From: an uncultured Acidimicrobiaceae bacterium
GTDB taxonomy: Bacteria > Actinomycetota > Acidimicrobiia > Acidimicrobiales > SZUA-35
Direction of reading: 5' to 3'
NCBI GenBank assembly: GCA_964609665.1
Contig: CAZSTV010000003.1
Span: 26,219 to 84,219 of the forward strand
DNA length: 58,001 bases
Below, piece after piece: positions 1-58,001 of this stretch. The position numbers were made by a program, and so were the translations under genes. The notes under the pieces were generated by a model, which was not told the DNA's origin, made no database searches, and was given only the letters and a program-made list of their open reading frames with translations. Numbering within the stretch: position 1 is the first letter of the stretch; every line of letters starts with the position of its first letter.

Positions 1-1
1 G

Positions 2-1408
2 TCTGCCGCATCCACCAACCCGCCGACCACCACCCAGGCCGGCACCGAGCAGCCAACGTCCGCACAACCCGCCGTCACCGCGCCCCCGGCCCCGCCGCCG
101 CAGAACATCGGCGACCTGGCACAACGGTTGTACCCCGGCTGGTGTCGCTCAGGGCCGCTCGCAGCCCCCGGCGTTAGCGGTGGTGTCACCACGGTGGCTC
201 CGGGCCAGTCCATTCAGGCCGCCATCGACGCAACATCGAGTGGTGTGGTCGAGTTGCAGGCCGGGGTTCACACCATCTCTCGTCCGGTGGAGTTGAAATC
301 CAGAGTGGTGCTGCGCGGCGCAAGCCGACAGGCAGTCATCCGGACCTCATCCGCCATGGAACACATGGTGGAGATCGGTGGAGGGTTCACCGGTGCAAAG
401 GCGGGCAACCTCACCGACGCAAAGGCCTACTCTCGGTCCATCACCATCGGTAGCGGCACCCTCAGCCCCGGACTGTGGCTGATCGGTAGCCCCCAGGGTG
501 GGCAGATGGTCCGCATCCTGTCGGTCAACGGCAACACGGCCAACCTCGAACTGCCACTCACCAGAGACTTCTCCGGTTCCTCCATCGCACAACAGAAAGA
601 TCCCATCAGTCGGGCCGGGCTCGAGCGGGTCACGCTGCAGCCCCGCCACACCGTGCGGGACGTGGTGGTCGTTCGCTCGGCGCTGGACGTGTGGGTCGAC
701 GACATTGAGACCGACGGGTCCGGCGGCCAGGTCCGCTCCGCTGTCTATCTGCGTCAGGCCTATCGGGTTGGGGTGTACGACAGCCGCTTTGTGACCGCCC
801 GGGAGCTCGGCGACGGCGGCCAGGGTTACGGCATCAATATTGCCAACAACTCCTCCAACTCGCTGATTCGCGGCAACCGCCTGGAGCGGCTCCGTCACGC
901 CATCCTCCTCCACGCCGGTGCCGCCGGGAACGTGGTGCGAGACAACGTCAACGAAAACCCCCGACACCCCAACTTCGTCGAGGGTGGCCCCGCTGACATC
1001 TCCTTCCACGGGTACGCCTCGGGCAACCTTGTCATGGGCAACAGCATCGAACGGATCCAGATCAACGATGCAGGAACCCCCGGGCCGAACAACGCCATCG
1101 TCGGCAACACCCTCCGGGTTGGGCCGCTCACGTTGGACAACAACGTGGACAACCTGACCCTGCTTGGCAATGACATGCAGGGGTCGGTCGAGGCGCTGCG
1201 GTCCAAGACCATGCCCCCGGTTGATGCCGTCTCCACCGCGGGTAACCGCTCCCCGGAACGGCAGTACTGGACCTACGGCTACGACCCGTTCGGACGCTCT
1301 GGCGATACCGCGTTCAACCGCTTCGGTGATGGCATCCTCGACTGGGGCTCTGGCGACGACGTCTACGTTGACCCCGACATTCGTGCCATCGACGTCTGCA
1401 ACCTGTAG
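2..1408 (+). CDS. Secreted right-handed parallel beta-helix protein (pectate-lyase fold; putative glycan depolymerase/modifying enzyme), 5'-truncated by window edge
   Basis: The frame is open from base 2 with no stop before the TTG at 128. It encodes a Pro/Thr linker (STNPPTTTQ...APPAPPPQN), so the gene starts upstream of the window. Beta-helix-type repeats are present (GQGYGINIANNSSNSLIRGNRLERLRHAILLHAGAAGNVVRDN; ADISFHGYASGNLVMGN). Clear paralog of 18639..20318. Confidence 0.6.
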   Translation, partial: SAASTNPPTTTQAGTEQPTSAQPAVTAPPAPPPQNIGDLAQRLYPGWCRSGPLAAPGVSGGVTTVAPGQSIQAAIDATSSGVVELQAGVHTISRPVELKSRVVLRGASRQAVIRTSSAMEHMVEIGGGFTGAKAGNLTDAKAYSRSITIGSGTLSPGLWLIGSPQGGQMVRILSVNGNTANLELPLTRDFSGSSIAQQKDPISRAGLERVTLQPRHTVRDVVVVRSALDVWVDDIETDGSGGQVRSAVYLRQAYRVGVYDSRFVTARELGDGGQGYGINIANNSSNSLIRGNRLERLRHAILLHAGAAGNVVRDNVNENPRHPNFVEGGPADISFHGYASGNLVMGNSIERIQINDAGTPGPNNAIVGNTLRVGPLTLDNNVDNLTLLGNDMQGSVEALRSKTMPPVDAVSTAGNRSPERQYWTYGYDPFGRSGDTAFNRFGDGILDWGSGDDVYVDPDIRAIDVCNL

Positions 1409-1432
1409 CGAGAACGCACCGACAGCCTCGCC

Positions 1433-1828
1433 TTAAAACGGCACGCCGCTCGTCAGCAGCACGTTGGCGTACGGGGTGGTCTCCCCCGTCCGGATCACCA
1501 CCCGTGCGTCGTTGGTCTCACGCTTGAACTGCTCGTGCGAGACCGACCTTGTGTCGACATCGGGGAACGCCGCACCAAGGGCGGCGATGATCTCGGGGCA
1601 GTGCTCGGCCGCCTCGTCAGCGACGGTCATCTCCTCGACAACCAGCTCAGCGGCCAACGCGTTCAAAACGTCGATGAACGTGGGAGACCCAAGCCGGTAG
1701 GCCAGGTCAATGCGCTCAACCCCGGGCGGGATGGGCAGACCAGCATCGGCAATGCAGACCTGGTGGCCGTGACCAAGTTCGGCCAGCGCCCGGCTCAGGT
1801 CCGGGTGGATGATCCCGCTCTTCTTCAC
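1433..1828 (-). CDS. rbsD: D-ribose pyranase / RbsD-FucU family sugar mutarotase
   Basis: 131 aa with end-to-end resemblance to RbsD as I remember it (HPDLSRALAELGHGHQVCIADAGLPIP...RID; C-terminus TGETTPYANVLLTSGVPF versus E. coli SGECSPYANIILCAGVTF). Confidence 0.85.
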   Translation of the reverse strand: MKKSGIIHPDLSRALAELGHGHQVCIADAGLPIPPGVERIDLAYRLGSPTFIDVLNALAAELVVEEMTVADEAAEHCPEIIAALGAAFPDVDTRSVSHEQFKRETNDARVVIRTGETTPYANVLLTSGVPF

Positions 1829-1978
1829 GTCGTCTCCTCCATCGCTGCTGCCACCAACCTAGGACAGTTCGGCCGTGCAGGAAGATAGAGCAGGACTAGA
1901 TGCGAGGGAGAGATGGAGCGAGGGCGGCGGCCCGGGTCCGAGCGAGGGACGGACCCGGGCCACCGTTCTTTGGCGTCG

Positions 1979-2656
1979 TCAGCTTGTCGCTGGCGCCATG
2001 TTCTCAAAGACGAAACTCTGTCGACCTAGCCGCCACCGCTCGGTCCGTCGCTGGAAGAGTGCAAACCCTGCCGCCTCGCAGCCGACGCGGGCCCCGCGGT
2101 TGCCCGCATCGACGTAGGTCGTGGCGTATCGCACCTGCTCGGAGTTGGCCTCCTTGGCGGCCATCGATGTCAGGTACATACCCTGGGCCATCAGGCCGCG
2201 GCCCCGAAACTCCGGCGGCACCCAGGCTCCTTCGACCAGGAGCGTGTCCGGGCCGTAGTCGGGAAACAGCCCGCCCCAGTAACTGCGAACCATGTCGAGT
2301 TGCCCAAACGGGATGTAGAACTGCAGGTACGCGGGACGTCCGTCCGGGTCCACCGCCACATAGCCACCGGAGAAGCCCTGGCTCCAGATCGCCTTGCGCC
2401 GTTCCAGGTACAGCTGATCCTGACCATCGAGGGTCGGCTCGTCGAAGAGCTTCCTGGCCAACGTTTTGTCGAGGGGCGCGATCCGCAGGTTGGGCACGGA
2501 CTCTTCCGGCGGCGCATGAGGCACCGCGTAGTCGCGACGAAACCCAAAGGACTCTGCATCGGAAGAGATCCAACGTCGCACATCATCTTGTACTTTCGCC
2601 CGGTCACCGCGAACGGCGTGGCGCGCCACCTGACGTACTCGACGAACTGCTGGCAT
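1979..2656 (-). CDS. GNAT-family N-acetyltransferase
   Basis: 225 aa with an acetyl-CoA-pocket-type motif (VPPEFRGRGLMAQGM). The ATG lies 13 bp downstream of the stop of the preceding operon gene. Confidence 0.6.
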   Translation of the reverse strand: MPAVRRVRQVARHAVRGDRAKVQDDVRRWISSDAESFGFRRDYAVPHAPPEESVPNLRIAPLDKTLARKLFDEPTLDGQDQLYLERRKAIWSQGFSGGYVAVDPDGRPAYLQFYIPFGQLDMVRSYWGGLFPDYGPDTLLVEGAWVPPEFRGRGLMAQGMYLTSMAAKEANSEQVRYATTYVDAGNRGARVGCEAAGFALFQRRTERWRLGRQSFVFENMAPATS

Positions 2657-2669
2657 CAGCGCACATCCC

Positions 2670-3704
2670 TCATGCGAAGAACCGATACATCAGATCGCCG
2701 GCCTGCTCGGTAATGTCATCCGGCACCTCGGGGTTGGTGAACAGCCTGCTGAGACCGTCAATGATCTCGGCGGATGCAACATCAGGTGCGTTGTAGAGAT
2801 CCGGCTTCCAGCTGTAGCGAGACAGCGGGCTGGCGGTGGCGCCAAAGCGACGCTTGAAGTCGATCAGGCCCTGCTGAGCGAGATCGCTGCGGCCGAGGTC
2901 AAGGGTGTTGTGGCCAAGTTCCAGTCCGAGGGACATGGCCGCAGCAACGGCGCCGTGGCTCGCTCCCTTTGACCGGTAGTCGGGATGGGACGCCGCGTAC
3001 TTGTAATAGAAGGTCTCCCCGACCGACAGCAACAGGCATCCGCTGGCCACGGTCTCGCCATCGAAGCCGAGCAAAAGCGTGCCATCGCCGGGTTCAATGA
3101 AACGGTCCCAAATGGCGGAGAACAGATCGAACGGCTGACACAGCAGCCCGTGGCGGTACTTTCGGACACCGCGATGGAGCTCGTAGAACGCCCGCAGCTC
3201 CTCCCGGTTCTCCGCAGGTCGGAACTTGATCCCGGCCCGCTCGGCCTTACGCACGTGACGTAGCGGCTGCGTGGAGAGCCGATCGAACAGCTTTTCCGGA
3301 TCAGGATCCAGATAGACCTGTTGCCGCACGGCGGAGGTTTCCGCTTTGAACCGATCGTCGGTCAGCACTACCGAATCCGACGGGGCACCGACCCCGATGG
3401 GGACCTCAAACTCCATGAGGCGATCTGCCAACGATGCCCACTGGGCCGAGTCCCGCACCGGCAACGGTGAGAAGTCGCTGAACGGCAGCACGACAACTCG
3501 TTCACCTCGCACGTCCTCGATGTGGGCAAACGGTATGCCACCGGAGATGCCGTTGGCGTCGCGCTCGACGACCGCTTCGAACCGAAGATCGAAGGCATCG
3601 CGAAGACAACTCATCCACCGTCTGGTGCCAAACACCTCACCGTTGGAACCGGCGATCAGGTCGTCCCACTCCGGTGTCTCCATCACATCAATGATTTCCG
3701 ACAT
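2670..3704 (-). CDS. FemAB/CelD-like GNAT acyltransferase (Acetyltransf_6-type), common in exopolysaccharide loci
   Basis: 344 aa. The pattern HVRKAERAGIKFRPAENREELRAFYELHRGVRKYRHGLLCQPFDLF...GETVASGCLLLSVGETFYYKYAASHPDYR matches the FemAB-like GNAT layout as remembered. It starts 9 bp after the upstream gene stop. Confidence 0.6.
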   Translation of the reverse strand: MSEIIDVMETPEWDDLIAGSNGEVFGTRRWMSCLRDAFDLRFEAVVERDANGISGGIPFAHIEDVRGERVVVLPFSDFSPLPVRDSAQWASLADRLMEFEVPIGVGAPSDSVVLTDDRFKAETSAVRQQVYLDPDPEKLFDRLSTQPLRHVRKAERAGIKFRPAENREELRAFYELHRGVRKYRHGLLCQPFDLFSAIWDRFIEPGDGTLLLGFDGETVASGCLLLSVGETFYYKYAASHPDYRSKGASHGAVAAAMSLGLELGHNTLDLGRSDLAQQGLIDFKRRFGATASPLSRYSWKPDLYNAPDVASAEIIDGLSRLFTNPEVPDDITEQAGDLMYRFFA

Positions 3705-3713
3705 CAGGGCCTA

Positions 3714-4637
3714 TCAGATTCGATCAACGGTGACGACTTCCGGCACCGCTAGAAGGTCGAGTGTTGTGGTCGCCTCAAGGGCGGGACGGCTCGGCGGTGT
3801 CCGCAGACCCATCTGCGCTGCGAAACGGACCAGGTTGACCGACCGGGCGAACCCGGAACGATTCGTCGCCACGATGGTTTGGCGGTTGACGCTGTGCACG
3901 TCGTACAGCTGACGGATGACCAGCTCAAGCGGGATTCCGTCGTGGGGTACACGGACCCGGGCCCGGCGAAGATCGTTTGTTACGTCTTCGAGGCCGAGCT
4001 CGCTCTGGAACAGCACTTCCGCCTGGCTATCGGTCTGCTCGCAGTACTCGTCCAGGGCGTCGATGAGCAGCAAACGGCTCTCGGCCATTTTGAGGTCCGG
4101 CCAGATCAGAATCGCGAGCGCATCACCTTCGATGATGTACGCGCCATCAGACCGGATCGCATTTTCATCGACCGGCAGTCCGGTGGTCGACCGTGCCCGT
4201 TCGGTCGAGAGCTCGATCCGGAGTGTTTCGATCTCACCTCTCGCCGCCGCCAACTCCTGACTGAACGCTTCGATCTCGCGCTGGTGGCCTTGGGCCAGCC
4301 TGCGGTAGCGCGCCGACCACTCCTCTCCCACGTCGTCCTGCCGGGCCCGAAGCTCGCCAATCTCCAAGTCGCGCTCGGCCAGGGCCTGCTCGTAGTGATG
4401 CTCGATCTCCAACGCTGCCGTGGTCAGCCGCTCAATTTTTGCGGCGTCCCTGGCCATCTGCTGCTTGACTTGCGACCGCTCCTCGGTCAGATGATCCAGC
4501 CGCTCTCGAAGCTGGGCCGACGCCGCCTGTTCGGCAAGCAACGCCTGTCCGAGAGTGGCTCTGTCCTTGCGGACTCGGGTAATAACTTCATCGAGCTCAT
4601 CAGACCACGCCCCTGACGACTCTGCTTCCTCACTCAT
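3714..4637 (-). CDS. Coiled-coil protein with C-terminal degenerate YacP/NYN-like domain (function unknown)
   Basis: 307 aa. The N-terminal ~165 aa is Glu/Arg/Leu/Ala-rich and looks like heptad coiled coil. The C-terminal ~130 aa aligns by eye to B. subtilis YacP/Rae1 (YIIEGDALAILIWPDLK / LIDALDEYCEQTDSQAEVLFQS / VRVRVPHDGIPLELVIRQL / TIVATNRS), but the acidic catalytic positions are replaced. The start overlaps the Wzy-like stop by 8 bp. Confidence 0.6.
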   Translation of the reverse strand: MSEEAESSGAWSDELDEVITRVRKDRATLGQALLAEQAASAQLRERLDHLTEERSQVKQQMARDAAKIERLTTAALEIEHHYEQALAERDLEIGELRARQDDVGEEWSARYRRLAQGHQREIEAFSQELAAARGEIETLRIELSTERARSTTGLPVDENAIRSDGAYIIEGDALAILIWPDLKMAESRLLLIDALDEYCEQTDSQAEVLFQSELGLEDVTNDLRRARVRVPHDGIPLELVIRQLYDVHSVNRQTIVATNRSGFARSVNLVRFAAQMGLRTPPSRPALEATTTLDLLAVPEVVTVDRI

Positions 4638-6294
4638 AGGTTCCTCTCACTGGCCGGTGTCCACCGGCCGCCTCGCATCGCTTTTCTTCGACCAACCGCT
4701 TTCCCTCAACCGACCGCGCTGGCTCAACTCGCCTTGCTGCTTCAACCGACTCTGTCGGTGTCCACCGGTCAACCGATCGCTCAAATCTCTGGCCTCGCAC
4801 GCCCTCGCCGCACACCGCGAGCGCGGCGAGCGGGTACAAAATGTCTGACGTGCCCCGCAGTGTCAGGTGCGGGTCAAACGTCTGGGCCACAAACAACATC
4901 GTCAGCGCGGCGAACAACGCTGCGCCGGCAATCCCCACTGGACCCGGCGTCCGTCTCGTCGCGCGGAACCCCACGTACATGCCAACGCCAATGAAGGCGA
5001 AGAACGCAAAGAACAGTGGAAGTCCGCCGCTCCAGATCAGCCACAGATGACCTGACTCAATCCAGATGAAGTCCTCGCCCTCGTTCGGCGATGGGACTCT
5101 GGCCTGTGGGGTCACGCCGAAGTAGACGTTGGCAGGCTCGCTGAAGCGTGGGATGAAGAACGTTTCCAGGTTGTAGAGCCGGACGTCCCAACTCGACCCG
5201 GGGTTTGCGGCAAACAACGCTCGGGATTCTTCCTGGCCGCCGGTGTCGGCAATGGCTTGGCGGTTGGCGCTGGTCACTTCAAAGCCGCCGAACCCGTTGA
5301 CCCGCTCAATTGCCAGCGGGGTGATGACGATTGACGCAACCAGCACCATCGGCACCGACCACCGCAGCAACTGGGTGACCGAGCGGGTCATGACGGCGAG
5401 GGCGACAAGGCCGACGGCGAATGAGATTGACGGTCCGATTTGTCCGCTACCGAAGACGCCGATGGTGCAACAGATCGCCGCTATCGCCAGTACCGGCCGG
5501 GGTCGTTCTCCTCCGAGCAACATGGCGAGGGCGAGGCAGGCGTTGATACCGACGTAGACGCCAAAGCCGATCGGGTTTCCAATCGACGCCGCGCCTCGGC
5601 CATCATCGGCGATCGGCCCGGCGTTCGGGAAGTACGGGTTGAGCCGCTCGGCGGTGTTCAAGATGTTGAGCGAATCGGCAAGCCCGACGATGCCGAGAAT
5701 CGACGCGACCGCCAGCGAGAATCCGATGGCGGCCCGGACCTGGCCGCGGGTACGGATGGTGTAGCGGACTAGCCCGTACAGCAGGCCGAGACGGACGAAC
5801 ACGAGCGCGTAGAGAATGTCGTCAGGAGAGACCGGGCGGAGCCGGGCGAACTGCGTCAGCAGTGGCAGAGCGAATCCCGCCAGCACCAGCGCAATCATGG
5901 CGAAGTCCATCCGGTGCAGCCGGATTTCCACCTTCCGCGAATAGACCATCCATCGGATGGTGAGCACGGCGATCAGCACGAACAGCAGCGCCTCGTTCGG
6001 CCGGAGCACCGGTATGACCTGGTACCGCTCAAGTCCGACGATGGCGGGCGCCGCGGACACCATTGCGTAACCGGCAAGCGGCGGATGGAGCCACGTCATC
6101 ACGATGATGACGAGCAGCGCTATTGCGGCCACGCCCATCTTGAGGTCGACCACCGACACCATGGCGCCCGCGACGAACGCGCCGATCGGACCGAACACCA
6201 GGATGGCCCGCGCCCTGGCCGACGATGTGAAGTAGCCCGTCAGGTAGTTGACGAACTCCATTGCGGTTGACGGCTCAAATCGTGTTGCACTCAT
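4630..6294 (-). CDS. Wzy / O-antigen-ligase-like polysaccharide polymerase (polytopic membrane protein)
   Basis: Track ORF 4630..6522 was trimmed to the ATG at 6294 (MSATRFEP...). That ATG forms an ATGA overlap with the MurJ-like stop (6291-6294), and the 76 upstream codons lie inside the MurJ-like CDS. There are about 10 or more hydrophobic helices with one large loop. The call rests on topology and locus context only. Confidence 0.55.
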   Translation of the reverse strand: MSATRFEPSTAMEFVNYLTGYFTSSARARAILVFGPIGAFVAGAMVSVVDLKMGVAAIALLVIIVMTWLHPPLAGYAMVSAAPAIVGLERYQVIPVLRPNEALLFVLIAVLTIRWMVYSRKVEIRLHRMDFAMIALVLAGFALPLLTQFARLRPVSPDDILYALVFVRLGLLYGLVRYTIRTRGQVRAAIGFSLAVASILGIVGLADSLNILNTAERLNPYFPNAGPIADDGRGAASIGNPIGFGVYVGINACLALAMLLGGERPRPVLAIAAICCTIGVFGSGQIGPSISFAVGLVALAVMTRSVTQLLRWSVPMVLVASIVITPLAIERVNGFGGFEVTSANRQAIADTGGQEESRALFAANPGSSWDVRLYNLETFFIPRFSEPANVYFGVTPQARVPSPNEGEDFIWIESGHLWLIWSGGLPLFFAFFAFIGVGMYVGFRATRRTPGPVGIAGAALFAALTMLFVAQTFDPHLTLRGTSDILYPLAALAVCGEGVRGQRFERSVDRWTPTESVEAARRVEPARSVEGKRLVEEKRCEAAGGHRPVRGTYE

Positions 6295-8000
6295 GGCGCC
6301 ACCTGTCTGTCGGTGCGCTCCGGGGTGATTGAGACGTCTCCTGCCGGGGCAGCGACCGCCGGGACAGCGACCGCCGGCCCGTGGCGGTACTCGGTCACGA
6401 TCAGACCGATCTGCTCGTCGAAACGCCAGACGAGAAGCCCGAAGAGTCCAAGCGCCGCGCTTGCGGCAATCGTGGTGGTGCCAAGCGTGGTCGCCACCCG
6501 CTCGGGGGCGTAGCCAGACCATTCGACAGCGGCAATAACGAGGCCGACCGGCACGAACACCGCCAGCATGCTGAGCGTCACCACCCGCAGCCGGGCCAGC
6601 GACGATACCGCGACCTGAAGGAGCCTGCCGATACGTCGATTGAGTACGACGGCGCCGACGAGATCGGCGACGCTCATCGATAGTGCGAAGGTGAGCAACA
6701 GGATCGGTCCGTCAAAGATCTGGAAGCCGATGCCCAGCCCGAGAACGGTGAGGCCAAGACGAATCACAAGTGCCCGGAACGGTCCAACCGGGTCGTCCAT
6801 GGCGTAGGCGCCGGAGGTGGCGACCTGGAACAGACCCTCGCCGATGACCGAGCCCCCGATGCCGATGAGGCAGAGCCCAACCATGCGCTGGCCTTCCGGC
6901 GTCGCCATTTGGCCGATGGCCAGGACACGACCCGCCGACCATCCAAAGGCGATCGCCGCAGCGCCAGCGGGAAGCAAAATGGCCGCGGCCAGGGTGACGC
7001 CCTGGCGGTAGGCGCCGATGAACGATGCCCGATCCTTGCCTTGGTGGGCGAGCGAAAGCCGTGGCAGCGACGCGTACGCAACCGGCTTCGCGCCGAGCGC
7101 AACCGGAAGGTTGAGGACGTTCAGCGCCAGCTGGAAAGCGACAACGCCACCGGGAACGACGTTCGCCGCGACCAGTAGGAGCAGCAACCGGATGCTGTTG
7201 AGCACCGCCGTGCCTGAAGACGGCACGGCCTTTTTGAGAATGGCGGTGATGTCCGGATCGGTCCAGCCGGCCCGAGGTCGAAGACTGACCCCGAGCCGCC
7301 GGACACCCCACAGCTGGACAGCGGCGTGAACGAACACGCCGAGGGTTGCGCTGCCGCCGAGGAGGATCAGATGCTCGGTGCCGACGTCGGCCAGAGCCAG
7401 GCCGGTCCCGTACTGCAGGGCAAAGACGGCGAGTCCGCCGATCACGATCAGATTCTCGGCAATCCCGGCGGCCGCAGGCAGGGCGAACCGCCCCATCGCC
7501 TGCTGTACCGCCTGACCGGTCATCGCAATCCCGTAGCCCACGAGTTGCGGTCCGGTGAGGACAACCAGGGGAATCGCCGCCCGTACGAAGTCATCTCTGA
7601 CGGCCGGATCGGTCACCGGCAGGGCGAACAGCTCGGCGATGAGCACCGATGCTGCCATCACCACCACCGTCAGCGCAGTGAAACCGGCGATGACCAGACC
7701 GAGGAATCCCCCGGCGATCCGTTCGGTCTCTGCTCGGTCACCGCTGGCAACCGAGCTGACCAGAGCCGGTACCAACAGGGCGTAGAGCAATGAACCGACG
7801 GCCAGTTCAAAGACAATCCACGGCAGCTGGTTTGCCAGTTGGAAGAGGTTGCCGAAATAGGTCGGGCCCAGGACCGCGCCAATGAGAATCACCCGGCCAA
7901 ATCCGGTGGCTCTGGACACGAGGGTCCAGGCCGCGGACGCGGCGGAGTCTCCGACCAGGCTTGATCGGGACGTCTCGTCGGATGGTCGGGCGGTGGTCAT
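6291..8000 (-). CDS. MurJ/MviN-family (MOP superfamily) lipid-linked glycan flippase
   Basis: 569 aa and polytopic. The N-terminus (SRATGFGRVILIGAVLGPTYFGNLFQLANQLPWIVFELAVGSLLYALLVPAL) has the characteristic MurJ N-terminal pattern. ATGA overlaps occur at both ends (7997-8000 and 6291-6294). Confidence 0.75.
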   Translation of the reverse strand: MTTARPSDETSRSSLVGDSAASAAWTLVSRATGFGRVILIGAVLGPTYFGNLFQLANQLPWIVFELAVGSLLYALLVPALVSSVASGDRAETERIAGGFLGLVIAGFTALTVVVMAASVLIAELFALPVTDPAVRDDFVRAAIPLVVLTGPQLVGYGIAMTGQAVQQAMGRFALPAAAGIAENLIVIGGLAVFALQYGTGLALADVGTEHLILLGGSATLGVFVHAAVQLWGVRRLGVSLRPRAGWTDPDITAILKKAVPSSGTAVLNSIRLLLLLVAANVVPGGVVAFQLALNVLNLPVALGAKPVAYASLPRLSLAHQGKDRASFIGAYRQGVTLAAAILLPAGAAAIAFGWSAGRVLAIGQMATPEGQRMVGLCLIGIGGSVIGEGLFQVATSGAYAMDDPVGPFRALVIRLGLTVLGLGIGFQIFDGPILLLTFALSMSVADLVGAVVLNRRIGRLLQVAVSSLARLRVVTLSMLAVFVPVGLVIAAVEWSGYAPERVATTLGTTTIAASAALGLFGLLVWRFDEQIGLIVTEYRHGPAVAVPAVAAPAGDVSITPERTDRQVAP

Positions 8001-8896
8001 CGACGGTGGGTATGCCTGGATTGTCCGGTGACGGTCCGGCTTCTGGTTGCACGCCAGCTGTTGCGGTTCCAGGTGAGCGTCACGATGATCAGACCGAGCA
8101 ACAGCCCGGCCCCTGCGCCAACCGCGGTGAAGATCTTGGGCCGAGGGAAGACCCGCTCCTCAAAGACGAACGGCTCGGTCACCAGAACGGGTAGTCCGTT
8201 GGATTCCTCACCGATCAGAATGATCTCGTTCTCGAGCAACCTGGTCTCCAGGTCGTTCTTCCTGGCTCGCAGCGAATTGATCAACGCCTGGGTTGAGGCC
8301 TGCTCGACCTGCGCCACTTCGGTGTCACGCCCGGCCAGCACCACAAGGCGACGCTCGGCAACTTCCAGCTGCTCTTCAACGTCGACCAGCTCCTCGGCGA
8401 GGGTTGCACCGATGGTCTGGGGAGTGCGCTCCGATGCCTGTCCCAGGTAGCGGCCGGACACCTCCGACACCACCTCGAGCGCAAGATCCTCGTCCTCGCT
8501 CACGTAGTCGACCCGAATGATCTGCGTGCCGGGCACCAGACCGGCGCTGAGCCGCTCCTCGAACTGCTTGATCGGAATGCCAAGATCGCCCGCGACGGGG
8601 CCAACGAGCGAACGGCTTTGAATGGCGACGTCCTGCGTCTCGGTCCAGGCGGTGCCGCGGTACTGCACCTCGGCCCGAGCAAGCCAGCGATCCTCAAACA
8701 GCATCGAGCTGAAGAAACCGACCTGACCACCGACCAGCATCAACAAAACGGTGATGAGGGCGAACGCGGTCATATGCCGCTTGGTCGGCCGATAGACGGC
8801 GTCCCGCTCGGCGAGATGGGTAAAGCCGGTCTGTCTGGTCGGCCGCGGCGTTGCTCTGCCGGGCCGACGCTTCGGCTGGGTGGAAATTGTCCTCAT
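7997..8896 (-). CDS. Polysaccharide co-polymerase (Wzz/PCP-like chain-length determinant), no kinase domain
   Basis: 299 aa with a TM helix near the N-terminus (AFALITVLLMLVGGQVGFF) and another near the C-terminus (IFTAVGAGAGLLLGLIIVTL), flanking a helical/coiled extracytoplasmic segment. It is paralogous to the N-terminal half of 9543..11228 (GTQIIRVDYVSEDEDLA versus GTQIIQVTFIDPDPDRA). Confidence 0.6.
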   Translation of the reverse strand: MRTISTQPKRRPGRATPRPTRQTGFTHLAERDAVYRPTKRHMTAFALITVLLMLVGGQVGFFSSMLFEDRWLARAEVQYRGTAWTETQDVAIQSRSLVGPVAGDLGIPIKQFEERLSAGLVPGTQIIRVDYVSEDEDLALEVVSEVSGRYLGQASERTPQTIGATLAEELVDVEEQLEVAERRLVVLAGRDTEVAQVEQASTQALINSLRARKNDLETRLLENEIILIGEESNGLPVLVTEPFVFEERVFPRPKIFTAVGAGAGLLLGLIIVTLTWNRNSWRATRSRTVTGQSRHTHRR

Positions 8897-9546
8897 GTGC
8901 CGATTTCCTCGTCATGATGGGTTGATGGGTGTGCGACCGGGTCCGGTACTCGGCCGCTGATCGGGCGGAGTTCAGAGACCGCTTTGGTTACCGCTGCTGG
9001 TGATCCGTAGACGACCATTCCGGCCGGAACGTCACGGGTCACCACCGACCCGGCGCCGATCAGCGCACCGGCGCCAATCTCGACGTACGGCAACAGGGTG
9101 ACGCCCGCGCCGATCTGGGCGCCTTCGCGAATGATGGGGCCGCGCATTGCCGCCGCGGAGGCTTGATCGCCGGGGTACAGATCATTCGCGATCGACACGC
9201 CCGGTGCGATGAACACATCGTCTTCAATTTCGGTGAACTGCGCGATGTAGCAGTTGCTGTGGATTTTGACCCCCCGGCCGATCCGGCATCCGTAGTCGAC
9301 CACGGTGTTGCTCCAGATCGATACGTCTTCCCCGATCTCGCACTCCTCCCGGATCACCACGTGGTGACCAAGGTTGAGGCCGGCGCCGATGGTGCTGGCG
9401 CTGTAGATGATTGAACCGCTGCGGATGCGCGCCCCCGCTCCTAGCTGAAGGGGGCGAACGGCGCCGCGCTCGGCCGGGTGGCCAACGATTGCGCTCCTGT
9501 CAATCGTCGAATCGTCGGACTGAATTTGCTCTCGTTGATCGGTCAT
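8893..9546 (-). CDS. Left-handed beta-helix (hexapeptide-repeat) sugar N-/O-acetyltransferase (WbpD/PglD-like)
   Basis: Trimmed from 9813 to the ATG at 9546 (MTDQREQ...), which forms an ATGA overlap with the upstream stop (9543-9546). Hexapeptide repeats run throughout (IGAGLNLGHHVVIREECEIGEDVSIWSNTVVDYGCRIGRGVKIHSNCYI...IGAGVTLLPYVEIGAGALIGAGSVV). Confidence 0.8.
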   Translation of the reverse strand: MTDQREQIQSDDSTIDRSAIVGHPAERGAVRPLQLGAGARIRSGSIIYSASTIGAGLNLGHHVVIREECEIGEDVSIWSNTVVDYGCRIGRGVKIHSNCYIAQFTEIEDDVFIAPGVSIANDLYPGDQASAAAMRGPIIREGAQIGAGVTLLPYVEIGAGALIGAGSVVTRDVPAGMVVYGSPAAVTKAVSELRPISGRVPDPVAHPSTHHDEEIGT

Positions 9547-11228
9547 CGTGCTCCGTCTCCCCGTATCAGTGCCAGCGGCGTCCGAATCAGAATGAAGAGG
9601 TCCCGCCGTAGTGACCAGTTCCATACGTACTCCAGGTCGAGGTCCAGCATTTCGGACGTCGACAACGTGCTTCGACCCGAGACCTGCCACAGGCCGCTGC
9701 AGCCTGGGGATGCCATCACTCGAGCCCGGTCCCGCTCGCCAAACAGGCGGTGCTCCCACGGCAATGCCGGTCGCGGTCCGACCAGCGACATGTCGCCACG
9801 CAGGACGTTCCACAGCTGCGGTAGTTCGTCCAGCGAGAGCCGTCGCAGTATTTTTCCGACCCGGGTGATCCGTGGGTCGTCGAGTTTGAACGAGCCGTCG
9901 GCTTCCGGCATGGCGTCATCGCCGCTCAGCAGCCGTTCCAGGTGGGCACGATGCGCAGAGTCGTCGTTGTTTACATACATCGAGCGGAACTTGATCATCT
10001 CGAACGGCCTGCCGTTCTTGCCGACCCGGACCTGGCGGAACAGCGCTGGCCCTCGTGAGGTCAACTTCACCGCCAGCACCAACAGGAGCAGGAGTGGCGC
10101 GGTGAGCACCAGCAGCAGGAACGAAATGACCACATCGATGGTCCGCTTCGCCACCATCCGAGAGCGCGTGCCAACCGGCCATTCGGTCGACTCGGTGGGA
10201 TAGGCATGGTCATCAACAGCGGCGGCGCCGGAAGCGAACGTTGCCGTGGAACTAGAGGTGGAGGTGGCAGTTGCAGTGGCAGTGGCAGTCGCAGTGGGAG
10301 TGGCAGTTGTATGGCCACCGCCAGAAGTGCTGAGCGCCGAGCCACGGTGGCCCGGGCCCTCGGTCGAGCGGCGACCCTGGGCGGCGGCCGTTGCGGGATC
10401 TGCCATCGCCGTGCGATGGAACGCCAGGTAGGAGAGCAGCAGACCGATCAGGCCACCGGCGGCAGCACCAAATACCAGCGCCTTCAGTGGCGCCGGGGTG
10501 ACCGGCTCATCAAAGACAAACCCGGCGGACACCACCCGGGGATCGGTCTGGGTCCGCAGTTGATCCTCGTCCTGTTGCTGCACAAGGCGGAGCGTCAGGT
10601 CGTTGATCTGCTGCCTGGTTCGAACCAGTTGGCTCTGCAGATCGATCTGGACCGGGAGCGCCAGGCGGTCGCTGTTGTCCAAGCTGGTCACGATCGACGC
10701 TTCGAGTTCTCGAAGCGATTCGATGAAGTCCGTGATGACCTCTCGCTGATCGTCGACGCCGGTCGTTGCGAAGCGGGTGACGTAATTCTCCACCACCGCG
10801 TTGGTCACGCGCCGGGCACGATCGGGATCGGGGTCGATGAACGTCACCTGAATGATCTGGGTGCCGCCGGCGACCGAAGCGTCGTAGTGCTTCTGGAATT
10901 CCTCGTCGCTCAACCCTTCGGCGACGGCGACCGGATGCCAGATGCTCGGGCTTTCAAGCGTTACGGCAACGGTCTCCGGGAGGAGCGCGGGGTCACGGAA
11001 CTCAACCTCGCTCACCGCCTGCCATTCCTCTTCCTTCAGCAGTTCCACCACAACGGCGCCCTGGGCCCCGAGGATGGAAGTGACTGCACAGAGCACGATG
11101 GCACCGATCAGCACCCGCCAGGGTGGGCGTACCAGTTCCTCATCGAATCGGTGAATGTCGGGCAGGCCGAATGCGCCTGGCGACAGCTCATCGTGAGATG
11201 CGGGAGGTTCAGCCAGCGTCGAGGTCAT
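9543..11228 (-). CDS. Fusion protein: N-terminal Wzz/PCP-like domain + Thr/Ala-repeat linker + C-terminal polyprenyl-phosphate sugar phosphotransferase (bacterial sugar transferase, PglC/WbaP-C type)
   Basis: The C-terminal ~200 aa (KRTIDVVISFLLLVLTAPLLLLLVLAVKLTSRGPALFRQVRVGKNGRPFEMIKFRSM...DPRITRVGKILRRLSLDELPQLWNVLRGDMSLVGPRP) is the canonical Bac_transf signature. The N-terminal half has two TM helices bracketing a coiled segment, paralogous to 7997..8896. The start is placed at ATG 11228 (MTSTLAEPP...) because the longer track ORF overlaps the aminotransferase CDS. The start is uncertain by about 20 bp. Confidence 0.75.
   Translation of the reverse strand: MTSTLAEPPASHDELSPGAFGLPDIHRFDEELVRPPWRVLIGAIVLCAVTSILGAQGAVVVELLKEEEWQAVSEVEFRDPALLPETVAVTLESPSIWHPVAVAEGLSDEEFQKHYDASVAGGTQIIQVTFIDPDPDRARRVTNAVVENYVTRFATTGVDDQREVITDFIESLRELEASIVTSLDNSDRLALPVQIDLQSQLVRTRQQINDLTLRLVQQQDEDQLRTQTDPRVVSAGFVFDEPVTPAPLKALVFGAAAGGLIGLLLSYLAFHRTAMADPATAAAQGRRSTEGPGHRGSALSTSGGGHTTATPTATATATATATSTSSSTATFASGAAAVDDHAYPTESTEWPVGTRSRMVAKRTIDVVISFLLLVLTAPLLLLLVLAVKLTSRGPALFRQVRVGKNGRPFEMIKFRSMYVNNDDSAHRAHLERLLSGDDAMPEADGSFKLDDPRITRVGKILRRLSLDELPQLWNVLRGDMSLVGPRPALPWEHRLFGERDRARVMASPGCSGLWQVSGRSTLSTSEMLDLDLEYVWNWSLRRDLFILIRTPLALIRGDGAR
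10252..10310. repeat. In-frame imperfect hexanucleotide tandem repeat (GCAGTG/GCAGTT-like units) encoding the (Thr-Ala)n linker of the PCP-PGT fusion
   Basis: The plus-strand sequence reads ...gaggtggaggtggcagttgcagtggcagtggcagtcgcagtgggagtggcagttgt... On the minus strand this encodes TTATPTATATATATATSTSSS. Confidence 0.7.
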
Positions 11229-12336
11229 GAAGTACCGCGCATACGCGCTCGATGTCGTCGGTTGAGAGATGGGGGTGCATCGGCAGCGAAAGAATGGACT
11301 GCGCCAACTCTTCCGATACCGGCAGCGGCTTGGGGTCGCCGGTGGTGTAGCCCGGCTGGAGGTGACAGGGGATGGGGTAATGAAGGCCCCAACCAATGCC
11401 CGCCTCGTCGAGGGCTCGGCCAACGGCATCCCGGCCACCGTCAACCGCAGCGGGAGAGCAGCGGATCACAAACAGGTGATAGACCGGGCTTGCGCCGTCG
11501 GCGACGGCAAGGGGTTGCGCCCACGCCGGAAGCAATTGGCGGTACTGTTCGGCGGCGTTGGCCCGGGCGGCGTTGGCCTCATCAAGTCCTTCGAGCTTGG
11601 CGGACAGGATGCCGGCCTGCAGCCCGTCGAGTCGGGAGTTGCGGCCAACGACGTCATGCTCGTAGCGCGACGCTGCTGATCGGCCGTGATTGGCCAGCAC
11701 CTGGATCTTGTCTGCCAACTCGTGGTCGTTTGTGGTGACCGCTCCCCCGTCGCCGAAGGCGCCGAGGTTCTTGGCCGGATAGAAGCTGAATCCGGCGGCA
11801 ACGCCGAGCGAACCCGCCCGCTTGCCCGCCCACTCGGCACCGTGAGCCTGCGCGGAATCTTCGATCACGGCCAGCCCGGCCGGTTCGGTTGCCAGACGCA
11901 GGTCGTCAACGTCAACGGTCTGGCCATATAGATGTACCGCCATCACCGCGGCGGTTGCAGAGGTTGTCGCGGCCCGGACAGCGTCACCGGTGATCAGGGC
12001 GGTTTCGGGGTCAACATCTACGAAGACCGGTGTCGCACCGCTGGTCACGACGGCTTCGGCCGTTGCAATAAAGGTGTTGGCGGGAACGATGACCTCGTCG
12101 CCTGGCCCGATGCCGAGGCCCGAGAGGATCAGCTCCAGGGCATCGGTGCCGTTGGCAACACCGACGCAGCGTTCGGCGTGGCTGTATTCGGCGTAGGCGG
12201 TTTCAAACCGCTCGACCGCAGCGCCACCGACAAAGCCGGTGTTCGCAAGGGTCTGTTCCCACACCTGGTCGATTGCCGGGCGGACCTTCTCGGTGATGGT
12301 CGCCAAGTCGACGAAAGGAATCTTGCCGTCGCTCAC
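11209..12336 (-). CDS. DegT/DnrJ/EryC1/StrS-family PLP-dependent sugar aminotransferase (WbpE-like)
   Basis: 375 aa. IPFVDL...VGGAAVERFETAYAEYSHAERCVGVANGTDALELILSGLGIGPGDEVIVPANTFIATAEAV is the textbook DegT N-terminus. The start is a GTG in a GTGA overlap with the upstream stop (12333-12336). Confidence 0.85.
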   Translation of the reverse strand: MSDGKIPFVDLATITEKVRPAIDQVWEQTLANTGFVGGAAVERFETAYAEYSHAERCVGVANGTDALELILSGLGIGPGDEVIVPANTFIATAEAVVTSGATPVFVDVDPETALITGDAVRAATTSATAAVMAVHLYGQTVDVDDLRLATEPAGLAVIEDSAQAHGAEWAGKRAGSLGVAAGFSFYPAKNLGAFGDGGAVTTNDHELADKIQVLANHGRSAASRYEHDVVGRNSRLDGLQAGILSAKLEGLDEANAARANAAEQYRQLLPAWAQPLAVADGASPVYHLFVIRCSPAAVDGGRDAVGRALDEAGIGWGLHYPIPCHLQPGYTTGDPKPLPVSEELAQSILSLPMHPHLSTDDIERVCAVLHDLDAG

Positions 12337-13376
12337 AGGGTCACCCCTTCAAGCAGTTCCGATGGTGCGGCAACCTTGACCCATTCGCCACCGTTCAGCA
12401 GCGACTCTTCCGCTGCGGTCAGGGTTGCGACGACGTCAAGGCCACGGTGACCATCAACGGGAGGCGTGCTGCTGTTGCGGATCGAGTCGACAAACGCCGA
12501 GAGCTCCAGCTGCAACGGCTCCTTGAAATCGATGAAGGGCGACACGATCGAACCATTGCGGTAGCTGAGCGGGTGCCCGGCATCGTTCTGCGTGCTTGCC
12601 GCAGCAGTCACACCTTTGTCGTAAATGCGAAGCCGATCTTCGGTTGCAACATCGTCGTAGACCGCCATGGAATGCTCGCCGACAACCGTGGTACGTCGGA
12701 CCTTCATCGGATCGAGCCAGCTCACATGGATGCAGGCGCTCACGTCGATGTCGTCGTAGCGGAGCGAGAGGTACGCAACGTCGGACTGGGCACTCATCAG
12801 GTTCAAGCCCCAGGCCGAGATCGAGGTCGGCCGGGAGTCCAAGATGTAGTTGAGGATGGAGATGTCGTGCGGGGCGAGATCCCAGATCACGTTGGTGTCG
12901 GCCTGGTAGAGCCCCAAATTCAGCCGCGCTGAGTTGATGTAGCGGACCTTGCCAAACTCGGGAGCCCGGATCGCCTCGGCGAGTCCCCACACCCCGGCGT
13001 TGAACTCGAAGGTGTGACCGACCATCAGGCGCCGGTCAACGCGCTCGGCGAGTCGGATCAGTTCTACCGCATGTTCGACCGAGGTCGTCATCGGCTTCTC
13101 AACCAAGATATGCAGTCCGGCTTCGAGGGCCTGACGGCCGAGTTCGTAGTGCGTGCTCGGCGGCGACGCAATCACTACGGCATCGATATTGGCAGCGGCG
13201 TCTTCAAGACTCTCAAAGGATCCTGCAACGGGGTATGTAAGTTTTAGTGAATCTCGCTTGGCGGCGTCTTTGTCAATAAGGACAACACGAACATCCGGCA
13301 GTGAGGACAAAACACGGACGTGCTTTGAACCCCAGTACCCACAACCAACGACTCCAATACGGAGCGCTTCCTGCAT
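12333..13376 (-). CDS. Gfo/Idh/MocA-family NAD-dependent sugar oxidoreductase (WbpB-like)
   Basis: Trimmed to ATG 13376 (MQEALRIGVVGCGYWGSKHVRVL... is a Rossmann N-terminus). EKPM motif present (LHILVEKPMTTS). First gene of the minus-strand operon. Confidence 0.8.
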   Translation of the reverse strand: MQEALRIGVVGCGYWGSKHVRVLSSLPDVRVVLIDKDAAKRDSLKLTYPVAGSFESLEDAAANIDAVVIASPPSTHYELGRQALEAGLHILVEKPMTTSVEHAVELIRLAERVDRRLMVGHTFEFNAGVWGLAEAIRAPEFGKVRYINSARLNLGLYQADTNVIWDLAPHDISILNYILDSRPTSISAWGLNLMSAQSDVAYLSLRYDDIDVSACIHVSWLDPMKVRRTTVVGEHSMAVYDDVATEDRLRIYDKGVTAAASTQNDAGHPLSYRNGSIVSPFIDFKEPLQLELSAFVDSIRNSSTPPVDGHRGLDVVATLTAAEESLLNGGEWVKVAAPSELLEGVTL

Positions 13377-13492
13377 AGTCTCGACCCTTCTAGTCACAAT
13401 TAACGCATCGGCAGATGACGGAACTGCTCGACTTGAACGAACACGGACTGACAAACGTGGCGATGCCGCCGCACGATACGCCGCGAAACGTT

Positions 13493-13512
13493 ATTGGGTG
13501 ATATCACCCAAT
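13493..13512. promoter_or_regulatory. Perfect 20-bp palindrome ATTGGGTGATATCACCCAAT in the divergent promoter region of the polysaccharide locus (candidate operator)
   Basis: Verified base by base to be its own reverse complement. It lies in the 357-bp, lower-GC intergenic region 13377-13733 between the two divergent operons. Confidence 0.45.
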
Positions 13513-13733
13513 CCATCGACTCGGCGTATCCACGCCGGGCTGTCTCACGGTAGAGACCGGCAGAACAACAAACGATTCGCCTCTTGCGCGGATCAAAGCG
13601 AGAAGACCCAAAAGAGCACGAAGTTGACAAGGCTCAGCATCGGAATGGATAGACGTTCGCCACGCAGCGAATTCGTCTAATTCAACGCGCTCGTCCTGAA
13701 ATTTCTTCGCTTTCGAGTCAATCTGGAGAAGTT

Positions 13734-14135
13734 ATGGAGCAATCAACCGTATTGCTGTTGATTGGAATCATCGGAAACCTGGTGTTGGTTCTCCTGTTGG
13801 TGGTCGCATGGCGACTCCTGATGGGCAACCGAGACCCAAGAGGTTCGGGCAACTTCACGCCCGATGAGCAATATGACGACGACTGGGACGAGTCGGGCTA
13901 TCCCCTCGCCGCGATCACTGGCGAGATCCCGAACGACCAACTCGCCGGCCTGTTCCGCTTCGACTCCTGGTCGGCTACCGACGCAGGGTCGCCAGAACGC
14001 CAGGACGCCATGCGCCGCGACACCGCCCGCCATGAGGGCAGGCGTCGCGCCGCAACACGTCGTGACACCCCACGTCGAGAGACCAGGCGCAGCGCTGCAA
14101 GGCGCAACGGCCGCCCCACAACGACAGAAGGCTGA
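13734..14135 (+). CDS. Small single-pass membrane protein with Arg-rich repetitive C-terminal tail (unknown function)
   Basis: GGAGAAG RBS about 5 bp upstream of the ATG. TM helix VLLLIGIIGNLVLVLLLVVAWRLLMG. Tail RRDTARHEGRRRAATRRDTPRRETRRSAARRNGR. Stop is 6 bp before the asnB-like ATG. Confidence 0.5.
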   Translation: MEQSTVLLLIGIIGNLVLVLLLVVAWRLLMGNRDPRGSGNFTPDEQYDDDWDESGYPLAAITGEIPNDQLAGLFRFDSWSATDAGSPERQDAMRRDTARHEGRRRAATRRDTPRRETRRSAARRNGRPTTTEG

Positions 14136-14141
14136 TCCAAC

Positions 14142-16085
14142 ATGTGCGGAATTGCGGGTGAATACCGCCGTGACGGCCGACCGGTCGATCGTCGGACGCT
14201 GGTCGAGATGGCCGACGCGATGGTCCATCGCGGGCCGGATGATGCCGGCTACAGAAGCGAAAACGGGCCGATCGGCTTTGCGTTCAGGCGCCTGTCGATC
14301 ATCGACCTGGACGGTGGCAACCAGCCGTTGGCCACCGAGGACGGCTCCATCTGGGTCCTTGGCAACGGCGAGATCTACAACTACCGGGAACTCAAGACCG
14401 AACTGATCAGTCTTGGTCACACGTTCGCCACCGGGTCCGACATCGAGGTGGTCGTTCACGGCTACCGCCAGTGGGGCATCGACGTTGTCGACCGTCTCAA
14501 CGGCATGTTCGCCCTCGCCATCTGGGATGACAACCTCAAGCGCCTAGTGCTCGTTCGCGACCACCTGGGCATCAAGCCGCTGTACTACGCAGACGGTCCA
14601 GACCGGATCCGCTTCGGTTCCGAGATTCGGGCGGTCACCGCCGATGGCTCGATCCAGCGGACCCTCGACCAGGACAGCGTTCGGCTGTTCCTGCACTTTG
14701 GTTACCTCCCGGCCCCTCACACCCTCCTGGCCGGAGTTCGCAAACTCCCGCCAGGGCATCTCCTCATCGCCGATGAGTCCGGTGCAAAGGTCCATCGGTA
14801 TTGGAACCCTGAGCCACAGCATCGCCGCAACCTGTCGATCGAAGACGCCACCGCCGAGTACCAGGGTCTCGTTGACGAGAGCGTTGCCAGACAGTTGGTC
14901 AGCGACGTTCCCGTCGGTCTTCTGCTCTCCGGCGGCGTCGACTCCGCCATGGTGCTCGCCGCAGCGGAGAAGGCATCGGAGGGCTCGATCGACACGTTCA
15001 CCGTCGGTTTCGGCGAGGACTTTCGCTACGACGAGTCCAATCACGCGGCGGAGACCGCTGCGCTCTTCGGAGGCCAGCACCACCCGATCCGCCTGGACAT
15101 CGGCTCGTTCGCGTCCACGTTTGAAGAGTCGCTGTGGTCGCTCGAGGAACCGGTGCTCTCGCAGAGCACCTTCGCCTTTCACCTGCTGACCGCCGAGGTT
15201 CGCAAACACCTGAAGGTGGTGCTCACCGGGCAGGGCGCGGACGAACTGTGGGCGGGCTATGACCGCTACCTCGGCGAGCGTTACGGCTCGAAGGCCCGTT
15301 GGCTCTTCGGCTCCGCCGCCGCTCAGACCGTCAGTGGCAAGTTGCCAGGACTGACCCGTTTCGGTCGGGCAACCAGTTCCCTCGGCGAGGCCGACCCGGT
15401 GCGTCGCTTTGCGGCCATCCATCAAGTCTTTGCCCCGGAACAGATCGCCGCGGCGGCACGGGGTCCGCTTGCCCAGAGCGATGCCCGGGCCGAAGACGTC
15501 ATCGCGTACTGGCAGGAGCCCGTCTCCCACCTCGATGAGTTCTCCCAGTTGCTCTACGTGGACACCCGAATGTCGCTCGCCGACGATCTGCTGTTCTACG
15601 GCGACAAGCTGTCCATGGCCAACTCGGTCGAAGCCCGAGTCCCGCTGCTCGACCGTAAACTCGTCGACTTTGTTGAAGAGCTTCCCCCCGCCTTCAAGCT
15701 GCAGGGCCGCACCGGAAAACGAGTACACCGCAAAGCGGCGGAACGGATGTTGCCAAAGCACGTCCTGGGACGGCCGAAGCTTGGCTTTGCCACCCCGGTG
15801 GATGAGTGGTTCGCAAAGGACCTGACAAGCGCGGTCCGCAGCACGGTCCTGGCCGAGGACTCCTGGTGCACACAAAACCTTGCACCCGCATTCATCAACG
15901 GCCTGATCGACGACCACCTGTCGGGCGTCAGCAACAACCGGCGGCAACTCACCGCCCTGCTCTCATTCGAAATCGTTTGCCGCCAACAGCTCGATGGCCG
16001 GCCACCGGGCCTCATCGACCACCTGTCCCCAGAGGGACTCGTTTCAAGCACATCTACGACGTCGATTGGAGACGCTCAACAGTGA
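14142..16085 (+). CDS. asnB: Asparagine synthase (glutamine-hydrolysing) family amidotransferase (AsnB/WbpS-like, probably sugar-carboxylate amidation)
   Basis: 647 aa. N-terminal nucleophile MCGIAGEY..., GATase-II region and the SGGVDS PP-loop (LLLSGGVDSAMV). Confidence 0.85.
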   Translation: MCGIAGEYRRDGRPVDRRTLVEMADAMVHRGPDDAGYRSENGPIGFAFRRLSIIDLDGGNQPLATEDGSIWVLGNGEIYNYRELKTELISLGHTFATGSDIEVVVHGYRQWGIDVVDRLNGMFALAIWDDNLKRLVLVRDHLGIKPLYYADGPDRIRFGSEIRAVTADGSIQRTLDQDSVRLFLHFGYLPAPHTLLAGVRKLPPGHLLIADESGAKVHRYWNPEPQHRRNLSIEDATAEYQGLVDESVARQLVSDVPVGLLLSGGVDSAMVLAAAEKASEGSIDTFTVGFGEDFRYDESNHAAETAALFGGQHHPIRLDIGSFASTFEESLWSLEEPVLSQSTFAFHLLTAEVRKHLKVVLTGQGADELWAGYDRYLGERYGSKARWLFGSAAAQTVSGKLPGLTRFGRATSSLGEADPVRRFAAIHQVFAPEQIAAAARGPLAQSDARAEDVIAYWQEPVSHLDEFSQLLYVDTRMSLADDLLFYGDKLSMANSVEARVPLLDRKLVDFVEELPPAFKLQGRTGKRVHRKAAERMLPKHVLGRPKLGFATPVDEWFAKDLTSAVRSTVLAEDSWCTQNLAPAFINGLIDDHLSGVSNNRRQLTALLSFEIVCRQQLDGRPPGLIDHLSPEGLVSSTSTTSIGDAQQ

Positions 16086-17401
16086 ATATCTCAATTTTCG
16101 GGCTCGGCTACGTCGGGACCGTCACCGCCGCCTGCCTTGCGGGCAATGGCCACTCGGTGGTCGGAGTCGACGTTGCCGAACAGAAGGTCAATGACTTCAA
16201 CAGCGGGATCAGCCCGGTGCTCGAGGACGGCGTCGAGGAACTCCTCGCAGACGCCATCGCCGACAACCGCCTTCTTGGCACGACCGATATCAACGTTGCC
16301 ATCGAGGCATCCGACGTGGCGCTGATCTGCGTCGGAACGCCAAGTCGCTCCAACGGAGACATCGACCTCACCCACATCGAAACTGTTGTCGCCCAGATCG
16401 GGGCAGCGCTGGCAAGCCGCGAGCGTGCCGACCGCTTCACCGTGGTGATCAGGAGCACCGTGATGCCCGGCACCGCCGAGCGGGCAGGCGCCATCCTCGA
16501 AGAGCACAGCGGTCAAAAGCTTGGGGAGCGCGTCGACCTTGCGGTCAACCCGGAGTTCCTCCGCGAAGGTCAGGGCGTTGCAGACTTCCTCGACCCGCCG
16601 CTGATCCTCGTCGGCGCTGACAACGATGCGAGCGCCGACGTCATCCTTGGCATGTACAACGGCATCGACGCTGGGCGTCGTGTCGTGCCGGTCAGGGTTG
16701 CCGAGCTCATCAAGTACGCCAACAACAGTTGGCACGCCACCAAGGTCACCTTCGCAAACGAGATCGGTGTGCTTTCCCAGGCACTCGGCATCGACGGGCG
16801 CGAAGTGATGGACGTGGTCTGCAGCGACGAGAAGCTCAACATTTCCGCCGCCTACCTCAAGCCAGGTTTCGCATTTGGCGGCTCGTGTCTTCCGAAGGAC
16901 GTGCGGGCACTGAACTTCGCCGCCAAGGATCGAGACATCGCCACTCCGCTGCTGTCCAGCCTGCTGACCAGCAACGCCATTCAGGTCCTGCGTCTCATCG
17001 ACCAGCTGATCGAATGGGACGGGCGCCGCATCGGCTTTGTCGGGCTTGCATTCAAGGCCGGTACCGATGACCTGCGGGAGAGTCCCATCGTCGAGGTGGT
17101 CGAGCGCATGCTTGGCAAGGGCTTCGACTGCCGCATCTACGACGCCGACCTGAGTGCCGGTGATCTCGTCGGCTCCAACCGGGCCTACATCGAGTCACAG
17201 GTGCCGCACCTCAGCAAGCTGCTCGTCGATGACGTTGTCGAGCTTGCCACGACCTGCGATGTGTTGGTCGTGACGAAGCCCTCTGGTGAACTCGAAGCGT
17301 TCCTGGCAACGCCGGGCGACAACCCGGACCAAATCGTCGCCGACCTCGTCGGCATGTCCGCTCCTGCAGCGGGCCGTGAGTATCACGGGGTGGCGTGGTG
17401 A
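16082..17401 (+). CDS. GDP-mannose 6-dehydrogenase-like nucleotide-sugar dehydrogenase (AlgD-like)
   Basis: Trimmed to GTG 16082, a GTGA overlap with the asnB stop. VNISIFGLGYVGTVTAACLAGNGHSVVGVDV..., ICVGTPS, NPEFLREG, KPGFAFGGSCLPKDVRAL and FKAGTDDLRESP match my memory of P. aeruginosa AlgD almost motif for motif. Confidence 0.75.
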   Translation: MNISIFGLGYVGTVTAACLAGNGHSVVGVDVAEQKVNDFNSGISPVLEDGVEELLADAIADNRLLGTTDINVAIEASDVALICVGTPSRSNGDIDLTHIETVVAQIGAALASRERADRFTVVIRSTVMPGTAERAGAILEEHSGQKLGERVDLAVNPEFLREGQGVADFLDPPLILVGADNDASADVILGMYNGIDAGRRVVPVRVAELIKYANNSWHATKVTFANEIGVLSQALGIDGREVMDVVCSDEKLNISAAYLKPGFAFGGSCLPKDVRALNFAAKDRDIATPLLSSLLTSNAIQVLRLIDQLIEWDGRRIGFVGLAFKAGTDDLRESPIVEVVERMLGKGFDCRIYDADLSAGDLVGSNRAYIESQVPHLSKLLVDDVVELATTCDVLVVTKPSGELEAFLATPGDNPDQIVADLVGMSAPAAGREYHGVAW

Positions 17402-18633
17402 ATTCAGTTTCCAGCAATCGCAAGGGTCTGCACGCCCTCCTCGTCGTCGAGAACGCCCCGGTCCCCCACGACCGGCGGGTCTGGAATGAGGCCCGGGCAC
17501 TGGTCGACGACGGCTACGACGTGACGATCATCTCCCCGGCCGACAGTCGGGCCAAGGAGAGCCCCCGTTTCGAGCAATTGGACGGCGTGGACATCTATCG
17601 CTTCCGGATGCCCTTCGGCGGCGCCCGCAAGACGGACTTCCTGCTCGAATACTCCTGGGCCGCGCTCGCCATCCACTTTCTGGCGCTGCGAATCTTCATC
17701 AAGCACCGCTTCCACATCATCCACGTTGCCAACCCACCGGACATTTTCTTCGGCCTCAAGTGGCTGTTCGGTCTGGCCGGGGTCAAGTTCATCTTCGACC
17801 AGCACGACCTCGGTCCGGAGACCTATCAAAGCAAGTTCGATGACAACCGGGTCGATGCGCTGTGGCGGGTCCTGGCCTGGTTGGAGCGACGCACGTATCG
17901 GGCCTCCGATGCGGTGATCGTCACCAACGAGTCCTACAAGGCCCGAGCCCTGGGGCGGGGCAGCGTCCCGCCGGAGGAAGTCTTTGTTGTTCGCAACAGC
18001 CCGGACCCGGCGCTCTTCCAACCGCGTCCGGCAAAGCCTGAGCTCAAGGACGGGTATGAGCACATGGTGGTGTTCGTCGGGTCGATGGGGTTCCAGGACG
18101 GCGTCCAGATCCTGATCGACGCGGCCCATCATATGCGCGAGAAGCGCCAGCGCACCGACGTGCTGTTCATCCTGGTCGGCACCGGAGATGTCTGGGACCA
18201 ACTCCAGGAGCAGCATGAACGGCTCGGTCTCGGCGATGGCGTGCGGTTTACCGGCTTCATCTCCGACGACGACATGCTCGACTACCTCGCAACCGCAGAC
18301 CTTGGCGCAGCGCCGGACATCGACAATCCACTCAACGACATCTCGACCATGATCAAGACCATGGACTACATGGCGATGGGCGTGCCGGTGGTCAGCTTTG
18401 ACCTGACCGAGTCTCGCGCCTCGGCCGCGGACGCTGCGATCTACGTTGCCGATCACACTGCCGAGGCCTACGGCGACGCCGTAATCGAACTGCTCGATGA
18501 CCCGGAACGCCGCGAGACCATGGCGGCCTATGGGCAGGAGCGGATCAACGGACCGCTCTCATGGTCCCGGAGTGCGCTGCAGCTGACAGCGGCGTACGAC
18601 GAGGCCCTCGGTCTTAGGCCCAAGGGTCACTGA
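17395..18633 (+). CDS. GT4-family glycosyltransferase (GT-B fold)
   Basis: 412 aa. N-terminal GT4 domain (LLVVENAPVPHDRRVWNEARALVDDGYDVTIISP) and C-terminal Glycos_transf_1-type region (VVFVGSMGFQDGV...FTGFISDDDM). Start is the GTG at 17395 or 17398, overlapping the upstream stop (17399-17401). Confidence 0.8.
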   Translation: MVNSVSSNRKGLHALLVVENAPVPHDRRVWNEARALVDDGYDVTIISPADSRAKESPRFEQLDGVDIYRFRMPFGGARKTDFLLEYSWAALAIHFLALRIFIKHRFHIIHVANPPDIFFGLKWLFGLAGVKFIFDQHDLGPETYQSKFDDNRVDALWRVLAWLERRTYRASDAVIVTNESYKARALGRGSVPPEEVFVVRNSPDPALFQPRPAKPELKDGYEHMVVFVGSMGFQDGVQILIDAAHHMREKRQRTDVLFILVGTGDVWDQLQEQHERLGLGDGVRFTGFISDDDMLDYLATADLGAAPDIDNPLNDISTMIKTMDYMAMGVPVVSFDLTESRASAADAAIYVADHTAEAYGDAVIELLDDPERRETMAAYGQERINGPLSWSRSALQLTAAYDEALGLRPKGH

Positions 18634-18638
18634 TCGCA

Positions 18639-20318
18639 TTGACGAGCGGTGCCGGGCGACGGCCTGTAAGCAGAACCGCTGCAGTCGCCGTTGCCATCGC
18701 GTTGGTGGCCGCGGCGTGCGGTGGGGCTGACAGCGACAGCCAAGATGCGCCATCTGCCGAAGGCCCGACAACCACAGCCGCTGTCGGGTTCGGCGCGGCC
18801 GGAGACGACACGTCGGCCGCGGACCAGGACGAGGTTGGCGATGCCGCTGGAACCGGCGACGGCTCCAACGACGAGCAGCCACAGGTTGATGCCCCGGCCG
18901 ACCGACCGGAGATTGACGCCGCAACCCTGCTGGTCGGCGGCTGGTCCGCCGCGGGCACGGACTACCCGACCGGCGAAGAGGCGGCCACCATCTCCATCCT
19001 GGACTTCGGTGCGGTACCGGACGACGGACGCTCCGACTCAGCAGCGTTGGCCAGGGCGGTCGCAAGCAGTGGCGCCGACCCCGACCGGCCGACGGTGGTC
19101 GCGGTACCTGCCGGCAGGTTCATCCTCACCGATGAGTTGCGGCTGCGCAGCAGCACGGTGCTCCGCGGCGAGGGCCCGGACAGCACGCTGGTCATCGACT
19201 TTGCCAACGCCGACGGGCCGGGCATCACCGCCACCGGCACGGCGGCTGGAGACTGGATGGTGATCCAGTCCGACGTCGCCGTTGGCGCCACCGTCATCCA
19301 GGTGTCGGGGGCGGCTCGACTCCGCCCCGGCCAGCTGGTCGAAATCGAGCAGCGAACCAACCCCGAGGAGATCTACACCCGTGAGGAGTGGCGGGTCGAC
19401 TGGGACGCCGGATCCATCGGAGAACTCAACCGGGTTGTCAGCATCGATGGGTCATCGGTGGAGTTGGCCTCGCCGCTCAACGGGTCCTACCGGTCATCGC
19501 TGACCGCTGCGGTCCGACCGATCAATCCCGTCCAGGGGATCGGCATCGAAAACCTCACGATCACCCGGGCCGACGAGGGCTATGGCAACACCATCGCCTT
19601 CACCTTCGCCACCGACATCTGGCTGGATGGGGTGGAGAGCACTCGAACCTCGCGGGCCCACATCGGGATGAGCCAGATCTACCGGTGCCGGGTCAGCAAC
19701 TCCATCTTCCACGATGCAACCGACTTTGGAGACGGCGGCAGAGCCTACGGCATCAGCCTCGCCCGTCACGTCACCGGGTGCCTTGTCACCGACAACACCC
19801 TGTACGACCTCCGCCATGCCATCATCATTCAACTTGGGGCGAGCGGAAACGTCATCGCCTACAACGACGCCCGCGGCTCGGCCGGGTATGCGGACCGTCA
19901 GCCGCGAGCGGATCTGTCCCTCCACGGTCACTGGCCTCAGGCAAACCTGTTCGAGGGCAACGTGTTTGATCGGGTGGTGTTCGCCGACTGGTGGGGTCCG
20001 TCCGGCCCGGCCAACACCCTCTTTCGGAACTGTGTCCTCGACCACGTCCTGGTGGCCGACGCCTCGAACGACCAGGTGGTGGCGGGCAACCTGATCGGGC
20101 CCGGTGGTCTTGGCCTGGAGCTTGGCATCACCGGTACCACGCTCGCCGCCAATCGGACCAGCGGCGACAACACCCCGGTCGACGCGTCGGGCCTTCCGGA
20201 ATCGCTCGTCGCCGCTTCCGGCTTGGCCGTCGCGGACGGGCGCACGCCCATCGACCCGGCCCAGGGTTTCGCGGGTTGTCGCATCCCCGCATCGGAGCGC
20301 TCCCCCTTCGTCGATTGA
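18639..20318 (+). CDS. Secreted (probable lipoprotein) right-handed beta-helix protein, pectate-lyase-3 / tailspike-like putative polysaccharide depolymerase
   Basis: TTG start 5 bp after the GT4 stop. Signal-like N-terminus RRPVSRTAAVAVAIALVAAAC followed by an acidic/low-complexity linker. ISILDFGAVPDDGRSDSAALARAV is the hallmark Pectate_lyase_3 N-terminus. Beta-helix repeats present (DGGRAYGISLARHVTGCLVTDNTLYDLRHAIIIQLGASGNVIAYN). Confidence 0.65.
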   Translation: MTSGAGRRPVSRTAAVAVAIALVAAACGGADSDSQDAPSAEGPTTTAAVGFGAAGDDTSAADQDEVGDAAGTGDGSNDEQPQVDAPADRPEIDAATLLVGGWSAAGTDYPTGEEAATISILDFGAVPDDGRSDSAALARAVASSGADPDRPTVVAVPAGRFILTDELRLRSSTVLRGEGPDSTLVIDFANADGPGITATGTAAGDWMVIQSDVAVGATVIQVSGAARLRPGQLVEIEQRTNPEEIYTREEWRVDWDAGSIGELNRVVSIDGSSVELASPLNGSYRSSLTAAVRPINPVQGIGIENLTITRADEGYGNTIAFTFATDIWLDGVESTRTSRAHIGMSQIYRCRVSNSIFHDATDFGDGGRAYGISLARHVTGCLVTDNTLYDLRHAIIIQLGASGNVIAYNDARGSAGYADRQPRADLSLHGHWPQANLFEGNVFDRVVFADWWGPSGPANTLFRNCVLDHVLVADASNDQVVAGNLIGPGGLGLELGITGTTLAANRTSGDNTPVDASGLPESLVAASGLAVADGRTPIDPAQGFAGCRIPASERSPFVD

Positions 20319-20516
20319 CGAAATCGCGGCGTTTGCCCTAAAGGCCTAGGCGGGAGGAGCGCTGCGAGGAGTTCTCCTCAGGTGCTTGGATCAGGCGACC
20401 TTTAGAATAAACCGGACGGGCCGTATCCTGGCGGGGATTCGACACGCTTGTTAGGTCGAGGTTACCTATATCCCTTCGCGGCAAGATTCGCGTTGGGGGT
20501 TCAGCGAGGAGAAGAT

Positions 20517-22430
20517 ATGGGCGGCGCCGTGCGTGCTGGCTTGCGGAGAACAGAGCTGCTTCGGGTCGTGGAGGCCGCGAAGGCTGGCGACAAACAGGCC
20601 ACGAACGAGCTGATCAGCTACTGCCTTCCCCAGGTGGAGTCCTATGTGGCAAACCGTGGAGCCGCTCATCCGGAAGCACTGGCCAATCTGGTCATGGCGG
20701 AGTTCGTGCGGAGCCTTGGCCGGCTGGAGTTCCGCAGCCCGGGCCAGGTATGGAGCTACATATATCAGGTGTCGCGCAGTCGCCTGGTAGACGAACGACG
20801 CAAGGTAAAGCTCGAGACGGCGACGGACGCTATTGAAGGTGTCGACGGGCGCAGTAGCGACTTCGACAACCACGTCGTCGACGAGATGTGGGTCACCGAC
20901 TTACTGTCAGGCCTGACCGAAGATCAGCGACAGGTTGTCGAGCTTCGGTTCAAGGACGACCTCACGCTGGAAGAAACAGCGCGACGGGTCGGTAAGACAC
21001 TTACCGCCGTCAAAGGTCTGCAGCGGCGAGCGCTGGCAACCTTGGCCGCGGTGGCAGCAATCATCGCCATTATCTGGACTGTCGACGCCGCCGATGTGCG
21101 GGTCCTGTCCGCAGACCCCGCCGAATCCAACAACTCGACGCCGGCCCCCGGCCCCAGCGGCCTCGGACCCTCTGCAATCGACCGGGCGCGGGCCATGACC
21201 GATGGCAACGCAAGCTCGTTGTACGCGGCCACAATTGAAGCGAACCCACCCGTCGTCACCCAGGACACGGCGGGCACACCGATGTCAGGGCCCGGTGGCC
21301 CCACCGGCGGGGAACCCGGACCGGCAAGCTCAACTACAACAGTCCCGGAGAACGCCACGTCGACCACCGTGCCATCAACGGTGCCAGCGGAGAACCCGGT
21401 CGCCGACGTCCCCACCACGACGATTCCCCCTAGCGGAAGTGACGGGTCAAACGGAGCCGACGGACCCAGCGGCGAGACCGGAACGGTGCCCACCGTCCCA
21501 CCGGAAACGGTCCCCGCCGTTGCGGTGAATGACGTTGCCAGCATTGCCTACATTCCGCGAACCCTGATCTCGATCGACATCGACGTCCTAGCGAACGACG
21601 TCGAGCCGTACTACCCGCTGTCGCTACGGGTCGTCTCCCACCCACAGAACGGATTCGTCGACCTGATCAGCGGCGGCGAGCGTCCCGTGATTCGCTTCTA
21701 CCCCGACGCGGCCGGTGACAGCTTCTTTGAATATGAGGTATGCAGCCCGACGGGTTGCCACAAAGCCGTGGTCAACACATCAACGTATTGGTACGGCGAT
21801 CCCTGTCGGGGCCTGGTCCCGACCATCGTCGGCACCGCTGGTAACGATCTCCTCACGGGCACGACAGGACCGGACATCATCTTCGGCCTTGGGGGCGATG
21901 ACGTCATCGTCGGCGGCGACGGCGACGACATCATCTGCGGTGGTGAAGGACATGACACGATCAGCGGAGACCCCGGATCCGACATTCTCTCAGGCGGCCC
22001 CGGCGAAGACGACATTCGCGGCGGCAAGGGCGACGACTTGATCTTCGGTGGCCAAGGAGTCGACTTCCTCGATGGCAACAATGGATCGGACTACCTCTAC
22101 GGAGGTGACGATGCCGATGACATCAGCGGTGGCATGGAGCGAGACATTATCTATGGCGAGGCCGGCAATGACGTGATCAACGGCAACGACCGGAGCGATC
22201 TGCTGTTCGGCGGCATCGGTAATGACCGTCTCATCGGTGAAGGGTCATCGGACCTGATGCACGGTGGGCTTGGTAGCGACTACCTACAGACCGGGCCGGG
22301 GCTTGACCGAATCGTCGACGTTGAGCCTCACGACCGTCTGTTGGTCGATGCAGAGGACAGCATCGAAGGCTGGGTTGGCCCCGAGGGGTGCAACCTTAAC
22401 TTCGGTGTCGAAACGGTCTGTCGACCGTAG
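20517..22430 (+). CDS. Membrane-tethered ECF-type sigma-70 factor fused to a TM helix, Pro/Thr-rich spacer, cadherin/VCBS-like domain and RTX (hemolysin-type Ca-binding) repeats
   Basis: Trimmed to ATG 20517, with an AGGAG about 7 bp upstream. Sigma region 2-like (ELISYCLPQVESYV...WSYIYQVSRSRLVDERRK) and region 4 HTH (TEDQRQVVELRFKDDLTLEETARRVGKTLTAVKGLQRRA). These are followed directly by TM AAVAAIIAIIWTV. Then VAVNDVASIAY...LANDVEP...FFEYEV and at least 10 GGxGxD nonapeptides (GGDGDDIICGGEGHDTISGDPGSDILSGGPGEDDIRGGKGDDLIFGGQGVD...). Confidence 0.7.
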   Translation: MGGAVRAGLRRTELLRVVEAAKAGDKQATNELISYCLPQVESYVANRGAAHPEALANLVMAEFVRSLGRLEFRSPGQVWSYIYQVSRSRLVDERRKVKLETATDAIEGVDGRSSDFDNHVVDEMWVTDLLSGLTEDQRQVVELRFKDDLTLEETARRVGKTLTAVKGLQRRALATLAAVAAIIAIIWTVDAADVRVLSADPAESNNSTPAPGPSGLGPSAIDRARAMTDGNASSLYAATIEANPPVVTQDTAGTPMSGPGGPTGGEPGPASSTTTVPENATSTTVPSTVPAENPVADVPTTTIPPSGSDGSNGADGPSGETGTVPTVPPETVPAVAVNDVASIAYIPRTLISIDIDVLANDVEPYYPLSLRVVSHPQNGFVDLISGGERPVIRFYPDAAGDSFFEYEVCSPTGCHKAVVNTSTYWYGDPCRGLVPTIVGTAGNDLLTGTTGPDIIFGLGGDDVIVGGDGDDIICGGEGHDTISGDPGSDILSGGPGEDDIRGGKGDDLIFGGQGVDFLDGNNGSDYLYGGDDADDISGGMERDIIYGEAGNDVINGNDRSDLLFGGIGNDRLIGEGSSDLMHGGLGSDYLQTGPGLDRIVDVEPHDRLLVDAEDSIEGWVGPEGCNLNFGVETVCRP

Positions 22431-22519
22431 CCAACCGAGCGGGCCATACAAAGACTGGTGCGGACTGGTGCGGTTCTGTATAAACGCGCCCAGGTGAGCG
22501 CCACTGACTAGATTCAGAG

Positions 22520-23215
22520 GTGTCAACCGCCGCAAAGGAACACATGGCTATCGCCCGCAATGCCAGCACCGAAACCTCCCGGAAGGACGCGGTAGTCACC
22601 AGCGATGATGGGACGAAGGCTACCGGAAAACTGAGCGTCGTCGGAACTGACCAGGTCACGGTGGCATTCCCAATGGACGGGTCAGAGCCAACGGGTTCAC
22701 GGTTCATCGGCGACGTCACTCTGGTCTCGTTGGCCAACAGCGAGACCGAGTTCGAGGCGGAGATTCTGTCGACGTCGCTCATGGGCTACGTGGAGGTGTG
22801 TCAGCTCCGGGTGGTGAAACATGTCGCCGGGCCGCCGCTCGGCCAGCGGGCAGAACGCCGCAGCTCAGCCAGGCATCGACCACCGCGACCGATGCCGGTC
22901 ACCGTTGAGGCCATCACCGACAATCTGAGGCCTGGCCACTCCGAGCCGAGCGTGACGGGGAGAATCGGCGACCTTTCCACCGGCGGCTGCGGCGTTGAGA
23001 TGACCAAGGCCGACTATCGGGCGCTCGGCTCCATAACCAAGGCCACGGTGTCGTTCAGCGTGCCAACAAACGACCGACCGCTCCGACTACAGGTCGACAG
23101 ACGCAACACTCGATCGGGCGGGGTCAACATGATTCTCATGGGCCTGAGCTGGGCCTCGATCCCGAGTAACAGCGAGGGCCGCAAAGCGGTGTCGGAGTAC
23201 CTCTCCTCGTTCTGA
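22520..23215 (+). CDS. PilZ-domain (c-di-GMP-binding) protein, YcgR-like two-domain layout
   Basis: The PilZ motif pair RRSSAR (RxxxR) and DLSTGG (DxSxxG) are 32 residues apart (22856-22987). The start may instead be the ATG at 22544. Confidence 0.6.
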   Translation: MSTAAKEHMAIARNASTETSRKDAVVTSDDGTKATGKLSVVGTDQVTVAFPMDGSEPTGSRFIGDVTLVSLANSETEFEAEILSTSLMGYVEVCQLRVVKHVAGPPLGQRAERRSSARHRPPRPMPVTVEAITDNLRPGHSEPSVTGRIGDLSTGGCGVEMTKADYRALGSITKATVSFSVPTNDRPLRLQVDRRNTRSGGVNMILMGLSWASIPSNSEGRKAVSEYLSSF

Positions 23216-23226
23216 GGCCGGCCAGG

Positions 23227-23811
23227 TCAAACAGCAGCGATGAGTACGCCGCTATCACGCATTTCCGCTAACGCCGCTTCGGTTGACTCCGGCGCCACCC
23301 CGGCACACATCGAAGTGAGCAGTCGCACCGCGTAACCGTTCTGCACCCCGTCAAGGGCGGTGGCCCTGTCGCAATAGTCGGTAGCGATCCCAACGACATC
23401 AAGGCGGGAAATGCCACTGAGTCGCAGCACCTCGTCCAGCGTTCGACCTTGATCGTCCATGCCTTCGAAGCCGCTGTACGCAGCATCGGTCTCGCCCTTT
23501 GAGACCACGGTGTCAACGGTGTCCAAAAAGTTGGTTGCGTTGTCCAGGTTCCGATGGAACTCTGCGCCGTGCGTACCAGCGACGCAGTGTTGGGGCCAGC
23601 TGTCAACGAAGTCCGGCGTGTCGGAAAAGTGGGAGCCGGGGTCTTTGTGCCAGTCCCGGGTGGCAACGATCAGGTCGTACTCGTCTCCGGTGGAGCTCAG
23701 ATAGGAGGAGATCGTGTCTGCAACGGCGGCGCCGCCGTCCCCTCCCAAGGACCCACCTTCGCAGAAGTCATTCTGCACATCGACAATGACAAGAGCGGTG
23801 TTCGGCTTCAT
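23227..23811 (-). CDS. pncA: Nicotinamidase/pyrazinamidase (isochorismatase family)
   Basis: Trimmed to MKPNTALVIVDVQNDFCEGGSL.... ATRDWH and the metal-binding H..C region (WPQHCVAGTHGAEFH) are typical PncA features. Confidence 0.8.
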   Translation of the reverse strand: MKPNTALVIVDVQNDFCEGGSLGGDGGAAVADTISSYLSSTGDEYDLIVATRDWHKDPGSHFSDTPDFVDSWPQHCVAGTHGAEFHRNLDNATNFLDTVDTVVSKGETDAAYSGFEGMDDQGRTLDEVLRLSGISRLDVVGIATDYCDRATALDGVQNGYAVRLLTSMCAGVAPESTEAALAEMRDSGVLIAAV

Positions 23812-23892
23812 GTGAACCTCGGATCTTCCGGAGTCTGCTGCATCAAGCATTGCGCGGTTGCGGGCGAAATACGAAGCGGATTGACGTGACTT

Positions 23893-25674
23893 CTACCTCA
23901 GGTCTCCCTGGCTGAAGACGAAACCTTCGTAGTTGCTCGCTGCGCACTGGCGGAGGCGCTCGAGGTAGGCATCGCTGTTTGGGTAGTTCAGCAACTGACG
24001 CTTCTTGCCCGGCACGTTGGCCGCCATGTACCACGAGTCCGCTTTGCCAAACAGAGAGCCGTCGGCCAGCGTTGCCAGATGCTCGGTCCACGCCACCCCG
24101 CTTTCGGGTGTGGAGTCCAGCCTGGTGTAGCCGTGCTCGCCCATCCACTTCAGCAGATCGACGGTCCACTCTCCCTGGAGCTCCGCGCAGACCGGGCCGT
24201 TGCAGAACGCTGTCGAGCTCTGCGGACCGTAGAGAAACAGCAGGTTCGGGAACCCCGAGACCGCCATCCCCAGATGGGTGTCGACGCCGTCCGCCCACGT
24301 CTCGGCCAACGTCGGGCCGTGGAGGCCACGCATGTCGATTGCGGTGAGTCCACCGGTATTGGCATCAAACCCCGTAGCCAAGATGAGCACGTCGAGTTCG
24401 AACAGCGCGTCGCTGGTCCGCACACCCGACGGCTCGATCGAGGCGATCGGGGTGGCCTTCAGGTCGACCAGCTCCACGTTGTCCTGGTTGAAGCAGTCGT
24501 AGTAGTTCTGCTCCAGCGACGGACGCTTTGTACCGAACGGATACGGCGGGTCGGTCGGGGCCAGCACCGCGGCCACCGACGGGTCGGCAACGCGGGCCCG
24601 AGTGTTGTCCCGCCAGAAGTCGTATGCAGTTCTATTGGCGGCCTCGTTCGTCAGGATGTCTTTGAAGGTGCCAACCCAGAAGTTCAAGCCGCCCTTCTGC
24701 CACGCAGCGTCGAACACCTTGACCCGTTCCTCGTCTGACACCTCCAGCGCAGACAGATCAACCCGATGTATGTCGGCAAAACTGCCAGGGGGCGAATTCC
24801 GCTTGGCAAACATCTCCGGGTAGCCGGCCTTTGCGGCGGCCTGCTCGTCAGGGTCGAGCCGCTGTTGCTGCATTGGCAGCGCCGTCACCGGCGAACGCTG
24901 GAAGACGAAGAGATGCTCGGCCTCAGCCGCAACCTCCTGGACTACCTGCACCCCGCTTGCGCCGGTGCCGAGCACCCCGACCCGTTTCCCCTCGAAGGAA
25001 ATCCCTTCTTCGGGCCAACGGGCGGTGTGATGACAGATGCCTTCGAAGTCCGACAGACCGGGCAGCTCCGGCACGTACGGCTGCGAGCCGAACCCGGTGC
25101 ACATGACCAGATACCGGGCCGTGTAGGTGGCGCCATTCTCGGCGTCGAGCTGCCAGACGTCTCGCTCGGGGTCGAAGTTGGCAGAGGAGATCCGAGTGTT
25201 CAGGTCAACATCGCGGCTCAGGTCCAGCACGCTGTCGACGTGGTCAAAGTACCGAACCAACTCTTCACGGCCGGGGAAACGTTCGGTCCAGATCCAATCT
25301 CGCCACGCCGCTTCCAGCGAGTACTCATAGTTTGGGACATGCGAGTCGACCCTGGCGCCCGGATAGCGATTGGCCTGCCAGACCCCACCGAGGCCAGACC
25401 CGGCTTCGACGAGGCGAACCTTGAAGCCCTCCTGGCGGAGCCGGTAGAGCTGGTACAGCCCGTTGAAACCGGCGCCGACGATCAGCACGTCGAACCCGTC
25501 ATCCAGTCCGGCAGCAACTGGGGTATCGCCAGAGCCCGTCGTCACCGGTCCGTTTCCGGTCGACCCGTTCCCGGTGGACTCGTTCCCCGTCGACCCGTTC
25601 CCTGTCATGAGCTTTTGTTTCCAGTCACCGTTCTCTCCGGTAGCGAGTTTCCCGTTCAGGATGGCAGCGGTCAA
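23893..25674 (-). CDS. Baeyer-Villiger / flavin-containing monooxygenase (type I BVMO)
   Basis: FAD GxGxxG (VLIVGAGFNG), BVMO fingerprint FxGxxxHxxxW (FEGICHHTARWP) and a second Rossmann motif (VGVLGTGASG). The start is uncertain: 25674, or the ATG at 25608 (MTGNGSTG...). Confidence 0.8.
   Translation of the reverse strand: MTAAILNGKLATGENGDWKQKLMTGNGSTGNESTGNGSTGNGPVTTGSGDTPVAAGLDDGFDVLIVGAGFNGLYQLYRLRQEGFKVRLVEAGSGLGGVWQANRYPGARVDSHVPNYEYSLEAAWRDWIWTERFPGREELVRYFDHVDSVLDLSRDVDLNTRISSANFDPERDVWQLDAENGATYTARYLVMCTGFGSQPYVPELPGLSDFEGICHHTARWPEEGISFEGKRVGVLGTGASGVQVVQEVAAEAEHLFVFQRSPVTALPMQQQRLDPDEQAAAKAGYPEMFAKRNSPPGSFADIHRVDLSALEVSDEERVKVFDAAWQKGGLNFWVGTFKDILTNEAANRTAYDFWRDNTRARVADPSVAAVLAPTDPPYPFGTKRPSLEQNYYDCFNQDNVELVDLKATPIASIEPSGVRTSDALFELDVLILATGFDANTGGLTAIDMRGLHGPTLAETWADGVDTHLGMAVSGFPNLLFLYGPQSSTAFCNGPVCAELQGEWTVDLLKWMGEHGYTRLDSTPESGVAWTEHLATLADGSLFGKADSWYMAANVPGKKRQLLNYPNSDAYLERLRQCAASNYEGFVFSQGDLR
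25549..25608. repeat. About 4 imperfect 15-bp tandem repeats encoding (G-N-G/E-S-T)n at the BVMO N-terminus
   Basis: The plus strand reads ccgtttccggtcga / cccgttcccggtgga / ctcgttccccgtcga / cccgttccctgtcat. On the minus strand this encodes MTGNGSTGNESTGNGSTGNGP. Confidence 0.7.
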
Positions 25675-25762
25675 ACCGACCCTGCTTTACTGGATCGCCA
25701 GGGGCAACGGAGCCACCGGGGCGACATTCGTCGCTGACAATCGGACCCTCCAGGAGACCAGA

Positions 25763-27331
25763 ATGGCCTACCCGGGCATCCATGCCGCAAACAGACCAGA
25801 TCATCCGGCGGTCATCATGGCCACCTCCGGTGAGGTGCTCAGCTACGGCGAACTCGACGAGCGTTCCAATCAGTTGGCCCGGTTACTGCGAGCCCAGGGC
25901 CTGGGGCGGGGTGACCACATCGCCCTGTTCATGGAGAACCAGATTCGGTACATGGAAGTGGTCTGGGCGGGACTGCGCAGCGGGATCTACGTCACCGCGG
26001 TCAACAGCTTCCTGTCCCCCGATGAGGTGACGTACATCCTGAACGATTGTGATGCCAGGGTGATCATCAGTTCCCGGGCAAAGGCCGAGGTGGCAACGGC
26101 AATCGACGCCGCCTCCGTGCCGACGGCCGAGCGATGGTTGATGACCGACGGCGCGGCCACTGGAGATGACGCCAGCCCGGCCTGGGAATCATACGAGGCA
26201 GCGATCGAGCAGTTCGAGACAACGCCGATCGACGATGAGTCACCAGGGATGCCCATGCTCTACTCGTCTGGCACGACCGGTCGGCCAAAAGGGGTCCGGC
26301 GTCCACTCCCGGAGTACGGCATAGAGGTGATGGAGCCGCGGGTCGCCACCTTCTTCACCGATCAGTATCTGTACAGCGAGGACATGATCTACCTGTCACC
26401 GGCCCCGATGTACCACGCCGCCCCACTGGCGTTCTCCGCCGGGGTGCAACGCATCGGGGGCACGGTGGTGATGATGGAGCGGTTCGACGCTGCGGGCTGC
26501 CTCGCCGCCATTGAACGCTACAACGTGACCCACAGCCAGTTCGTGCCGACCATGTTCATTCGGATGCTCAAGTTGCCGGACGAGGAGCGCCTGGCCAGCG
26601 ACATCTCAACCTTGCAGATCGCCATCCACGCCGCGGCGCCGTGCCCCGTCCCGATCAAGCGCCAGATGATCGACTGGTGGGGTCCCATTCTGATGGAGTA
26701 CTACGCGGGCTCCGAGGGCAACGGCGCAACGTTCATCACCAGCGAGGAATGGCTGCAACGACCGGGATCGGTTGGCCAGCCACGAGCCGGTGCGCTCCAT
26801 GTCTGTGATGACGACGGGAACGAACTTGGCCCCGGTGAGATCGGCACCATATATTTCTCCGGCGGCGGCGAGTACGAGTACCACAAGGACCCGACCAAAA
26901 CCGCAGACGCCATGTTGCCAGGCGGTCGCACCACCCTCGGCGACATCGGCTACCTCGACGAGGACGGCTTCCTGTTCCTCACCGACCGCAAGGCCCACAT
27001 GATCATCAGCGGTGGGGTCAACATCTACCCCCAGGAGATCGAGGACACGCTCATCACCCACCCGTCGGTTGCCGACGTTGCCGTGTTTGGCGTGCCAGAT
27101 CAAGAGATGGGCGAGCAGGTCAAAGCCGTGGTGCAGGTCAGCCCCGGCGTTACCGCAGACGACAGGTTGGCGGCCGAGCTGATGACCTTCGCCCGGGACC
27201 GCATCGCTCACTACAAGTGCCCGCGCAGCGTCGACTTTTCCGAGGAACTCCCACGGCTGCCGACCGGCAAGCTGTACAAACGACTGCTGCGGGACCGCTA
27301 CTGGGGCAACAGCGAATCAAAGATCGTGTAG
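25763..27331 (+). CDS. AMP-forming acyl-CoA synthetase / fatty-acid-CoA ligase (ANL superfamily)
   Basis: Trimmed to ATG 25763, with AGGAGA 6 bp upstream. Motifs YSSGTTGRPKGV, GDIGYLDEDGFLFLTDRK and PRLPTGKLYKR are present. Confidence 0.85.
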   Translation: MAYPGIHAANRPDHPAVIMATSGEVLSYGELDERSNQLARLLRAQGLGRGDHIALFMENQIRYMEVVWAGLRSGIYVTAVNSFLSPDEVTYILNDCDARVIISSRAKAEVATAIDAASVPTAERWLMTDGAATGDDASPAWESYEAAIEQFETTPIDDESPGMPMLYSSGTTGRPKGVRRPLPEYGIEVMEPRVATFFTDQYLYSEDMIYLSPAPMYHAAPLAFSAGVQRIGGTVVMMERFDAAGCLAAIERYNVTHSQFVPTMFIRMLKLPDEERLASDISTLQIAIHAAAPCPVPIKRQMIDWWGPILMEYYAGSEGNGATFITSEEWLQRPGSVGQPRAGALHVCDDDGNELGPGEIGTIYFSGGGEYEYHKDPTKTADAMLPGGRTTLGDIGYLDEDGFLFLTDRKAHMIISGGVNIYPQEIEDTLITHPSVADVAVFGVPDQEMGEQVKAVVQVSPGVTADDRLAAELMTFARDRIAHYKCPRSVDFSEELPRLPTGKLYKRLLRDRYWGNSESKIV

Positions 27332-27369
27332 CACCGGTCCGACGACCCAGCGGTCTATCACCTAGTCAC

Positions 27370-28302
27370 CTAGTCACGCGGCAACTTCTCCACCCCGGTC
27401 ACCCGCAACGAGCGCGTCTTGACGTGGTCGGTCTCCCATGCGCCGACCGTGGCTTCCAGATCATCGATCTCCCACTGACCATCGGTGGAAGCAACGTCCA
27501 TCCTGGTCCACTCCAGATAGCGGGCAACCTGGTTGCCGCCGACCCAGTACACCTGACCGGTGGCCTGGCACTTCTCGGTGCAGAGCCAGGCGATCAGCGG
27601 GGAGATGTTGGCCGGGTCCCACTTGTCGAAACTTCCGTCCTCCGGTGCGCCGATCCGCTCGCCAAGACCAGGGGTCGCAAGGGTCATTCGGGTCCTGGCC
27701 GACGGGGCGATGGCATTGACCCGCACGCCGTAGCGGCCCATCTCCTGGGCGGCGATGATGGACATGGTGGCGATGCCGGACTTGGCCGCCCCGTAGTTTG
27801 ACTGCCCGGGGTTGGAGTGAAGGCCCGATGTGGACGAGGTGTTGACGATTGACGCCTGCACGGTTTCGCCGGCTTTTGCCTGCTCCCGCCAGTAGGCCCC
27901 AGCGTGACGCATCATCAGCCACGTGCCTTTGAGGTGGACGGCGATGACCGCATCGAACTCATCCTCGGTCATGTTGACCAGCATCCGGTCACGAAGAATG
28001 CCGGCGTTGTTCACCACACCGTGAAGTCCTCCGAACGACTCGATGGCGGTGTTCACCATGCGCTGCGCACCTTCCCAGTCCGCAACCGAATCGCCGTTGA
28101 CCACCGCGGCGCCTCCGGCGGCGGTGATCTCGTCAACCACTTCCTGGGCCGGACCGGTGCTGCCACCGCTGCCGTCCTGTTCTCCGCCCAGATCGTTGAC
28201 CACAACGCTCGCACCCTCGGCCGCCAGCAGCAGCGCGTGCTCTCGGCCCACCCCGCGGCCGGCACCGGTGACAATGACTACCCGTCCATCGAGATGACCC
28301 AT
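27370..28302 (-). CDS. Short-chain dehydrogenase/reductase (classical SDR)
   Basis: Trimmed to MGHLDGRVVIVTGAGRGVGRE.... NNAG and YGAAK (YxxxK) are present. Confidence 0.85.
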   Translation of the reverse strand: MGHLDGRVVIVTGAGRGVGREHALLLAAEGASVVVNDLGGEQDGSGGSTGPAQEVVDEITAAGGAAVVNGDSVADWEGAQRMVNTAIESFGGLHGVVNNAGILRDRMLVNMTEDEFDAVIAVHLKGTWLMMRHAGAYWREQAKAGETVQASIVNTSSTSGLHSNPGQSNYGAAKSGIATMSIIAAQEMGRYGVRVNAIAPSARTRMTLATPGLGERIGAPEDGSFDKWDPANISPLIAWLCTEKCQATGQVYWVGGNQVARYLEWTRMDVASTDGQWEIDDLEATVGAWETDHVKTRSLRVTGVEKLPRD

Positions 28303-28462
28303 GACTACTCCTCCTCGGATCGACCGCCGGACCACCCCGGTCGGCAATATGGGCACGACCCTAGTGCATCCGTCGCCGAGGGCCGAATGGACTGCCGCAC
28401 CGCTGCGGCAGGTCCCGAAGGCGTTTCCACAGATGCGCGACCTGTGCTCTAAGGTGCGGGAC

Positions 28463-29266
28463 ATGAGCGACTTTGGCACCTTTGGTGACGTCCACGTAAC
28501 CCTCGGCGACGATCACGTTGCGACCGCGGAGGTGCAGCGACCGCCGAACAACTTCTTCGACCTTGCCCTTATCGATTCGCTGGCTGAGGCGTTCGCCGCG
28601 GTTGACGGCGACCCGAACGCCAGGGCCATCGTGTTGTGCTCCGACGGGAAACACTTTTGTGCCGGCGCGAACTTTGCAGCGCGGGCCGCTGGCGAAGAAC
28701 CGCCACCACCGCTAAACCCCGACGGCACCCCTCGCCATCTGTATGACGCCGCGGTCGCACTGTTCTCCACCGCAACGCCGGTGGTGGCTGCGGTTCAGGG
28801 AGCGGCAATCGGCGGCGGCCTCGGGTTGGCCTGCATGCCGGACTTTCGCATCGCGGCGCCGGAAGCCCGCTTCGCGGCGAACTTCGCACGGCTCGGCTTC
28901 CATCATGGCTTTGCGCTTTCCGAGACGCTGCCCGCCATCGTCGGAAAACAGCGGGCCCTCGAACTGCTCTACACCGGTCGCCGGATCAACGGTGAGGAAG
29001 CGGCACGCATCGGCTTGGCGGATCGGGTGGTCCCCCTGGCTGACCTTCGCCGGGAGGCCAACGATCTGGCGGCGGAGATCGCAGCGTCGGCGCCACTGGC
29101 CGTCGCTTCCATTCGCGAAACGATGCGCGGCGACATTGCGCAGCGGGTGCGAGCAGCAACCGACAGGGAGCTGGCAGAGCAGGATCGTCTGCAACAAACC
29201 AATGACTGGCGTGAGGGCGTGAAGGCCATGGCCGACCGTCGCACCCCGGACTTCACCGGAACGTAG
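28463..29266 (+). CDS. Enoyl-CoA hydratase/isomerase (crotonase family)
   Basis: Trimmed to ATG 28463 (MSDFGTFGDVHV...). ...RAIVLCSDGKHFCAGANF... and AVQGAAIGGGLGLACMPDFRIAAPEARF are oxyanion-hole-type motifs. Confidence 0.85.
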   Translation: MSDFGTFGDVHVTLGDDHVATAEVQRPPNNFFDLALIDSLAEAFAAVDGDPNARAIVLCSDGKHFCAGANFAARAAGEEPPPPLNPDGTPRHLYDAAVALFSTATPVVAAVQGAAIGGGLGLACMPDFRIAAPEARFAANFARLGFHHGFALSETLPAIVGKQRALELLYTGRRINGEEAARIGLADRVVPLADLRREANDLAAEIAASAPLAVASIRETMRGDIAQRVRAATDRELAEQDRLQQTNDWREGVKAMADRRTPDFTGT

Positions 29267-29308
29267 TTCGGGGTAAGAGAACCACGTCCCGGCGAAATCA
29301 ACCAGGGG

Positions 29309-29879
29309 TTATCGCCGATCGGCGATCTCCTTGGTAATCGTCTCGACGATGCTCACATCCGCAAGGGTGGTCACATCGCCAAGTTCGGTCCCCTCCGCCA
29401 GGTCTTTCAACAGGCGGCGCATGATCTTGCCCGACCTGGTCTTTGGCAACTCCGGCAACATCACCACCTCTGCCGGTTTTGCGATGGGGCTGATCAGCTT
29501 TGCCACATGATCCCGAAGGTCGATCTCCAGGGCGGGCTCGGCCGAAAATTCTCCTCGCAAGATGACAAAGGCAGAGATGGCCTGGCCCGTGGTTGCATCT
29601 GCACCGCACTGGTCCTCGAAGACGACAAACGCCGGTTCGGTCGAACTCGAGACACCAGACTGGTAGACCGGGCTCCTGCCAGACGAGTCATGATGAGCGG
29701 CTTCGGCTACCTCATCGTTGGTATGTTGGCCGGCTGGTTCCACCCCATCGCGGCCACCACCTTCCTTGTCCTGACACTTGTGGACTGTGCGGCCGATCAC
29801 CACGTTGCCCAGGCCGTTGAAGCCACCAGCGCCAGGGCGAACGATCGAACCAGCGGCGGCGGGTGAGCTCCGGGTGGGG
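29309..29879 (-). pseudogene. Remnant of an acetyl-CoA synthetase (acs) gene: C-terminal domain only, decayed upstream part, no credible start
   Basis: The 3' part encodes GQAISAFVILRGE...HVAKLISPIAKPAEVVMLPELPKTRSGKIMRRLLKDLAEG..LGDVTTLADVSIVE, which is the Acs C-terminus as remembered. Only fuzzy Acs-like strings occur further upstream (AGSIVRPGAGG..., VAEAAHHD). The rest of track ORF 29309..30268 overlaps the SDR gene in another frame. Confidence 0.55.
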
Positions 29880-30692
29880 CTAGGCGTATTCGATCTCGAA
29901 CAGTTCTCGCATGGCCTTCGCCGCTTCTTCATCATCGGCGCTTCGCAGCTCCCTGACCATGTCGGCGTACACCCCGAGCGTGTAGCGAAACGCCGGATGT
30001 TCTGCGGCCAAGACTTTCCGTAGGACCTTGACCACGGTGTCCGGGTCCTCGACGTGGCACCCGAAGTGACTAACCGATCGACGCAGCGCGTCATAACCAT
30101 CACCAATGCCAGAGCCATCGGCAAGTGAGCTCGGTGGCAGGTTGTATTCTCGTTCATCCGCCGGCGCGGCTTGGATGGTGGACACACGAATGGCGAACGG
30201 CGAAAGCTCATGACGTAGCGCGTCGAGCGCCGCCTCAAACCCCGCCCGAGCCGCACAGGATATTGCACCGCCGGGAAGGCCGATCATCGCAGCGATGGAC
30301 GTGATGCCAACAATCCGTGCCCGCTCCGACCGACGCAAATGAGGAATGGCGGCCTGCACCAGTTGCAGCTGTCCGATGAGGTTGTGGCCGAGCAGCTCGC
30401 TCATATCCTCGGGTCCGACCTGCTCAAGGGGCGCAAACGTTCCTACCACCCCGTTCGCCACCACCACATCGAGACTCGGCAGCAGGTCTGCCGCTGCTGC
30501 CACTCCCGCCGCCACTGATGAGCGGTCCAGCAGGTCCATCTCAAGCGGGATGATTCCGAGCCCGAGCGCGCCGGACCTCGGCAGATCTCCCGACCGGGAC
30601 GCGGCCACCACCTGGTGTCCGGCGTCGGCCAGGCCAACCGCGAGGCGCTCGCCAAGGTTTGAATCCGCTTCGGTTACAAGCACGGTCGACAT
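29880..30692 (-). CDS. SDR-fold protein with degenerate cofactor and catalytic motifs
   Basis: 270 aa with SDR-like order of elements. TGxxxGxG reads TEADSNLG, and the YxxxK position reads SCAAR (GGAISCAARAGFEAAL). Confidence 0.65.
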   Translation of the reverse strand: MSTVLVTEADSNLGERLAVGLADAGHQVVAASRSGDLPRSGALGLGIIPLEMDLLDRSSVAAGVAAAADLLPSLDVVVANGVVGTFAPLEQVGPEDMSELLGHNLIGQLQLVQAAIPHLRRSERARIVGITSIAAMIGLPGGAISCAARAGFEAALDALRHELSPFAIRVSTIQAAPADEREYNLPPSSLADGSGIGDGYDALRRSVSHFGCHVEDPDTVVKVLRKVLAAEHPAFRYTLGVYADMVRELRSADDEEAAKAMRELFEIEYA

Positions 30693-30783
30693 GTATGTCT
30701 CCCCTCACAGTTCGGCGTTACGTAAGCTGCTTACGGCCCAACGGTACCCCGCTACTACCAGTTGCTAGCTATGACTTAGGGCA

Positions 30784-30801
30784 CGCTTGCATTTGCAAGC
30801 G
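30784..30801. promoter_or_regulatory. Perfect 8-2-8 palindrome CGCTTGCA-TT-TGCAAGCG upstream of the nuclease gene (candidate operator)
   Basis: Checked base by base. It lies about 120 bp upstream of ATG 30924, in the 231-bp divergent intergenic region. Confidence 0.35.
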
Positions 30802-30923
30802 ATTGGGAATGGGCTTCGGGCAAGTGGGGTTTTGCGCCGGCGATCAGATCCGGGCAATTCCACCCTCCCTCCAGGTGAGTTCACTTAATAGGATTCTTTG
30901 AAACCACTACTGAGGAGGGCGGG

Positions 30924-33900
30924 ATGACTCAAAACATGCCGATCCGGCGGACACCGAGGTCCAAGCTACTACTAGTAATTATCGCGGCACTTGGAATGTT
31001 GGGGACCCTGGTCGTACCAGGTCCGGCCGACGCTGCGGAAGGCGCCACCACCATCATGGAGGTCCAGGGCGACAACCACCTGTCGCCGATGGTGGGCGAG
31101 ACCGTGACAACCTCGGGCATCGTCACCGCAGTAGCGTTCTCCGGCTTCTACATGCAGGATCCCACGGGTGACGGCGACGACAACACGTCAGACGGCATCT
31201 TCGTTTTCACCGGCAGCAACCCAGGGGTGACCGCTGGAGATGAGGTGGAAGTGACCGGTACGGTCAGCGAGTTCATCGGTGGCGGCCCCGACACTGGCAA
31301 CCTCTCCATCACCCAAATTTCCGGCGATGCCACCGTGCTGAGCAGCGGCAACCCGCTCCCCGCACCGGTCGAAATCGGCAGGCGTGGTCGGACCGCTCCA
31401 TCGGACGTTGTGATCTCCGAAGACGAGCTCCCGACCAACCTCCAGACCGACGCCGCCGTCTTCAATCCCGACGTCGACGCCATCGACTTCTACGAGACCA
31501 TGGAAGGCATGTATGTAGAGGTCGTGCTGCCGGTAGCCACCTCGGCCACCCGTCAGTTCAACTCGTTCTCGAGCGAGTTCTTCGCCCTCCCAAGTCGAGG
31601 AAACACCGTGACACCACGGGACGCCCTCAGCGATCGAGGCGGCATCCTTCTTCAGCCGGACCCGGACAACACCGGCGACCAGAACGGCGATCGAATCCAG
31701 ATCCAGTTCGACGGCACCATCTACCCTGCCGATCCACCGGCGATCAAGGTCGGCGACAGGCTTCGGGACATTCGGGGCGTTGTCGGCTACTCCTTTGGCA
31801 ACTACGAGGTGAACGCCACCCAGGAGCTGAGCATCCCGCAGGGCAATACCCGGGAAGAGCGGACCAGCCTTCGCGGTTCCGGTAACCGAGTCTCGGTTGC
31901 CACCTACAACGTGTTGAACCTCAGCCCAGATGCGTCGGACGACGCGCAGCGGGCCAAGCTGGCGGAACAGGTTGTATACAACCTTCGTTCCCCGGACGTC
32001 ATTGCACTGCAGGAGATTCAGGACAACTCCGGTGAGCTCAACGACGGTGTGACCGCGGCAGACCAGACCCTTACCGCGCTGGTGGACGCAATCGCCGCCG
32101 CCGGTGGTCCGACCTACAGCTACTTCGATTTCACCCCCGCTGACGGCCAATTCGGTGGCATCCCGGGCGGCAACATTCGAAACGCCTTCCTGTACAACGC
32201 CGATCGTGTTGACATGCTCGACTCGGTGTCACTGAGCCCGGCGTTGCTGGCCCAACTCGGCGTTGAGAACCCGGATGCCTGGGCCGACAGTCGGTCCCCG
32301 CTCGTCGGTCTGTTCTCCTTCGACGGCAAACCGTTCACCGTGGTCAACGTGCACAACACGTCCCGCTTCGGGTCAACCCCGATCTTCGGTGGACCGCAGC
32401 CCTTCGTTCAGGCCGGTGAGCAGGCCAGAGAAGATCAGGCCGCGGCACTCAACGTGTTTGTCGACACCATTCTGGCCGACAACCCCGACGCCAGCGTGAT
32501 GATCGCCGGTGACTTCAACACCTTTGAGTGGACAAACGATCTTGCCGACATCCTCCCCGGCGAAGACGATGTGGTGACCAACCTGTTGCTCACCCCGTCG
32601 CTGTCCTCGACCGACCGAGATGACCTGTACACCTTCATCTTTGATGGAAACTCCCAGGCGCTCGATCACTTCTTCGTGACGGAGAACCTCCGGCCCGTGG
32701 TCCGCAGCAGGGTCGACATCGTTCACGTGAACGTCGACTTCCCTCGGCTGTTCAGCGAGGTCACGGCCAGCGACCACGAGCCGATCGTCGGCCGGTTCAG
32801 AGTGCCGCAGTCCTCGGGGCCGACCGAGCTGCCGAAGCTGTCCGGAGAAGCACTGAGCCTCCAGGTGCTGCATGCCTCTGACCTCGAAGGCGGTGTGGAG
32901 GCCCTCGACCGGGCCACCAACTTCGCCGCCATCGTCGATTCGCTTGAGGACTCATCGGACGTTGACGCCTCGGTGACAATCTCAGCAGGCGACAACTACA
33001 TCCCCGGTCCGTTCTTCGGAGCCTCCGGCAACGGCGGCCTTCGCGATGTCTTCCAGGCCCTGTATCAGGACTTCTACGATGAGCCCGGTCTGACCAACAT
33101 CCGTGAGGACGGCGGTCGGGGCGACATAACCATCATGAACATCATCGGCTTCGACGCCTCGGCACTCGGTAACCACGAGTTCGACGCAGGAACCGATGCC
33201 ATCGCAAGCATCGCCGGTCAGGACGTCCGAGGGTCCACCCTCGGCGACGTTCGCTGGCTTGGTGCGACCTTCCCCTATCTGAGCGCCAACCTGGACTTCT
33301 CCCAGGACGGCAACCTCAGTGGGCTCTTCACCTCTGACCTGCTGGACAGCACGGCCTTCGCCGCAACTCCAGCTGAGGCGATCGCCGGTGCGAACCCACC
33401 AAAGATCGCTCCGTCGACGATCATCAACGTCGACGGTGGTCAGCAGATCGGTGTGGTCGGTGCGACCACCCAGCTGCTCGCGCAGATTTCTTCGCCCGGC
33501 GCCACCTCGGTGATCGGCGGGACCGGCAACAATATGCCGGCGCTGGCAGCGTTGCTGCAGCCGGAGATCGATGCCCTTGAAGCCGCCGGTGTAAACAAGA
33601 TCATCGTCACAAGCCACCTGCAGCAGCTGGCCTTGGAAGAGGAACTAGCAACGCTGCTTGACGGTGTCGACATCATCATCGCCGGAGGGTCCGACAGCCT
33701 GTTGGCAAACGATGATGACAACCTGCGGCCCGGCGACGCTGCCGATCGGCCGTATCCGGTGACGGCGACCGATGCTGGCGGTGACCCTGTGGCCATCGTC
33801 AGTACCGACGGCCAGTACAGCTACGTCGGCCGCTTGGTCGTCGACTTTGACAGCGCCGGCGTGCTCGACCTCACAGGACTTGATCTGGCACTGAACGGCC

Positions 33901-34820
33901 CGGTCAAGACCGATGACACCGAAGTGGAAGCGCTCTGGGGTTCGGTTGCGGCCGCGACCGCCGACGGAACAAAGGGCGGACAGGTCAAGACCCTGGTAGA
34001 CGCCATCAGTGGAATCGTGCTTGCTTCGGATGGCAACGTCCTCGGTGAAAGCTCGGTCTTCCTCGACGGTCGCCGCAGCCAGGTCCGGACCGAAGAAACC
34101 AACTTCGGTGACTTGAGCGCTGACGCCAACCTGGCTGAAGCCCAAGCCTTCGACGATTCGGTAGTCATGTCGATCAAGAACGGTGGCGGTATCCGGGCCG
34201 CTATCGGTGAAATCGACAGCAACGGCAACCTGCTGCCGCCTCCGGCCAACCCGTTGGCCGGAAAGCTGGCGGGCCAGGTCAGCCAGCTTGACCTCGAAAA
34301 CAGCCTTCGGTTCAACAACGGCCTTTCGTTGCTGACGCTGACGGCTGAGGAACTGCTGGCGGTCGTTGAGCACGCTGTTGCAGCGACCGAACCGGGGGCT
34401 ACCCCCGGTCAGTTCGCTCAGATCGGCGGTGCCCGCTTCGAATACGACTCATCAGCAGCGGCCGGATCCCGGATCCAGACTCTGGTGCTGACCGATGCCT
34501 CCGGCGCTGACTCCGAGACCATCGTTGCCGAGGGTGCCCTTGTGGTGGATGCGGCTTCGACGTATCGCATCGTCACCCTCAACTTCCTGGCCGGTGGCGG
34601 CGACGGGTATCCCTTTGATGCCCTTGCGGCCGGCGACCGGGTTGACCTGACCGACGTGCTTACCGCTGACGGTGCGGCGACCTTCACCGACGCCGGATCG
34701 GAGCAGGACGCACTGGCTGAATTCCTGATCGCCAACCACGGCATTGGTGACGGCACGCCGTTTGCCGCTGCCGAGACCCCGGCGGATCAGGACACCAGAA
34801 TCGTCGACATCGCAGGCTGA
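30924..34820 (+). CDS. Secreted ExeM/NucH-type extracellular endonuclease (EEP domain) fused to a UshA-like 5'-nucleotidase / metallophosphoesterase
   Basis: GAGGAGG RBS and a signal peptide (LLLVIIAALGMLGTLVVPGPADA). The ExeM/NucH N-terminus is IMEVQGDNHLSPMVGETVTTSGIVTAV..GFYMQDP..DDNTSDGIFVF. EEP motifs are ATYNVLN, ALQEIQD, AGDFN and SDHEPIV. The metallophosphatase motifs are LHASDLEG, GDNYIPGPFF and GNHEFD, with a 5'-NT C-domain (NFGDLSADA, IKNGGGIRA). Confidence 0.85.
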   Translation: MTQNMPIRRTPRSKLLLVIIAALGMLGTLVVPGPADAAEGATTIMEVQGDNHLSPMVGETVTTSGIVTAVAFSGFYMQDPTGDGDDNTSDGIFVFTGSNPGVTAGDEVEVTGTVSEFIGGGPDTGNLSITQISGDATVLSSGNPLPAPVEIGRRGRTAPSDVVISEDELPTNLQTDAAVFNPDVDAIDFYETMEGMYVEVVLPVATSATRQFNSFSSEFFALPSRGNTVTPRDALSDRGGILLQPDPDNTGDQNGDRIQIQFDGTIYPADPPAIKVGDRLRDIRGVVGYSFGNYEVNATQELSIPQGNTREERTSLRGSGNRVSVATYNVLNLSPDASDDAQRAKLAEQVVYNLRSPDVIALQEIQDNSGELNDGVTAADQTLTALVDAIAAAGGPTYSYFDFTPADGQFGGIPGGNIRNAFLYNADRVDMLDSVSLSPALLAQLGVENPDAWADSRSPLVGLFSFDGKPFTVVNVHNTSRFGSTPIFGGPQPFVQAGEQAREDQAAALNVFVDTILADNPDASVMIAGDFNTFEWTNDLADILPGEDDVVTNLLLTPSLSSTDRDDLYTFIFDGNSQALDHFFVTENLRPVVRSRVDIVHVNVDFPRLFSEVTASDHEPIVGRFRVPQSSGPTELPKLSGEALSLQVLHASDLEGGVEALDRATNFAAIVDSLEDSSDVDASVTISAGDNYIPGPFFGASGNGGLRDVFQALYQDFYDEPGLTNIREDGGRGDITIMNIIGFDASALGNHEFDAGTDAIASIAGQDVRGSTLGDVRWLGATFPYLSANLDFSQDGNLSGLFTSDLLDSTAFAATPAEAIAGANPPKIAPSTIINVDGGQQIGVVGATTQLLAQISSPGATSVIGGTGNNMPALAALLQPEIDALEAAGVNKIIVTSHLQQLALEEELATLLDGVDIIIAGGSDSLLANDDDNLRPGDAADRPYPVTATDAGGDPVAIVSTDGQYSYVGRLVVDFDSAGVLDLTGLDLALNGPVKTDDTEVEALWGSVAAATADGTKGGQVKTLVDAISGIVLASDGNVLGESSVFLDGRRSQVRTEETNFGDLSADANLAEAQAFDDSVVMSIKNGGGIRAAIGEIDSNGNLLPPPANPLAGKLAGQVSQLDLENSLRFNNGLSLLTLTAEELLAVVEHAVAATEPGATPGQFAQIGGARFEYDSSAAAGSRIQTLVLTDASGADSETIVAEGALVVDAASTYRIVTLNFLAGGGDGYPFDALAAGDRVDLTDVLTADGAATFTDAGSEQDALAEFLIANHGIGDGTPFAAAETPADQDTRIVDIAG

Positions 34821-34844
34821 CCTGACCAGTTGTAACTCGCGGTA

Positions 34845-34884
34845 CGCCGCCCGGTCCCGAGAGGGGCCGGGCGGCGCCGCGTTT
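34845..34884 (+). terminator. Putative intrinsic terminator after the nuclease gene
   Basis: A 10-bp perfect GC stem, CGCCGCCCGG (34845-34854) pairing with CCGGGCGGCG (34867-34876), followed by ..GTTT. The T-tract is weak. Confidence 0.4.
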
Positions 34885-35038
34885 GGTCCACTGGCGGGTG
34901 AACGGACGCTGCACCGACTGTGGGTGGCACCGTCGAGGGCGTGGGCTCGCAAACCATCGCATACCGTTAGTCCTGAACGATCTCGTTGGCTGACGACCTG
35001 GTTGGCTGACGGCCTAGTTGAAAACAAGGGGCAAGAAC

Positions 35039-35467
35039 ATGGCACGATCAATGACCAACGACGAAACTGAAGCGTTCCTCCTGGAGGGTTCACGGACCGG
35101 CAAACTGGCCTGGGTGTCCAAAGACGGCAGCCCGCACGTCGCCCCCATCTGGTTTCTCCTCGACGGGCGAGACATCATTTTCATGACCGGGACCGATAGT
35201 GGCAAAGCCCGGGCGCTAACCCGGACCGGGCGGGCGTCGATGGTGGTCGACCTCGAAGAGGCACCGTACGCCTTCGTCAAGATCGACGGCACGGTGACCG
35301 TCACCGAAAACGATCCCGACCTGTTGGAGTGGGCAACCAAGATTGGCGGTCGCTACATGGGAGCCGACCGGGCAGAGGAATTCGGCAAACGTAATGCTGT
35401 GCCCGAAGAGTCACTGCTGCGGCTGACCCCGGAGCGGGTCACTGCCCTCACCGATGTGAGCGGCTAG
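35039..35467 (+). CDS. PPOX-class (pyridoxamine 5'-phosphate oxidase fold) probable F420-dependent oxidoreductase
   Basis: The pattern MARSMTNDETEAFLLEGSRTGKLAWVSKDGSPHVAPIWFLLDGRDIIFMTG...GKARAL is typical of actinobacterial PPOX-class proteins. Confidence 0.65.
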   Translation: MARSMTNDETEAFLLEGSRTGKLAWVSKDGSPHVAPIWFLLDGRDIIFMTGTDSGKARALTRTGRASMVVDLEEAPYAFVKIDGTVTVTENDPDLLEWATKIGGRYMGADRAEEFGKRNAVPEESLLRLTPERVTALTDVSG

Positions 35468-35889
35468 CTGATCGCTCCAATGATCGCGCCCATCATTGCC
35501 AGCTGGACAACGTCATGGACGCCGTCAATCACCGTCAGCATTCGGGGCTGTTTGGCGAAACCGTTGTGATAGAGGAGCGAGGTGTAGCGCAAGGCGATGC
35601 CCGCAATTGCGCCGAACACCGCGCCGCCTGCCACCGAATCGGTGCCGGTCGCGTGCATCGTCGCCGCTAGAAACGCTGCGGCAATCAGGCTTCCGACTAC
35701 GGCGCCGCCAAGAGCCTCGCCGATCCCTTCGGTGTCATCCGCCTCCTCCTTCGTCATGCCGAGGAGTCCCGCCCAGGTCTTGCCAAAGACCGGCCAGCTG
35801 TACCAAACGAACCCCAGAACGAAACTCGCTACCGCCGCAGCGAGTACCGCCAAGTAGTTGATGTCACCGAGGGTCTGTACCCAATCCAT
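35464..35889 (-). CDS. DUF1761-like small membrane protein
   Basis: 141 aa with 4 hydrophobic helices. The N-terminus INYLAVLAAAVASFVLGFVWYSWPVFGKTWAGLLGMTKEE matches the DUF1761 pattern as remembered. Confidence 0.55.
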   Translation of the reverse strand: MDWVQTLGDINYLAVLAAAVASFVLGFVWYSWPVFGKTWAGLLGMTKEEADDTEGIGEALGGAVVGSLIAAAFLAATMHATGTDSVAGGAVFGAIAGIALRYTSLLYHNGFAKQPRMLTVIDGVHDVVQLAMMGAIIGAIS

Positions 35890-36033
35890 TGATCATTTCT
35901 CCCGTTTTGTGTGGTCGTTCGCCTGGTCAACGAACAAGACAGTCCAAATCGGACCGGTTCTCAAAACTTTGCCAACAGTATTCGTCCGGCCGAGATCGCG
36001 CTGCGTAAACCGTCGGACTCCGCTAAAACAGAG

Positions 36034-36708
36034 ATGGTGCCTCGTCAAAACCGTGTCGACCCGTGGGGTGATCTCCACGCAGTACGTGCCTCCGGCATGT
36101 TCACCGGCAACCGAGGCTGTCTTGTTGGCGACGGCGGTGGCCCACCGATTCGTCATCACAACGGCTCGCTCTGGATCATCTGCGAGACCCGGTTTCGAGA
36201 TTGGCGGCACCCGCTTGACGCCCCCAGAACCTGGACCCCACTTTTCTTTCTCGATGACGCGGTGGGTCTGGCCGCCGGGCACCGCCCTTGCGGTCTGTGC
36301 CGTCGGGTGCAGTACCTCTCATACCGGGCCGGCGTCACTGACGCGCTCGCGGCGGACACCCCCGTGCTCGCGGATGAGCTCAACCGTCGACTTGCAGCGG
36401 AACGGCTGCGCCGCGGCAGAGGTCTGAGCCGGGCAAGAGATCGCCTGCCGTGGCAGGCTTCAATCGATCAGCTGCCGGTCGGGACCGTCGTGCTGGACCA
36501 GACCATGACCGAGCCCCGCCTCCTCACCGAGCACCACATCCAGCCGTTCACCTTCGACGGATGGGGTAAGCCGACCCCACGGCCGAGCGGAGCCACCATC
36601 AGCGTGTTGACGCCCCAAACCTCGGTTGCCGCGTTGGCAAACGGTTTTGTTCCAACGCTGCATCACTCCGCCGCCGCCCCCTCCTCCACACCTACGGTGG
36701 CGGCATGA
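36034..36708 (+). CDS. Conserved hypothetical protein, translationally coupled to ogt
   Basis: Trimmed to ATG 36034 (MVPRQNRVDPWGDLHAV...). The stop overlaps the ogt ATG (ATGA at 36705-36708). No motif recognised. Confidence 0.5.
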   Translation: MVPRQNRVDPWGDLHAVRASGMFTGNRGCLVGDGGGPPIRHHNGSLWIICETRFRDWRHPLDAPRTWTPLFFLDDAVGLAAGHRPCGLCRRVQYLSYRAGVTDALAADTPVLADELNRRLAAERLRRGRGLSRARDRLPWQASIDQLPVGTVVLDQTMTEPRLLTEHHIQPFTFDGWGKPTPRPSGATISVLTPQTSVAALANGFVPTLHHSAAAPSSTPTVAA

Positions 36709-37211
36709 GCGTGCGACGGATGAGCGTGGACTCGCCCATCGGGCGGCTGATTTTGATTGCTGGTGATGAGGGGTTGACCCGCATCCTGTTCGCCAATCAG
36801 AGCCTGGCCGATCTTGACCTCGACGATGAAGACGTGCCCCAGGTCGACGATGATCCGGTCCTGCTGGACGCGGCACAGCAGCTTGACGAGTACTTCGCCC
36901 GAACCCGCACCACCTTTGACCTTCCGCTGTATTTGGAGGGCACCGATTTCCAGCGGACCGCCTGGTTGGCACTCGCCGACATTCCCTACGGCGAGACCAC
37001 CAGCTACAAGACTCAGGCGGCCGCCATCGGCAAGCCCGGGGCGTTCCGGGCGGTCGGCTCGGCGAACGGCGCAAACCCCATTCCCATCGTGTTGCCGTGT
37101 CACCGGGTGGTGGGCTCCGACGGGTCCCTCACCGGATTTGGCGGCGGGGTGGAAGTGAAACAGCGTCTGCTTGACCTGGAACAGGGCGCCCAGCAGCTCC
37201 CCTTCGCTTAG
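36705..37211 (+). CDS. ogt: Methylated-DNA--protein-cysteine methyltransferase
   Basis: Active-site PCHRV (IPIVLPCHRVVGSDGSLTGFGGG) and the upstream ...F.R..W.AL..IPYGETTSY pattern are present. Confidence 0.9.
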   Translation: MSVRRMSVDSPIGRLILIAGDEGLTRILFANQSLADLDLDDEDVPQVDDDPVLLDAAQQLDEYFARTRTTFDLPLYLEGTDFQRTAWLALADIPYGETTSYKTQAAAIGKPGAFRAVGSANGANPIPIVLPCHRVVGSDGSLTGFGGGVEVKQRLLDLEQGAQQLPFA

Positions 37212-37355
37212 CAGCCGGACGCGGTAGCCGCACTCGGTAATCAATCGGTAACTTCACCAGCGGCTCAGATCGTCCGAAGAAGAGCTTGCGCAGTACACTG
37301 CCGGAGCAGCAAATCGACTGCCGAAGCAGCAGATTCGGTCCACTCCGGAGTACCA

Positions 37356-37748
37356 ATGGCCAAGAAAACCCTCGAACTCGAAACCCCGTTCCGCAAGGGC
37401 GAAGTAGTGCTCGCAACCCGAGACCTCGAAGAGATCCCCGGGGGCACGCAGGGCAAGATTCAGCTGCAAAATGGCATTGGCGTGTGGAAGCGCTACTGGG
37501 TCATGTTCGACGGTGGTCGCCAGATGGGCCAGGTCGACCACAACGACCTCGTGCGGCCAAACCAGCTCCAGCAGTGGATTGCTCAGAAGCAGGCCGCAGA
37601 GGAAGCGGCGCTCAAAGCCGAGTCCGAGAGCGAAGCCGCTGCTGAAGCCTCAGCAGGTGACGGTGGGGGCGGCAGCGGCATCGCGGCCCAGATCCCGGCC
37701 GATCTCCTGGAGCGAAGCAAAGCTGCGAAGGCCCGCCTGCTCGGCTGA
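37356..37748 (+). CDS. Hypothetical small protein with acidic/Ala-rich C-terminal half
   Basis: GGAG about 7 bp upstream of the ATG and coding-like third-position GC. No recognisable motif. Confidence 0.45.
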   Translation: MAKKTLELETPFRKGEVVLATRDLEEIPGGTQGKIQLQNGIGVWKRYWVMFDGGRQMGQVDHNDLVRPNQLQQWIAQKQAAEEAALKAESESEAAAEASAGDGGGGSGIAAQIPADLLERSKAAKARLLG

Positions 37749-37760
37749 GCCTGCGCCCCT

Positions 37761-39002
37761 CTACCCCAGGTAGGACAGCGCAACCGCGGCGTGGGTGGCA
37801 ACGCCAACCGCCATGGCGTCCTCGTCCAACCGCATCCGGTTGGAATGACAGGCGTGGGCCATCCGCGGCACCTCGCCATCGGGGCAGACTCCGAGGAACG
37901 CCATCGACCCCGGGACCTGCTGGAGCACGTAACTCCAGTCTTCGGCTCCCATCACCGGTGCGTCCATGATCGCCACGTTGTCCGTTCCGACCAGGTCACC
38001 CATGACCGCCACCGTGAATGCGGCGAACTCGGCGTCGTTCACGGTGACCGGATAGCCGCGATCGATCTCGACCTCGGCACCACAGCCGTGGGCCGCGGCG
38101 ATCCCCGTCGCAACCTGGGAGATCCCTTCATGCACTGCCGCCCTGGTCTTTTCGTCAACGGTTCGCAGCGTGCCGGACATCCTCGCGCCCTCCGGGATGA
38201 CGTTGGTGGTGGTGCCCGCCTCGATCTTGGCAATTGTCAGCACCGCCGGTTTGAAGGCGTTGACGGTGCGGGTGATGTGAGACTGCAACGCGGTCACGAT
38301 TTCACACGCCACCGGGATTGGATCGGTCGCGCCGTGGGGGGCGGAGGCGTGCCCGCCCTTGCCGGTGACCTGGATGAAGACCTCATCGGCGGCGGCCATC
38401 ATCGGTCCCGGCCGGGTCGCCAGGGTGCCCGCTGGACGGTTGGGCGTGATGTGAATGGCGAAGGCCGCATCGACCGATGGTGACTCCAGCAGTCCTTCGT
38501 CGAGGCAGTACTTTGCGCCGTGGTACCCCTCCTCCCCCGGCTGGAAGAAGAACTTGACCGTGCCTCGCAGCTCGGACCGCCTGGCGTGAAGGAGCCGGGC
38601 CGCGCCGACCAACATTGCAACGTGGGAGTCATGGCCACAGGCGTGCATCGCTCCGTCATGGACGCTGGCAAACGGCTCACCGGAGTCTTCCGGCATCGGC
38701 AACGCGTCCATGTCACCGCGCAGCAACAGCGTCGGGCCGGGGTGATCACCGGTCAAGGTTGCGACCACCGATGACACCGCATCGCCGGTGGTGACCTCCA
38801 GCCCAAGACCTTCGAGCGCGTCGATCACTTTGGCCTGGGTGAGCGGCAACTCAAGCCCGATCTCCGGCTCGGAGTGAATCAGCCGGCGCAATTCCACCAC
38901 CTCGGGTAGCAGATCTTTTGCCTCGGCCAGAAGTTGAGTGGTGTCCAGGTCCGTCCGGTTGCGGAACACAGCCGTCGGGTCGATGCCAGGAGTCGCTGTC
39001 AT
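37761..39002 (-). CDS. M20D-family amidohydrolase (N-acyl-amino acid amidohydrolase / hippurate hydrolase-like)
   Basis: LRRLIHSEPEIGLELPLTQ, LLLRGDMDALP and HACGHDSH are present, which are the classic M20D motifs. Confidence 0.85.
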   Translation of the reverse strand: MTATPGIDPTAVFRNRTDLDTTQLLAEAKDLLPEVVELRRLIHSEPEIGLELPLTQAKVIDALEGLGLEVTTGDAVSSVVATLTGDHPGPTLLLRGDMDALPMPEDSGEPFASVHDGAMHACGHDSHVAMLVGAARLLHARRSELRGTVKFFFQPGEEGYHGAKYCLDEGLLESPSVDAAFAIHITPNRPAGTLATRPGPMMAAADEVFIQVTGKGGHASAPHGATDPIPVACEIVTALQSHITRTVNAFKPAVLTIAKIEAGTTTNVIPEGARMSGTLRTVDEKTRAAVHEGISQVATGIAAAHGCGAEVEIDRGYPVTVNDAEFAAFTVAVMGDLVGTDNVAIMDAPVMGAEDWSYVLQQVPGSMAFLGVCPDGEVPRMAHACHSNRMRLDEDAMAVGVATHAAVALSYLG

Positions 39003-39112
39003 GCCTTCACGGTAGTGGCGGGACAGAAATCGGTCGATGGGTGACCGCTACCGTTGTGGCCGTTCACCGACCCAGGACGCGACGTCGCGGCCGGACTATA
39101 CGCTTGACGGCG

Positions 39113-41194
39113 ATGTCATCCTCGGCGGTTCGGTATGTGATTGTGGCAGCGGGTCTCGCCACACTCGGGATCCAGGTCCTCGTGCCGAGAATCCTCCATC
39201 CATTCTTCGGGTCGGGAACGGACGTCAATGCTGCTGTCGTCGGCGTTGCGCTCGCCGGACTGGCGCTGGGGTACCGCAGCGGTGGCCGTCCGACTCCTCG
39301 GCCGAGCGGGCGGATCGTGCCTGCACTGCTCATCACCGCCGTCTACATCGTGGCGGTTGGCATCCTGTTGCGAACAGGCGTGGCAGATCAGACCGTTGTC
39401 TCAGGCATTTGGCTCGTGCCGGTCGCAACAGCGTTGGTCGGCGTACCGTCGTTCTTTCTCGGCACGGTGTCACCCCTGGCGATACAGGCGCTTGGCGACG
39501 GTCACGATGAGCAAGGAAACGCTGATGGCAACACCAATACCTCAGCGTCGGTGTTTGCAATTGGCACCGCGGCAAACGTCGTCGGCGGACTTGTCAGTGG
39601 GTTCGTCCTTGCGCCGTTCGTTGGCATCTCCCTGAGCCTTATCGGCTTCGGTGTACTGCTGGCCGTGGCGGCCGGTCTCGCCGCCCGATCCGGCGCAACC
39701 GACAAAGCCGATGTGAAGGTCAAAGCCGATGCCGGTGCCAGGGCCGATGCCGATGTCGGTGTCAGGGCTGATGCCGATACCGATACCGAGGGGTCAGCCG
39801 CCCCCGAGCCAATGGTTCCCAAACCGATCACCGGCAAGGTCTACGGGTTCTTGGCGCTGGCGTTCTACAGCGGGGTGGCATCGGTGGCCCTGGAGGTCAA
39901 CGCCTCGCGGATGCTGGCATCCAACTTCGGGCCGACCACCGGTCTATGGGCAGCCATTCTGGCGGTATCTCTGGGTGGACTGGCCATCGGCTACCGCATC
40001 GGTGGCAGCGTCGCCCTCCCCGATCTCGAACCGATTCTGCCCGGCGTCGTACTGATAAACGCGGCCTGGCTGATCGGCGCCACCTGGGCGATATCTGTCC
40101 TGCAGCCGGGGACGGGTGTACCCGTGGTGTCCATGGCGTTGATCGCAACGCTGGCCTTCGGTCCACCGTTTGTCCTGTTCGGAATGGAGTCTCAGATTCT
40201 CGTCGGAGCGGTGTGGCAGGAGCGCCAGGGGTCGATGTCGGCTAGCGCCTCCCTGGTGTTCGCCATCAGTTCCGTCGGCGGCATCATCGGCGCGCTGGCA
40301 GGCATCGCCTTCCTCATTCCCATCCTCGGCGTCTCCGGGCTCGTCCGCCTGTTCCTCGCCGGCTACCTCGTGGTGCTGGCGGCGGTATGGAGTCACTCCA
40401 GGAAAATCACCATCTTTGCCGCTGTCCTCGCAGCGATAATGCCGTTGCCGAGTTGGACGTGGGCCGACACCCCGGGTCGGCTTGTGGCCCAGGAAGAGGG
40501 TCGCTTTCAGACCATTCGGGTCTACACCGACGACGCCAGCTATCTCCGTTTCCACCTCGGCCCGACCTACGAATCTGAGGTGTGGTTCAACACCGGTGAA
40601 CCGCGGTTTGGGTATGCCACCACCATCCTCCAACTGGCGGGTGACCTGGAGGGCAAACGAGTGCTCGTCATTGGCGGCGCTGGCCATGCGCTGGCCCACG
40701 GCTTCGAGAACCGAGGTGCGACGGTGACCGAGGTCGAACTCGACCCGATAGTCCGGGATGTATCAGACCGGGTATTCGAGCCGTTGGAAGGCGAAACGGT
40801 GGTGCAGGATGGCCGCCGATACGTCACCGGCGCGCCGTCGGAGACGTTCGACATCGTGATCGTCGATGCGTTCGCCGGACCCCGGTACGTTCCGCCACAC
40901 CTCACTACCGTCGAGTTCTTCGACCAGGTTCGGCGGGTTCTCAAAACGGACGGCACGATGTATCTCAACATGATCTCCGCGCTGGATGGGCCGGGCAGCG
41001 GGCCGTTTAAGGCCCTCTCGTCCTCGGTCGCCACCTCGTTCGATGCCAGCGGCTACGTGCCGTCCGGCGGCAACATCGTGGTGGTTGGGTCTCGGGGAGA
41101 GCTCGGTCCGACCGTCACGCCGGTCGGCGTATCGAGAACGCCAAACACCGACGACAAGAACCCGATGGACATCTTGCTCGAAACCGCTGGCTAG
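39113..41194 (+). CDS. Fused polytopic membrane domain + spermidine-synthase-like SAM-dependent transferase
   Basis: Trimmed to ATG 39113 (MSSSAVRYVIVAAGLATLGIQVLVPR...). About 12 hydrophobic helices precede a C-terminal Rossmann methyltransferase/aminopropyltransferase-like region (KRVLVIGGAGHALAHGF...VTEVELDP...IVIVDAF...). Confidence 0.65.
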   Translation: MSSSAVRYVIVAAGLATLGIQVLVPRILHPFFGSGTDVNAAVVGVALAGLALGYRSGGRPTPRPSGRIVPALLITAVYIVAVGILLRTGVADQTVVSGIWLVPVATALVGVPSFFLGTVSPLAIQALGDGHDEQGNADGNTNTSASVFAIGTAANVVGGLVSGFVLAPFVGISLSLIGFGVLLAVAAGLAARSGATDKADVKVKADAGARADADVGVRADADTDTEGSAAPEPMVPKPITGKVYGFLALAFYSGVASVALEVNASRMLASNFGPTTGLWAAILAVSLGGLAIGYRIGGSVALPDLEPILPGVVLINAAWLIGATWAISVLQPGTGVPVVSMALIATLAFGPPFVLFGMESQILVGAVWQERQGSMSASASLVFAISSVGGIIGALAGIAFLIPILGVSGLVRLFLAGYLVVLAAVWSHSRKITIFAAVLAAIMPLPSWTWADTPGRLVAQEEGRFQTIRVYTDDASYLRFHLGPTYESEVWFNTGEPRFGYATTILQLAGDLEGKRVLVIGGAGHALAHGFENRGATVTEVELDPIVRDVSDRVFEPLEGETVVQDGRRYVTGAPSETFDIVIVDAFAGPRYVPPHLTTVEFFDQVRRVLKTDGTMYLNMISALDGPGSGPFKALSSSVATSFDASGYVPSGGNIVVVGSRGELGPTVTPVGVSRTPNTDDKNPMDILLETAG

Positions 41195-41327
41195 GCGGAT
41201 GCCCGTGGCACTCAAGGATGCGCCCTACCGATCCGATCTCCACAGGACTAGACTTGGTTGGTCCGATATTCGGACGGCGAGCTAGGAATCAATGCGCTGC
41301 AGGTTTCTGTAGCGAGGGCGGGGTGTC

Positions 41328-42380
41328 ATGATCCGGAAGATCGATAGAGCAGACGAGCGAGTCACGTCTCGAGCCAGATTGCTGGTTGGCGGCGCGGTGA
41401 TCGCCATGGTGTCTTTGGCCGGTTGTAGCACCGACCCCGATGATGGATCGGATGCCGGATCCGATGCTGAGACGATCCAAAGCGACGAGACATCCACAGA
41501 CCTCAACGACACCGAAGACGCCGAGGCCTCCAGAAGCGCCGGCTCGAACGACGACGCCGAAGACGCAGAGAATTCCGAGAACGCTGAATCCTCCGAAATC
41601 TCCGATGAGTCCGATGACGAACGAGTGGCCGAAGACGCCGAGCCAGCGACCGATGAGACCACCACTTCCACTACCGCTGGCGCCGCTGCAAGCGCCAGCA
41701 CCACATCGGGCTACATATCGTCCTATGCCGCACCAGAGGCTTCACAGCTCTTCGCCTACATCTCGGGCGACCTGGACCTGATTGGTGTCACGGTCGCCGG
41801 CGACACGCCGGTCCAAATCACCGATGTGGCTGCGGTCGACAACACGCTCTACGGCATCTCGTTTGATCAGCTGTTTCTGATCGATACCGAGACCGCTGCG
41901 GCAACCGTCGTCGGCGGGATCACCAATGGCGATTTCAACAGCCTGGTCGCCCTGCCCGATGGGCGGCTTCTGGCGGGCGGCCTGAGCGGAACGCTTGCAA
42001 TCATCGATCCGGAGACCGGCGCCGCGGATCAGCTGGGGCTTTACCCCAGCGGGTTGGTATCCAGCGGTGATCTGGTGGTGATGCCTGACGGCACCGTGCT
42101 CGGCTCGGCCAACAACGGCGACGCCGAGTTCCTGGTTTCGGTCGACCCTGACACCGGGGCAACAGCGACCGCCGTCGAAGGTTTGCCACGCCAGCTCTGG
42201 GGCCTCCTGCTTTCCGCCGAAGGCGAGCTGCTCGGACTCACCGCCACCCCTGCGGATCGGTGCGCGGTCGGTGAAATCATCGAGATCGACACCGCCTCTG
42301 GCAGCTTCACCTCGGTTGGCTGCACCGGGTTCGTTCCCGGTGGGGCAACGAACTCAGCTGGCCTCCAAGACCTCCGGTAG
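41328..42380 (+). CDS. Lipoprotein with highly acidic low-complexity region and a repeat-rich (propeller-like) C-terminal domain
   Basis: Lipobox VSLAGC after a basic/hydrophobic N-terminus. An Asp/Glu/Ser-rich stretch of about 90 aa follows. No enzymatic motif recognised. Confidence 0.55.
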   Translation: MIRKIDRADERVTSRARLLVGGAVIAMVSLAGCSTDPDDGSDAGSDAETIQSDETSTDLNDTEDAEASRSAGSNDDAEDAENSENAESSEISDESDDERVAEDAEPATDETTTSTTAGAAASASTTSGYISSYAAPEASQLFAYISGDLDLIGVTVAGDTPVQITDVAAVDNTLYGISFDQLFLIDTETAAATVVGGITNGDFNSLVALPDGRLLAGGLSGTLAIIDPETGAADQLGLYPSGLVSSGDLVVMPDGTVLGSANNGDAEFLVSVDPDTGATATAVEGLPRQLWGLLLSAEGELLGLTATPADRCAVGEIIEIDTASGSFTSVGCTGFVPGGATNSAGLQDLR

Positions 42381-43067
42381 GTGCTCCATCAACCGACCGA
42401 GTATCTCCTCGCCTGCTGGCTTCAGCAGGTGATCTGCTCCGTCGAGTAGCACCAGCTCACCGGTGCCCGCCAGCATGCGAACCATCTCGCTGGCCTGGTG
42501 CGGCAATATTTGATCTGCGGTGCCGTGGAAGTAGAGCAGGTTCCGGTCGGCGAGACGTTCGGCCGGTTCACATCCGGCCGACTGGGTGGCCAGGGTGACA
42601 ACGCCGGGGACCGACTCTTTCTCGAGGTGGGCGGCGGCCTGGATGGCTACGGCGCCGCCAAAGGAATGGCCCATGGTGACAAACCGCTGGGCACCATGGC
42701 GAGCGGCGAGCTCCATTGAGGCCACCGCGTCGTGGACACAGAGCGACAGGTCGTTCGGCCGACGGTAGGAGACCCGCAGCACGCCAATTCCCTTCGGCGC
42801 AAGCGAACGACCCAGCTGGTGAAACAGTCCACCGTCGGGCCCGAGCAGCCCGCCCATCGCACCGCCGAGACAGACCACCACCGACTCACTGTCGGCAGGG
42901 CCGTGCCAGAGGAGTGTCAGCAGACCCTCCATGGTGTAGATCTCCAGATGTTCCAGGTCATCGTCGATTGCGACGGTCTGCATCGCCAGAACCCCGAGCC
43001 GATCCAATGGTGACCCGCCAGCTTCATCTGCAGTTTTCCCGTCATCGGCGGGGGATTGGTCGGTCAT
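42354..43067 (-). CDS. Alpha/beta-fold hydrolase
   Basis: 237 aa with nucleophile elbow GHSFGG and a late D...H pattern (GTADQILPH...GADHLL). Its 3' end overlaps the convergent lipoprotein gene by 27 bp. Confidence 0.6.
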   Translation of the reverse strand: MTDQSPADDGKTADEAGGSPLDRLGVLAMQTVAIDDDLEHLEIYTMEGLLTLLWHGPADSESVVVCLGGAMGGLLGPDGGLFHQLGRSLAPKGIGVLRVSYRRPNDLSLCVHDAVASMELAARHGAQRFVTMGHSFGGAVAIQAAAHLEKESVPGVVTLATQSAGCEPAERLADRNLLYFHGTADQILPHQASEMVRMLAGTGELVLLDGADHLLKPAGEEILGRLMEHLPEVLEAS

Positions 43068-43112
43068 CGTCCAAGCGAATCACAGGATGATCTCATCTGC
43101 CAACAACGACAC

Positions 43113-43168
43113 CGCCAAAACACAAGCGGTCACGGCCTCCGATGCGATGATCGGGGACCGTGACCGCT
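43113..43168 (-). terminator. Putative intrinsic terminator downstream of the large surface-protein gene
   Basis: Inverted repeat AGCGGTCACGG (43125-43135) / CCGTGACCGCT (43158-43168), with further pairing inside the loop (CCGAT/ATCGG). On the minus strand the hairpin is followed by TGTGTTTTGG. Confidence 0.5.
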
Positions 43169-43190
43169 GGTAGAGCAATTGTCGCAGAAG

Positions 43191-46100
43191 CTACTCGACG
43201 ACGAGTTTGCGGCGACGGCTCCACCACAGCAGGCCGATGCCTGCCACAATGGACCAGCTTGCCAGCATCAGCTGAATGGCCACCATGCTCGGACCGGTGA
43301 AGGCCAGCGTGGTGGGACCGTCAGGCGTGATGCCTGCATCGACGGTGAGGTCCAGTTCACCTGGGCTGAGGTTGATGACGTCGGTCCGACCGGTGGGCAG
43401 CGGGTCGCTGTCCGCAGTGTCGTCGCCCTGGTTGCGGACCGTCCACCCTCGATCCTCAGGATCGGTGAATGTCACGCAGTAGTCGCCGGGGGAAAGCCCA
43501 TCGACAATCCACATTCCCTGGGCGTCGGTTACCGCCGAGCCGACGGCTACGTTCGGGCCGCAGCTGTAGACGGTGGCGGTGATGCCAGGCACGGCTGCTT
43601 CGTTGGCGTCCTGCACGCCGTCACGGTCCACATCGAACCAGACGTAGTTGCCAATGCCCGCAGCCTGCACAAAGCCGAAGTCAACCGTCGGGTTGTTTGA
43701 ACCGTTGGGCTCACCAACGGCGGCCAACACGATCGGCTGGGACCGGACGGCGCCACCGAAGATCATGTCGCCGTTGTCGTCGTCATCGTTGTCATTGTCC
43801 GGATCGGGTGCGGTGCCGTTGATGTTGTTGCCGCTGGATGAACCGAAGCCGTACAGAGCACCACCGGAGGTGAAGTTTCCGGCGATCATCTCAACGATGT
43901 AGGTACCCTCTTCAAGCCCGGTGAAGCTGTAGTTGCCGTTCACATCGGTGCTCGTGATCCGGTTGTTGCCGGAGCCATCGGTGACCGGGTTACCGGCGCC
44001 GTCGAATAGGTGCAGGACCGCATGAGCCACCACTGCCTCTGCCGGGTCCTTCACGCCATCGTTGTTGGCGTCGAACCACACCAGGTTGCCAAGCGACGCT
44101 GTGTAGAAACCAAAGTCCACCGTGAGGTTCGAGCTACCGTCGGCGATGCCGTTCGGCGACTCATCAACCTCGGCGGTCGGTTCGGTCCCGACCGTCACGG
44201 TGACGGTCGAAGAACGAACCGCGCTGCCAACCTGTTCGCCGTCGCTGTTGTCATCGACGTCGTCATCGGCGTTGGTGCTCACCCCTGAGCCGGTCGAAAT
44301 GTACCAACCGGCAAGCGGCGCACCGGCGGCAAACATCGATGCCGGGATCTCCACCACATACGAGCCGGGTGCAAGGCTGGGGAACGAATAGTGGCCGTCG
44401 GCGTCGGTCGTTTCCGAGGCGATCTGATTGCCATCGCTGTCGAGCAGGTTGACCGTCACCCCGGGGGCGGCCGACTCGCCGGCATCCCTGACACCGTCAT
44501 TGTCGATGTCGAACCAGACCAGGTTGCCAAGCTCAACGCCTGGCACCATGCCGAAGTCGAAGGTGTGGTCGGTGACCGACACGTTGACCGAGATGGACGG
44601 CAGGCCGTTCATCAACATCGCGTCGGAGTCCAGCGCATCATCGGACCCGGCATCGGCCACGGTCACAACACCCTTGCCAACGTGTGCCCCTCCGGCGGCG
44701 AAGACGCCACCGGCGTTGTAGTTGGTTTGGGCCAGACGGACTTTGTAGTCGGTGTCGGCGGTGATGTTATCGAAATAGTAGGTGCCGTTGGCATCGGTGG
44801 TGGTAGTAGCGATCACCGAGCCCGAGCTGTCGAGCAGCTCGACGACGACGCCGTTCAGCGGCTGCTCACCCGGGTCCTGAATGCCGTCCTCGTTTGCGTC
44901 GAACCAGACACGGTTGCCAATTTGGATCGAGGCGATACCACAGTTGGCCTCAAGATCGCCGATACCGGCGGCCTTCTCGAACGTTCCGATGTCAATCCCT
45001 GCGGTGCGACCGTTGTAGAGCCGGACACCGTTGACCTTGTCACCGGTGGTGTTGTCGAACCAGGCAAGGCCGCCGGACTGCCAGGTGTTGGCAGCGTCGT
45101 TCGGGTCGAACGAGTTTGAAATCACATAGGGCCGGCCGGGGATCTGCACCACGGCACCGATGGCGGTCTCTACGTGGGAAGTCGAATAGAAATCGCCGTC
45201 GTAGAAGTAGTCGCGGGAGTCATCATCGCCCGCCGGGAAGCTGTAGGACGAGCCACCCCAGACACCGCGGACGATGTCACCGGAGGAAATGGGCTGCTCC
45301 GAAGCGAAGCCGGCGTTGGGCTGGATGGCGGCACTCCAGTCCTCGTAGAACGCGTTGGCACCGGTCTGGTGAGCCCAGCGATCCATCACGCTGACGATGA
45401 TGTCGTCGCCGTCGAAGTCGATATCGGAGACCATCGGCTGCGGGTAGGTGTTGCCATAGTCTGGCAGGTCGGCCGAAGCGTACGGCATCTTGTCCACCCA
45501 CGGTCGCCACTCCGCCACCTGGCTGAATGCTGTTCCGCCGCTCACGCTGCTGCCGCGAGATGTGGTGGGCACCGGGACGGTGGTCACCTGACTGAAGAAG
45601 CTTCCGTCAAAGGAATGCACCCATGCGCCGAGAGCGGATGGAGTACCGAGTGCCGGCCCCGCGGAAGTAATCGGGGAGAACGATGCAGGAACCGTGGATT
45701 CTGCAGAGCAGACGGCACCGACGTGGAGCAGTCCGGCTTCGTTGAAGCCAAGGCCGAACGGTCGAACGTCACTGGCGGCGCAACTGCCGCTGATGCCGAG
45801 GGTGGTGGCGGTGATGGCAGTCCGTGTGACAGCGCCAGCGCTGCCGTCGGCATTGATTGTCACGGCGACCAGTTCACGGCGGCCAAGGTCGATGGTGTAG
45901 AGCGTGGAACCGTCGGGGCTGACTTCGACGTCACCAAGGCCGGCCTTGCCGACATCATCGAAGGCACCGAAGTCATACATCCAACCGTCGAGCGGGTTGC
46001 TCAACCCAAGCGCCGTAGCGTCGGCTTCGGCGGTGTGGGGATCGGTTGCGGTGGGGTCGGAGACAAACCATGTGCTGAGCGAACCGGACTCGGTGAGCCG

Positions 46101-46868
46101 GTAGATCGTGGTGGGGTTGCCAACGAGGCGGGTGTGGCGCTTCACCATGGAGCCGAGGAACACGTCGCCGTTCTTGGGGTTGACGCCCTGTCCCCAGACC
46201 GTGCCAACCTGGCCCAGGGTTGCGGTGACTTCATAGGACGGTGACGCCCAGTCGGTTTCGGCGTTCGAGTCCTGCACCCCGTCGACCACCTTCACAACGG
46301 CGGGCATGTTGTCATGATCGGCAACGTTGCCGAACAGGAAACATGACGTGATCAGGTGGGGGTTGTTCTGACAGAACGATCCGGGGGCGACAATGCCGAG
46401 GTTGCCCGCAGCGCCGTCACCGTCGAACGGAGCGGCGCAGTCGCTCGGCGCGGCGATGAACTGGGTCATCGTGCCGCTGTCCGGTCCGGCGTGGCCGGAC
46501 TGCCAGCCCGACGGCAGGGTGGAGAACTCCACCCGGACCGGGAACTGGGCATCGTCCACGGTCACGCTCCACTCACCGTTTGCATCGGTGGTGTCGGTAA
46601 CGACCACGCCGGTCGAGGAGGTCACCGTGACGGTAACACCCGCAACGCCGGGGTCGAGCTCGGTGGAGAACGATCCGGTGCTGGAACCCTGCGAGTCGTT
46701 GACCTCGCTGTAGTCCTCGTTTCGTTCACCGTCGGCGTCGTAGTCTTCATAGACGACGCCGCCACATGAGACGGGTGTGGCCGAGGCGACCGACGGTGAG
46801 AATGTCACCGTGATCGCGAGCAGTATGAAGGCGAGGACGGCTCGCCCTGCCGATCGCAACGTATACAT
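43191..46868 (-). CDS. Cell-wall-anchored (LAFTG sorting signal) surface protein with 5 SdrD-B/Cna-B-like repeats and a ~450-aa unassigned central domain
   Basis: Signal peptide (AVLAFILLAITVTFSPSVASA). Repeats are of the form GN.VWFD.N.DG..D..E......V.L.D..G.......TD..G.Y.F. The C-terminus is LAFTG followed by a hydrophobic helix and RRRK, which is the sortase-E-type LAxTG signal. Confidence 0.8.
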   Translation of the reverse strand: MYTLRSAGRAVLAFILLAITVTFSPSVASATPVSCGGVVYEDYDADGERNEDYSEVNDSQGSSTGSFSTELDPGVAGVTVTVTSSTGVVVTDTTDANGEWSVTVDDAQFPVRVEFSTLPSGWQSGHAGPDSGTMTQFIAAPSDCAAPFDGDGAAGNLGIVAPGSFCQNNPHLITSCFLFGNVADHDNMPAVVKVVDGVQDSNAETDWASPSYEVTATLGQVGTVWGQGVNPKNGDVFLGSMVKRHTRLVGNPTTIYRLTESGSLSTWFVSDPTATDPHTAEADATALGLSNPLDGWMYDFGAFDDVGKAGLGDVEVSPDGSTLYTIDLGRRELVAVTINADGSAGAVTRTAITATTLGISGSCAASDVRPFGLGFNEAGLLHVGAVCSAESTVPASFSPITSAGPALGTPSALGAWVHSFDGSFFSQVTTVPVPTTSRGSSVSGGTAFSQVAEWRPWVDKMPYASADLPDYGNTYPQPMVSDIDFDGDDIIVSVMDRWAHQTGANAFYEDWSAAIQPNAGFASEQPISSGDIVRGVWGGSSYSFPAGDDDSRDYFYDGDFYSTSHVETAIGAVVQIPGRPYVISNSFDPNDAANTWQSGGLAWFDNTTGDKVNGVRLYNGRTAGIDIGTFEKAAGIGDLEANCGIASIQIGNRVWFDANEDGIQDPGEQPLNGVVVELLDSSGSVIATTTTDANGTYYFDNITADTDYKVRLAQTNYNAGGVFAAGGAHVGKGVVTVADAGSDDALDSDAMLMNGLPSISVNVSVTDHTFDFGMVPGVELGNLVWFDIDNDGVRDAGESAAPGVTVNLLDSDGNQIASETTDADGHYSFPSLAPGSYVVEIPASMFAAGAPLAGWYISTGSGVSTNADDDVDDNSDGEQVGSAVRSSTVTVTVGTEPTAEVDESPNGIADGSSNLTVDFGFYTASLGNLVWFDANNDGVKDPAEAVVAHAVLHLFDGAGNPVTDGSGNNRITSTDVNGNYSFTGLEEGTYIVEMIAGNFTSGGALYGFGSSSGNNINGTAPDPDNDNDDDDNGDMIFGGAVRSQPIVLAAVGEPNGSNNPTVDFGFVQAAGIGNYVWFDVDRDGVQDANEAAVPGITATVYSCGPNVAVGSAVTDAQGMWIVDGLSPGDYCVTFTDPEDRGWTVRNQGDDTADSDPLPTGRTDVINLSPGELDLTVDAGITPDGPTTLAFTGPSMVAIQLMLASWSIVAGIGLLWWSRRRKLVVE

Positions 46869-47010
46869 ATGAATGCCGGTTCCTTGGAAGACGGATTTGA
46901 TGTCCGAAATCTCGTCGGCGCCAGCCCATCAAGTGTGAGCAGTTCGAGCAATCCGCGGCCGGAGCCCCAATGAAATAGGGCCGCTTCCCTACCGGTGCCT
47001 CTGCCGAGTA

Positions 47011-47916
47011 ATGTCGTGCCGTGGCCAGGGGGACCAGATACATGCCGTTCGACGCGGCGGATCGCTAGCAGGCGGTACGGCAGTGTTTCCGTCGCTTTTC
47101 GAGATCGCCGGTGTACCGGTCGACACCCACACCACCTTCATCGCGCTCGGCCTCATCGCCGCAACCGTCTCACTGCTTATCGAGGCCCGACGCCGAGGCA
47201 AGCTTGATCAGCGACTGATCATCATCGGCGTCGGAGCGTTGGCCGCGGCAGGCGTCACCTCTCGCCTCGGGACCGGCATTGCGTACCTAGCGACCGAGCC
47301 GGACCCGACCTACCGGGGTCTGCTGGTAGAGGCGGGTCGAAGCCTGCTCGGCGGACTCGTCGGTGCCTACATCGGAGTGGAGGTCACAAAGCGGTTCGTC
47401 GGTGTTGGCGAATCCACCGGGGATCTGTTCGCTCCCGGGGTGGCACTCGGCCTCGCCATCGGTCGCATCGGCTGCTTCCTGACCGAGCAACTGGGCACGC
47501 CAAGTTCACTCCCATGGTCGATGACAATGAACGAGACTGGCGTGGATCGCGGTCTGCTGTGTCTGGACTGCGGGCAGTGTCCCACCTGCAATCCCGACAC
47601 CTCGTTCCATCCGTCGTTCCTCTACGAGATCACATTCCACACCATCGCCTTCGTCGTGCTCCGGCGGAAGCGCCACGATCCAAAGTGGCGGGACAAACTC
47701 CTGAGGCGCTACCTGATTGCCTATGCCGCGTTTCGGTTCCTGGTCGAGTTCGTCCGCGGCAACGTCGAGTTTCTCTTCGGCCTGACCGGCTCCCAGATCT
47801 TCATTATCTGCACCTCAACAATCACCGTGGCGTTGCTCCTGGCGACCAGGGTCCGCCGCAACCCAACAGCGAACACCGACGCCGCACCGGGCGATCAGGA
47901 GGCCACCTTCGTATGA
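47011..47916 (+). CDS. Prolipoprotein diacylglyceryl transferase (Lgt)-family membrane protein with a Cys-rich insert
   Basis: Lgt-type motifs GRIGCFLTEQLGTPSSLPW, HPSFLYE and YAAFRFLVEFVRGN, with about 7 TM helices. The true start may be the GTG at 47083 (VFPSLFEIAGVPV...). Confidence 0.65.
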   Translation: MSCRGQGDQIHAVRRGGSLAGGTAVFPSLFEIAGVPVDTHTTFIALGLIAATVSLLIEARRRGKLDQRLIIIGVGALAAAGVTSRLGTGIAYLATEPDPTYRGLLVEAGRSLLGGLVGAYIGVEVTKRFVGVGESTGDLFAPGVALGLAIGRIGCFLTEQLGTPSSLPWSMTMNETGVDRGLLCLDCGQCPTCNPDTSFHPSFLYEITFHTIAFVVLRRKRHDPKWRDKLLRRYLIAYAAFRFLVEFVRGNVEFLFGLTGSQIFIICTSTITVALLLATRVRRNPTANTDAAPGDQEATFV

Positions 47917-48341
47917 CCGACGATCCCAACCTCCCGTTTCAGCCGCCGAGTGGGCCGCGGCGCCAACCCGGGCCGGGGTCCGGGCCCGGACCCGGCAAGC
48001 CCTCGGTCAAGTCGAGCGGCGGCTACTCCTTGCTCGGTTTGTTCTTCGGGTTGGCGTGGGGACTCGTCGCGCCGCTCATCGTCGGTGGGTTGATCGCTGG
48101 GATGCTGGGGGCGATGGGCGTTACAGCCGGCCTGCAGTTGGCGCTGTCGATCATCGGGGCGGCGGTCATCGTGCTCGGCGCCTTCATCCTGGTCATCACC
48201 CAGTCCGATCCGAACATCCCGAGCCAAGCGGGCATCCGCATCGCAATGAAGGTGTCGGCCATCACCACCGTTGCTGTGTGGGGCATTGGGCTGCTGCTCG
48301 TCGGCCTGTGTTTCGCACTTCTCGTCGGGGCATACCAGTGA
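47913..48341 (+). CDS. Small polytopic membrane protein (Pro/Gly-rich N-terminus, 3-4 TM), unknown function
   Basis: Trimmed to ATG 47913, an ATGA overlap with the Lgt-like stop, with a CAGGAGG RBS 11-17 bp upstream. The rest of track ORF 47514.. lies inside the Lgt-like CDS. Confidence 0.55.
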   Translation: MTDDPNLPFQPPSGPRRQPGPGSGPGPGKPSVKSSGGYSLLGLFFGLAWGLVAPLIVGGLIAGMLGAMGVTAGLQLALSIIGAAVIVLGAFILVITQSDPNIPSQAGIRIAMKVSAITTVAVWGIGLLLVGLCFALLVGAYQ

Positions 48342-49972
48342 CAAGACACATCGATTCGCTCGGCGCGGCGCCGGGGATGCCCGTTAGAGAGGACACCATC
48401 CGCCAGTACGTGACGGCGTACTGCGGCGAATGCCACCGGGAGAATCCCGACGCGCCGCTCAGCTCGGTCGGCCGCTTGGCCGGCTACCTGTCCGAAGCCG
48501 ACGGCCAGGTCTGGCTGGTCCGCGGCTGCCCGACCCATGGGCGAGTCATCACCCTGTACGACGAGAGTCCGGAGATTTTGGACTGGTTGGAACGGTGGAC
48601 GGCGCCGACAAAGCACCACGTGCCGGACACCCCGGGCAACTATGACCCGATCCCCCAGGCCTACGCCAAAGGTCTCGGTGAGCTCCAGACCCAGCACACC
48701 TGCATTCTCTTGGAAGACATCATCGAGGGGTGCAACCTTTCCTGCCCGACGTGCTTCACCGACTCACCGACCAGGGCCGACACCTCGGTCCCGATGGACC
48801 AGATCCTCGCATCGGTGGATCAGCGACTGGCTCGGGAGAACGGACGTATTGACGTTGTCATGCTCAGCGGTGGCGAACCGACGCTCCACCCGGAGCTGCC
48901 CCAACTGCTCGACGAGCTGACCTCGCGCGATATCCATCGCATCCTCATCAACACCAACGGCGTTCTCCTGGCCAGAGACGACGAGCTGCTGCAGACAATC
49001 CAAGCTCACGACGAACGGGTAGAGGTCTACCTCCAGTTCGACGGGCTGCGAGGGTCAACCCACCGTCACCATCGCGGCGCAGACCTCGGCCAGATGAAGT
49101 TGCGGGCCATCGAGCGACTGAGCGAGGCGGAGATCTTCACCACCCTCACCATGACCGCGGCCAAGGGCGTCAACGACGACGAGATCGGTGATGTGATCGC
49201 GGTGGCGTTGGCCAACGACTACGTCGGTGGGGTGAGCATCCAACCGGAGTTTGGTTCCGGCCGCGGTGGCGGCATAGACCCGATCGACCGTCTCACCCAC
49301 ACCGGGGTGCTTGCCAGACTGGAAGACCAGACCGGTGGCCAGGTGACGTGGCGAGACCTGACGGCGCTGCCGTGTTCTCACCCCCACTGCGCAAGCGTCG
49401 GGTATCTCCTCAAAACCGACGACCGCAACTGGCAGTCGCTGATATCGCTCATCGGCGAGGATCAGTTGGCCCAGCACCTCGACCTGGTCTCGAACAAGGT
49501 GACCAGTCCCGAATTTGCCAGAGAAACCAAGACGCTGGTCAAGCAGGCAATCCTCGGTTTGCTGAGCGACCAAACCTCGCTCTCCCACCCCGACATCGGC
49601 AAGGCGTTCTCTACGGTCTGTGCCAGCTGCGACCTTGGCGTCGGAGAACTGGCCCGCCTCGCTGCGGGGCGGTTCGGGTCCGGCCGCAAACTCCGCCGGC
49701 TCCTCGCGGAACGCGTGGTCCGGGTGACCGTCAAACCGTTCATGGACATCGACACGATGATCGAGCCACGGCTCATGCAGTGCTGTGTGCACGTCGGCAC
49801 AAAGTCGGTCGATGACGCTCACCAGTGCGCGCCGTTCTGCGCTGTCCAGGCCTGGGGGCCTCTGTCCGACAGCCGACTGTCGCTGGCCACTGGGCCGACG
49901 GCGGCAAGTGCGGTAGGTGCAGCGGGCGCTACGGGCGCCGCGGCTCCGGTCACCATCGGGGTACGGCGATGA
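48338..49972 (+). CDS. Radical SAM enzyme with N-terminal Cys/His knuckle and C-terminal auxiliary-cluster cysteines (COG1964/Tes-like architecture, unverified)
   Basis: Trimmed to GTG 48338, a GTGA overlap with the upstream stop. CxxxCxxC = CNLSCPTC (48731-48754). The N-terminus has YCGECH...GCPTHG. The C-terminus has Cys pairs CSHPHC, CASC, CC and CAPFC. SGGEPTL is present. Confidence 0.8.
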   Translation: MTRHIDSLGAAPGMPVREDTIRQYVTAYCGECHRENPDAPLSSVGRLAGYLSEADGQVWLVRGCPTHGRVITLYDESPEILDWLERWTAPTKHHVPDTPGNYDPIPQAYAKGLGELQTQHTCILLEDIIEGCNLSCPTCFTDSPTRADTSVPMDQILASVDQRLARENGRIDVVMLSGGEPTLHPELPQLLDELTSRDIHRILINTNGVLLARDDELLQTIQAHDERVEVYLQFDGLRGSTHRHHRGADLGQMKLRAIERLSEAEIFTTLTMTAAKGVNDDEIGDVIAVALANDYVGGVSIQPEFGSGRGGGIDPIDRLTHTGVLARLEDQTGGQVTWRDLTALPCSHPHCASVGYLLKTDDRNWQSLISLIGEDQLAQHLDLVSNKVTSPEFARETKTLVKQAILGLLSDQTSLSHPDIGKAFSTVCASCDLGVGELARLAAGRFGSGRKLRRLLAERVVRVTVKPFMDIDTMIEPRLMQCCVHVGTKSVDDAHQCAPFCAVQAWGPLSDSRLSLATGPTAASAVGAAGATGAAAPVTIGVRR

Positions 49973-50262
49973 CCGATCCCCGCGTGCCACGACAGCTCCT
50001 CGGGCATGAGTTCAGCGGGGCAACCGCTGCGGCCGACCCGCTCGGCTGGTGTGTCATTGCGACCACCGCACTGCTGACGTGGCTGTTCGGTCCCATCGTT
50101 CTGGCCATCCTGGCTGCCATCGGTTTCGTCAAGTATTGGCGGGCATGGCGTTCAGGCCGACAGGACAGCCAGTGCATTCTGGGCGACATGCGCATCGTCC
50201 TGACCTACCTGGCCGTGCTCACGGTCATCGGTGTGGTGGCAACGCTCTGGTGGCTCAGCTAA
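49969..50262 (+). CDS. Small membrane protein (2-3 TM), unknown function
   Basis: ATG 49969 forms an ATGA overlap with the radical SAM stop. Hydrophobic segments are WCVIATTALLTWLFGPIVLAILAAIGFV and IVLTYLAVLTVIGVVATLWW. Confidence 0.5.
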   Translation: MTDPRVPRQLLGHEFSGATAAADPLGWCVIATTALLTWLFGPIVLAILAAIGFVKYWRAWRSGRQDSQCILGDMRIVLTYLAVLTVIGVVATLWWLS

Positions 50263-50445
50263 TATTTTGCTCGGCGGCTTGCCACGCCAAACCTTCGCTC
50301 CCGACGCCCACGCTGTCGGCCTTGGAAGGCAAAGGGGACCTCGAGTGCCCGGCAGGAAGACAAGAACCTCCTGACGTGTCCGGTGCACGTCGGTTGAGCG
50401 TGGGTTGACCGGCAGGCCGAGAGGGACACGGGAAGGCAGTTTCAC

Positions 50446-51108
50446 ATGAGCAAGCAAGAATCGTTCAAGCGGCGTGTCCGGCAACGTATGGCCAAGACCG
50501 GTGAGCGCTACACCACCGCCCGCCACGCGCTGTTGGAGCAGACACCGTCGGGACGACGACGGCGCTGGATGGCCGAACCCGAGAGCGGGGACGAGTCGGT
50601 CACTGCCGCAACGGGCAAGAGCTGGGATGACTGGTGTGACCTCATCGACCAGTGGCCGGGTCGAAACGACGGACACACCGCAATTGCGGCCTACCTGGCG
50701 TCGGATCATGGCGTCGACCCGTGGTGGTCACAGCAGGTCACCGGTGGGTACGAGCGAATCACCGGGCTGCGTCTCCCCTATGAGCGGCCGGACGGCACGT
50801 TCACCGCCGGTAAGTCTCAGACCATCACGGTCGATGGTGGCCGGCTGCGTGATCTGCTACTCGATGATGACTCGCGAACAGACCTGTTCCCCGGCCATCA
50901 CACCGAGCTTCGTTCAAAGCCAACGTCCAAGACAGTCAGAATTGCGATCGGGCCCGGCGTCGCCCAGTTTGGGATCGGGCCGACGAACAACGGCCGAGCC
51001 AAAGTGACCGTGTCGCACGAGAAACTCCCGAGCTATGACCTGGTCGAGGAATGGAAGTTCTACTGGACCGAGTGGCTGGACGCCATCGACCAACCGGTCG
51101 ATGACTGA
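50446..51108 (+). CDS. Conserved hypothetical protein (N-terminal basic helix SFKRRVRQRMAKTGERYTTARHAL; GKSWDDW...HGVDPWWSQQVTGGYE motif)
   Basis: 220 aa with coding-like composition. The motifs recur in actinobacterial proteins as I recall, but I cannot name the family confidently. Confidence 0.5.
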   Translation: MSKQESFKRRVRQRMAKTGERYTTARHALLEQTPSGRRRRWMAEPESGDESVTAATGKSWDDWCDLIDQWPGRNDGHTAIAAYLASDHGVDPWWSQQVTGGYERITGLRLPYERPDGTFTAGKSQTITVDGGRLRDLLLDDDSRTDLFPGHHTELRSKPTSKTVRIAIGPGVAQFGIGPTNNGRAKVTVSHEKLPSYDLVEEWKFYWTEWLDAIDQPVDD

Positions 51109-51144
51109 TGCGGTGACGTCTGCCCGGGAACGTTCAGGATTCGG

Positions 51145-52350
51145 TCAGGAACCGGTGAAACTGAACGACACCGTCTTGGCGGACGTCACGCCGGTTGCGG
51201 TCAACTCCCAAACGGTCCCCGCCTGATCGGGGCTGCAGACCCATCGGAAGGAGAGGTTGCCTGCAGCGTCTGCCACACCGTTCTTGATGCCGGTCGCCTG
51301 CGGCGAGGTGAATGCGATCTCCTCGCCTGCGTCGGCACCGGTCAGGTTGCCGAAGACCCGAGCTTCGTCGTTGCAAACGAACGGGTCTTCGAGCAGCTCG
51401 ACCGCCAACGTTCCCTCGGCTGGGGCCGTGCCGGGATCGGCCGGTGCCGCCGCGCTTTCCAGCGCTCCGGTGAAGCTGATGGTGGCGGACTTGCCCGAGG
51501 TGACGCCGGTAGCGGTCAGCTCCCAGGTGGTACCTGCCTGGTCTGGTGTACAGGACCAGCGAATGGGCAGCGTTCCGTCAGCCTCGGCGGTGCCAGAGGT
51601 GAGGTTGGCGGTCTGCGGTGAGTTGAAGGCGATCTCCTCGTTCGGGGTTGCACCAGACAACTGGGCGAACGGCCGCAGCACGTTGTCACAGACGAACGGG
51701 TCCTCGGTGACCAGCACGTCGAGCAGGTTGGGGTTGACGGTGGTGGGGGGCGGAAGAATGGTGCTGTCGGGAGTGCCGGCCAGGTCGCCATCGGTACCGG
51801 CATCGGCTTCGGTGCTTGCGCCCGCGTCCGTCTCAGGCAGCGGATCGCCGCCGCTGAAGACCGACCACGCCGCCAACCCCAGCGCGATGAGCGCCACCAG
51901 CAGCAGCGCCAAAATAAACAGCAGAACAAGCCCAGTCCGGCGGCTCTTCACCACCTCGACCTCCTGCTGGTTGTTCTCCCACTCGTTGGCCTGAGGGGCC
52001 AGGATGTGAGGCTTCGGGGCAGATGGCTGCTTCTGAGAAAAGCCGGGTATGCCAACCCTGGTGTCGCCAAAGAGCGACTCGTCGGAATCGGCCGGACCGA
52101 CGCCGGTGCTTGGAAAGTCGGCGTCGAAGGCGTCCATTGGATCCCGCGGAGTGGAGGCGGAGTGGTTTCCACCAGTCGACCCGTGGGGCCGTGGCGGAAG
52201 CGAGGGCCGTGGCCCTGCCCGTGTTTCATCGCCTGACGCCATTGCCGCACCTACCTTGCATTCGGTGTTTGGTATCGGATCCGGGGTTGACCGCACCGCT
52301 CGGTCAATTTTAGGCCAAACGGTGCCGCCTTCAGCACCAGCTACAACCAC
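51145..52350 (-). CDS. Single-pass membrane protein with Pro-rich cytoplasmic N-terminus and two tandem ~95-aa Cys-pair extracellular domains
   Basis: TM GLVLLFILALLLVALIALGLAAWSVF. The internal duplication is PFVCDNVLRPF...IRWSCTPDQAGTTWELTATGVTSGKSATISFTG versus PFVCNDEARVF...FRWVCSPDQAGTVWELTATGVTSAKTVSFSFTG. The start is uncertain: 52350 or ATG 52242. Confidence 0.6.
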   Translation of the reverse strand: MVVAGAEGGTVWPKIDRAVRSTPDPIPNTECKVGAAMASGDETRAGPRPSLPPRPHGSTGGNHSASTPRDPMDAFDADFPSTGVGPADSDESLFGDTRVGIPGFSQKQPSAPKPHILAPQANEWENNQQEVEVVKSRRTGLVLLFILALLLVALIALGLAAWSVFSGGDPLPETDAGASTEADAGTDGDLAGTPDSTILPPPTTVNPNLLDVLVTEDPFVCDNVLRPFAQLSGATPNEEIAFNSPQTANLTSGTAEADGTLPIRWSCTPDQAGTTWELTATGVTSGKSATISFTGALESAAAPADPGTAPAEGTLAVELLEDPFVCNDEARVFGNLTGADAGEEIAFTSPQATGIKNGVADAAGNLSFRWVCSPDQAGTVWELTATGVTSAKTVSFSFTGS

Positions 52351-52403
52351 AAACTAGTCGACGACAGTGCCGGTGTGACCCCGGCGCCCCAACGCCGTTG
52401 GGG

Positions 52404-53003
52404 TCAGCCGTGGGCCGATGCGGCCCCAGACCCCTTCGCTACCCCACCGGCGAGGGGTACGAGCACGGCCAGCACCGACAAACCGCCCAGAAAAAGGTGG
52501 GCAACCAGCCACCGACGCAAGCTGGCGACGCTGACCTCGGACCCGTCGATGAGGAGGAACGTAATGTCCTCCTGGTCAAAAATGGCGGAGAAACCGGACA
52601 TATTCGTCCCGACCGTGATGGCCTGCAATGCCATCTGATCCCATGGAAGAAACGAGCCGCTGTACGCAGCTATGGCAAACACGACGACCGTTGCCAGACC
52701 GTAGAGGCGTCTCCGCATCCCGTACCTGACGGCGACGACGCCAGAGCAAATCAGCAACGCCACCGCCGACACGATGGAAGAGACCCGATGTCCGGCTTGC
52801 CATTGCACCGAGCGGTTGGTCGACCCGATGTCGGAAAAGGCGGTAGCGGCGGTCGGCTGATAGTTGAGGTAGAGCCACACCCCGCTGACCGTCACAGCGA
52901 CGAGTCCGACGGCGGCGATCCAGCCCGAGATACGTCCGACACGCTGCCAGCCGTCCACACCTGGGTGGTGTGGGTCAGTGGAGACGTCCTCGGTCGAGGT
53001 CAT
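52404..53003 (-). CDS. Cytochrome-b-N-terminal-domain-like 4-TM membrane protein (possibly single-heme)
   Basis: 199 aa. GSFLPWDQMALQAITVGTN resembles the cytochrome b/b6 G.sLPWDQ..wA..v.T motif. There is one His in the helix B-like segment (GHRVSS...) and one in the helix D-like segment (VAHLFLGG). Confidence 0.45.
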   Translation of the reverse strand: MTSTEDVSTDPHHPGVDGWQRVGRISGWIAAVGLVAVTVSGVWLYLNYQPTAATAFSDIGSTNRSVQWQAGHRVSSIVSAVALLICSGVVAVRYGMRRRLYGLATVVVFAIAAYSGSFLPWDQMALQAITVGTNMSGFSAIFDQEDITFLLIDGSEVSVASLRRWLVAHLFLGGLSVLAVLVPLAGGVAKGSGAASAHG

Positions 53004-53116
53004 CGAAGAACGTTAGTCTTCCGCTCAGCTCCTCGCCCGAATCGGGGGTAGGTTCAGCCGATGGTGGAATCGACCACGATCACGAGCGCAACCACAAGCG
53101 CGGCCCTGGCGAACCG

Positions 53117-53731
53117 ATGAACTGTCTGATCATCCACGCCCACCCCGACCCGGACTCGTTCAACACCGCGCTCCGGGAACGGGCGGTCGCCACACTCGTT
53201 GCGGCGAACCACCAGGTCGAGGTGATCGACCTGTACGGCATTGGTTACACCGCGGCGATGAGTGAACAGGAGCACATCGGCTACTACACAAACGGCCTCG
53301 ACCACCCCGACGCCGTCGTGGCCGAACACATCGAGCAACTGCGGCGAGCACAGATGCTGGTCTTCATCTACCCCACCTGGTGGTCGGGCATCCCCGCGGT
53401 GATGAAGGGTTGGCTGGATCGCACGTTCCTTCCCGAGGTGGCCTTCACCCTTGGCGACGAGACCCCTGGTGAGAAGGCCGAGGTGAGGGGCAACCTCGAC
53501 AACATCAAGCGTCTGGTCGGCATCACCACCTACGGCTCGAAGCGGACAGACGTGCTACTCCTCGGCGACGCTGGCCGACGGACTATCAGCAGAACGGTCC
53601 GACTGGTGTGCGCCCGGCGCTGTCGCACCACCTGGCTCGGCCTTCATCAACTCGACACCGCACCGCCGGAGAAACGCGCCGGGTTTCTGGATCAGGTCGA
53701 AACGACGTTGACCAAGGTGGCCGGTCGATGA
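53117..53731 (+). CDS. Flavodoxin-like-fold NAD(P)H dehydrogenase (quinone) family protein
   Basis: Trimmed to ATG 53117 (MNCLIIHAHPDPDSFNTAL...). Contains MLVFIYPTWWSGIPAVMKGWLDR. Confidence 0.8.
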   Translation: MNCLIIHAHPDPDSFNTALRERAVATLVAANHQVEVIDLYGIGYTAAMSEQEHIGYYTNGLDHPDAVVAEHIEQLRRAQMLVFIYPTWWSGIPAVMKGWLDRTFLPEVAFTLGDETPGEKAEVRGNLDNIKRLVGITTYGSKRTDVLLLGDAGRRTISRTVRLVCARRCRTTWLGLHQLDTAPPEKRAGFLDQVETTLTKVAGR

Positions 53732-54354
53732 CCAAGCCGCTGGCCAAGACCCTGACCAAGTCCCTGACAAGGACGCTGGTGGTGATCTGCCATCCGAAGC
53801 AGACCAGTTTGACCAGGGCCGCGGCGGCGCGGGTGCTCTCCGGACTGGATCGAGCAGGCCATGACGTGCGGACGCTCGATTTGTACGCAATGGGTTTTGA
53901 CCCCGTGCTTCGCCTCGGAGAGGTTCGTGATCACCTCGGCTCACCCCAGGACCGGCCGGACCTTGCCGAGCACTTCGACGCGCTTCGCTGGGCGGAACAA
54001 CTGGTCCTGGTCTACCCCACCTGGTTCTCGGGCCAACCGGCCATGCTCAAGGGCTGGTTTGACCGGGTGTGGATGAACGAGGTTGCCTTCACTCTGCCTG
54101 AAGGGTCAGCCAGGATTCGTGGCACGCTCTCCACGCTGAAGCGGATTCACATTGTCACCAGCCACGGATCAACCCGGCGGGTGAATTGGGTGCAGGGCAA
54201 CAGCGGACGCATCCGGGTCACACGGACTCTTCGGATTCTGTGCAACAAGTTCTGTCGGACGACGTGGACGGCGATCTATGACATCGACAACAAGTCCTCG
54301 AGCGAGATCGAGGCGTGGTTGTCGACGGTGGAGGAGACCTTCGCCGAGCGCTAG
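53728..54354 (+). CDS. Flavodoxin-like-fold NAD(P)H dehydrogenase (quinone) family protein, paralog of the preceding gene
   Basis: ATG 53728 forms an ATGA overlap with the upstream stop. LVVICHPKQTSLT... and LVLVYPTWFSGQPAMLKGWFDR parallel the upstream gene. Confidence 0.75.
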   Translation: MTKPLAKTLTKSLTRTLVVICHPKQTSLTRAAAARVLSGLDRAGHDVRTLDLYAMGFDPVLRLGEVRDHLGSPQDRPDLAEHFDALRWAEQLVLVYPTWFSGQPAMLKGWFDRVWMNEVAFTLPEGSARIRGTLSTLKRIHIVTSHGSTRRVNWVQGNSGRIRVTRTLRILCNKFCRTTWTAIYDIDNKSSSEIEAWLSTVEETFAER

Positions 54355-54397
54355 CGTGCAGCCGGCGTCAGTGTCAGCGTGCAGACGGCGTCCGTGT
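54353..54397. repeat. Two 22-bp direct repeats (AGCGTGCAGCCGGCGTCAGTGT / AGCGTGCAGACGGCGTCCGTGT) in a convergent intergenic gap
   Basis: 20 of 22 positions are identical, with a period of 23 bp. The first copy begins inside the stop codon of 53728..54354. Confidence 0.5.
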
Positions 54398-54411
54398 GCC
54401 GCTGGCGTCGT

Positions 54412-55359
54412 TTAGCTTGCAGTGAGGATCTCTGATCCCTCTTCGGCCTTGCGGGCCTCTGCGGCTTCTCGCCTGGTCTTGATCCGGTCCGCCACACGCT
54501 TCGACTTCTCGATGTAGGCGATGGCCCGCTCTCGAGCCTGCTCGGCCTCGGGGGTCAACCCTTCGAGGTTCGGGAGGTCCCAGTAGCGGAGCACGATGGG
54601 TTCCAGAATCTGCTCGTAGTGGGCAGCGAGATCATAAATGCCAGCGGCGGCGATCGCCTTGGCGTGGATGCCAAAGTCAGGGATGCCTTCGCCCGGCATG
54701 GCAAAGCCGACGATTTGGCGCTCCATGGCCTCTACCGCCTGGCTCGGATCAATATCGGTGGCCGCTTTCGCCACGTCCCGGTAGAACAGGAAGTGGTGGT
54801 TCTCATCCATGGCGACCCGGCGCATGATGTCGTAGCCGGCCCGGTCCTCGATGAGGGCACCGGTGTTGCGGTGGGAGATCCTTGTCGCCAACTCCTGGAG
54901 CGTGACGTAGATCAGACCGTCGATTGCCGAGGGCGGTTCCGGCACCTTGCCGCCGCCCATCTGAATCATGCGGCCGTTCTCGAGCGCCACAGGGTCGATG
55001 GCCCGGGTGACCGTCAGGTATTCACGGATCACGATGGCGTGGCGACCTTCCTCGGCCGTCCAACGTCGAACCCATTCACCCCAGGCACCGTCCGCGCCGA
55101 ACATTCGCTCAATGTCGCGGAAGTAGTACGGCAGGTTGTCCTCGGTCAGCAGGTTGACGAAGAGTGCGCTGCGCACCTCGGGCGACATCTCGGATTCTTC
55201 CGGCGACCACTCGTAGTCCGGCTCAAAATCCCGACCCCGGCTCCATGGCACCAGGGAATGCGGATGCCACTCTTTCGTCGTTGCGTAGTGATTCTCCAAG
55301 AGACGCTCGGCCTCTGGCTCAAGCTCTGCAAGCAGTGCGACGTCTGCGTCAATGACCAT
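54412..55359 (-). CDS. Soluble di-iron acyl-ACP desaturase (DesA1/DesA2-like)
   Basis: Trimmed to ATG 55359 (MVIDADVALLAELEP...). Contains NLLTEDNLPYY and WVRRWTAEEGRHAIVIREYL (EExxH di-iron motif). A second EL..R..H-type region follows (LQELATRISHRNTG). Confidence 0.85.
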   Translation of the reverse strand: MVIDADVALLAELEPEAERLLENHYATTKEWHPHSLVPWSRGRDFEPDYEWSPEESEMSPEVRSALFVNLLTEDNLPYYFRDIERMFGADGAWGEWVRRWTAEEGRHAIVIREYLTVTRAIDPVALENGRMIQMGGGKVPEPPSAIDGLIYVTLQELATRISHRNTGALIEDRAGYDIMRRVAMDENHHFLFYRDVAKAATDIDPSQAVEAMERQIVGFAMPGEGIPDFGIHAKAIAAAGIYDLAAHYEQILEPIVLRYWDLPNLEGLTPEAEQARERAIAYIEKSKRVADRIKTRREAAEARKAEEGSEILTAS

Positions 55360-55363
55360 GCTC

Positions 55364-55393
55364 GTCAGCCTACCTACCGGTCGGTAGGCTGAC
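55364..55393. promoter_or_regulatory. Palindrome GTCAGCCTACC-N8-GGTAGGCTGAC (core CCTACCG-GT-CGGTAGG), candidate operator immediately upstream of the desaturase start
   Basis: Arms verified as reverse complements. It shares its 16-bp core with the second site at 55463-55490. Confidence 0.5.
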
Positions 55394-55462
55394 AATATCC
55401 GAGCGGCCAAAGTCTCGAAAATTGGTCAATCGGGTGAGCAAACGGCCACTTTCGGCGATGGT

Positions 55463-55490
55463 GCGTAACCTACCGGGCGGTAGGTTACGC
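55463..55490. promoter_or_regulatory. 28-bp palindrome GCGTAACCTACCG-GG-CGGTAGGTTACGC (same CCTACCG-N2-CGGTAGG core), second candidate operator
   Basis: The 13-bp arms are perfect reverse complements with a 2-nt spacer, too short for an RNA hairpin loop. It lies in the desaturase/ligase divergent intergenic region. Confidence 0.5.
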
Positions 55491-55577
55491 CTGACGGCCA
55501 GCTGAAACCGGTCGCCAAAAGAATGTACTGCGCAGGCCGAACCGGCCCGACATCACGGGCCGAAAGCGGCCACCGGT

Positions 55578-56558
55578 ATGCTCGGCGTCGTGCCGGAACC
55601 GTCTCCATTCGAGTGGATTCCGCCGATGAAGGGCGTGATCGGCGAAGCAACCGATGCGCCCGGCTGGGTGGCCGAACTCAAATGGGACGGCCTGCGGGCG
55701 CAGGTCCTGACCGACGGGTCGACCACCATGGTCCGATCCTCCACCGGTCGGGACATCACGGCCCAGTTTCCCGAGTTCGATGACGTTGGCGCCCAACTTG
55801 CCACCGAGGCGGTCTTGGATGGGGAAATCGTGGTCTTCGAGGGCGACCGGCCGTCGTTCCAGCGGGTGCTGCAGCGGCTAAACGTCGACCGACCAACCCA
55901 GCCGCTCGTCGACCAGAACCCCGCAGTGTTCATCGTGTTCGACCTGTTGCGCCTCGACGGCACTTCACTGCTGAAGCTCCCCTACCGCAACCGACGTTCG
56001 GTCCTACATGACTTTCTGTCCGACGGTCCCGTCTGGAAGGTGCCACCATCGGTCGAGGGTGGAGCCACCCAGCTGATGGCCCTGGCCAAGGAGCGGGGCC
56101 TGGAGGGGATTGTCGTCAAACGGCTCGACAGTACATATACCCCAGGGGCGCGCACCCACGACTGGCGTAAGGTTAAAATCCAGCTTCGACAGGAGTTTGT
56201 GGTCGGTGGCTGGTTGGCCGGACAAGGTGCGCTCGAAGATGAGATCGGATCATTAGTGGTAGGAGTCTGGGACGGCCCGAACCTCGTCGTCGCCGGCACC
56301 GCTGGGAGCGGGCTGACCGACGGTGAACGCCAACGCCTTGCAAGCTGTTTCACCGAACGTGCCACTCCCCCGTTCCTGGCCATCCCACCGCTCGACAAAC
56401 GCCCGACCTGGGTGGAACCAAACGTGGTGGTGGAGATTGGCTTTGGCGACTGGCCGCTGGACGGCATGCTGCGACACCCGGTCTACATCGGTATGCGCGA
56501 CGACCAGGACCCAGCAGACGTGGCGAGAGAGATCCAACCTCCAGGCCGGAAGCTCTAG
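55578..56558 (+). CDS. ATP-dependent DNA ligase (LigC / LigD ligase-domain type)
   Basis: Motif I is ELKWDGLR (KxDG), motif III is FIVFDLL, motif IV is EGIVVKR and motif V is DWRKVK. Confidence 0.85.
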   Translation: MLGVVPEPSPFEWIPPMKGVIGEATDAPGWVAELKWDGLRAQVLTDGSTTMVRSSTGRDITAQFPEFDDVGAQLATEAVLDGEIVVFEGDRPSFQRVLQRLNVDRPTQPLVDQNPAVFIVFDLLRLDGTSLLKLPYRNRRSVLHDFLSDGPVWKVPPSVEGGATQLMALAKERGLEGIVVKRLDSTYTPGARTHDWRKVKIQLRQEFVVGGWLAGQGALEDEIGSLVVGVWDGPNLVVAGTAGSGLTDGERQRLASCFTERATPPFLAIPPLDKRPTWVEPNVVVEIGFGDWPLDGMLRHPVYIGMRDDQDPADVAREIQPPGRKL

Positions 56559-56569
56559 GGTTACTACCA

Positions 56570-56920
56570 ATGACCGACAGGACCCAGGACCAACTGCAGG
56601 TGGCATTCCCCGCCTCGCCGACCTTCACCAGGATTGGTCGGGTAGCGGTTGTCGGCTTGGCGCTCCGCCTCGGGATTGACGTGTCGACGGTGGAACAGCT
56701 CCGTTCCGCGGTGGACACTGCGGTGGCCGCGTTGCAGGGCGGTGGCAGAATCAGCGCCCATGCGTCCTGGACCTCGGACGAACTGACCATCACCCTCAGC
56801 AATCCCGAGGCCCTCATCACCGACCCAGGGCGTCTCACCGACGAACTGTTGGAAATGGTCGGAGCGGCAGCGGTTGATCAGCACCAGGTGACGCTGACCC
56901 TGCAGACCGAGACCGACTGA
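56570..56920 (+). CDS. Hypothetical protein (116 aa)
   Basis: Starts 11 bp after the ligase stop and has coding-like composition. It has only a faint resemblance to the N-terminal helices of anti-sigma/HATPase-like proteins, with no nucleotide-binding motifs. Confidence 0.4.
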   Translation: MTDRTQDQLQVAFPASPTFTRIGRVAVVGLALRLGIDVSTVEQLRSAVDTAVAALQGGGRISAHASWTSDELTITLSNPEALITDPGRLTDELLEMVGAAAVDQHQVTLTLQTETD

Positions 56921-56944
56921 GGTTCAGATGACACTGGGGTTCAG

Positions 56945-57961
56945 ATGACACTGCGGTCCACTCTGAACGAGTTTCGGCTGCGACATGACCTACCGGCCGT
57001 TGGCGGTGGCGTCATCACCGTCGACGGCGAGCTGGAGTTTGCCGTCGTCGGCAACTGCGTCAGCAACGGTGACGACCCGGTCCGCAACGACGACAGCTGG
57101 CACATTGGATCGTGCGCAAAAGCGATGACGGCCATGCTGTGCGCTCGCCTGGTGGAGCGCGACCTGGTGCGGTGGGATACACCGGTTCCCGAGCTTTTTG
57201 ATGACCTGCAACTCCACGACGGTTGGGGCGAGGTCACGCTCGAAGATCTGCTGGTCCATCGGGCCGGGGTGGCACCAAATCTGGAGCGGGGCGACATGCT
57301 GGCCGCGTGGCGCTCCAAGGAACCGTTGGCCGACCAGCGGACGGCCGCCACCGCCACGGCACTCGCCCCGGCCCCGAGCCAACCGGGCGAACCGGTGTAC
57401 TCGAACCTTGGCTTCATCATCGTCGGTGCCGCCATAGACCGCCTCGCCGACACCACGTTTGAGGAGGCGATGGCCGCCGAGGTCTTCGAGCCGCTTGACA
57501 TCACCTCGGCCGGGTGGGGAGCGCCATCACGGGTACGGGGCCACCGAAGCCGGCGGGTCCGTGTGATTCCCGGCCGTTCCAGTTCCAAGGCGGTGAACCC
57601 GGCAAGTCATGCGTCAGACAATCCTCCGGTCATGAACTCCGCGGGCCGCGTCCACCTCAACGTGAGGGACTGGTCAAAGTTCCTCCGGCTCTACCTCGGT
57701 ACCGAAGAGACCATCGTTCGCCGTGAAACCATCGACCGGATGCTGACGGCCGGGCCCGACCGGATGGGCGCTATGGGTTGGGTGCCGACCGGTGACAATG
57801 ACGACGTGTCCTATGGCCAGCAGGGGTCAAACACACTCTGGACCGCCAGCGCTCTACTCAGCGCCGACTGCAGCCGGGCGGCGTTCACGGTCTGGAACGA
57901 CGGACGCATTGATCCCGGTGGTGAGGCCATGAAGCTGACGATAGGCATCTTCGAACAGTAG
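56945..57961 (+). CDS. Beta-lactamase-family serine hydrolase (class C / esterase-like)
   Basis: SxxK is SCAK (WHIGSCAKAMTA) and the YxN motif is YSNLGF. 338 aa. Confidence 0.8.
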   Translation: MTLRSTLNEFRLRHDLPAVGGGVITVDGELEFAVVGNCVSNGDDPVRNDDSWHIGSCAKAMTAMLCARLVERDLVRWDTPVPELFDDLQLHDGWGEVTLEDLLVHRAGVAPNLERGDMLAAWRSKEPLADQRTAATATALAPAPSQPGEPVYSNLGFIIVGAAIDRLADTTFEEAMAAEVFEPLDITSAGWGAPSRVRGHRSRRVRVIPGRSSSKAVNPASHASDNPPVMNSAGRVHLNVRDWSKFLRLYLGTEETIVRRETIDRMLTAGPDRMGAMGWVPTGDNDDVSYGQQGSNTLWTASALLSADCSRAAFTVWNDGRIDPGGEAMKLTIGIFEQ

Positions 57962-58001
57962 GTTCCGCTGTCCGCTCGGACCTGGCCCGACTAGTCCTCC
58001 G

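Follow-up and report, generated by a model that had tools for sequence, protein, structure and literature searches.

An ECF sigma factor that runs without a linker into a membrane helix, followed by an extracytoplasmic Big_9-RTX module, in an uncultured Acidimicrobiaceae bacterium

Results

The window analyzed here is a 58,001-nucleotide stretch of DNA from an uncultured Acidimicrobiaceae bacterium, and it encodes a 637-aa protein in which an ECF sigma factor, a single transmembrane (TM) helix and an extracytoplasmic module were confirmed to form one genuine polypeptide, without a separate anti-sigma factor. The explanation that we prefer, to which we assign a probability of roughly 55%, is that this is a membrane-tethered sigma factor that would be freed by proteolysis and would then drive its own promoter and the promoter of a neighboring polysaccharide operon. 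The features that bear on this explanation are collected in Table 1.

Table 1. Features of the fusion gene, its protein and the adjacent operon, with nucleotide positions in the window.
Feature	Position	Strand	Basis
Whole gene, sigma-TM-Big_9-RTX fusion protein, 637 aa	20517..22430	+	Single ORF
Sigma region 2, residues ~10-100, including the W79-x-Y-x-Y-x-x-S-R-S-R-L-x-D-E-R-R block	20544..20816	+	TIGR02937 and PF07638 matches, helix model
Sigma region 4 HTH, residues ~112-176	20850..21044	+	PF04545, PF08281
Single TM helix, residues 172-191, overlapping and continuing the sigma-4 recognition helix	21030..21089	+	Hydropathy, charge pattern, AF2
Extracytoplasmic juxtamembrane motif VLSADPAE, residues 196-203	21102..21125	+	Conservation in the family
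Disordered Pro/Thr/Ser/Gly-rich spacer, residues 192-335	21090..21521	+	Composition, pLDDT below 40, low identity
Big_9 (cadherin-like bacterial Ig) domain, residues ~336-430, conserved Cys409/Cys414	21522..21806	+	PF17963
RTX beta-roll, 18 nonapeptide repeats and capping strands, residues ~436-617	21822..22367	+	PF00353
Putative autoregulatory ECF-type promoter ahead of the sigma gene, with the promoter-like motif GTATCC-N16-CGCTTG	20423..20450	+	Family position and PWM rank
Second motif copy GTATCC-N16-CGGTAG upstream of the small-TM-protein/AsnB/UDPG-DH/GT4/pectate-lyase-like operon	13526..13553	+	Strict pattern
Putative target operon: 133-aa TM protein, AsnB-type amidotransferase, UDP-glucose/GDP-mannose dehydrogenase, GT4 glycosyltransferase, pectate-lyase-like lipoprotein	13734..20318	+	Pfam

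The fusion is encoded in a single reading frame

The gene starts with an ATG that has GAGGAG 6 nt upstream, and GC3 is high (0.71-0.77) in the same frame over the whole length of the ORF, so there is no sign of a change of frame. The identical ORF was present in three independent assemblies (JGI, ENA and Logan), and the architecture is common to at least seven orthologues, which are 44-66% identical over their full length. The chance that a sigma gene and a secreted RTX gene were merged here by a frameshift or a chimeric contig is negligible in light of these results. Errors do tend to occur in low-complexity stretches such as the Pro/Thr region, and one ECF52 orthologue is split in such a region (PMC5826349); otherwise no support for an artefact was found. 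In addition, the same architecture is found in about 100 family clusters, and the TM helix sits within the end of sigma-4 and not after it, so that a stop codon followed by a second start and a signal peptide would not fit. The two-gene reading was therefore rejected on the evidence of the orthologues, the identical assemblies and the GC3 pattern. The initial annotation, made from the sequence alone, had proposed a one-polypeptide fusion of sigma, TM, cadherin-like and RTX parts, with a frameshift between two genes as the counter-explanation; the fusion stands, the sigma, cadherin-like and RTX parts each have their own domain match, and the same arrangement is found in the orthologues and in a large family.

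The N-terminal part is a complete ECF sigma factor

An entire ECF (group 4) sigma factor is contained in residues 1-171. The ECF sigma domain spans residues ~10-176, and the cytoplasmic part of the protein is only ~171 aa long. Matches above cut-off were obtained with the NCBIfam model TIGR02937 for sigma70-ECF (residues 28-176, 49.5 bits against a cut-off of 42.9) and with Pfam Sigma70_ECF (PF07638; residues 15-166, 22.6 bits against 21.1), as well as with the region 4 models Sigma70_r4 (PF04545; residues 129-176, 44.8 bits) and Sigma70_r4_2 (PF08281; 33.4 bits). The sigma assignment of the initial annotation therefore holds against these profiles, although the region 2 model PF04542 itself had no match in the window protein in the Pfam scan. 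This model was matched by 44 of 96 family members, and it scored above threshold in L014 (27.3 bits). The N-terminus of the window protein aligns end to end with the solved ECF sigmas 9isn_F and 2q1z_A, residues 11-100 were modelled by AF2 as a sigma-2 helical bundle (pLDDT of 78-91 in the helices), and a Foldseek search matched the sigma fold to the ECF sigmas 1or7, 5wuq, 4nqw and 6dxo. Regions 2 and 4 are present and regions 1.1 and 3 are absent, as in the ECF (group 4) sigma-70 family. The nearest named models are ShbA (PRK09648; 55 bits against a cut-off of 209) and BldN (TIGR02952; 46.8 bits against 206), and with both scores below the NCBIfam cut-offs, the protein was not assigned to either equivalog.

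The sigma domain continues into the membrane helix

Residues 172-191 are the only hydrophobic segment of the protein (KD19 = 2.15). There are six K/R and no D/E in the 21 residues that precede this segment and no K/R after it, which is a positive-inside pattern, and a single-pass membrane protein with an N-in/C-out (type II) orientation is predicted from these topology signals. In the AF2 model, one continuous helix (residues 162-189) joins sigma-4 to the TM helix with no linker, and the alignment with solved stand-alone ECF sigmas stops at residue ~180, where those proteins end. The initial annotation had described sigma region 2 and the region 4 HTH as running straight into a hydrophobic helix, and it had seen no separate anti-sigma gene; both observations are borne out by the domain matches, the position of the TM helix and the absence of an anti-sigma gene adjacent to the fusion gene. 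Within the window protein itself, neither an anti-sigma domain (zf-HC2/PF13490, RskA and others, Pfam scan at E<=1) nor a FecR domain (Pfam) was matched, and C36 is the only cytoplasmic cysteine. The nearest stand-alone relative, L020 (198 aa), retains an overlapping +1 gene for a single-pass membrane protein.

On the outer side of the membrane, the juxtamembrane motif has a nearly invariant family consensus, [VTI]-[VIL]-[DSE]-x-x-P-[AV]-[DE] (V-V-D-x-x-P-A-D). All but one of 95 divergent representatives of the family keep Pro201, in 84 of these 94 it is followed by A or V, and the conservation of Pro201 equals that of the key sigma-4 residues V165 and Q169. RsgI-type autoproteolysis at an Asn-Pro bond is disfavored, because various residues (D/E/G/A/T/N) precede the invariant proline and disorder is predicted for the segment; for the same reasons, the motif is more likely to be a processing or recognition site for a protease or a partner. 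S2P substrates often have a helix-breaking residue in the TM helix; the window protein has none, which counts against the preferred explanation.

The geometry of this junction bears on whether the sigma factor could act while still anchored, a possibility that had been raised in the initial annotation. The sigma factor would then work at the membrane like ToxR or CadC and recruit RNA polymerase beside the export machinery, and the ectodomain would modulate its activity by allostery or clustering, without proteolysis. The absence of an anti-sigma domain would fit such action, as would the absence of a linked protease gene among the annotated neighbors in the window and the fact that the putative target genes encode membrane and exported proteins. 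However, there is no break between the sigma-4 recognition helix and the TM helix, and the DNA-contacting residues K166, Q169, R170 and R171 lie 1-6 residues from the hydrophobic core, which leaves no room for the -35 DNA and the beta-flap. Anchored action is thus unlikely, all the more so as the analogous protein IutY is inactive until it is cleaved by RseP (PMC5411451) and as the nearly invariant proline motif, in its disordered extracytoplasmic segment, resembles a processing or recognition site.

The ectodomain consists of a stalk, a Big_9 domain and an RTX roll

The spacer that follows the membrane helix was measured over residues 196-335 (140 aa), where Pro accounts for 17%, Thr for 15% and Ser for 11% of the residues and pLDDT is below 40. 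When residues 321-448 were scanned alone, Big_9 (PF17963) scored 26.6 bits (cut-off 23.6), together with a sub-threshold match to Cadherin_4, and residues 339-425 were modelled as a beta-sandwich. The RTX part scored 148 bits with PF00353 and consists of 18 nonapeptides in an unbroken 9-residue register (residues 437-598); in the model it forms a beta-roll (pLDDT above 90), and Foldseek matched this roll to the CyaA RTX blocks IV-V (6sus). These results bear out the ~150-aa Pro/Thr/Ser-rich spacer and the cadherin-like segment of the initial annotation, and its estimate of about 10 or more RTX repeats becomes a count of 18.

The ectodomain holds four conserved cysteines, which fit an extracytoplasmic location. 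No linked T1SS ABC/MFP export genes were found among the annotated neighbors, and export of the RTX module would go through the internal signal-anchor. In seawater-like calcium, the RTX roll would be permanently folded, and so calcium may be structural and not the signal.

Over 267 aa, the Big_9-RTX unit shares 40% identity with that of the secreted-type protein P0045, which has no sigma domain, and Pro/Thr stalks are a typical feature of surface proteins that span the wall. The fusion could accordingly be viewed as mainly a surface protein, either an RTX/Ig adhesin or an S-layer-like, calcium-dependent part of the matrix held on its stalk, in which the sigma domain would report turnover or shedding, by way of housekeeping feedback, or would be a decaying remnant that serves only as an anchor in the cytoplasm; paralogues that have only an acidic tail outside the membrane also speak for this. 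The pattern of conservation makes it quite improbable. Sigma-4 is the most conserved part of the protein (78-89% identity to the orthologues) and sigma-2 follows (56-71%), against ~50% for the RTX part, ~36% for Big_9 and 18-29% for the spacer. The signature residues of regions 2.3/2.4 and 4.2 are also kept across about 100 divergent clusters, whatever the ectodomain, and a conserved cognate promoter-like motif exists.

The protein belongs to a large family with interchangeable ectodomains

The family was surveyed in the best 150 of 3038 representative hits. Among these 150, 105 proteins were at least 300 aa long, and in 100 of the 105 a TM helix directly follows sigma-4. The family comprises at least 100 clusters at 50% identity and is known only from MAGs and metagenomes (Acidimicrobiales/Actinomycetota), its members coming from uncultured organisms. 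A profile search of the protein database with 24 N-terminal family sequences returned 26 matches, mostly to short stand-alone ECFs. Apparently, this is a large family of one-protein sensor-regulators in uncultured Acidimicrobiales that has so far gone undescribed. The ectodomains are interchangeable and mostly glycan- or calcium-binding, with RTX in 17 members, DUF1996 in 7, ricin-B in 6 and TSP3 in 2, and with LamG, DUF642, pentapeptide and other domains in further members. In some paralogues, only an acidic disordered tail lies outside the membrane.

The sigma gene and a polysaccharide operon share a promoter-like motif

The AsnB, UDPG-DH, GT4 and pectate-lyase-like genes adjoin the orthologous sigma genes in four further loci (L033, L035, L036 and L037), where their order is rearranged. 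A family-specific motif, GTATCC-N16-17-CGnTnG, precedes the family sigma genes in 13 of 23 loci, each time at the same relative position; in the rest of these loci it has a background frequency of 0.0082 hits per 400 nt. In the window, the strict motif has two matches against 0.23 expected (regex scan with dinucleotide shuffles), and these are the sigma-gene and AsnB-operon sites only. With a PWM that was trained on the other loci only, the sigma-gene site ranks first in the window and the AsnB-operon site fourth, the latter being the only other intergenic match in the correct orientation. The scores of the two sites (15.5 and 13.7 bits) are not above the maxima of shuffled sequences, so that the case for the motif rests on position and conservation and not on score. 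Type B loci have a DUF1800-DUF1501 operon ahead of the sigma gene, with the motif ~39 nt upstream of this operon. Upstream of the AsnB operon in the orthologous loci, the -10-like CGTTAG is kept, and the -35 region, CCAATCAC, fits the motif poorly.

Judging from the conserved gene set and the shared motif, the fusion sigma factor probably controls the neighboring polysaccharide genes. The link to the polysaccharide locus that was suggested in the initial annotation is therefore strengthened, while its expected promoter, GGAAC-N16-17-CGT, gives way to the conserved motif described above. The annotation had also pointed to a PilZ protein as the downstream neighbor. This 223-aa protein (22544-23215) holds an RRSSAR (RxxxR) and a DLSTGG (DxSxxG) motif and scores below threshold with PilZ (PF07238; 20.9 bits against a cut-off of 22.5). 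No homologue was found at any orthologous locus, and it was therefore rejected as a functional partner and dropped as context.

Discussion

In the explanation preferred here, one membrane protein would be both the sensor and the transcription factor. Because the DNA-recognition helix of sigma-4 runs directly into the membrane helix, the -35-binding surface would be pinned at the membrane as long as the protein is intact, and the membrane tether would stand in for an anti-sigma domain. On the outside, the proline motif lies ~10 residues past the membrane and is followed by the flexible Pro/Thr stalk and then by Big_9 and RTX, which would be the sensing head. A change in the state of this head, such as contact with a ligand or polysaccharide or calcium-dependent folding, would make the juxtamembrane region accessible to a site-1 protease. 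Next, a site-2 protease (S2P/Rip1-type) would cut inside the alanine-rich TM helix and free the sigma domain, which would take RNA polymerase to GTATCC-N16-17-CGnTnG promoters. We infer that the targets would be its own promoter, by positive autoregulation, and the adjacent operon for an amidated/uronic-acid polysaccharide.

A more far-reaching version, which we regard as doubtful, would make these proteins an undescribed and phylum-restricted class of "plug-in" one-component sigmas. The bilayer, at which the sigma-4 recognition helix would be buried, would serve as the anti-sigma factor, the proline motif as a universal gate for cleavage at site 1, any extracellular fold, be it RTX, a lectin, DUF1996 or pentapeptide, as the sensor, and, in the window protein, RTX as a calcium order-disorder switch. 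When calcium at the surface falls, for example through chelation by the cell's own uronic-acid polysaccharide, the RTX roll would unfold and be degraded. The released sigma factor would keep an Ala-rich C-terminal stub, possibly a Clp degron, and the result would be a pulse of transcription from the polysaccharide locus.

Fusions of a sigma factor to its own TM helix and sensor have so far been represented mainly by one studied case, IutY, and by the catalogue entries ECF48, ECF52 and ECF53, the latter all with an anti-sigma zinc finger. The locus described here brings to light a large natural family of at least 100 clusters without any anti-sigma domain, in which the DNA-recognition helix is joined directly to the membrane helix and the heads are freely swapped. 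If the sigma factor is indeed tethered and released by cleavage, the family would provide a minimal, modular form of transmembrane signaling to RNA polymerase, which would be of interest in synthetic biology, where ECF sigmas are already orthogonal switches. It would also offer a testable processing motif and a first handle on the regulation of surface polysaccharides in abundant uncultured marine or freshwater Acidimicrobiales, and extracellular calcium or the state of the matrix, as read by the RTX roll, would join the signals of ECF systems.

Comparison with known systems

The outer module resembles secreted RTX/Big_9 proteins (P0045-type proteins, the CyaA RTX blocks and serralysin-type beta-rolls) in that a GGxGxD beta-roll follows a cadherin-like Ig domain. 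These proteins lack any cytoplasmic part and are secreted, in diderms by T1SS, whereas the module in the window is the C-terminal ectodomain of a predicted type II membrane protein. In terms of signaling, classical pairs of ECF sigma and anti-sigma factors are released by regulated intramembrane proteolysis, as in sigmaE-RseA, SigW-RsiW, and SigK/L/M/D of M. tuberculosis with Rip1. They have the same sigma fold and a single-pass, N-in/C-out membrane partner, to which the +1 membrane protein of L020 is comparable. However, in these pairs a cytoplasmic anti-sigma domain wraps sigma-2 and sigma-4; this domain is absent here, and the covalent tether would take its place.

The SigI/RsgI systems of Clostridia and Bacilli (compare PMC10575876) also use paralogous single-pass sensors with interchangeable extracellular glycan-binding modules that release sigma activity inside the cell, each sensor controlling its cognate sigma factor and nearby polysaccharide-related genes. 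They differ in that RsgI, which binds sigma through a cytoplasmic domain, is a separate anti-sigma factor, SigI does not belong to the ECF sigmas, and the two are not fused.

ECF52 (SCO4117 of Streptomyces coelicolor), together with ECF48 and ECF53, comprises actinobacterial ECF sigmas whose C-terminal extension holds one or more TM helices, an extracytoplasmic spacer rich in proline and a (carbohydrate-)binding module; these groups have been proposed to be positively autoregulated and released by proteolysis (PMC5826349, PMC8999054). The window protein is similar in having one TM helix followed by a proline-rich extracytoplasmic spacer, and kinship with ECF52 had been suggested in the initial annotation. 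Yet ECF52 is defined by a zinc-finger anti-sigma domain (zf-HC2/ZAS) between sigma and TM (PMC5826349), and such a zinc finger also separates sigma-4 from the TM helix in ECF48 and ECF53, while the window protein has none and no linker at all, its TM helix starting inside the last helix of sigma-4. As the protein lacks a zinc finger and any other anti-sigma domain, membership in ECF52 was rejected on the grounds of domain architecture. Instead of the C-terminal CBM of ECF52, the window protein has Big_9 and RTX; lectin-type modules (ricin-B, LamG and DUF642) do occur in other members of its family.

The closest characterized analogue is IutY of P. putida, in which a cytosolic ECF sigma, a single TM helix and an extracytoplasmic domain form one polypeptide without a separate anti-sigma factor; the intact protein is inactive, and Prc and then the S2P RseP free a sigma domain of ~23 kDa (PMC5411451). 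It is a sigma/anti-sigma hybrid of cell-surface signaling and has been placed in ECF243 (PMC8999054). As in the window protein, the sigma factor is joined to a single TM helix without the cytoplasmic N-terminal tail of an anti-sigma factor. In contrast, IutY is a FecI-type sigma of a Gram-negative host with a periplasmic FecR-type domain and an adjacent TonB-dependent transducer, whereas the window protein has an Acidimicrobiales host, a sigma domain nearest to the actinobacterial ShbA/BldN-type models, no FecR match and polysaccharide genes as neighbors. Outside the membrane, it carries a Pro/Thr stalk, Big_9 and RTX, together with the juxtamembrane proline motif of its own family. IutY has been called "unique", whereas the family of the window protein counts at least 100 clusters.

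Architecture and integrity of the sigma-RTX protein

The initial annotation had described an ECF sigma factor joined in one polypeptide to a transmembrane (TM) helix, a cadherin-like domain and RTX repeats, and all of these elements were found where it had placed them (Pfam/NCBIfam, hydrophobicity, composition and repeat scans). The fusion gene has a GAGGAG ribosome-binding site 6 nt 5' of the ATG and a third-position GC of 0.71-0.77 in one frame from start to end. Pfam matches were Sigma70_r4 (residues 129-176, 44.8 bits), Sigma70_r4_2, Sigma70_ECF (residues 15-166, 22.6 bits, cut-off 21.1) and HemolysinCabind (148 bits), and TIGR02937 (sigma70-ECF) passed its NCBIfam cut-off over residues 28-176 (49.5 vs 42.9). 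The nearest specific NCBIfam models, ShbA and the BldN family, were far under their cut-offs. Despite the lack of a match to the region-2 model PF04542 in the protein itself, region 2 is present, because PF04542 matched 44 of 96 family members, the N-terminus can be aligned over its full length with ECF sigmas of known structure (9isn_F, E = 3e-8; R. sphaeroides RpoE, 2q1z), and sigma-2 was modelled as a helical bundle.

Exactly one hydrophobic segment was detected (residues 172-191; Kyte-Doolittle 19-residue mean 2.15). The 21 residues on its N-terminal side contain six Lys/Arg and no acidic residue, while the 21 on its C-terminal side contain no Lys/Arg, and the predicted topology is therefore N-in/C-out. 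Four conserved ectodomain cysteines fit an extracytoplasmic location. Residues 196-335 are rich in Pro (17%), Thr (15%) and Ser (11%). When residues 321-448 were scanned on their own, PF17963 Big_9 was matched (26.6 bits, threshold 23.6), with a weak match to Cadherin_4, and 18 RTX nonapeptides follow in unbroken register (residues 437-598).

A frameshift or chimera, by which the fusion would be an assembly artefact, was excluded: three contigs from independent assemblies (JGI 3300039178, a 117-kb ENA scaffold and a Logan assembly) carry the identical ORF, and full-length database relatives with 44-49% identity (P0002-P0007) have the same Pfam string. The one-polypeptide claim therefore held. 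In more distant relatives (P0008, P0020, P0023/24), the sigma domain is fused to other outside domains.

Structural model and the membrane tether

In the AlphaFold2 model, built on an 11-sequence alignment, sigma-2 occupies residues 11-100 (pLDDT 78-91) and sigma-4 residues 112-180 (pLDDT 73-79), followed by a disordered stretch (190-333, pLDDT < 40), an Ig-like sandwich (339-425) and a beta-roll (436-617, pLDDT > 90). A Foldseek search of the PDB returned CyaA RTX blocks IV-V first, then BldN, sigmaE, SigL, SigK, CnrH and SigW. The recognition helix of sigma-4 runs without a break into the TM helix, the two making up residues 162-189. Since stand-alone ECF sigmas end in the alignment where the hydrophobic segment starts, the protein has no linker, and its cytoplasmic part leaves no space for an anti-sigma domain; none was found with Pfam at E<=1.

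Contact with the -35 element is expected from K166, Q169, R170 and R171, which are conserved in 63-94 of 96 relatives and lie 1-6 residues from the hydrophobic core. The intact protein would be unable to seat sigma-4 on DNA and the beta-flap, and the tether itself would therefore be inhibitory. One rival reading is that of a surface protein carrying a vestigial sigma domain; in another, the sigma would act at the membrane while uncleaved.

A family of tethered sigma factors with interchangeable ectodomains

The same fusion was sought in other genomes. Scanning a single genome for each GTDB species gave 19 loci of this architecture, all in MAGs of Acidimicrobiales/Actinomycetota, some of which hold two copies. 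With residues 1-215 as query, HMMER was run exhaustively against 1.84 billion representatives and returned 3038 matches at E<=1e-3, 301 of them at E<=1e-10. Among the best 150 of the 3038 matches, 105 reach a length of 300 aa or more, and in 100 of them a strong hydrophobic segment comes immediately past sigma-4. Ten sampled clusters were all of MAG/metagenome origin, with 1-3 members each. Pfam ectodomains in 96 representatives were RTX (17), DUF1996 (7), Ricin-B lectin (6), TSP3 (2), PKD (2) and Pentapeptide, DUF642 and LamG (1 each); the remainder had no Pfam domain.

The sole outside element common to all members is [VTI]-[VIL]-[DSE]-x-x-P-[AV]-[DE], located 8-12 residues past the membrane in the predicted-disordered segment. 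Its proline (P201) is present in 94 of 95 sequences, a conservation equal to that of the best sigma-4 positions, and we read the motif as a putative processing or recognition site. The cytoplasmic half of the TM helix (family consensus RRALAALAAAAAIAA) is strikingly alanine-rich across the family; speculatively, such a C-terminus on a cleaved sigma could resemble the Clp degrons of cleaved anti-sigma factors.

The closest stand-alone relative (L020, 198 aa) has an overlapping downstream gene whose product is a single-pass membrane protein, as in classical ECF/anti-sigma pairs. This retained arrangement suggests that the fused family replaced a separate membrane anti-sigma partner.

Two further arrangements were observed. 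At three orthologue loci, a second, convergent family member consists of sigma, TM, the juxtamembrane motif (VSTAPAD) and an acidic disordered tail. It is absent from the window, and might serve as a decoy, as a partner or as a minimal form of the sensor. In DUF1996-type members, a gene overlapping the sigma gene or a few nt upstream encodes a DUF1996 protein homologous to the sigma's own ectodomain, so the sensor head resembles a co-transcribed protein.

Coordinates of the features discussed (L-numbered loci carry family genes in other genomes)
Feature	Locus	Position	Strand	Details
Sigma-RTX fusion gene	window	20517-22430	+	single ORF, 637 codons
Ala-rich half of TM helix	window	21030-21060		residues 172-182
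Polysaccharide locus	window	1-20.3 kb		GNAT/FemAB-type and hexapeptide acyltransferases; MurJ-type flippase; Bac_transf priming transferase; DegT aminotransferase; GFO/IDH/MocA oxidoreductase
Pectate-lyase-like proteins (two)	window	113-1405; 18639-20318		in polysaccharide locus
AsnB operon	window	13734-20318	+	133-aa TM protein; AsnB-type amidotransferase; UDP-glucose/GDP-mannose dehydrogenase; GT4; pectate-lyase-like lipoprotein
Orthologue of divergent neighbour	window	1982-2656	-	225 aa
PilZ-like protein	window	22544-23215	+	223 aa
Exo_endo_phos + 5'-nucleotidase protein	window	30924-34820	+	1298 aa
Surface-type protein	window	43191-46868	-	1224 aa
Strict motif, copy 1	window	20423-20450		before sigma-RTX gene
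Strict motif, copy 2	window	13526-13553		before small-TM/AsnB operon
Inverted repeat	window	13494-13511		TTGGGTGATATCACCCAA
Convergent short paralogue	L033; L035; L037	4838-5842; 7549-8577; 5826-6812	-	328-342 aa
DUF1996 gene directly upstream of sigma gene	L014; L016; L017; L019	8374-9840; 8297-9925; 6144-7964; 3013-4617		
Type B arrangement with DUF1800-DUF1501 pair	L004; L005; L012; L010	5919-8150; 6035-8243; 6339-8369; 7988-9661		

Association with the polysaccharide locus

The proposed polysaccharide context was borne out around the genes of four orthologues (L033/34, L035, L036 and L037), where genes for a small TM protein, AsnB, UDPG-DH, GT4 and a pectate-lyase-like protein adjoin the sigma-RTX gene, with GFO, DegT and Bac_transf in addition at L033. 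The set lies downstream of the sigma gene at these loci and upstream in the window. L036 has a second pectate-lyase-like protein, with 69% identity to the one at the start of the window locus, and the divergent 213-226-aa neighbour of the orthologue sigma genes also has a window orthologue. Since these genes recur in changed positions, the association outlasted rearrangement. The window copy of the divergent neighbour (52-64% identity, no Pfam match) lies 18 kb from the sigma gene, at the far end of the locus, and this placement suggests that the window lineage underwent an inversion or an insertion.

The adjacent PilZ gene, which the initial annotation had named as the next gene, is probably incidental and unlikely to be part of the sigma system, because none of the orthologous sigma loci encodes a homologue of its product, which scores under the Pfam threshold (20.9 vs 22.5 bits); RRSSAR and DLSTGG occur at PilZ-like spacing. 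The 1224-aa protein (four SdrD_B repeats, SpaA/CarboxypepD_reg domains) and the 1298-aa protein are large, exported and unrelated to the sigma-RTX finding.

A promoter-like motif upstream of the sigma genes

GTATCC-N16-17-CG(C/T)T(A/T)G is common to the upstream regions of type A sigma genes, 60-90 nt before the start codon. Of 23 family loci, 13 carry the pattern GTATC[CG]-N16-17-CGnTn[GT] in the 400 nt that precede the sigma gene, type B genes (products only ~36% identical to the window protein) included; elsewhere in the family loci it occurred at 0.0082 per 400 nt. Several of the matches elsewhere are found ~39 nt ahead of the start codon of DUF1800, in the conserved DUF1800-DUF1501 pair that precedes the sigma gene in type B (Ig-like + RTX) members, and would give a leaderless transcript.

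The strict motif was observed twice in the window against 0.23 expected. A PWM trained only on other loci ranked these sites 1st and 4th, with scores no higher than shuffled-sequence maxima. Upstream of AsnB at orthologue loci, the -10-like CGTTAG is conserved and a good -35 is not. Judged from motif conservation, autoregulation of the sigma gene is well supported as a prediction, and sigma control of the polysaccharide operon is likely. Just upstream of the AsnB-operon motif, an inverted repeat, TTGGG-N8-CCCAA, is kept at all five loci (the window, L033, where the upstream region is 5843-6028, L035, L036 and L037) and is probably an operator for a second regulator.

Proposed mechanism and comparison with known systems

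The best-supported model for the window protein is one of tethering and cleavage. The intact protein would be inactive; a change at the Big_9-RTX head would lead to cleavage close to the juxtamembrane proline motif, leaving a stub short enough for S2P, and an intramembrane cut within the Ala-rich helix would free the sigma. Candidate head signals are the cell's own polysaccharide (probably uronic-acid, amidated), calcium via RTX folding, and surface contact. IutY of P. putida, a sigma-TM-periplasmic-domain polypeptide, is inactive before processing by Prc and RseP, and its truncations that retain the TM still require RseP (PMC5411451). Proteolytic release has been proposed likewise for ECF48/52/53 (PMC8999054, PMC5826349).

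The earlier likening to ECF52 was not upheld. What defines that group is a zinc finger situated between the sigma domain and the TM, together with a carbohydrate-binding module (PMC5826349), and membership was rejected since both are absent from the window protein. IutY works alike, but its FecR-type periplasmic domain and TonB-dependent partner are both absent here. The window protein is therefore IutY-like and ECF52-like in its proposed working, and a member of neither. No description of a sigma that carries an RTX, ricin or DUF1996 module, or of the juxtamembrane proline motif, was found in the literature searched; earlier cataloguing in the ECF Hub group tables is possible. The principle of a membrane-tethered sigma is already known; what is new is that the family is large and modular, that it lacks an anti-sigma domain altogether, that it shares an invariant motif outside the membrane, and that the window protein has an RTX head. 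Each of these points is directly testable.

Follow-up and report, generated by a model that had tools for sequence, protein, structure and literature searches.

Within the window analyzed here, a 58,001-nucleotide stretch of contig CAZSTV010000003.1 from an uncultured Acidimicrobiaceae bacterium, four consecutive ORFs on the forward strand are joined by start-stop overlaps (ATGA at 47913-47916, GTGA at 48338-48341 and ATGA at 49969-49972) into one tightly coupled operon. These encode a divergent paralogue of the lipoprotein-lipidating enzyme Lgt (ORF1, 47083-47916), a small membrane protein (ORF2, 47913-48341), a radical SAM (rSAM) enzyme related to the archaeal tetraether lipid synthase (ORF3, 48338-49972) and a second small membrane protein (ORF4, 49969-50262). 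All four ORFs exhibited the coding pattern of a high-GC genome, with GC3 values of 0.78-0.85. Two of the start codons required closer examination. ORF1 (277 aa) most likely starts at GTG 47083 rather than at ATG 47011 as assumed in the preliminary description, since both the family consensus and the JGI gene call start there and the stretch 47011-47082 has a non-coding GC pattern. In contrast, the GTG 48338 start proposed in that description for ORF3 (544 aa) was supported against the JGI call (ATG 48377), as the peptide RHID[ST]LGxAPG upstream of that ATG is conserved in four loci through mostly third-position changes, each with a start codon just upstream. The coupling is far beyond chance, with the 4-nt overlap between the rSAM gene and ORF4 recurring in 51 of 63 loci and the overlap between the Lgt-like gene and ORF2 in 40 of 59.

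ORF1 matched the Pfam LGT domain (PF01790, 2.2e-31, residues 27-276), while its score against the NCBIfam lgt equivalog (TIGR00544) of 64.8 bits was below the curated cut-off of 118.9. The AF2 model (pLDDT 86) matched only E. coli Lgt (PDB 5AZB, E=1e-6, TM 0.61/0.60). Residues R143, R239, Y235, E243 and R246 as well as G104, G142, G145 and G154 (E. coli numbering) are present in the window protein and conserved in 69-70 of 70 cassette sequences, with R143 and R239 holding the phosphate of phosphatidylglycerol (PG). Interestingly, three positions that are essential in E. coli Lgt are replaced. The position of Y26 is occupied by His (codon at 47128-47130) in 70/70 cassette proteins, H103 is replaced by Leu in 67/70, and the position of N146 is Cys (codon at 47473-47475, within GRIGC, whose R is R143) in 70/70. 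According to the mutagenesis reported in bioRxiv 10.1101/2025.03.27.645668, Y26A and N146A are non-functional and H103Q is non-viable in E. coli, with Y26 and N146 assigned to lipid entry and H103 to positioning of the protein substrate. A head-domain CxxC is present in about 76% of the Lgt paralogues.

ORF2 (142 aa) has a Pro-rich N-tail and did not match any Pfam or NCBIfam profile. The family to which it belongs is near-universal in the cassette but very variable in sequence, its position within the cassette changes, and it is duplicated in some loci with only the tail conserved. Although the preliminary description recognized no motif in this protein, ORF2 carries the most telling one, a last transmembrane helix built like a lipoprotein signal peptide that consists of a basic residue, about 20 hydrophobic residues, G-x-Cys and a short tail. 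In ORF2 this corresponds to K-x19-C (Cys codon at 48309-48311) with G at -2 and a 9-residue tail. The Cys was found in 71/71 family members that had a Cys within 30 residues of the C-terminus, while one further candidate had none. G is at -2 in 69/71, the nearest upstream K/R is 20-21 residues away in most, and the tail spans 6-17 residues with a median of 9. ORF4 (97 aa) similarly lacked Pfam, NCBIfam and PDB relatives. It contains two invariant Cys (C28 at 50050-50052 and C69 at 50173-50175) and a fixed 27-28-residue hydrophobic stretch with a central GP, followed by a loop of net charge +5.

ORF3 matched Radical_SAM (PF04055, 1.2e-22) and the HMPTM/MJ0619 zinc-ribbon PF23545 (5e-8). Among the named families the best scores were obtained for TrsS (NF045646, 197.5 bits, residues 48-503) and Tes (NF045702, 148.7 bits, residues 46-350), both below their cut-offs of 490 and 450 bits, respectively. 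The tetraether lipid synthase GDGT-MAS/Tes (PDB 7TOL) was the top hit by sequence (E=2.6e-30) as well as by predicted fold (Foldseek E=8e-23, TM 0.61/0.66, 547 aligned columns over the full length, from a model with mean pLDDT 71), with the next Foldseek hit at 2e-7. This placement in the Tes/MJ0619 class, rather than in a peptide-maturase or cofactor family, is in agreement with the preliminary description. The rubredoxin-like knuckle (C29-x2-C32 ... C64-x2-H67, 48422-48538), the radical SAM cluster motif CNLSCPTC (C132, C136 and C139, 48731-48754) and eight C-terminal Cys (C346/C351, C428/C431, C482/C483 and C497/C501, 49373-49840), which leave room for two auxiliary Fe-S clusters, were invariant in 57 homologues. 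More than 6,800 database homologues, 60-65% identical across phyla, were identified, and at least 573 species genomes carry a relative.

To investigate if the linkage is conserved, we analyzed genome loci with sufficient flanking sequence. The Lgt-like gene lies upstream of the rSAM gene on the same strand in 77 of 77 informative loci, spanning Actinomycetota, Gemmatimonadota, Acidobacteriota and Chloroflexota. In the reverse direction, 3 of 3 Lgt-like hits chosen without regard to the rSAM have it downstream. The system is thus not confined to Actinobacteria, the group named in the preliminary description. A second clade, whose two named members are Bacteroidota and whose rSAM is only about 31% identical to ORF3, has the Lgt-like gene directly upstream in 62 loci and a G-x-Cys-tail ORF downstream in at least 42. 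Its Lgt-like proteins share the same signature (H26 in 59/63 and C146 in 63/63), and R143, R239, Y235 and the motif glycines are invariant or nearly so in both clades, while E243 and R246 are conservatively replaced (E/D, K) in the second. HMM hits for ORF4 were observed in 65 of the 86 loci searched in the window's clade but in 0 of 82 loci of the second clade, and the protein is missing from about 19 Mycolicibacterium loci. The core is therefore a triad of Lgt paralogue, rSAM and G-x-Cys-tail protein, and ORF4, being specific to one clade, cannot be essential to the chemistry. Copies of the family also occur on plasmids.

Taken together, the cassette probably makes an unknown lipid or lipid-protein modification. 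Our preferred model, which remains unproven and is put forward tentatively in the absence of biochemical or genetic data for any member, is a dedicated membrane module that carries out a non-canonical lipid-to-cysteine modification coupled to Tes-type radical chemistry on lipid tails. The positive-inside rule puts the Cys of the G-x-Cys protein at the outer-leaflet interface, where the active site of E. coli Lgt appears to lie as well, although all topologies were inferred from charge distribution only. In this model, the Lgt paralogue would transfer a PG-derived diacylglyceryl-type group to that Cys and not to general lipobox proteins. The cytoplasmic rSAM would abstract a hydrogen from a lipid-tail carbon and couple it, C-C or C-S via its C-terminal cluster, either on the donor lipid before transfer or on the anchor afterwards, which would explain why the lipid-entry residues of the paralogue differ from those of Lgt. 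GDGT-MAS binds glycerophospholipids with their tails in hydrophobic pockets and uses its C-terminal cluster for coupling (PMC9433317). The variable body, mobile position and conserved tail of the third partner are typical of a substrate or recognition tag. In the window's clade, ORF4 may dock or service the rSAM at the membrane through its conserved basic cytoplasmic loop and Cys pair. The product would be a covalently lipid-modified small membrane protein carrying a remodelled anchor (macrocyclic, cross-linked or membrane-spanning). On the other hand, the G-x-Cys motif is not a canonical lipobox, as the -1 residue is bulky and G is at -2, and with three essential residues replaced ORF1 could be catalytically different or inactive. 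Furthermore, the Lgt active site and the Cys tail would lie on the outer leaflet whereas the rSAM is cytoplasmic, and a flipping or extraction step has to be assumed.

A free-lipid pathway appears less likely but is the closest alternative. Here the rSAM would couple the tails of ordinary bacterial glycerolipids, as Tes does, giving macrocyclic or membrane-spanning lipids (diabolic-acid or brGDGT-type precursors), while the Lgt paralogue would handle lipid only, for example by moving a diacylglyceryl end or a head group at the outer leaflet so that the bolalipid can span the membrane, and the small Cys proteins would be structural or assembly subunits. This possibility is consistent with the closest characterized relative being a lipid C-C coupling enzyme, with bacterial Tes homologues having been proposed as brGDGT enzymes, with the conserved PG-binding arginines of ORF1 and with the assignment of the altered residues to lipid entry. 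However, the cultured hosts listed (Mycolicibacterium and Nocardia) are seemingly not known to make membrane-spanning lipids, and the pathway explains neither why the one invariant feature of the third partner is a single Cys at a fixed depth nor why this partner behaves like a variable, sometimes duplicated, tag-bearing protein.

It is unlikely, though conceivable, that the invariant Cys of ORF1 (the C146 position, plus the head-domain CxxC), ORF2 and ORF4 form a membrane thiol or metal relay that supplies electrons or sulfur to the multi-cluster rSAM or repairs it, with the Lgt-like protein as a scaffold that has lost transferase activity. Every membrane component has invariant Cys, a related rSAM on a Mycolicibacterium vanbaalenii plasmid sits next to CcdA and a disulfide oxidoreductase instead of an Lgt, and ORF4 was found only in the clade whose rSAM lacks the N-cluster Cys triad. 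In mycobacteria the cassette lies beside a P-type ATPase, an ArsR-type regulator and a gene whose product resembles ZIP-family metal transporters by eye, without a Pfam hit on record. These metal-gene neighbours are not conserved outside mycobacteria, and the strict conservation of R143, R239, Y235 and the Lgt glycines across two deeply diverged clades argues for retained phospholipid binding and catalysis. Even more doubtful is a RiPP-like lipopeptide, in which the short C-terminal tail of the G-x-Cys protein would be released after lipidation and cross-linked by the rSAM. The variable body, conserved tail, occasional duplication and mobile position of this protein would fit a precursor, and within mycobacteria the post-Cys tail is conserved as C-T-G-x-N-P-x-[ML]-Y, but no protease or exporter is conserved in the neighbourhood, the -1 residue is probably unsuitable for signal peptidase II, and the rSAM is a Tes-type rather than a SPASM-type peptide maturase, with SkfB only a distant second hit. 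An ordinary housekeeping lgt that merely happens to lie next to an unrelated rSAM gene, as the public annotation of ORF1 as 'prolipoprotein diacylglyceryl transferase' might suggest, is refuted by the sub-threshold equivalog score, the replacement of three essential residues in all 133 sequences examined, the linkage in both clades, the plasmid-borne copies and the separate canonical Lgt of M. smegmatis (MSMEG_3222).

Among known systems, the 'second Lgt homologue' of Mycolicibacterium smegmatis, MSMEG_5408, is reported to carry Y26H and N146C, the signature of this family. M. smegmatis also has the ORF4-family protein A0R3B4, which is in the same 90%-identity cluster as the cassette protein of M. 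goodii, a species with the full four-gene cassette, and membership of MSMEG_5408 is inferred on this basis. The papers we found treat it only as a possibly redundant Lgt with presumed 'low Lgt activity', and searches for neighbouring locus tags and for 'Lgt' with 'radical SAM' found nothing linking it to the rSAM or the small proteins. More generally, we found no paper linking Lgt to a Tes-like rSAM. Compared with E. coli Lgt, ORF1 shares the LGT domain over the whole protein, the predicted fold and the PG-binding arginines, but differs in the altered signature, the accessory and sometimes plasmid-borne nature of the family and its pairing with a Tes-like rSAM and a G-x-Cys-tail protein. TrsS, for which no function was stated in the one review that mentions it, is the best-scoring named family for ORF3 and the match includes the C-terminal half, but ORF3 is uninterrupted, with Cys at all conserved positions and no selenocysteine. 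Homology to Tes/GDGT-MAS (MJ0619) is collinear and full-length, with about 22% identity in the Foldseek structural alignment, although ORF3 is bacterial and has membrane-protein partners not reported for the archaeal enzyme in the Tes/GDGT-MAS papers read. Both share the CX3CX2C radical SAM motif and a rubredoxin-like CX2C...CX2H knuckle (C9x2C12x20C33x2H36 in GDGT-MAS; PMC9433317), and QCCVHVG...CAPFC of ORF3 aligns with RCCIHYA...IIPFC in the C-terminal cluster region of 7TOL. In contrast, the CPYDCGLC stretch of 7TOL with the [4Fe-4S]N ligands C73, C77 and C80 aligns with PIPQAYAKGLGEL, which has no Cys, while this motif is present in the rSAM of the second clade, and ORF3 has four extra invariant Cys (PCSHPHC, CxxCD).

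The four same-strand ORFs of the cassette occupy positions 47011/47083-50262 of the window and are joined by start-stop overlaps of the ATGA (47913), GTGA (48338) and ATGA (49969) type, which confirms what the preliminary description had reported from the sequence alone. All four exhibited the codon-position GC pattern of real genes. Closer examination of the start sites revealed that ORF1 most likely begins at GTG 47083 rather than at ATG 47011 as initially proposed, since the family consensus and the JGI gene call (metagenome 3300039178, contig Ga0401119_000301) begin there and the 47011-47082 extension looks non-coding. In contrast, the GTG 48338 start originally assigned to ORF3 is better than the ATG 48377 of the JGI call, as the intervening peptide RHID[ST]LGxAPG is conserved in four loci through mainly third-position changes and is in each case preceded by a start codon. 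Scans for E. coli-type promoter and terminator consensus sequences found none, which is uninformative for this phylum. No second lgt is present in the window.

ORF1 matched Pfam LGT over its whole length (2.2e-31) but reached only 64.8 bits on the NCBIfam lgt equivalog, whose cut-off is 118.9. Its AlphaFold model (pLDDT 86) matched only one solved structure, E. coli Lgt 5AZB (E=1e-6, TM 0.61). To investigate which residues are retained, we aligned 70 cassette homologues with E. coli Lgt. While R143, R239, Y235, E243, R246 and the motif glycines are conserved, Y26 is replaced by His in 70/70, H103 by Leu in 67/70 and N146 by Cys in 70/70 sequences, and about 76% also have a CxxC in the head domain. 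In E. coli, Y26A, N146A, R143A, G154A and R239A are non-functional and H103Q is non-viable, with Y26 and N146 being assigned to PG entry and H103 to thiol activation or positioning of the prolipoprotein (bioRxiv 10.1101/2025.03.27.645668).

ORF3 carries Radical_SAM as well as the MJ0619-type zinc-ribbon PF23545. Its best named families are TrsS (197 bits, cut-off 490) and Tes (149 bits, cut-off 450), and the TrsS and Tso selenoprotein literature gave no functional lead. The best solved relative is GDGT-MAS 7TOL, both by sequence (2.6e-30) and by fold (E=8e-23, 547 columns, TM 0.61/0.66), while the next hit, SkfB, was found at 2e-7. Three of the motifs that Lloyd et al. (PMC9433317) define for GDGT-MAS are kept, namely the rubredoxin-like CX2C...CX2H knuckle, the radical SAM triad and the C-terminal CC...C region. 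The [4Fe-4S]N ligands are lacking, with CPYDCGLC of 7TOL aligning with a Cys-free stretch, and invariant PCSHPHC and CxxCD pairs are added. ORF2 and ORF4 matched no Pfam, NCBIfam or PDB family.

The radical SAM enzyme (rSAM) has more than 6,800 database homologues, which are 60-65% identical across Acidimicrobiia, Mycobacteriales, Nanopelagicales, Gemmatimonadota, Thermoanaerobaculia, Chloroflexota and Dormibacterota. The closest named relative is an Acidimicrobiales MAG. At 50% clustering the whole clade collapses to one representative, and at least 573 species-representative genomes carry a relative. In all 77 fetched loci with at least 1 kb of upstream sequence, an Lgt-like gene lies upstream on the same strand, and three Lgt-like hits chosen without regard to the rSAM all have it downstream. 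The 4-nt overlaps are themselves conserved, in 51 of 63 loci between the rSAM gene and ORF4 and in 40 of 59 between the Lgt-like gene and ORF2. Long ORFs in four loci (L049, L060, L066 and L079) looked like Lgt-rSAM fusions but proved to be out-of-frame read-through typical of high-GC DNA. In one metagenome contig (locus L084, 6015-7587) the rSAM is split into two ORFs (275 + 243 aa), which may reflect a frameshift, a pseudogene or an assembly error, and a Cation_ATPase_C fragment follows instead of ORF4.

No other neighbour is conserved across phyla, and clusters of flanking ORFs are shared only among closely related mycobacteria. There, the cassette is preceded by a P-type ATPase, an ArsR-type HTH regulator and a membrane protein that resembles ZIP-family transporters by eye without a Pfam hit on record (2982-6558 of the mycobacterial locus L001 and the equivalent mycobacterial loci). 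A P-type ATPase recurs in 11 loci, including two Acidimicrobiia loci (L047 and L062) in which it is divergently upstream, but this evidence is weak and may be coincidence. In the window itself, the cassette is transcribed divergently from a 1225-aa surface protein (43191-46868, minus strand) with repeated SdrD_B/Cna-B-type domains and a C-terminal LAFTG + TM + RRRK sortase-like signal. Further along lie a membrane-anchored protein (51145-52350, minus strand) with two tandem copies of a Cys-containing domain of roughly 100 aa (...DPFVC...RW.C.PDQAGT.WELTATGVTS...) and no Pfam hit on record, a 199-aa gene (52404-53003, minus strand) with a faint cytochrome-b hit, and two tandem, overlapping Flavodoxin_2/FMN_red (NAD(P)H quinone reductase-like) genes (53117-53731 and 53728-54354, plus strand). 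An Rfam ASdes sRNA match (54983-55050, plus strand; 55.2 bits, E=2.6e-10) lies antisense within a FA_desaturase_2 gene (54412-55359, minus strand), although the model may simply be recognising conserved desaturase coding sequence.

ORF4 represents a well-conserved family consisting of DPLxxC, 27-28 hydrophobic residues with a central GP, YxRAxRxG..S[RK]CxLxDxR and a transmembrane helix, with two invariant Cys, but it is absent from about 19 Mycolicibacterium loci. In contrast, ORF2 is extremely variable, spanning 47-212 aa with a Pro-rich or helical N-terminal part and one to four transmembrane segments, yet it always ends with the same ruler-like tail. The Cys is present in 71/71 and G at -2 in 69/71, the nearest upstream K/R is 20-21 residues before the Cys, and 6-17 residues (median 9) follow it. 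This defines a short, recognisable C-terminal tag ([K/R]-x20-G-x-Cys plus tail) on otherwise unannotatable mini-proteins, and by the positive-inside rule the Cys is placed at the outer-leaflet interface. Even though ORF2 initially appeared to be absent from about 17 loci, in most of them, where the Lgt-like gene abuts the rSAM gene, the ORF2-type gene has moved just upstream of the Lgt-like gene or downstream of ORF4. Some loci have two copies.

Interestingly, a tblastn search against plasmids revealed a second, distant clade in Bacteroidota loci (Chondrinema, Persicobacter), whose rSAM is only about 31% identical to ORF3 and still carries the Tes N-cluster motif GCPYDCGLCPDH. In both, the gene directly upstream encodes an Lgt-family protein with the same H26 / aliphatic-103 / C146 signature, while the gene downstream encodes a 59-64-aa protein ending K-x17-20-G-x-G-x-C-GSxx. 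This clade gave at least 598 metagenome hits, and a metagenome scan returned 80 more loci. The Lgt-like gene is directly upstream in 62 of these; 68 loci have at least 800 nt of upstream sequence, and a few of the 62 come from shorter flanks. The signature in these was H26 in 59/63 and C146 in 63/63, with R143, R239 and Y235 in 63/63, and G-x-Cys-tail ORFs lie downstream in at least 42 loci. The ORF4 family was found in none, and the universal unit is therefore a triad, with ORF4 an accessory of the window's clade. ORF4 occurs only in the clade whose rSAM has lost the three Cys of the Tes N-terminal cluster (window 48650-48705 compared with about 6240-6290 of locus L087), while that rSAM keeps the adjacent QH[ST]C motif found in both clades. 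ORF4 might supply ligands in trans, although its absence from the mycobacterial loci noted earlier has to be considered.

The module is also found on plasmids of M. avium, M. branderi and Chondrinema. In the clinical isolate M. avium subsp. hominissuis, the cassette (Lgt family, two small ORFs, rSAM, no ORF4) sits at 2225-5545 of our locus L170 on pS2b, a 344-kb mobilizable linear plasmid, next to a toxin-antitoxin pair and an IS110 transposase. On the other hand, a Tes/TrsS-like rSAM on a Mycolicibacterium vanbaalenii plasmid (NZ_CP126902.1; locus L088, 4237-8267), 30% identical to ORF3, has no Lgt neighbour and is flanked by CcdA, a protein disulfide oxidoreductase and a methyltransferase, a different partner set that again points to membrane thiol chemistry.

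Taken together, a conserved, translationally coupled, horizontally mobile module exists, which combines an Lgt-fold protein, with retained lipid-phosphate binding but re-tooled entry and acceptor residues, with a Tes-fold rSAM and a third universal partner whose sole fixed feature is a Cys at a fixed membrane depth. From this we tentatively infer that the paralogue transfers a PG-derived lipid to that Cys, that the rSAM performs Tes-type radical coupling on the lipid tails before or after transfer, and that ORF4 docks or services the rSAM. Although this specific model is held with less than even confidence, it is probable that the module acts on glycerolipid in some way. The suggestion in the preliminary description of a lipid or lipoprotein-anchor modification pathway is supported and extended. 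A more far-reaching possibility, doubtful but realistic, is a previously unrecognised, widespread protein lipidation pathway, in which the dedicated Lgt paralogue attaches a glycerolipid to an intramembrane Cys near the C-terminus of a tiny membrane protein and the Tes-type rSAM remodels the tails of that lipid by C-C or C-S coupling, resulting in a covalent protein-lipid conjugate with a macrocyclic or membrane-spanning anchor.

Among the alternatives, a free-lipid pathway giving membrane-spanning or macrocyclic lipids is unlikely but remains the strongest competitor. A thiol, metal or Fe-S service complex is considerably less likely, and a RiPP-like lipopeptide is less likely still. The reading of ORF1 as a housekeeping lgt is refuted.

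The components belong to known families, but the combination, the Lgt signature and the G-x-Cys tag appear undescribed, and our literature searches, including those for the locus tags neighbouring MSMEG_5408, returned no paper connecting Lgt with a Tes-like rSAM. Both Tes papers, including PMC9433317, note bacterial homologues of unknown function, and a metagenomic lipid study (PMC11868695) reports their distribution as possibly indicating brGDGT capacity, while noting that this is unconfirmed. The cassette gives such homologues a concrete context, and if the lipidation pathway proposed here were correct, many of those now read as markers of brGDGT capacity would instead serve this pathway. 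The genetically tractable M. smegmatis is reported to have a canonical Lgt (MSMEG_3222) as well as a second homologue, MSMEG_5408, with Y26H and N146C, which is regarded as low-activity or redundant, and neither is essential. Since M. goodii has the full cassette near eno and ppx and M. smegmatis has the ORF4 homologue A0R3B4, we infer that MSMEG_5408 is very probably the Lgt of this cassette, which would reinterpret the second Lgt of mycobacteria as one part of a conserved machine rather than a redundant, weak Lgt.
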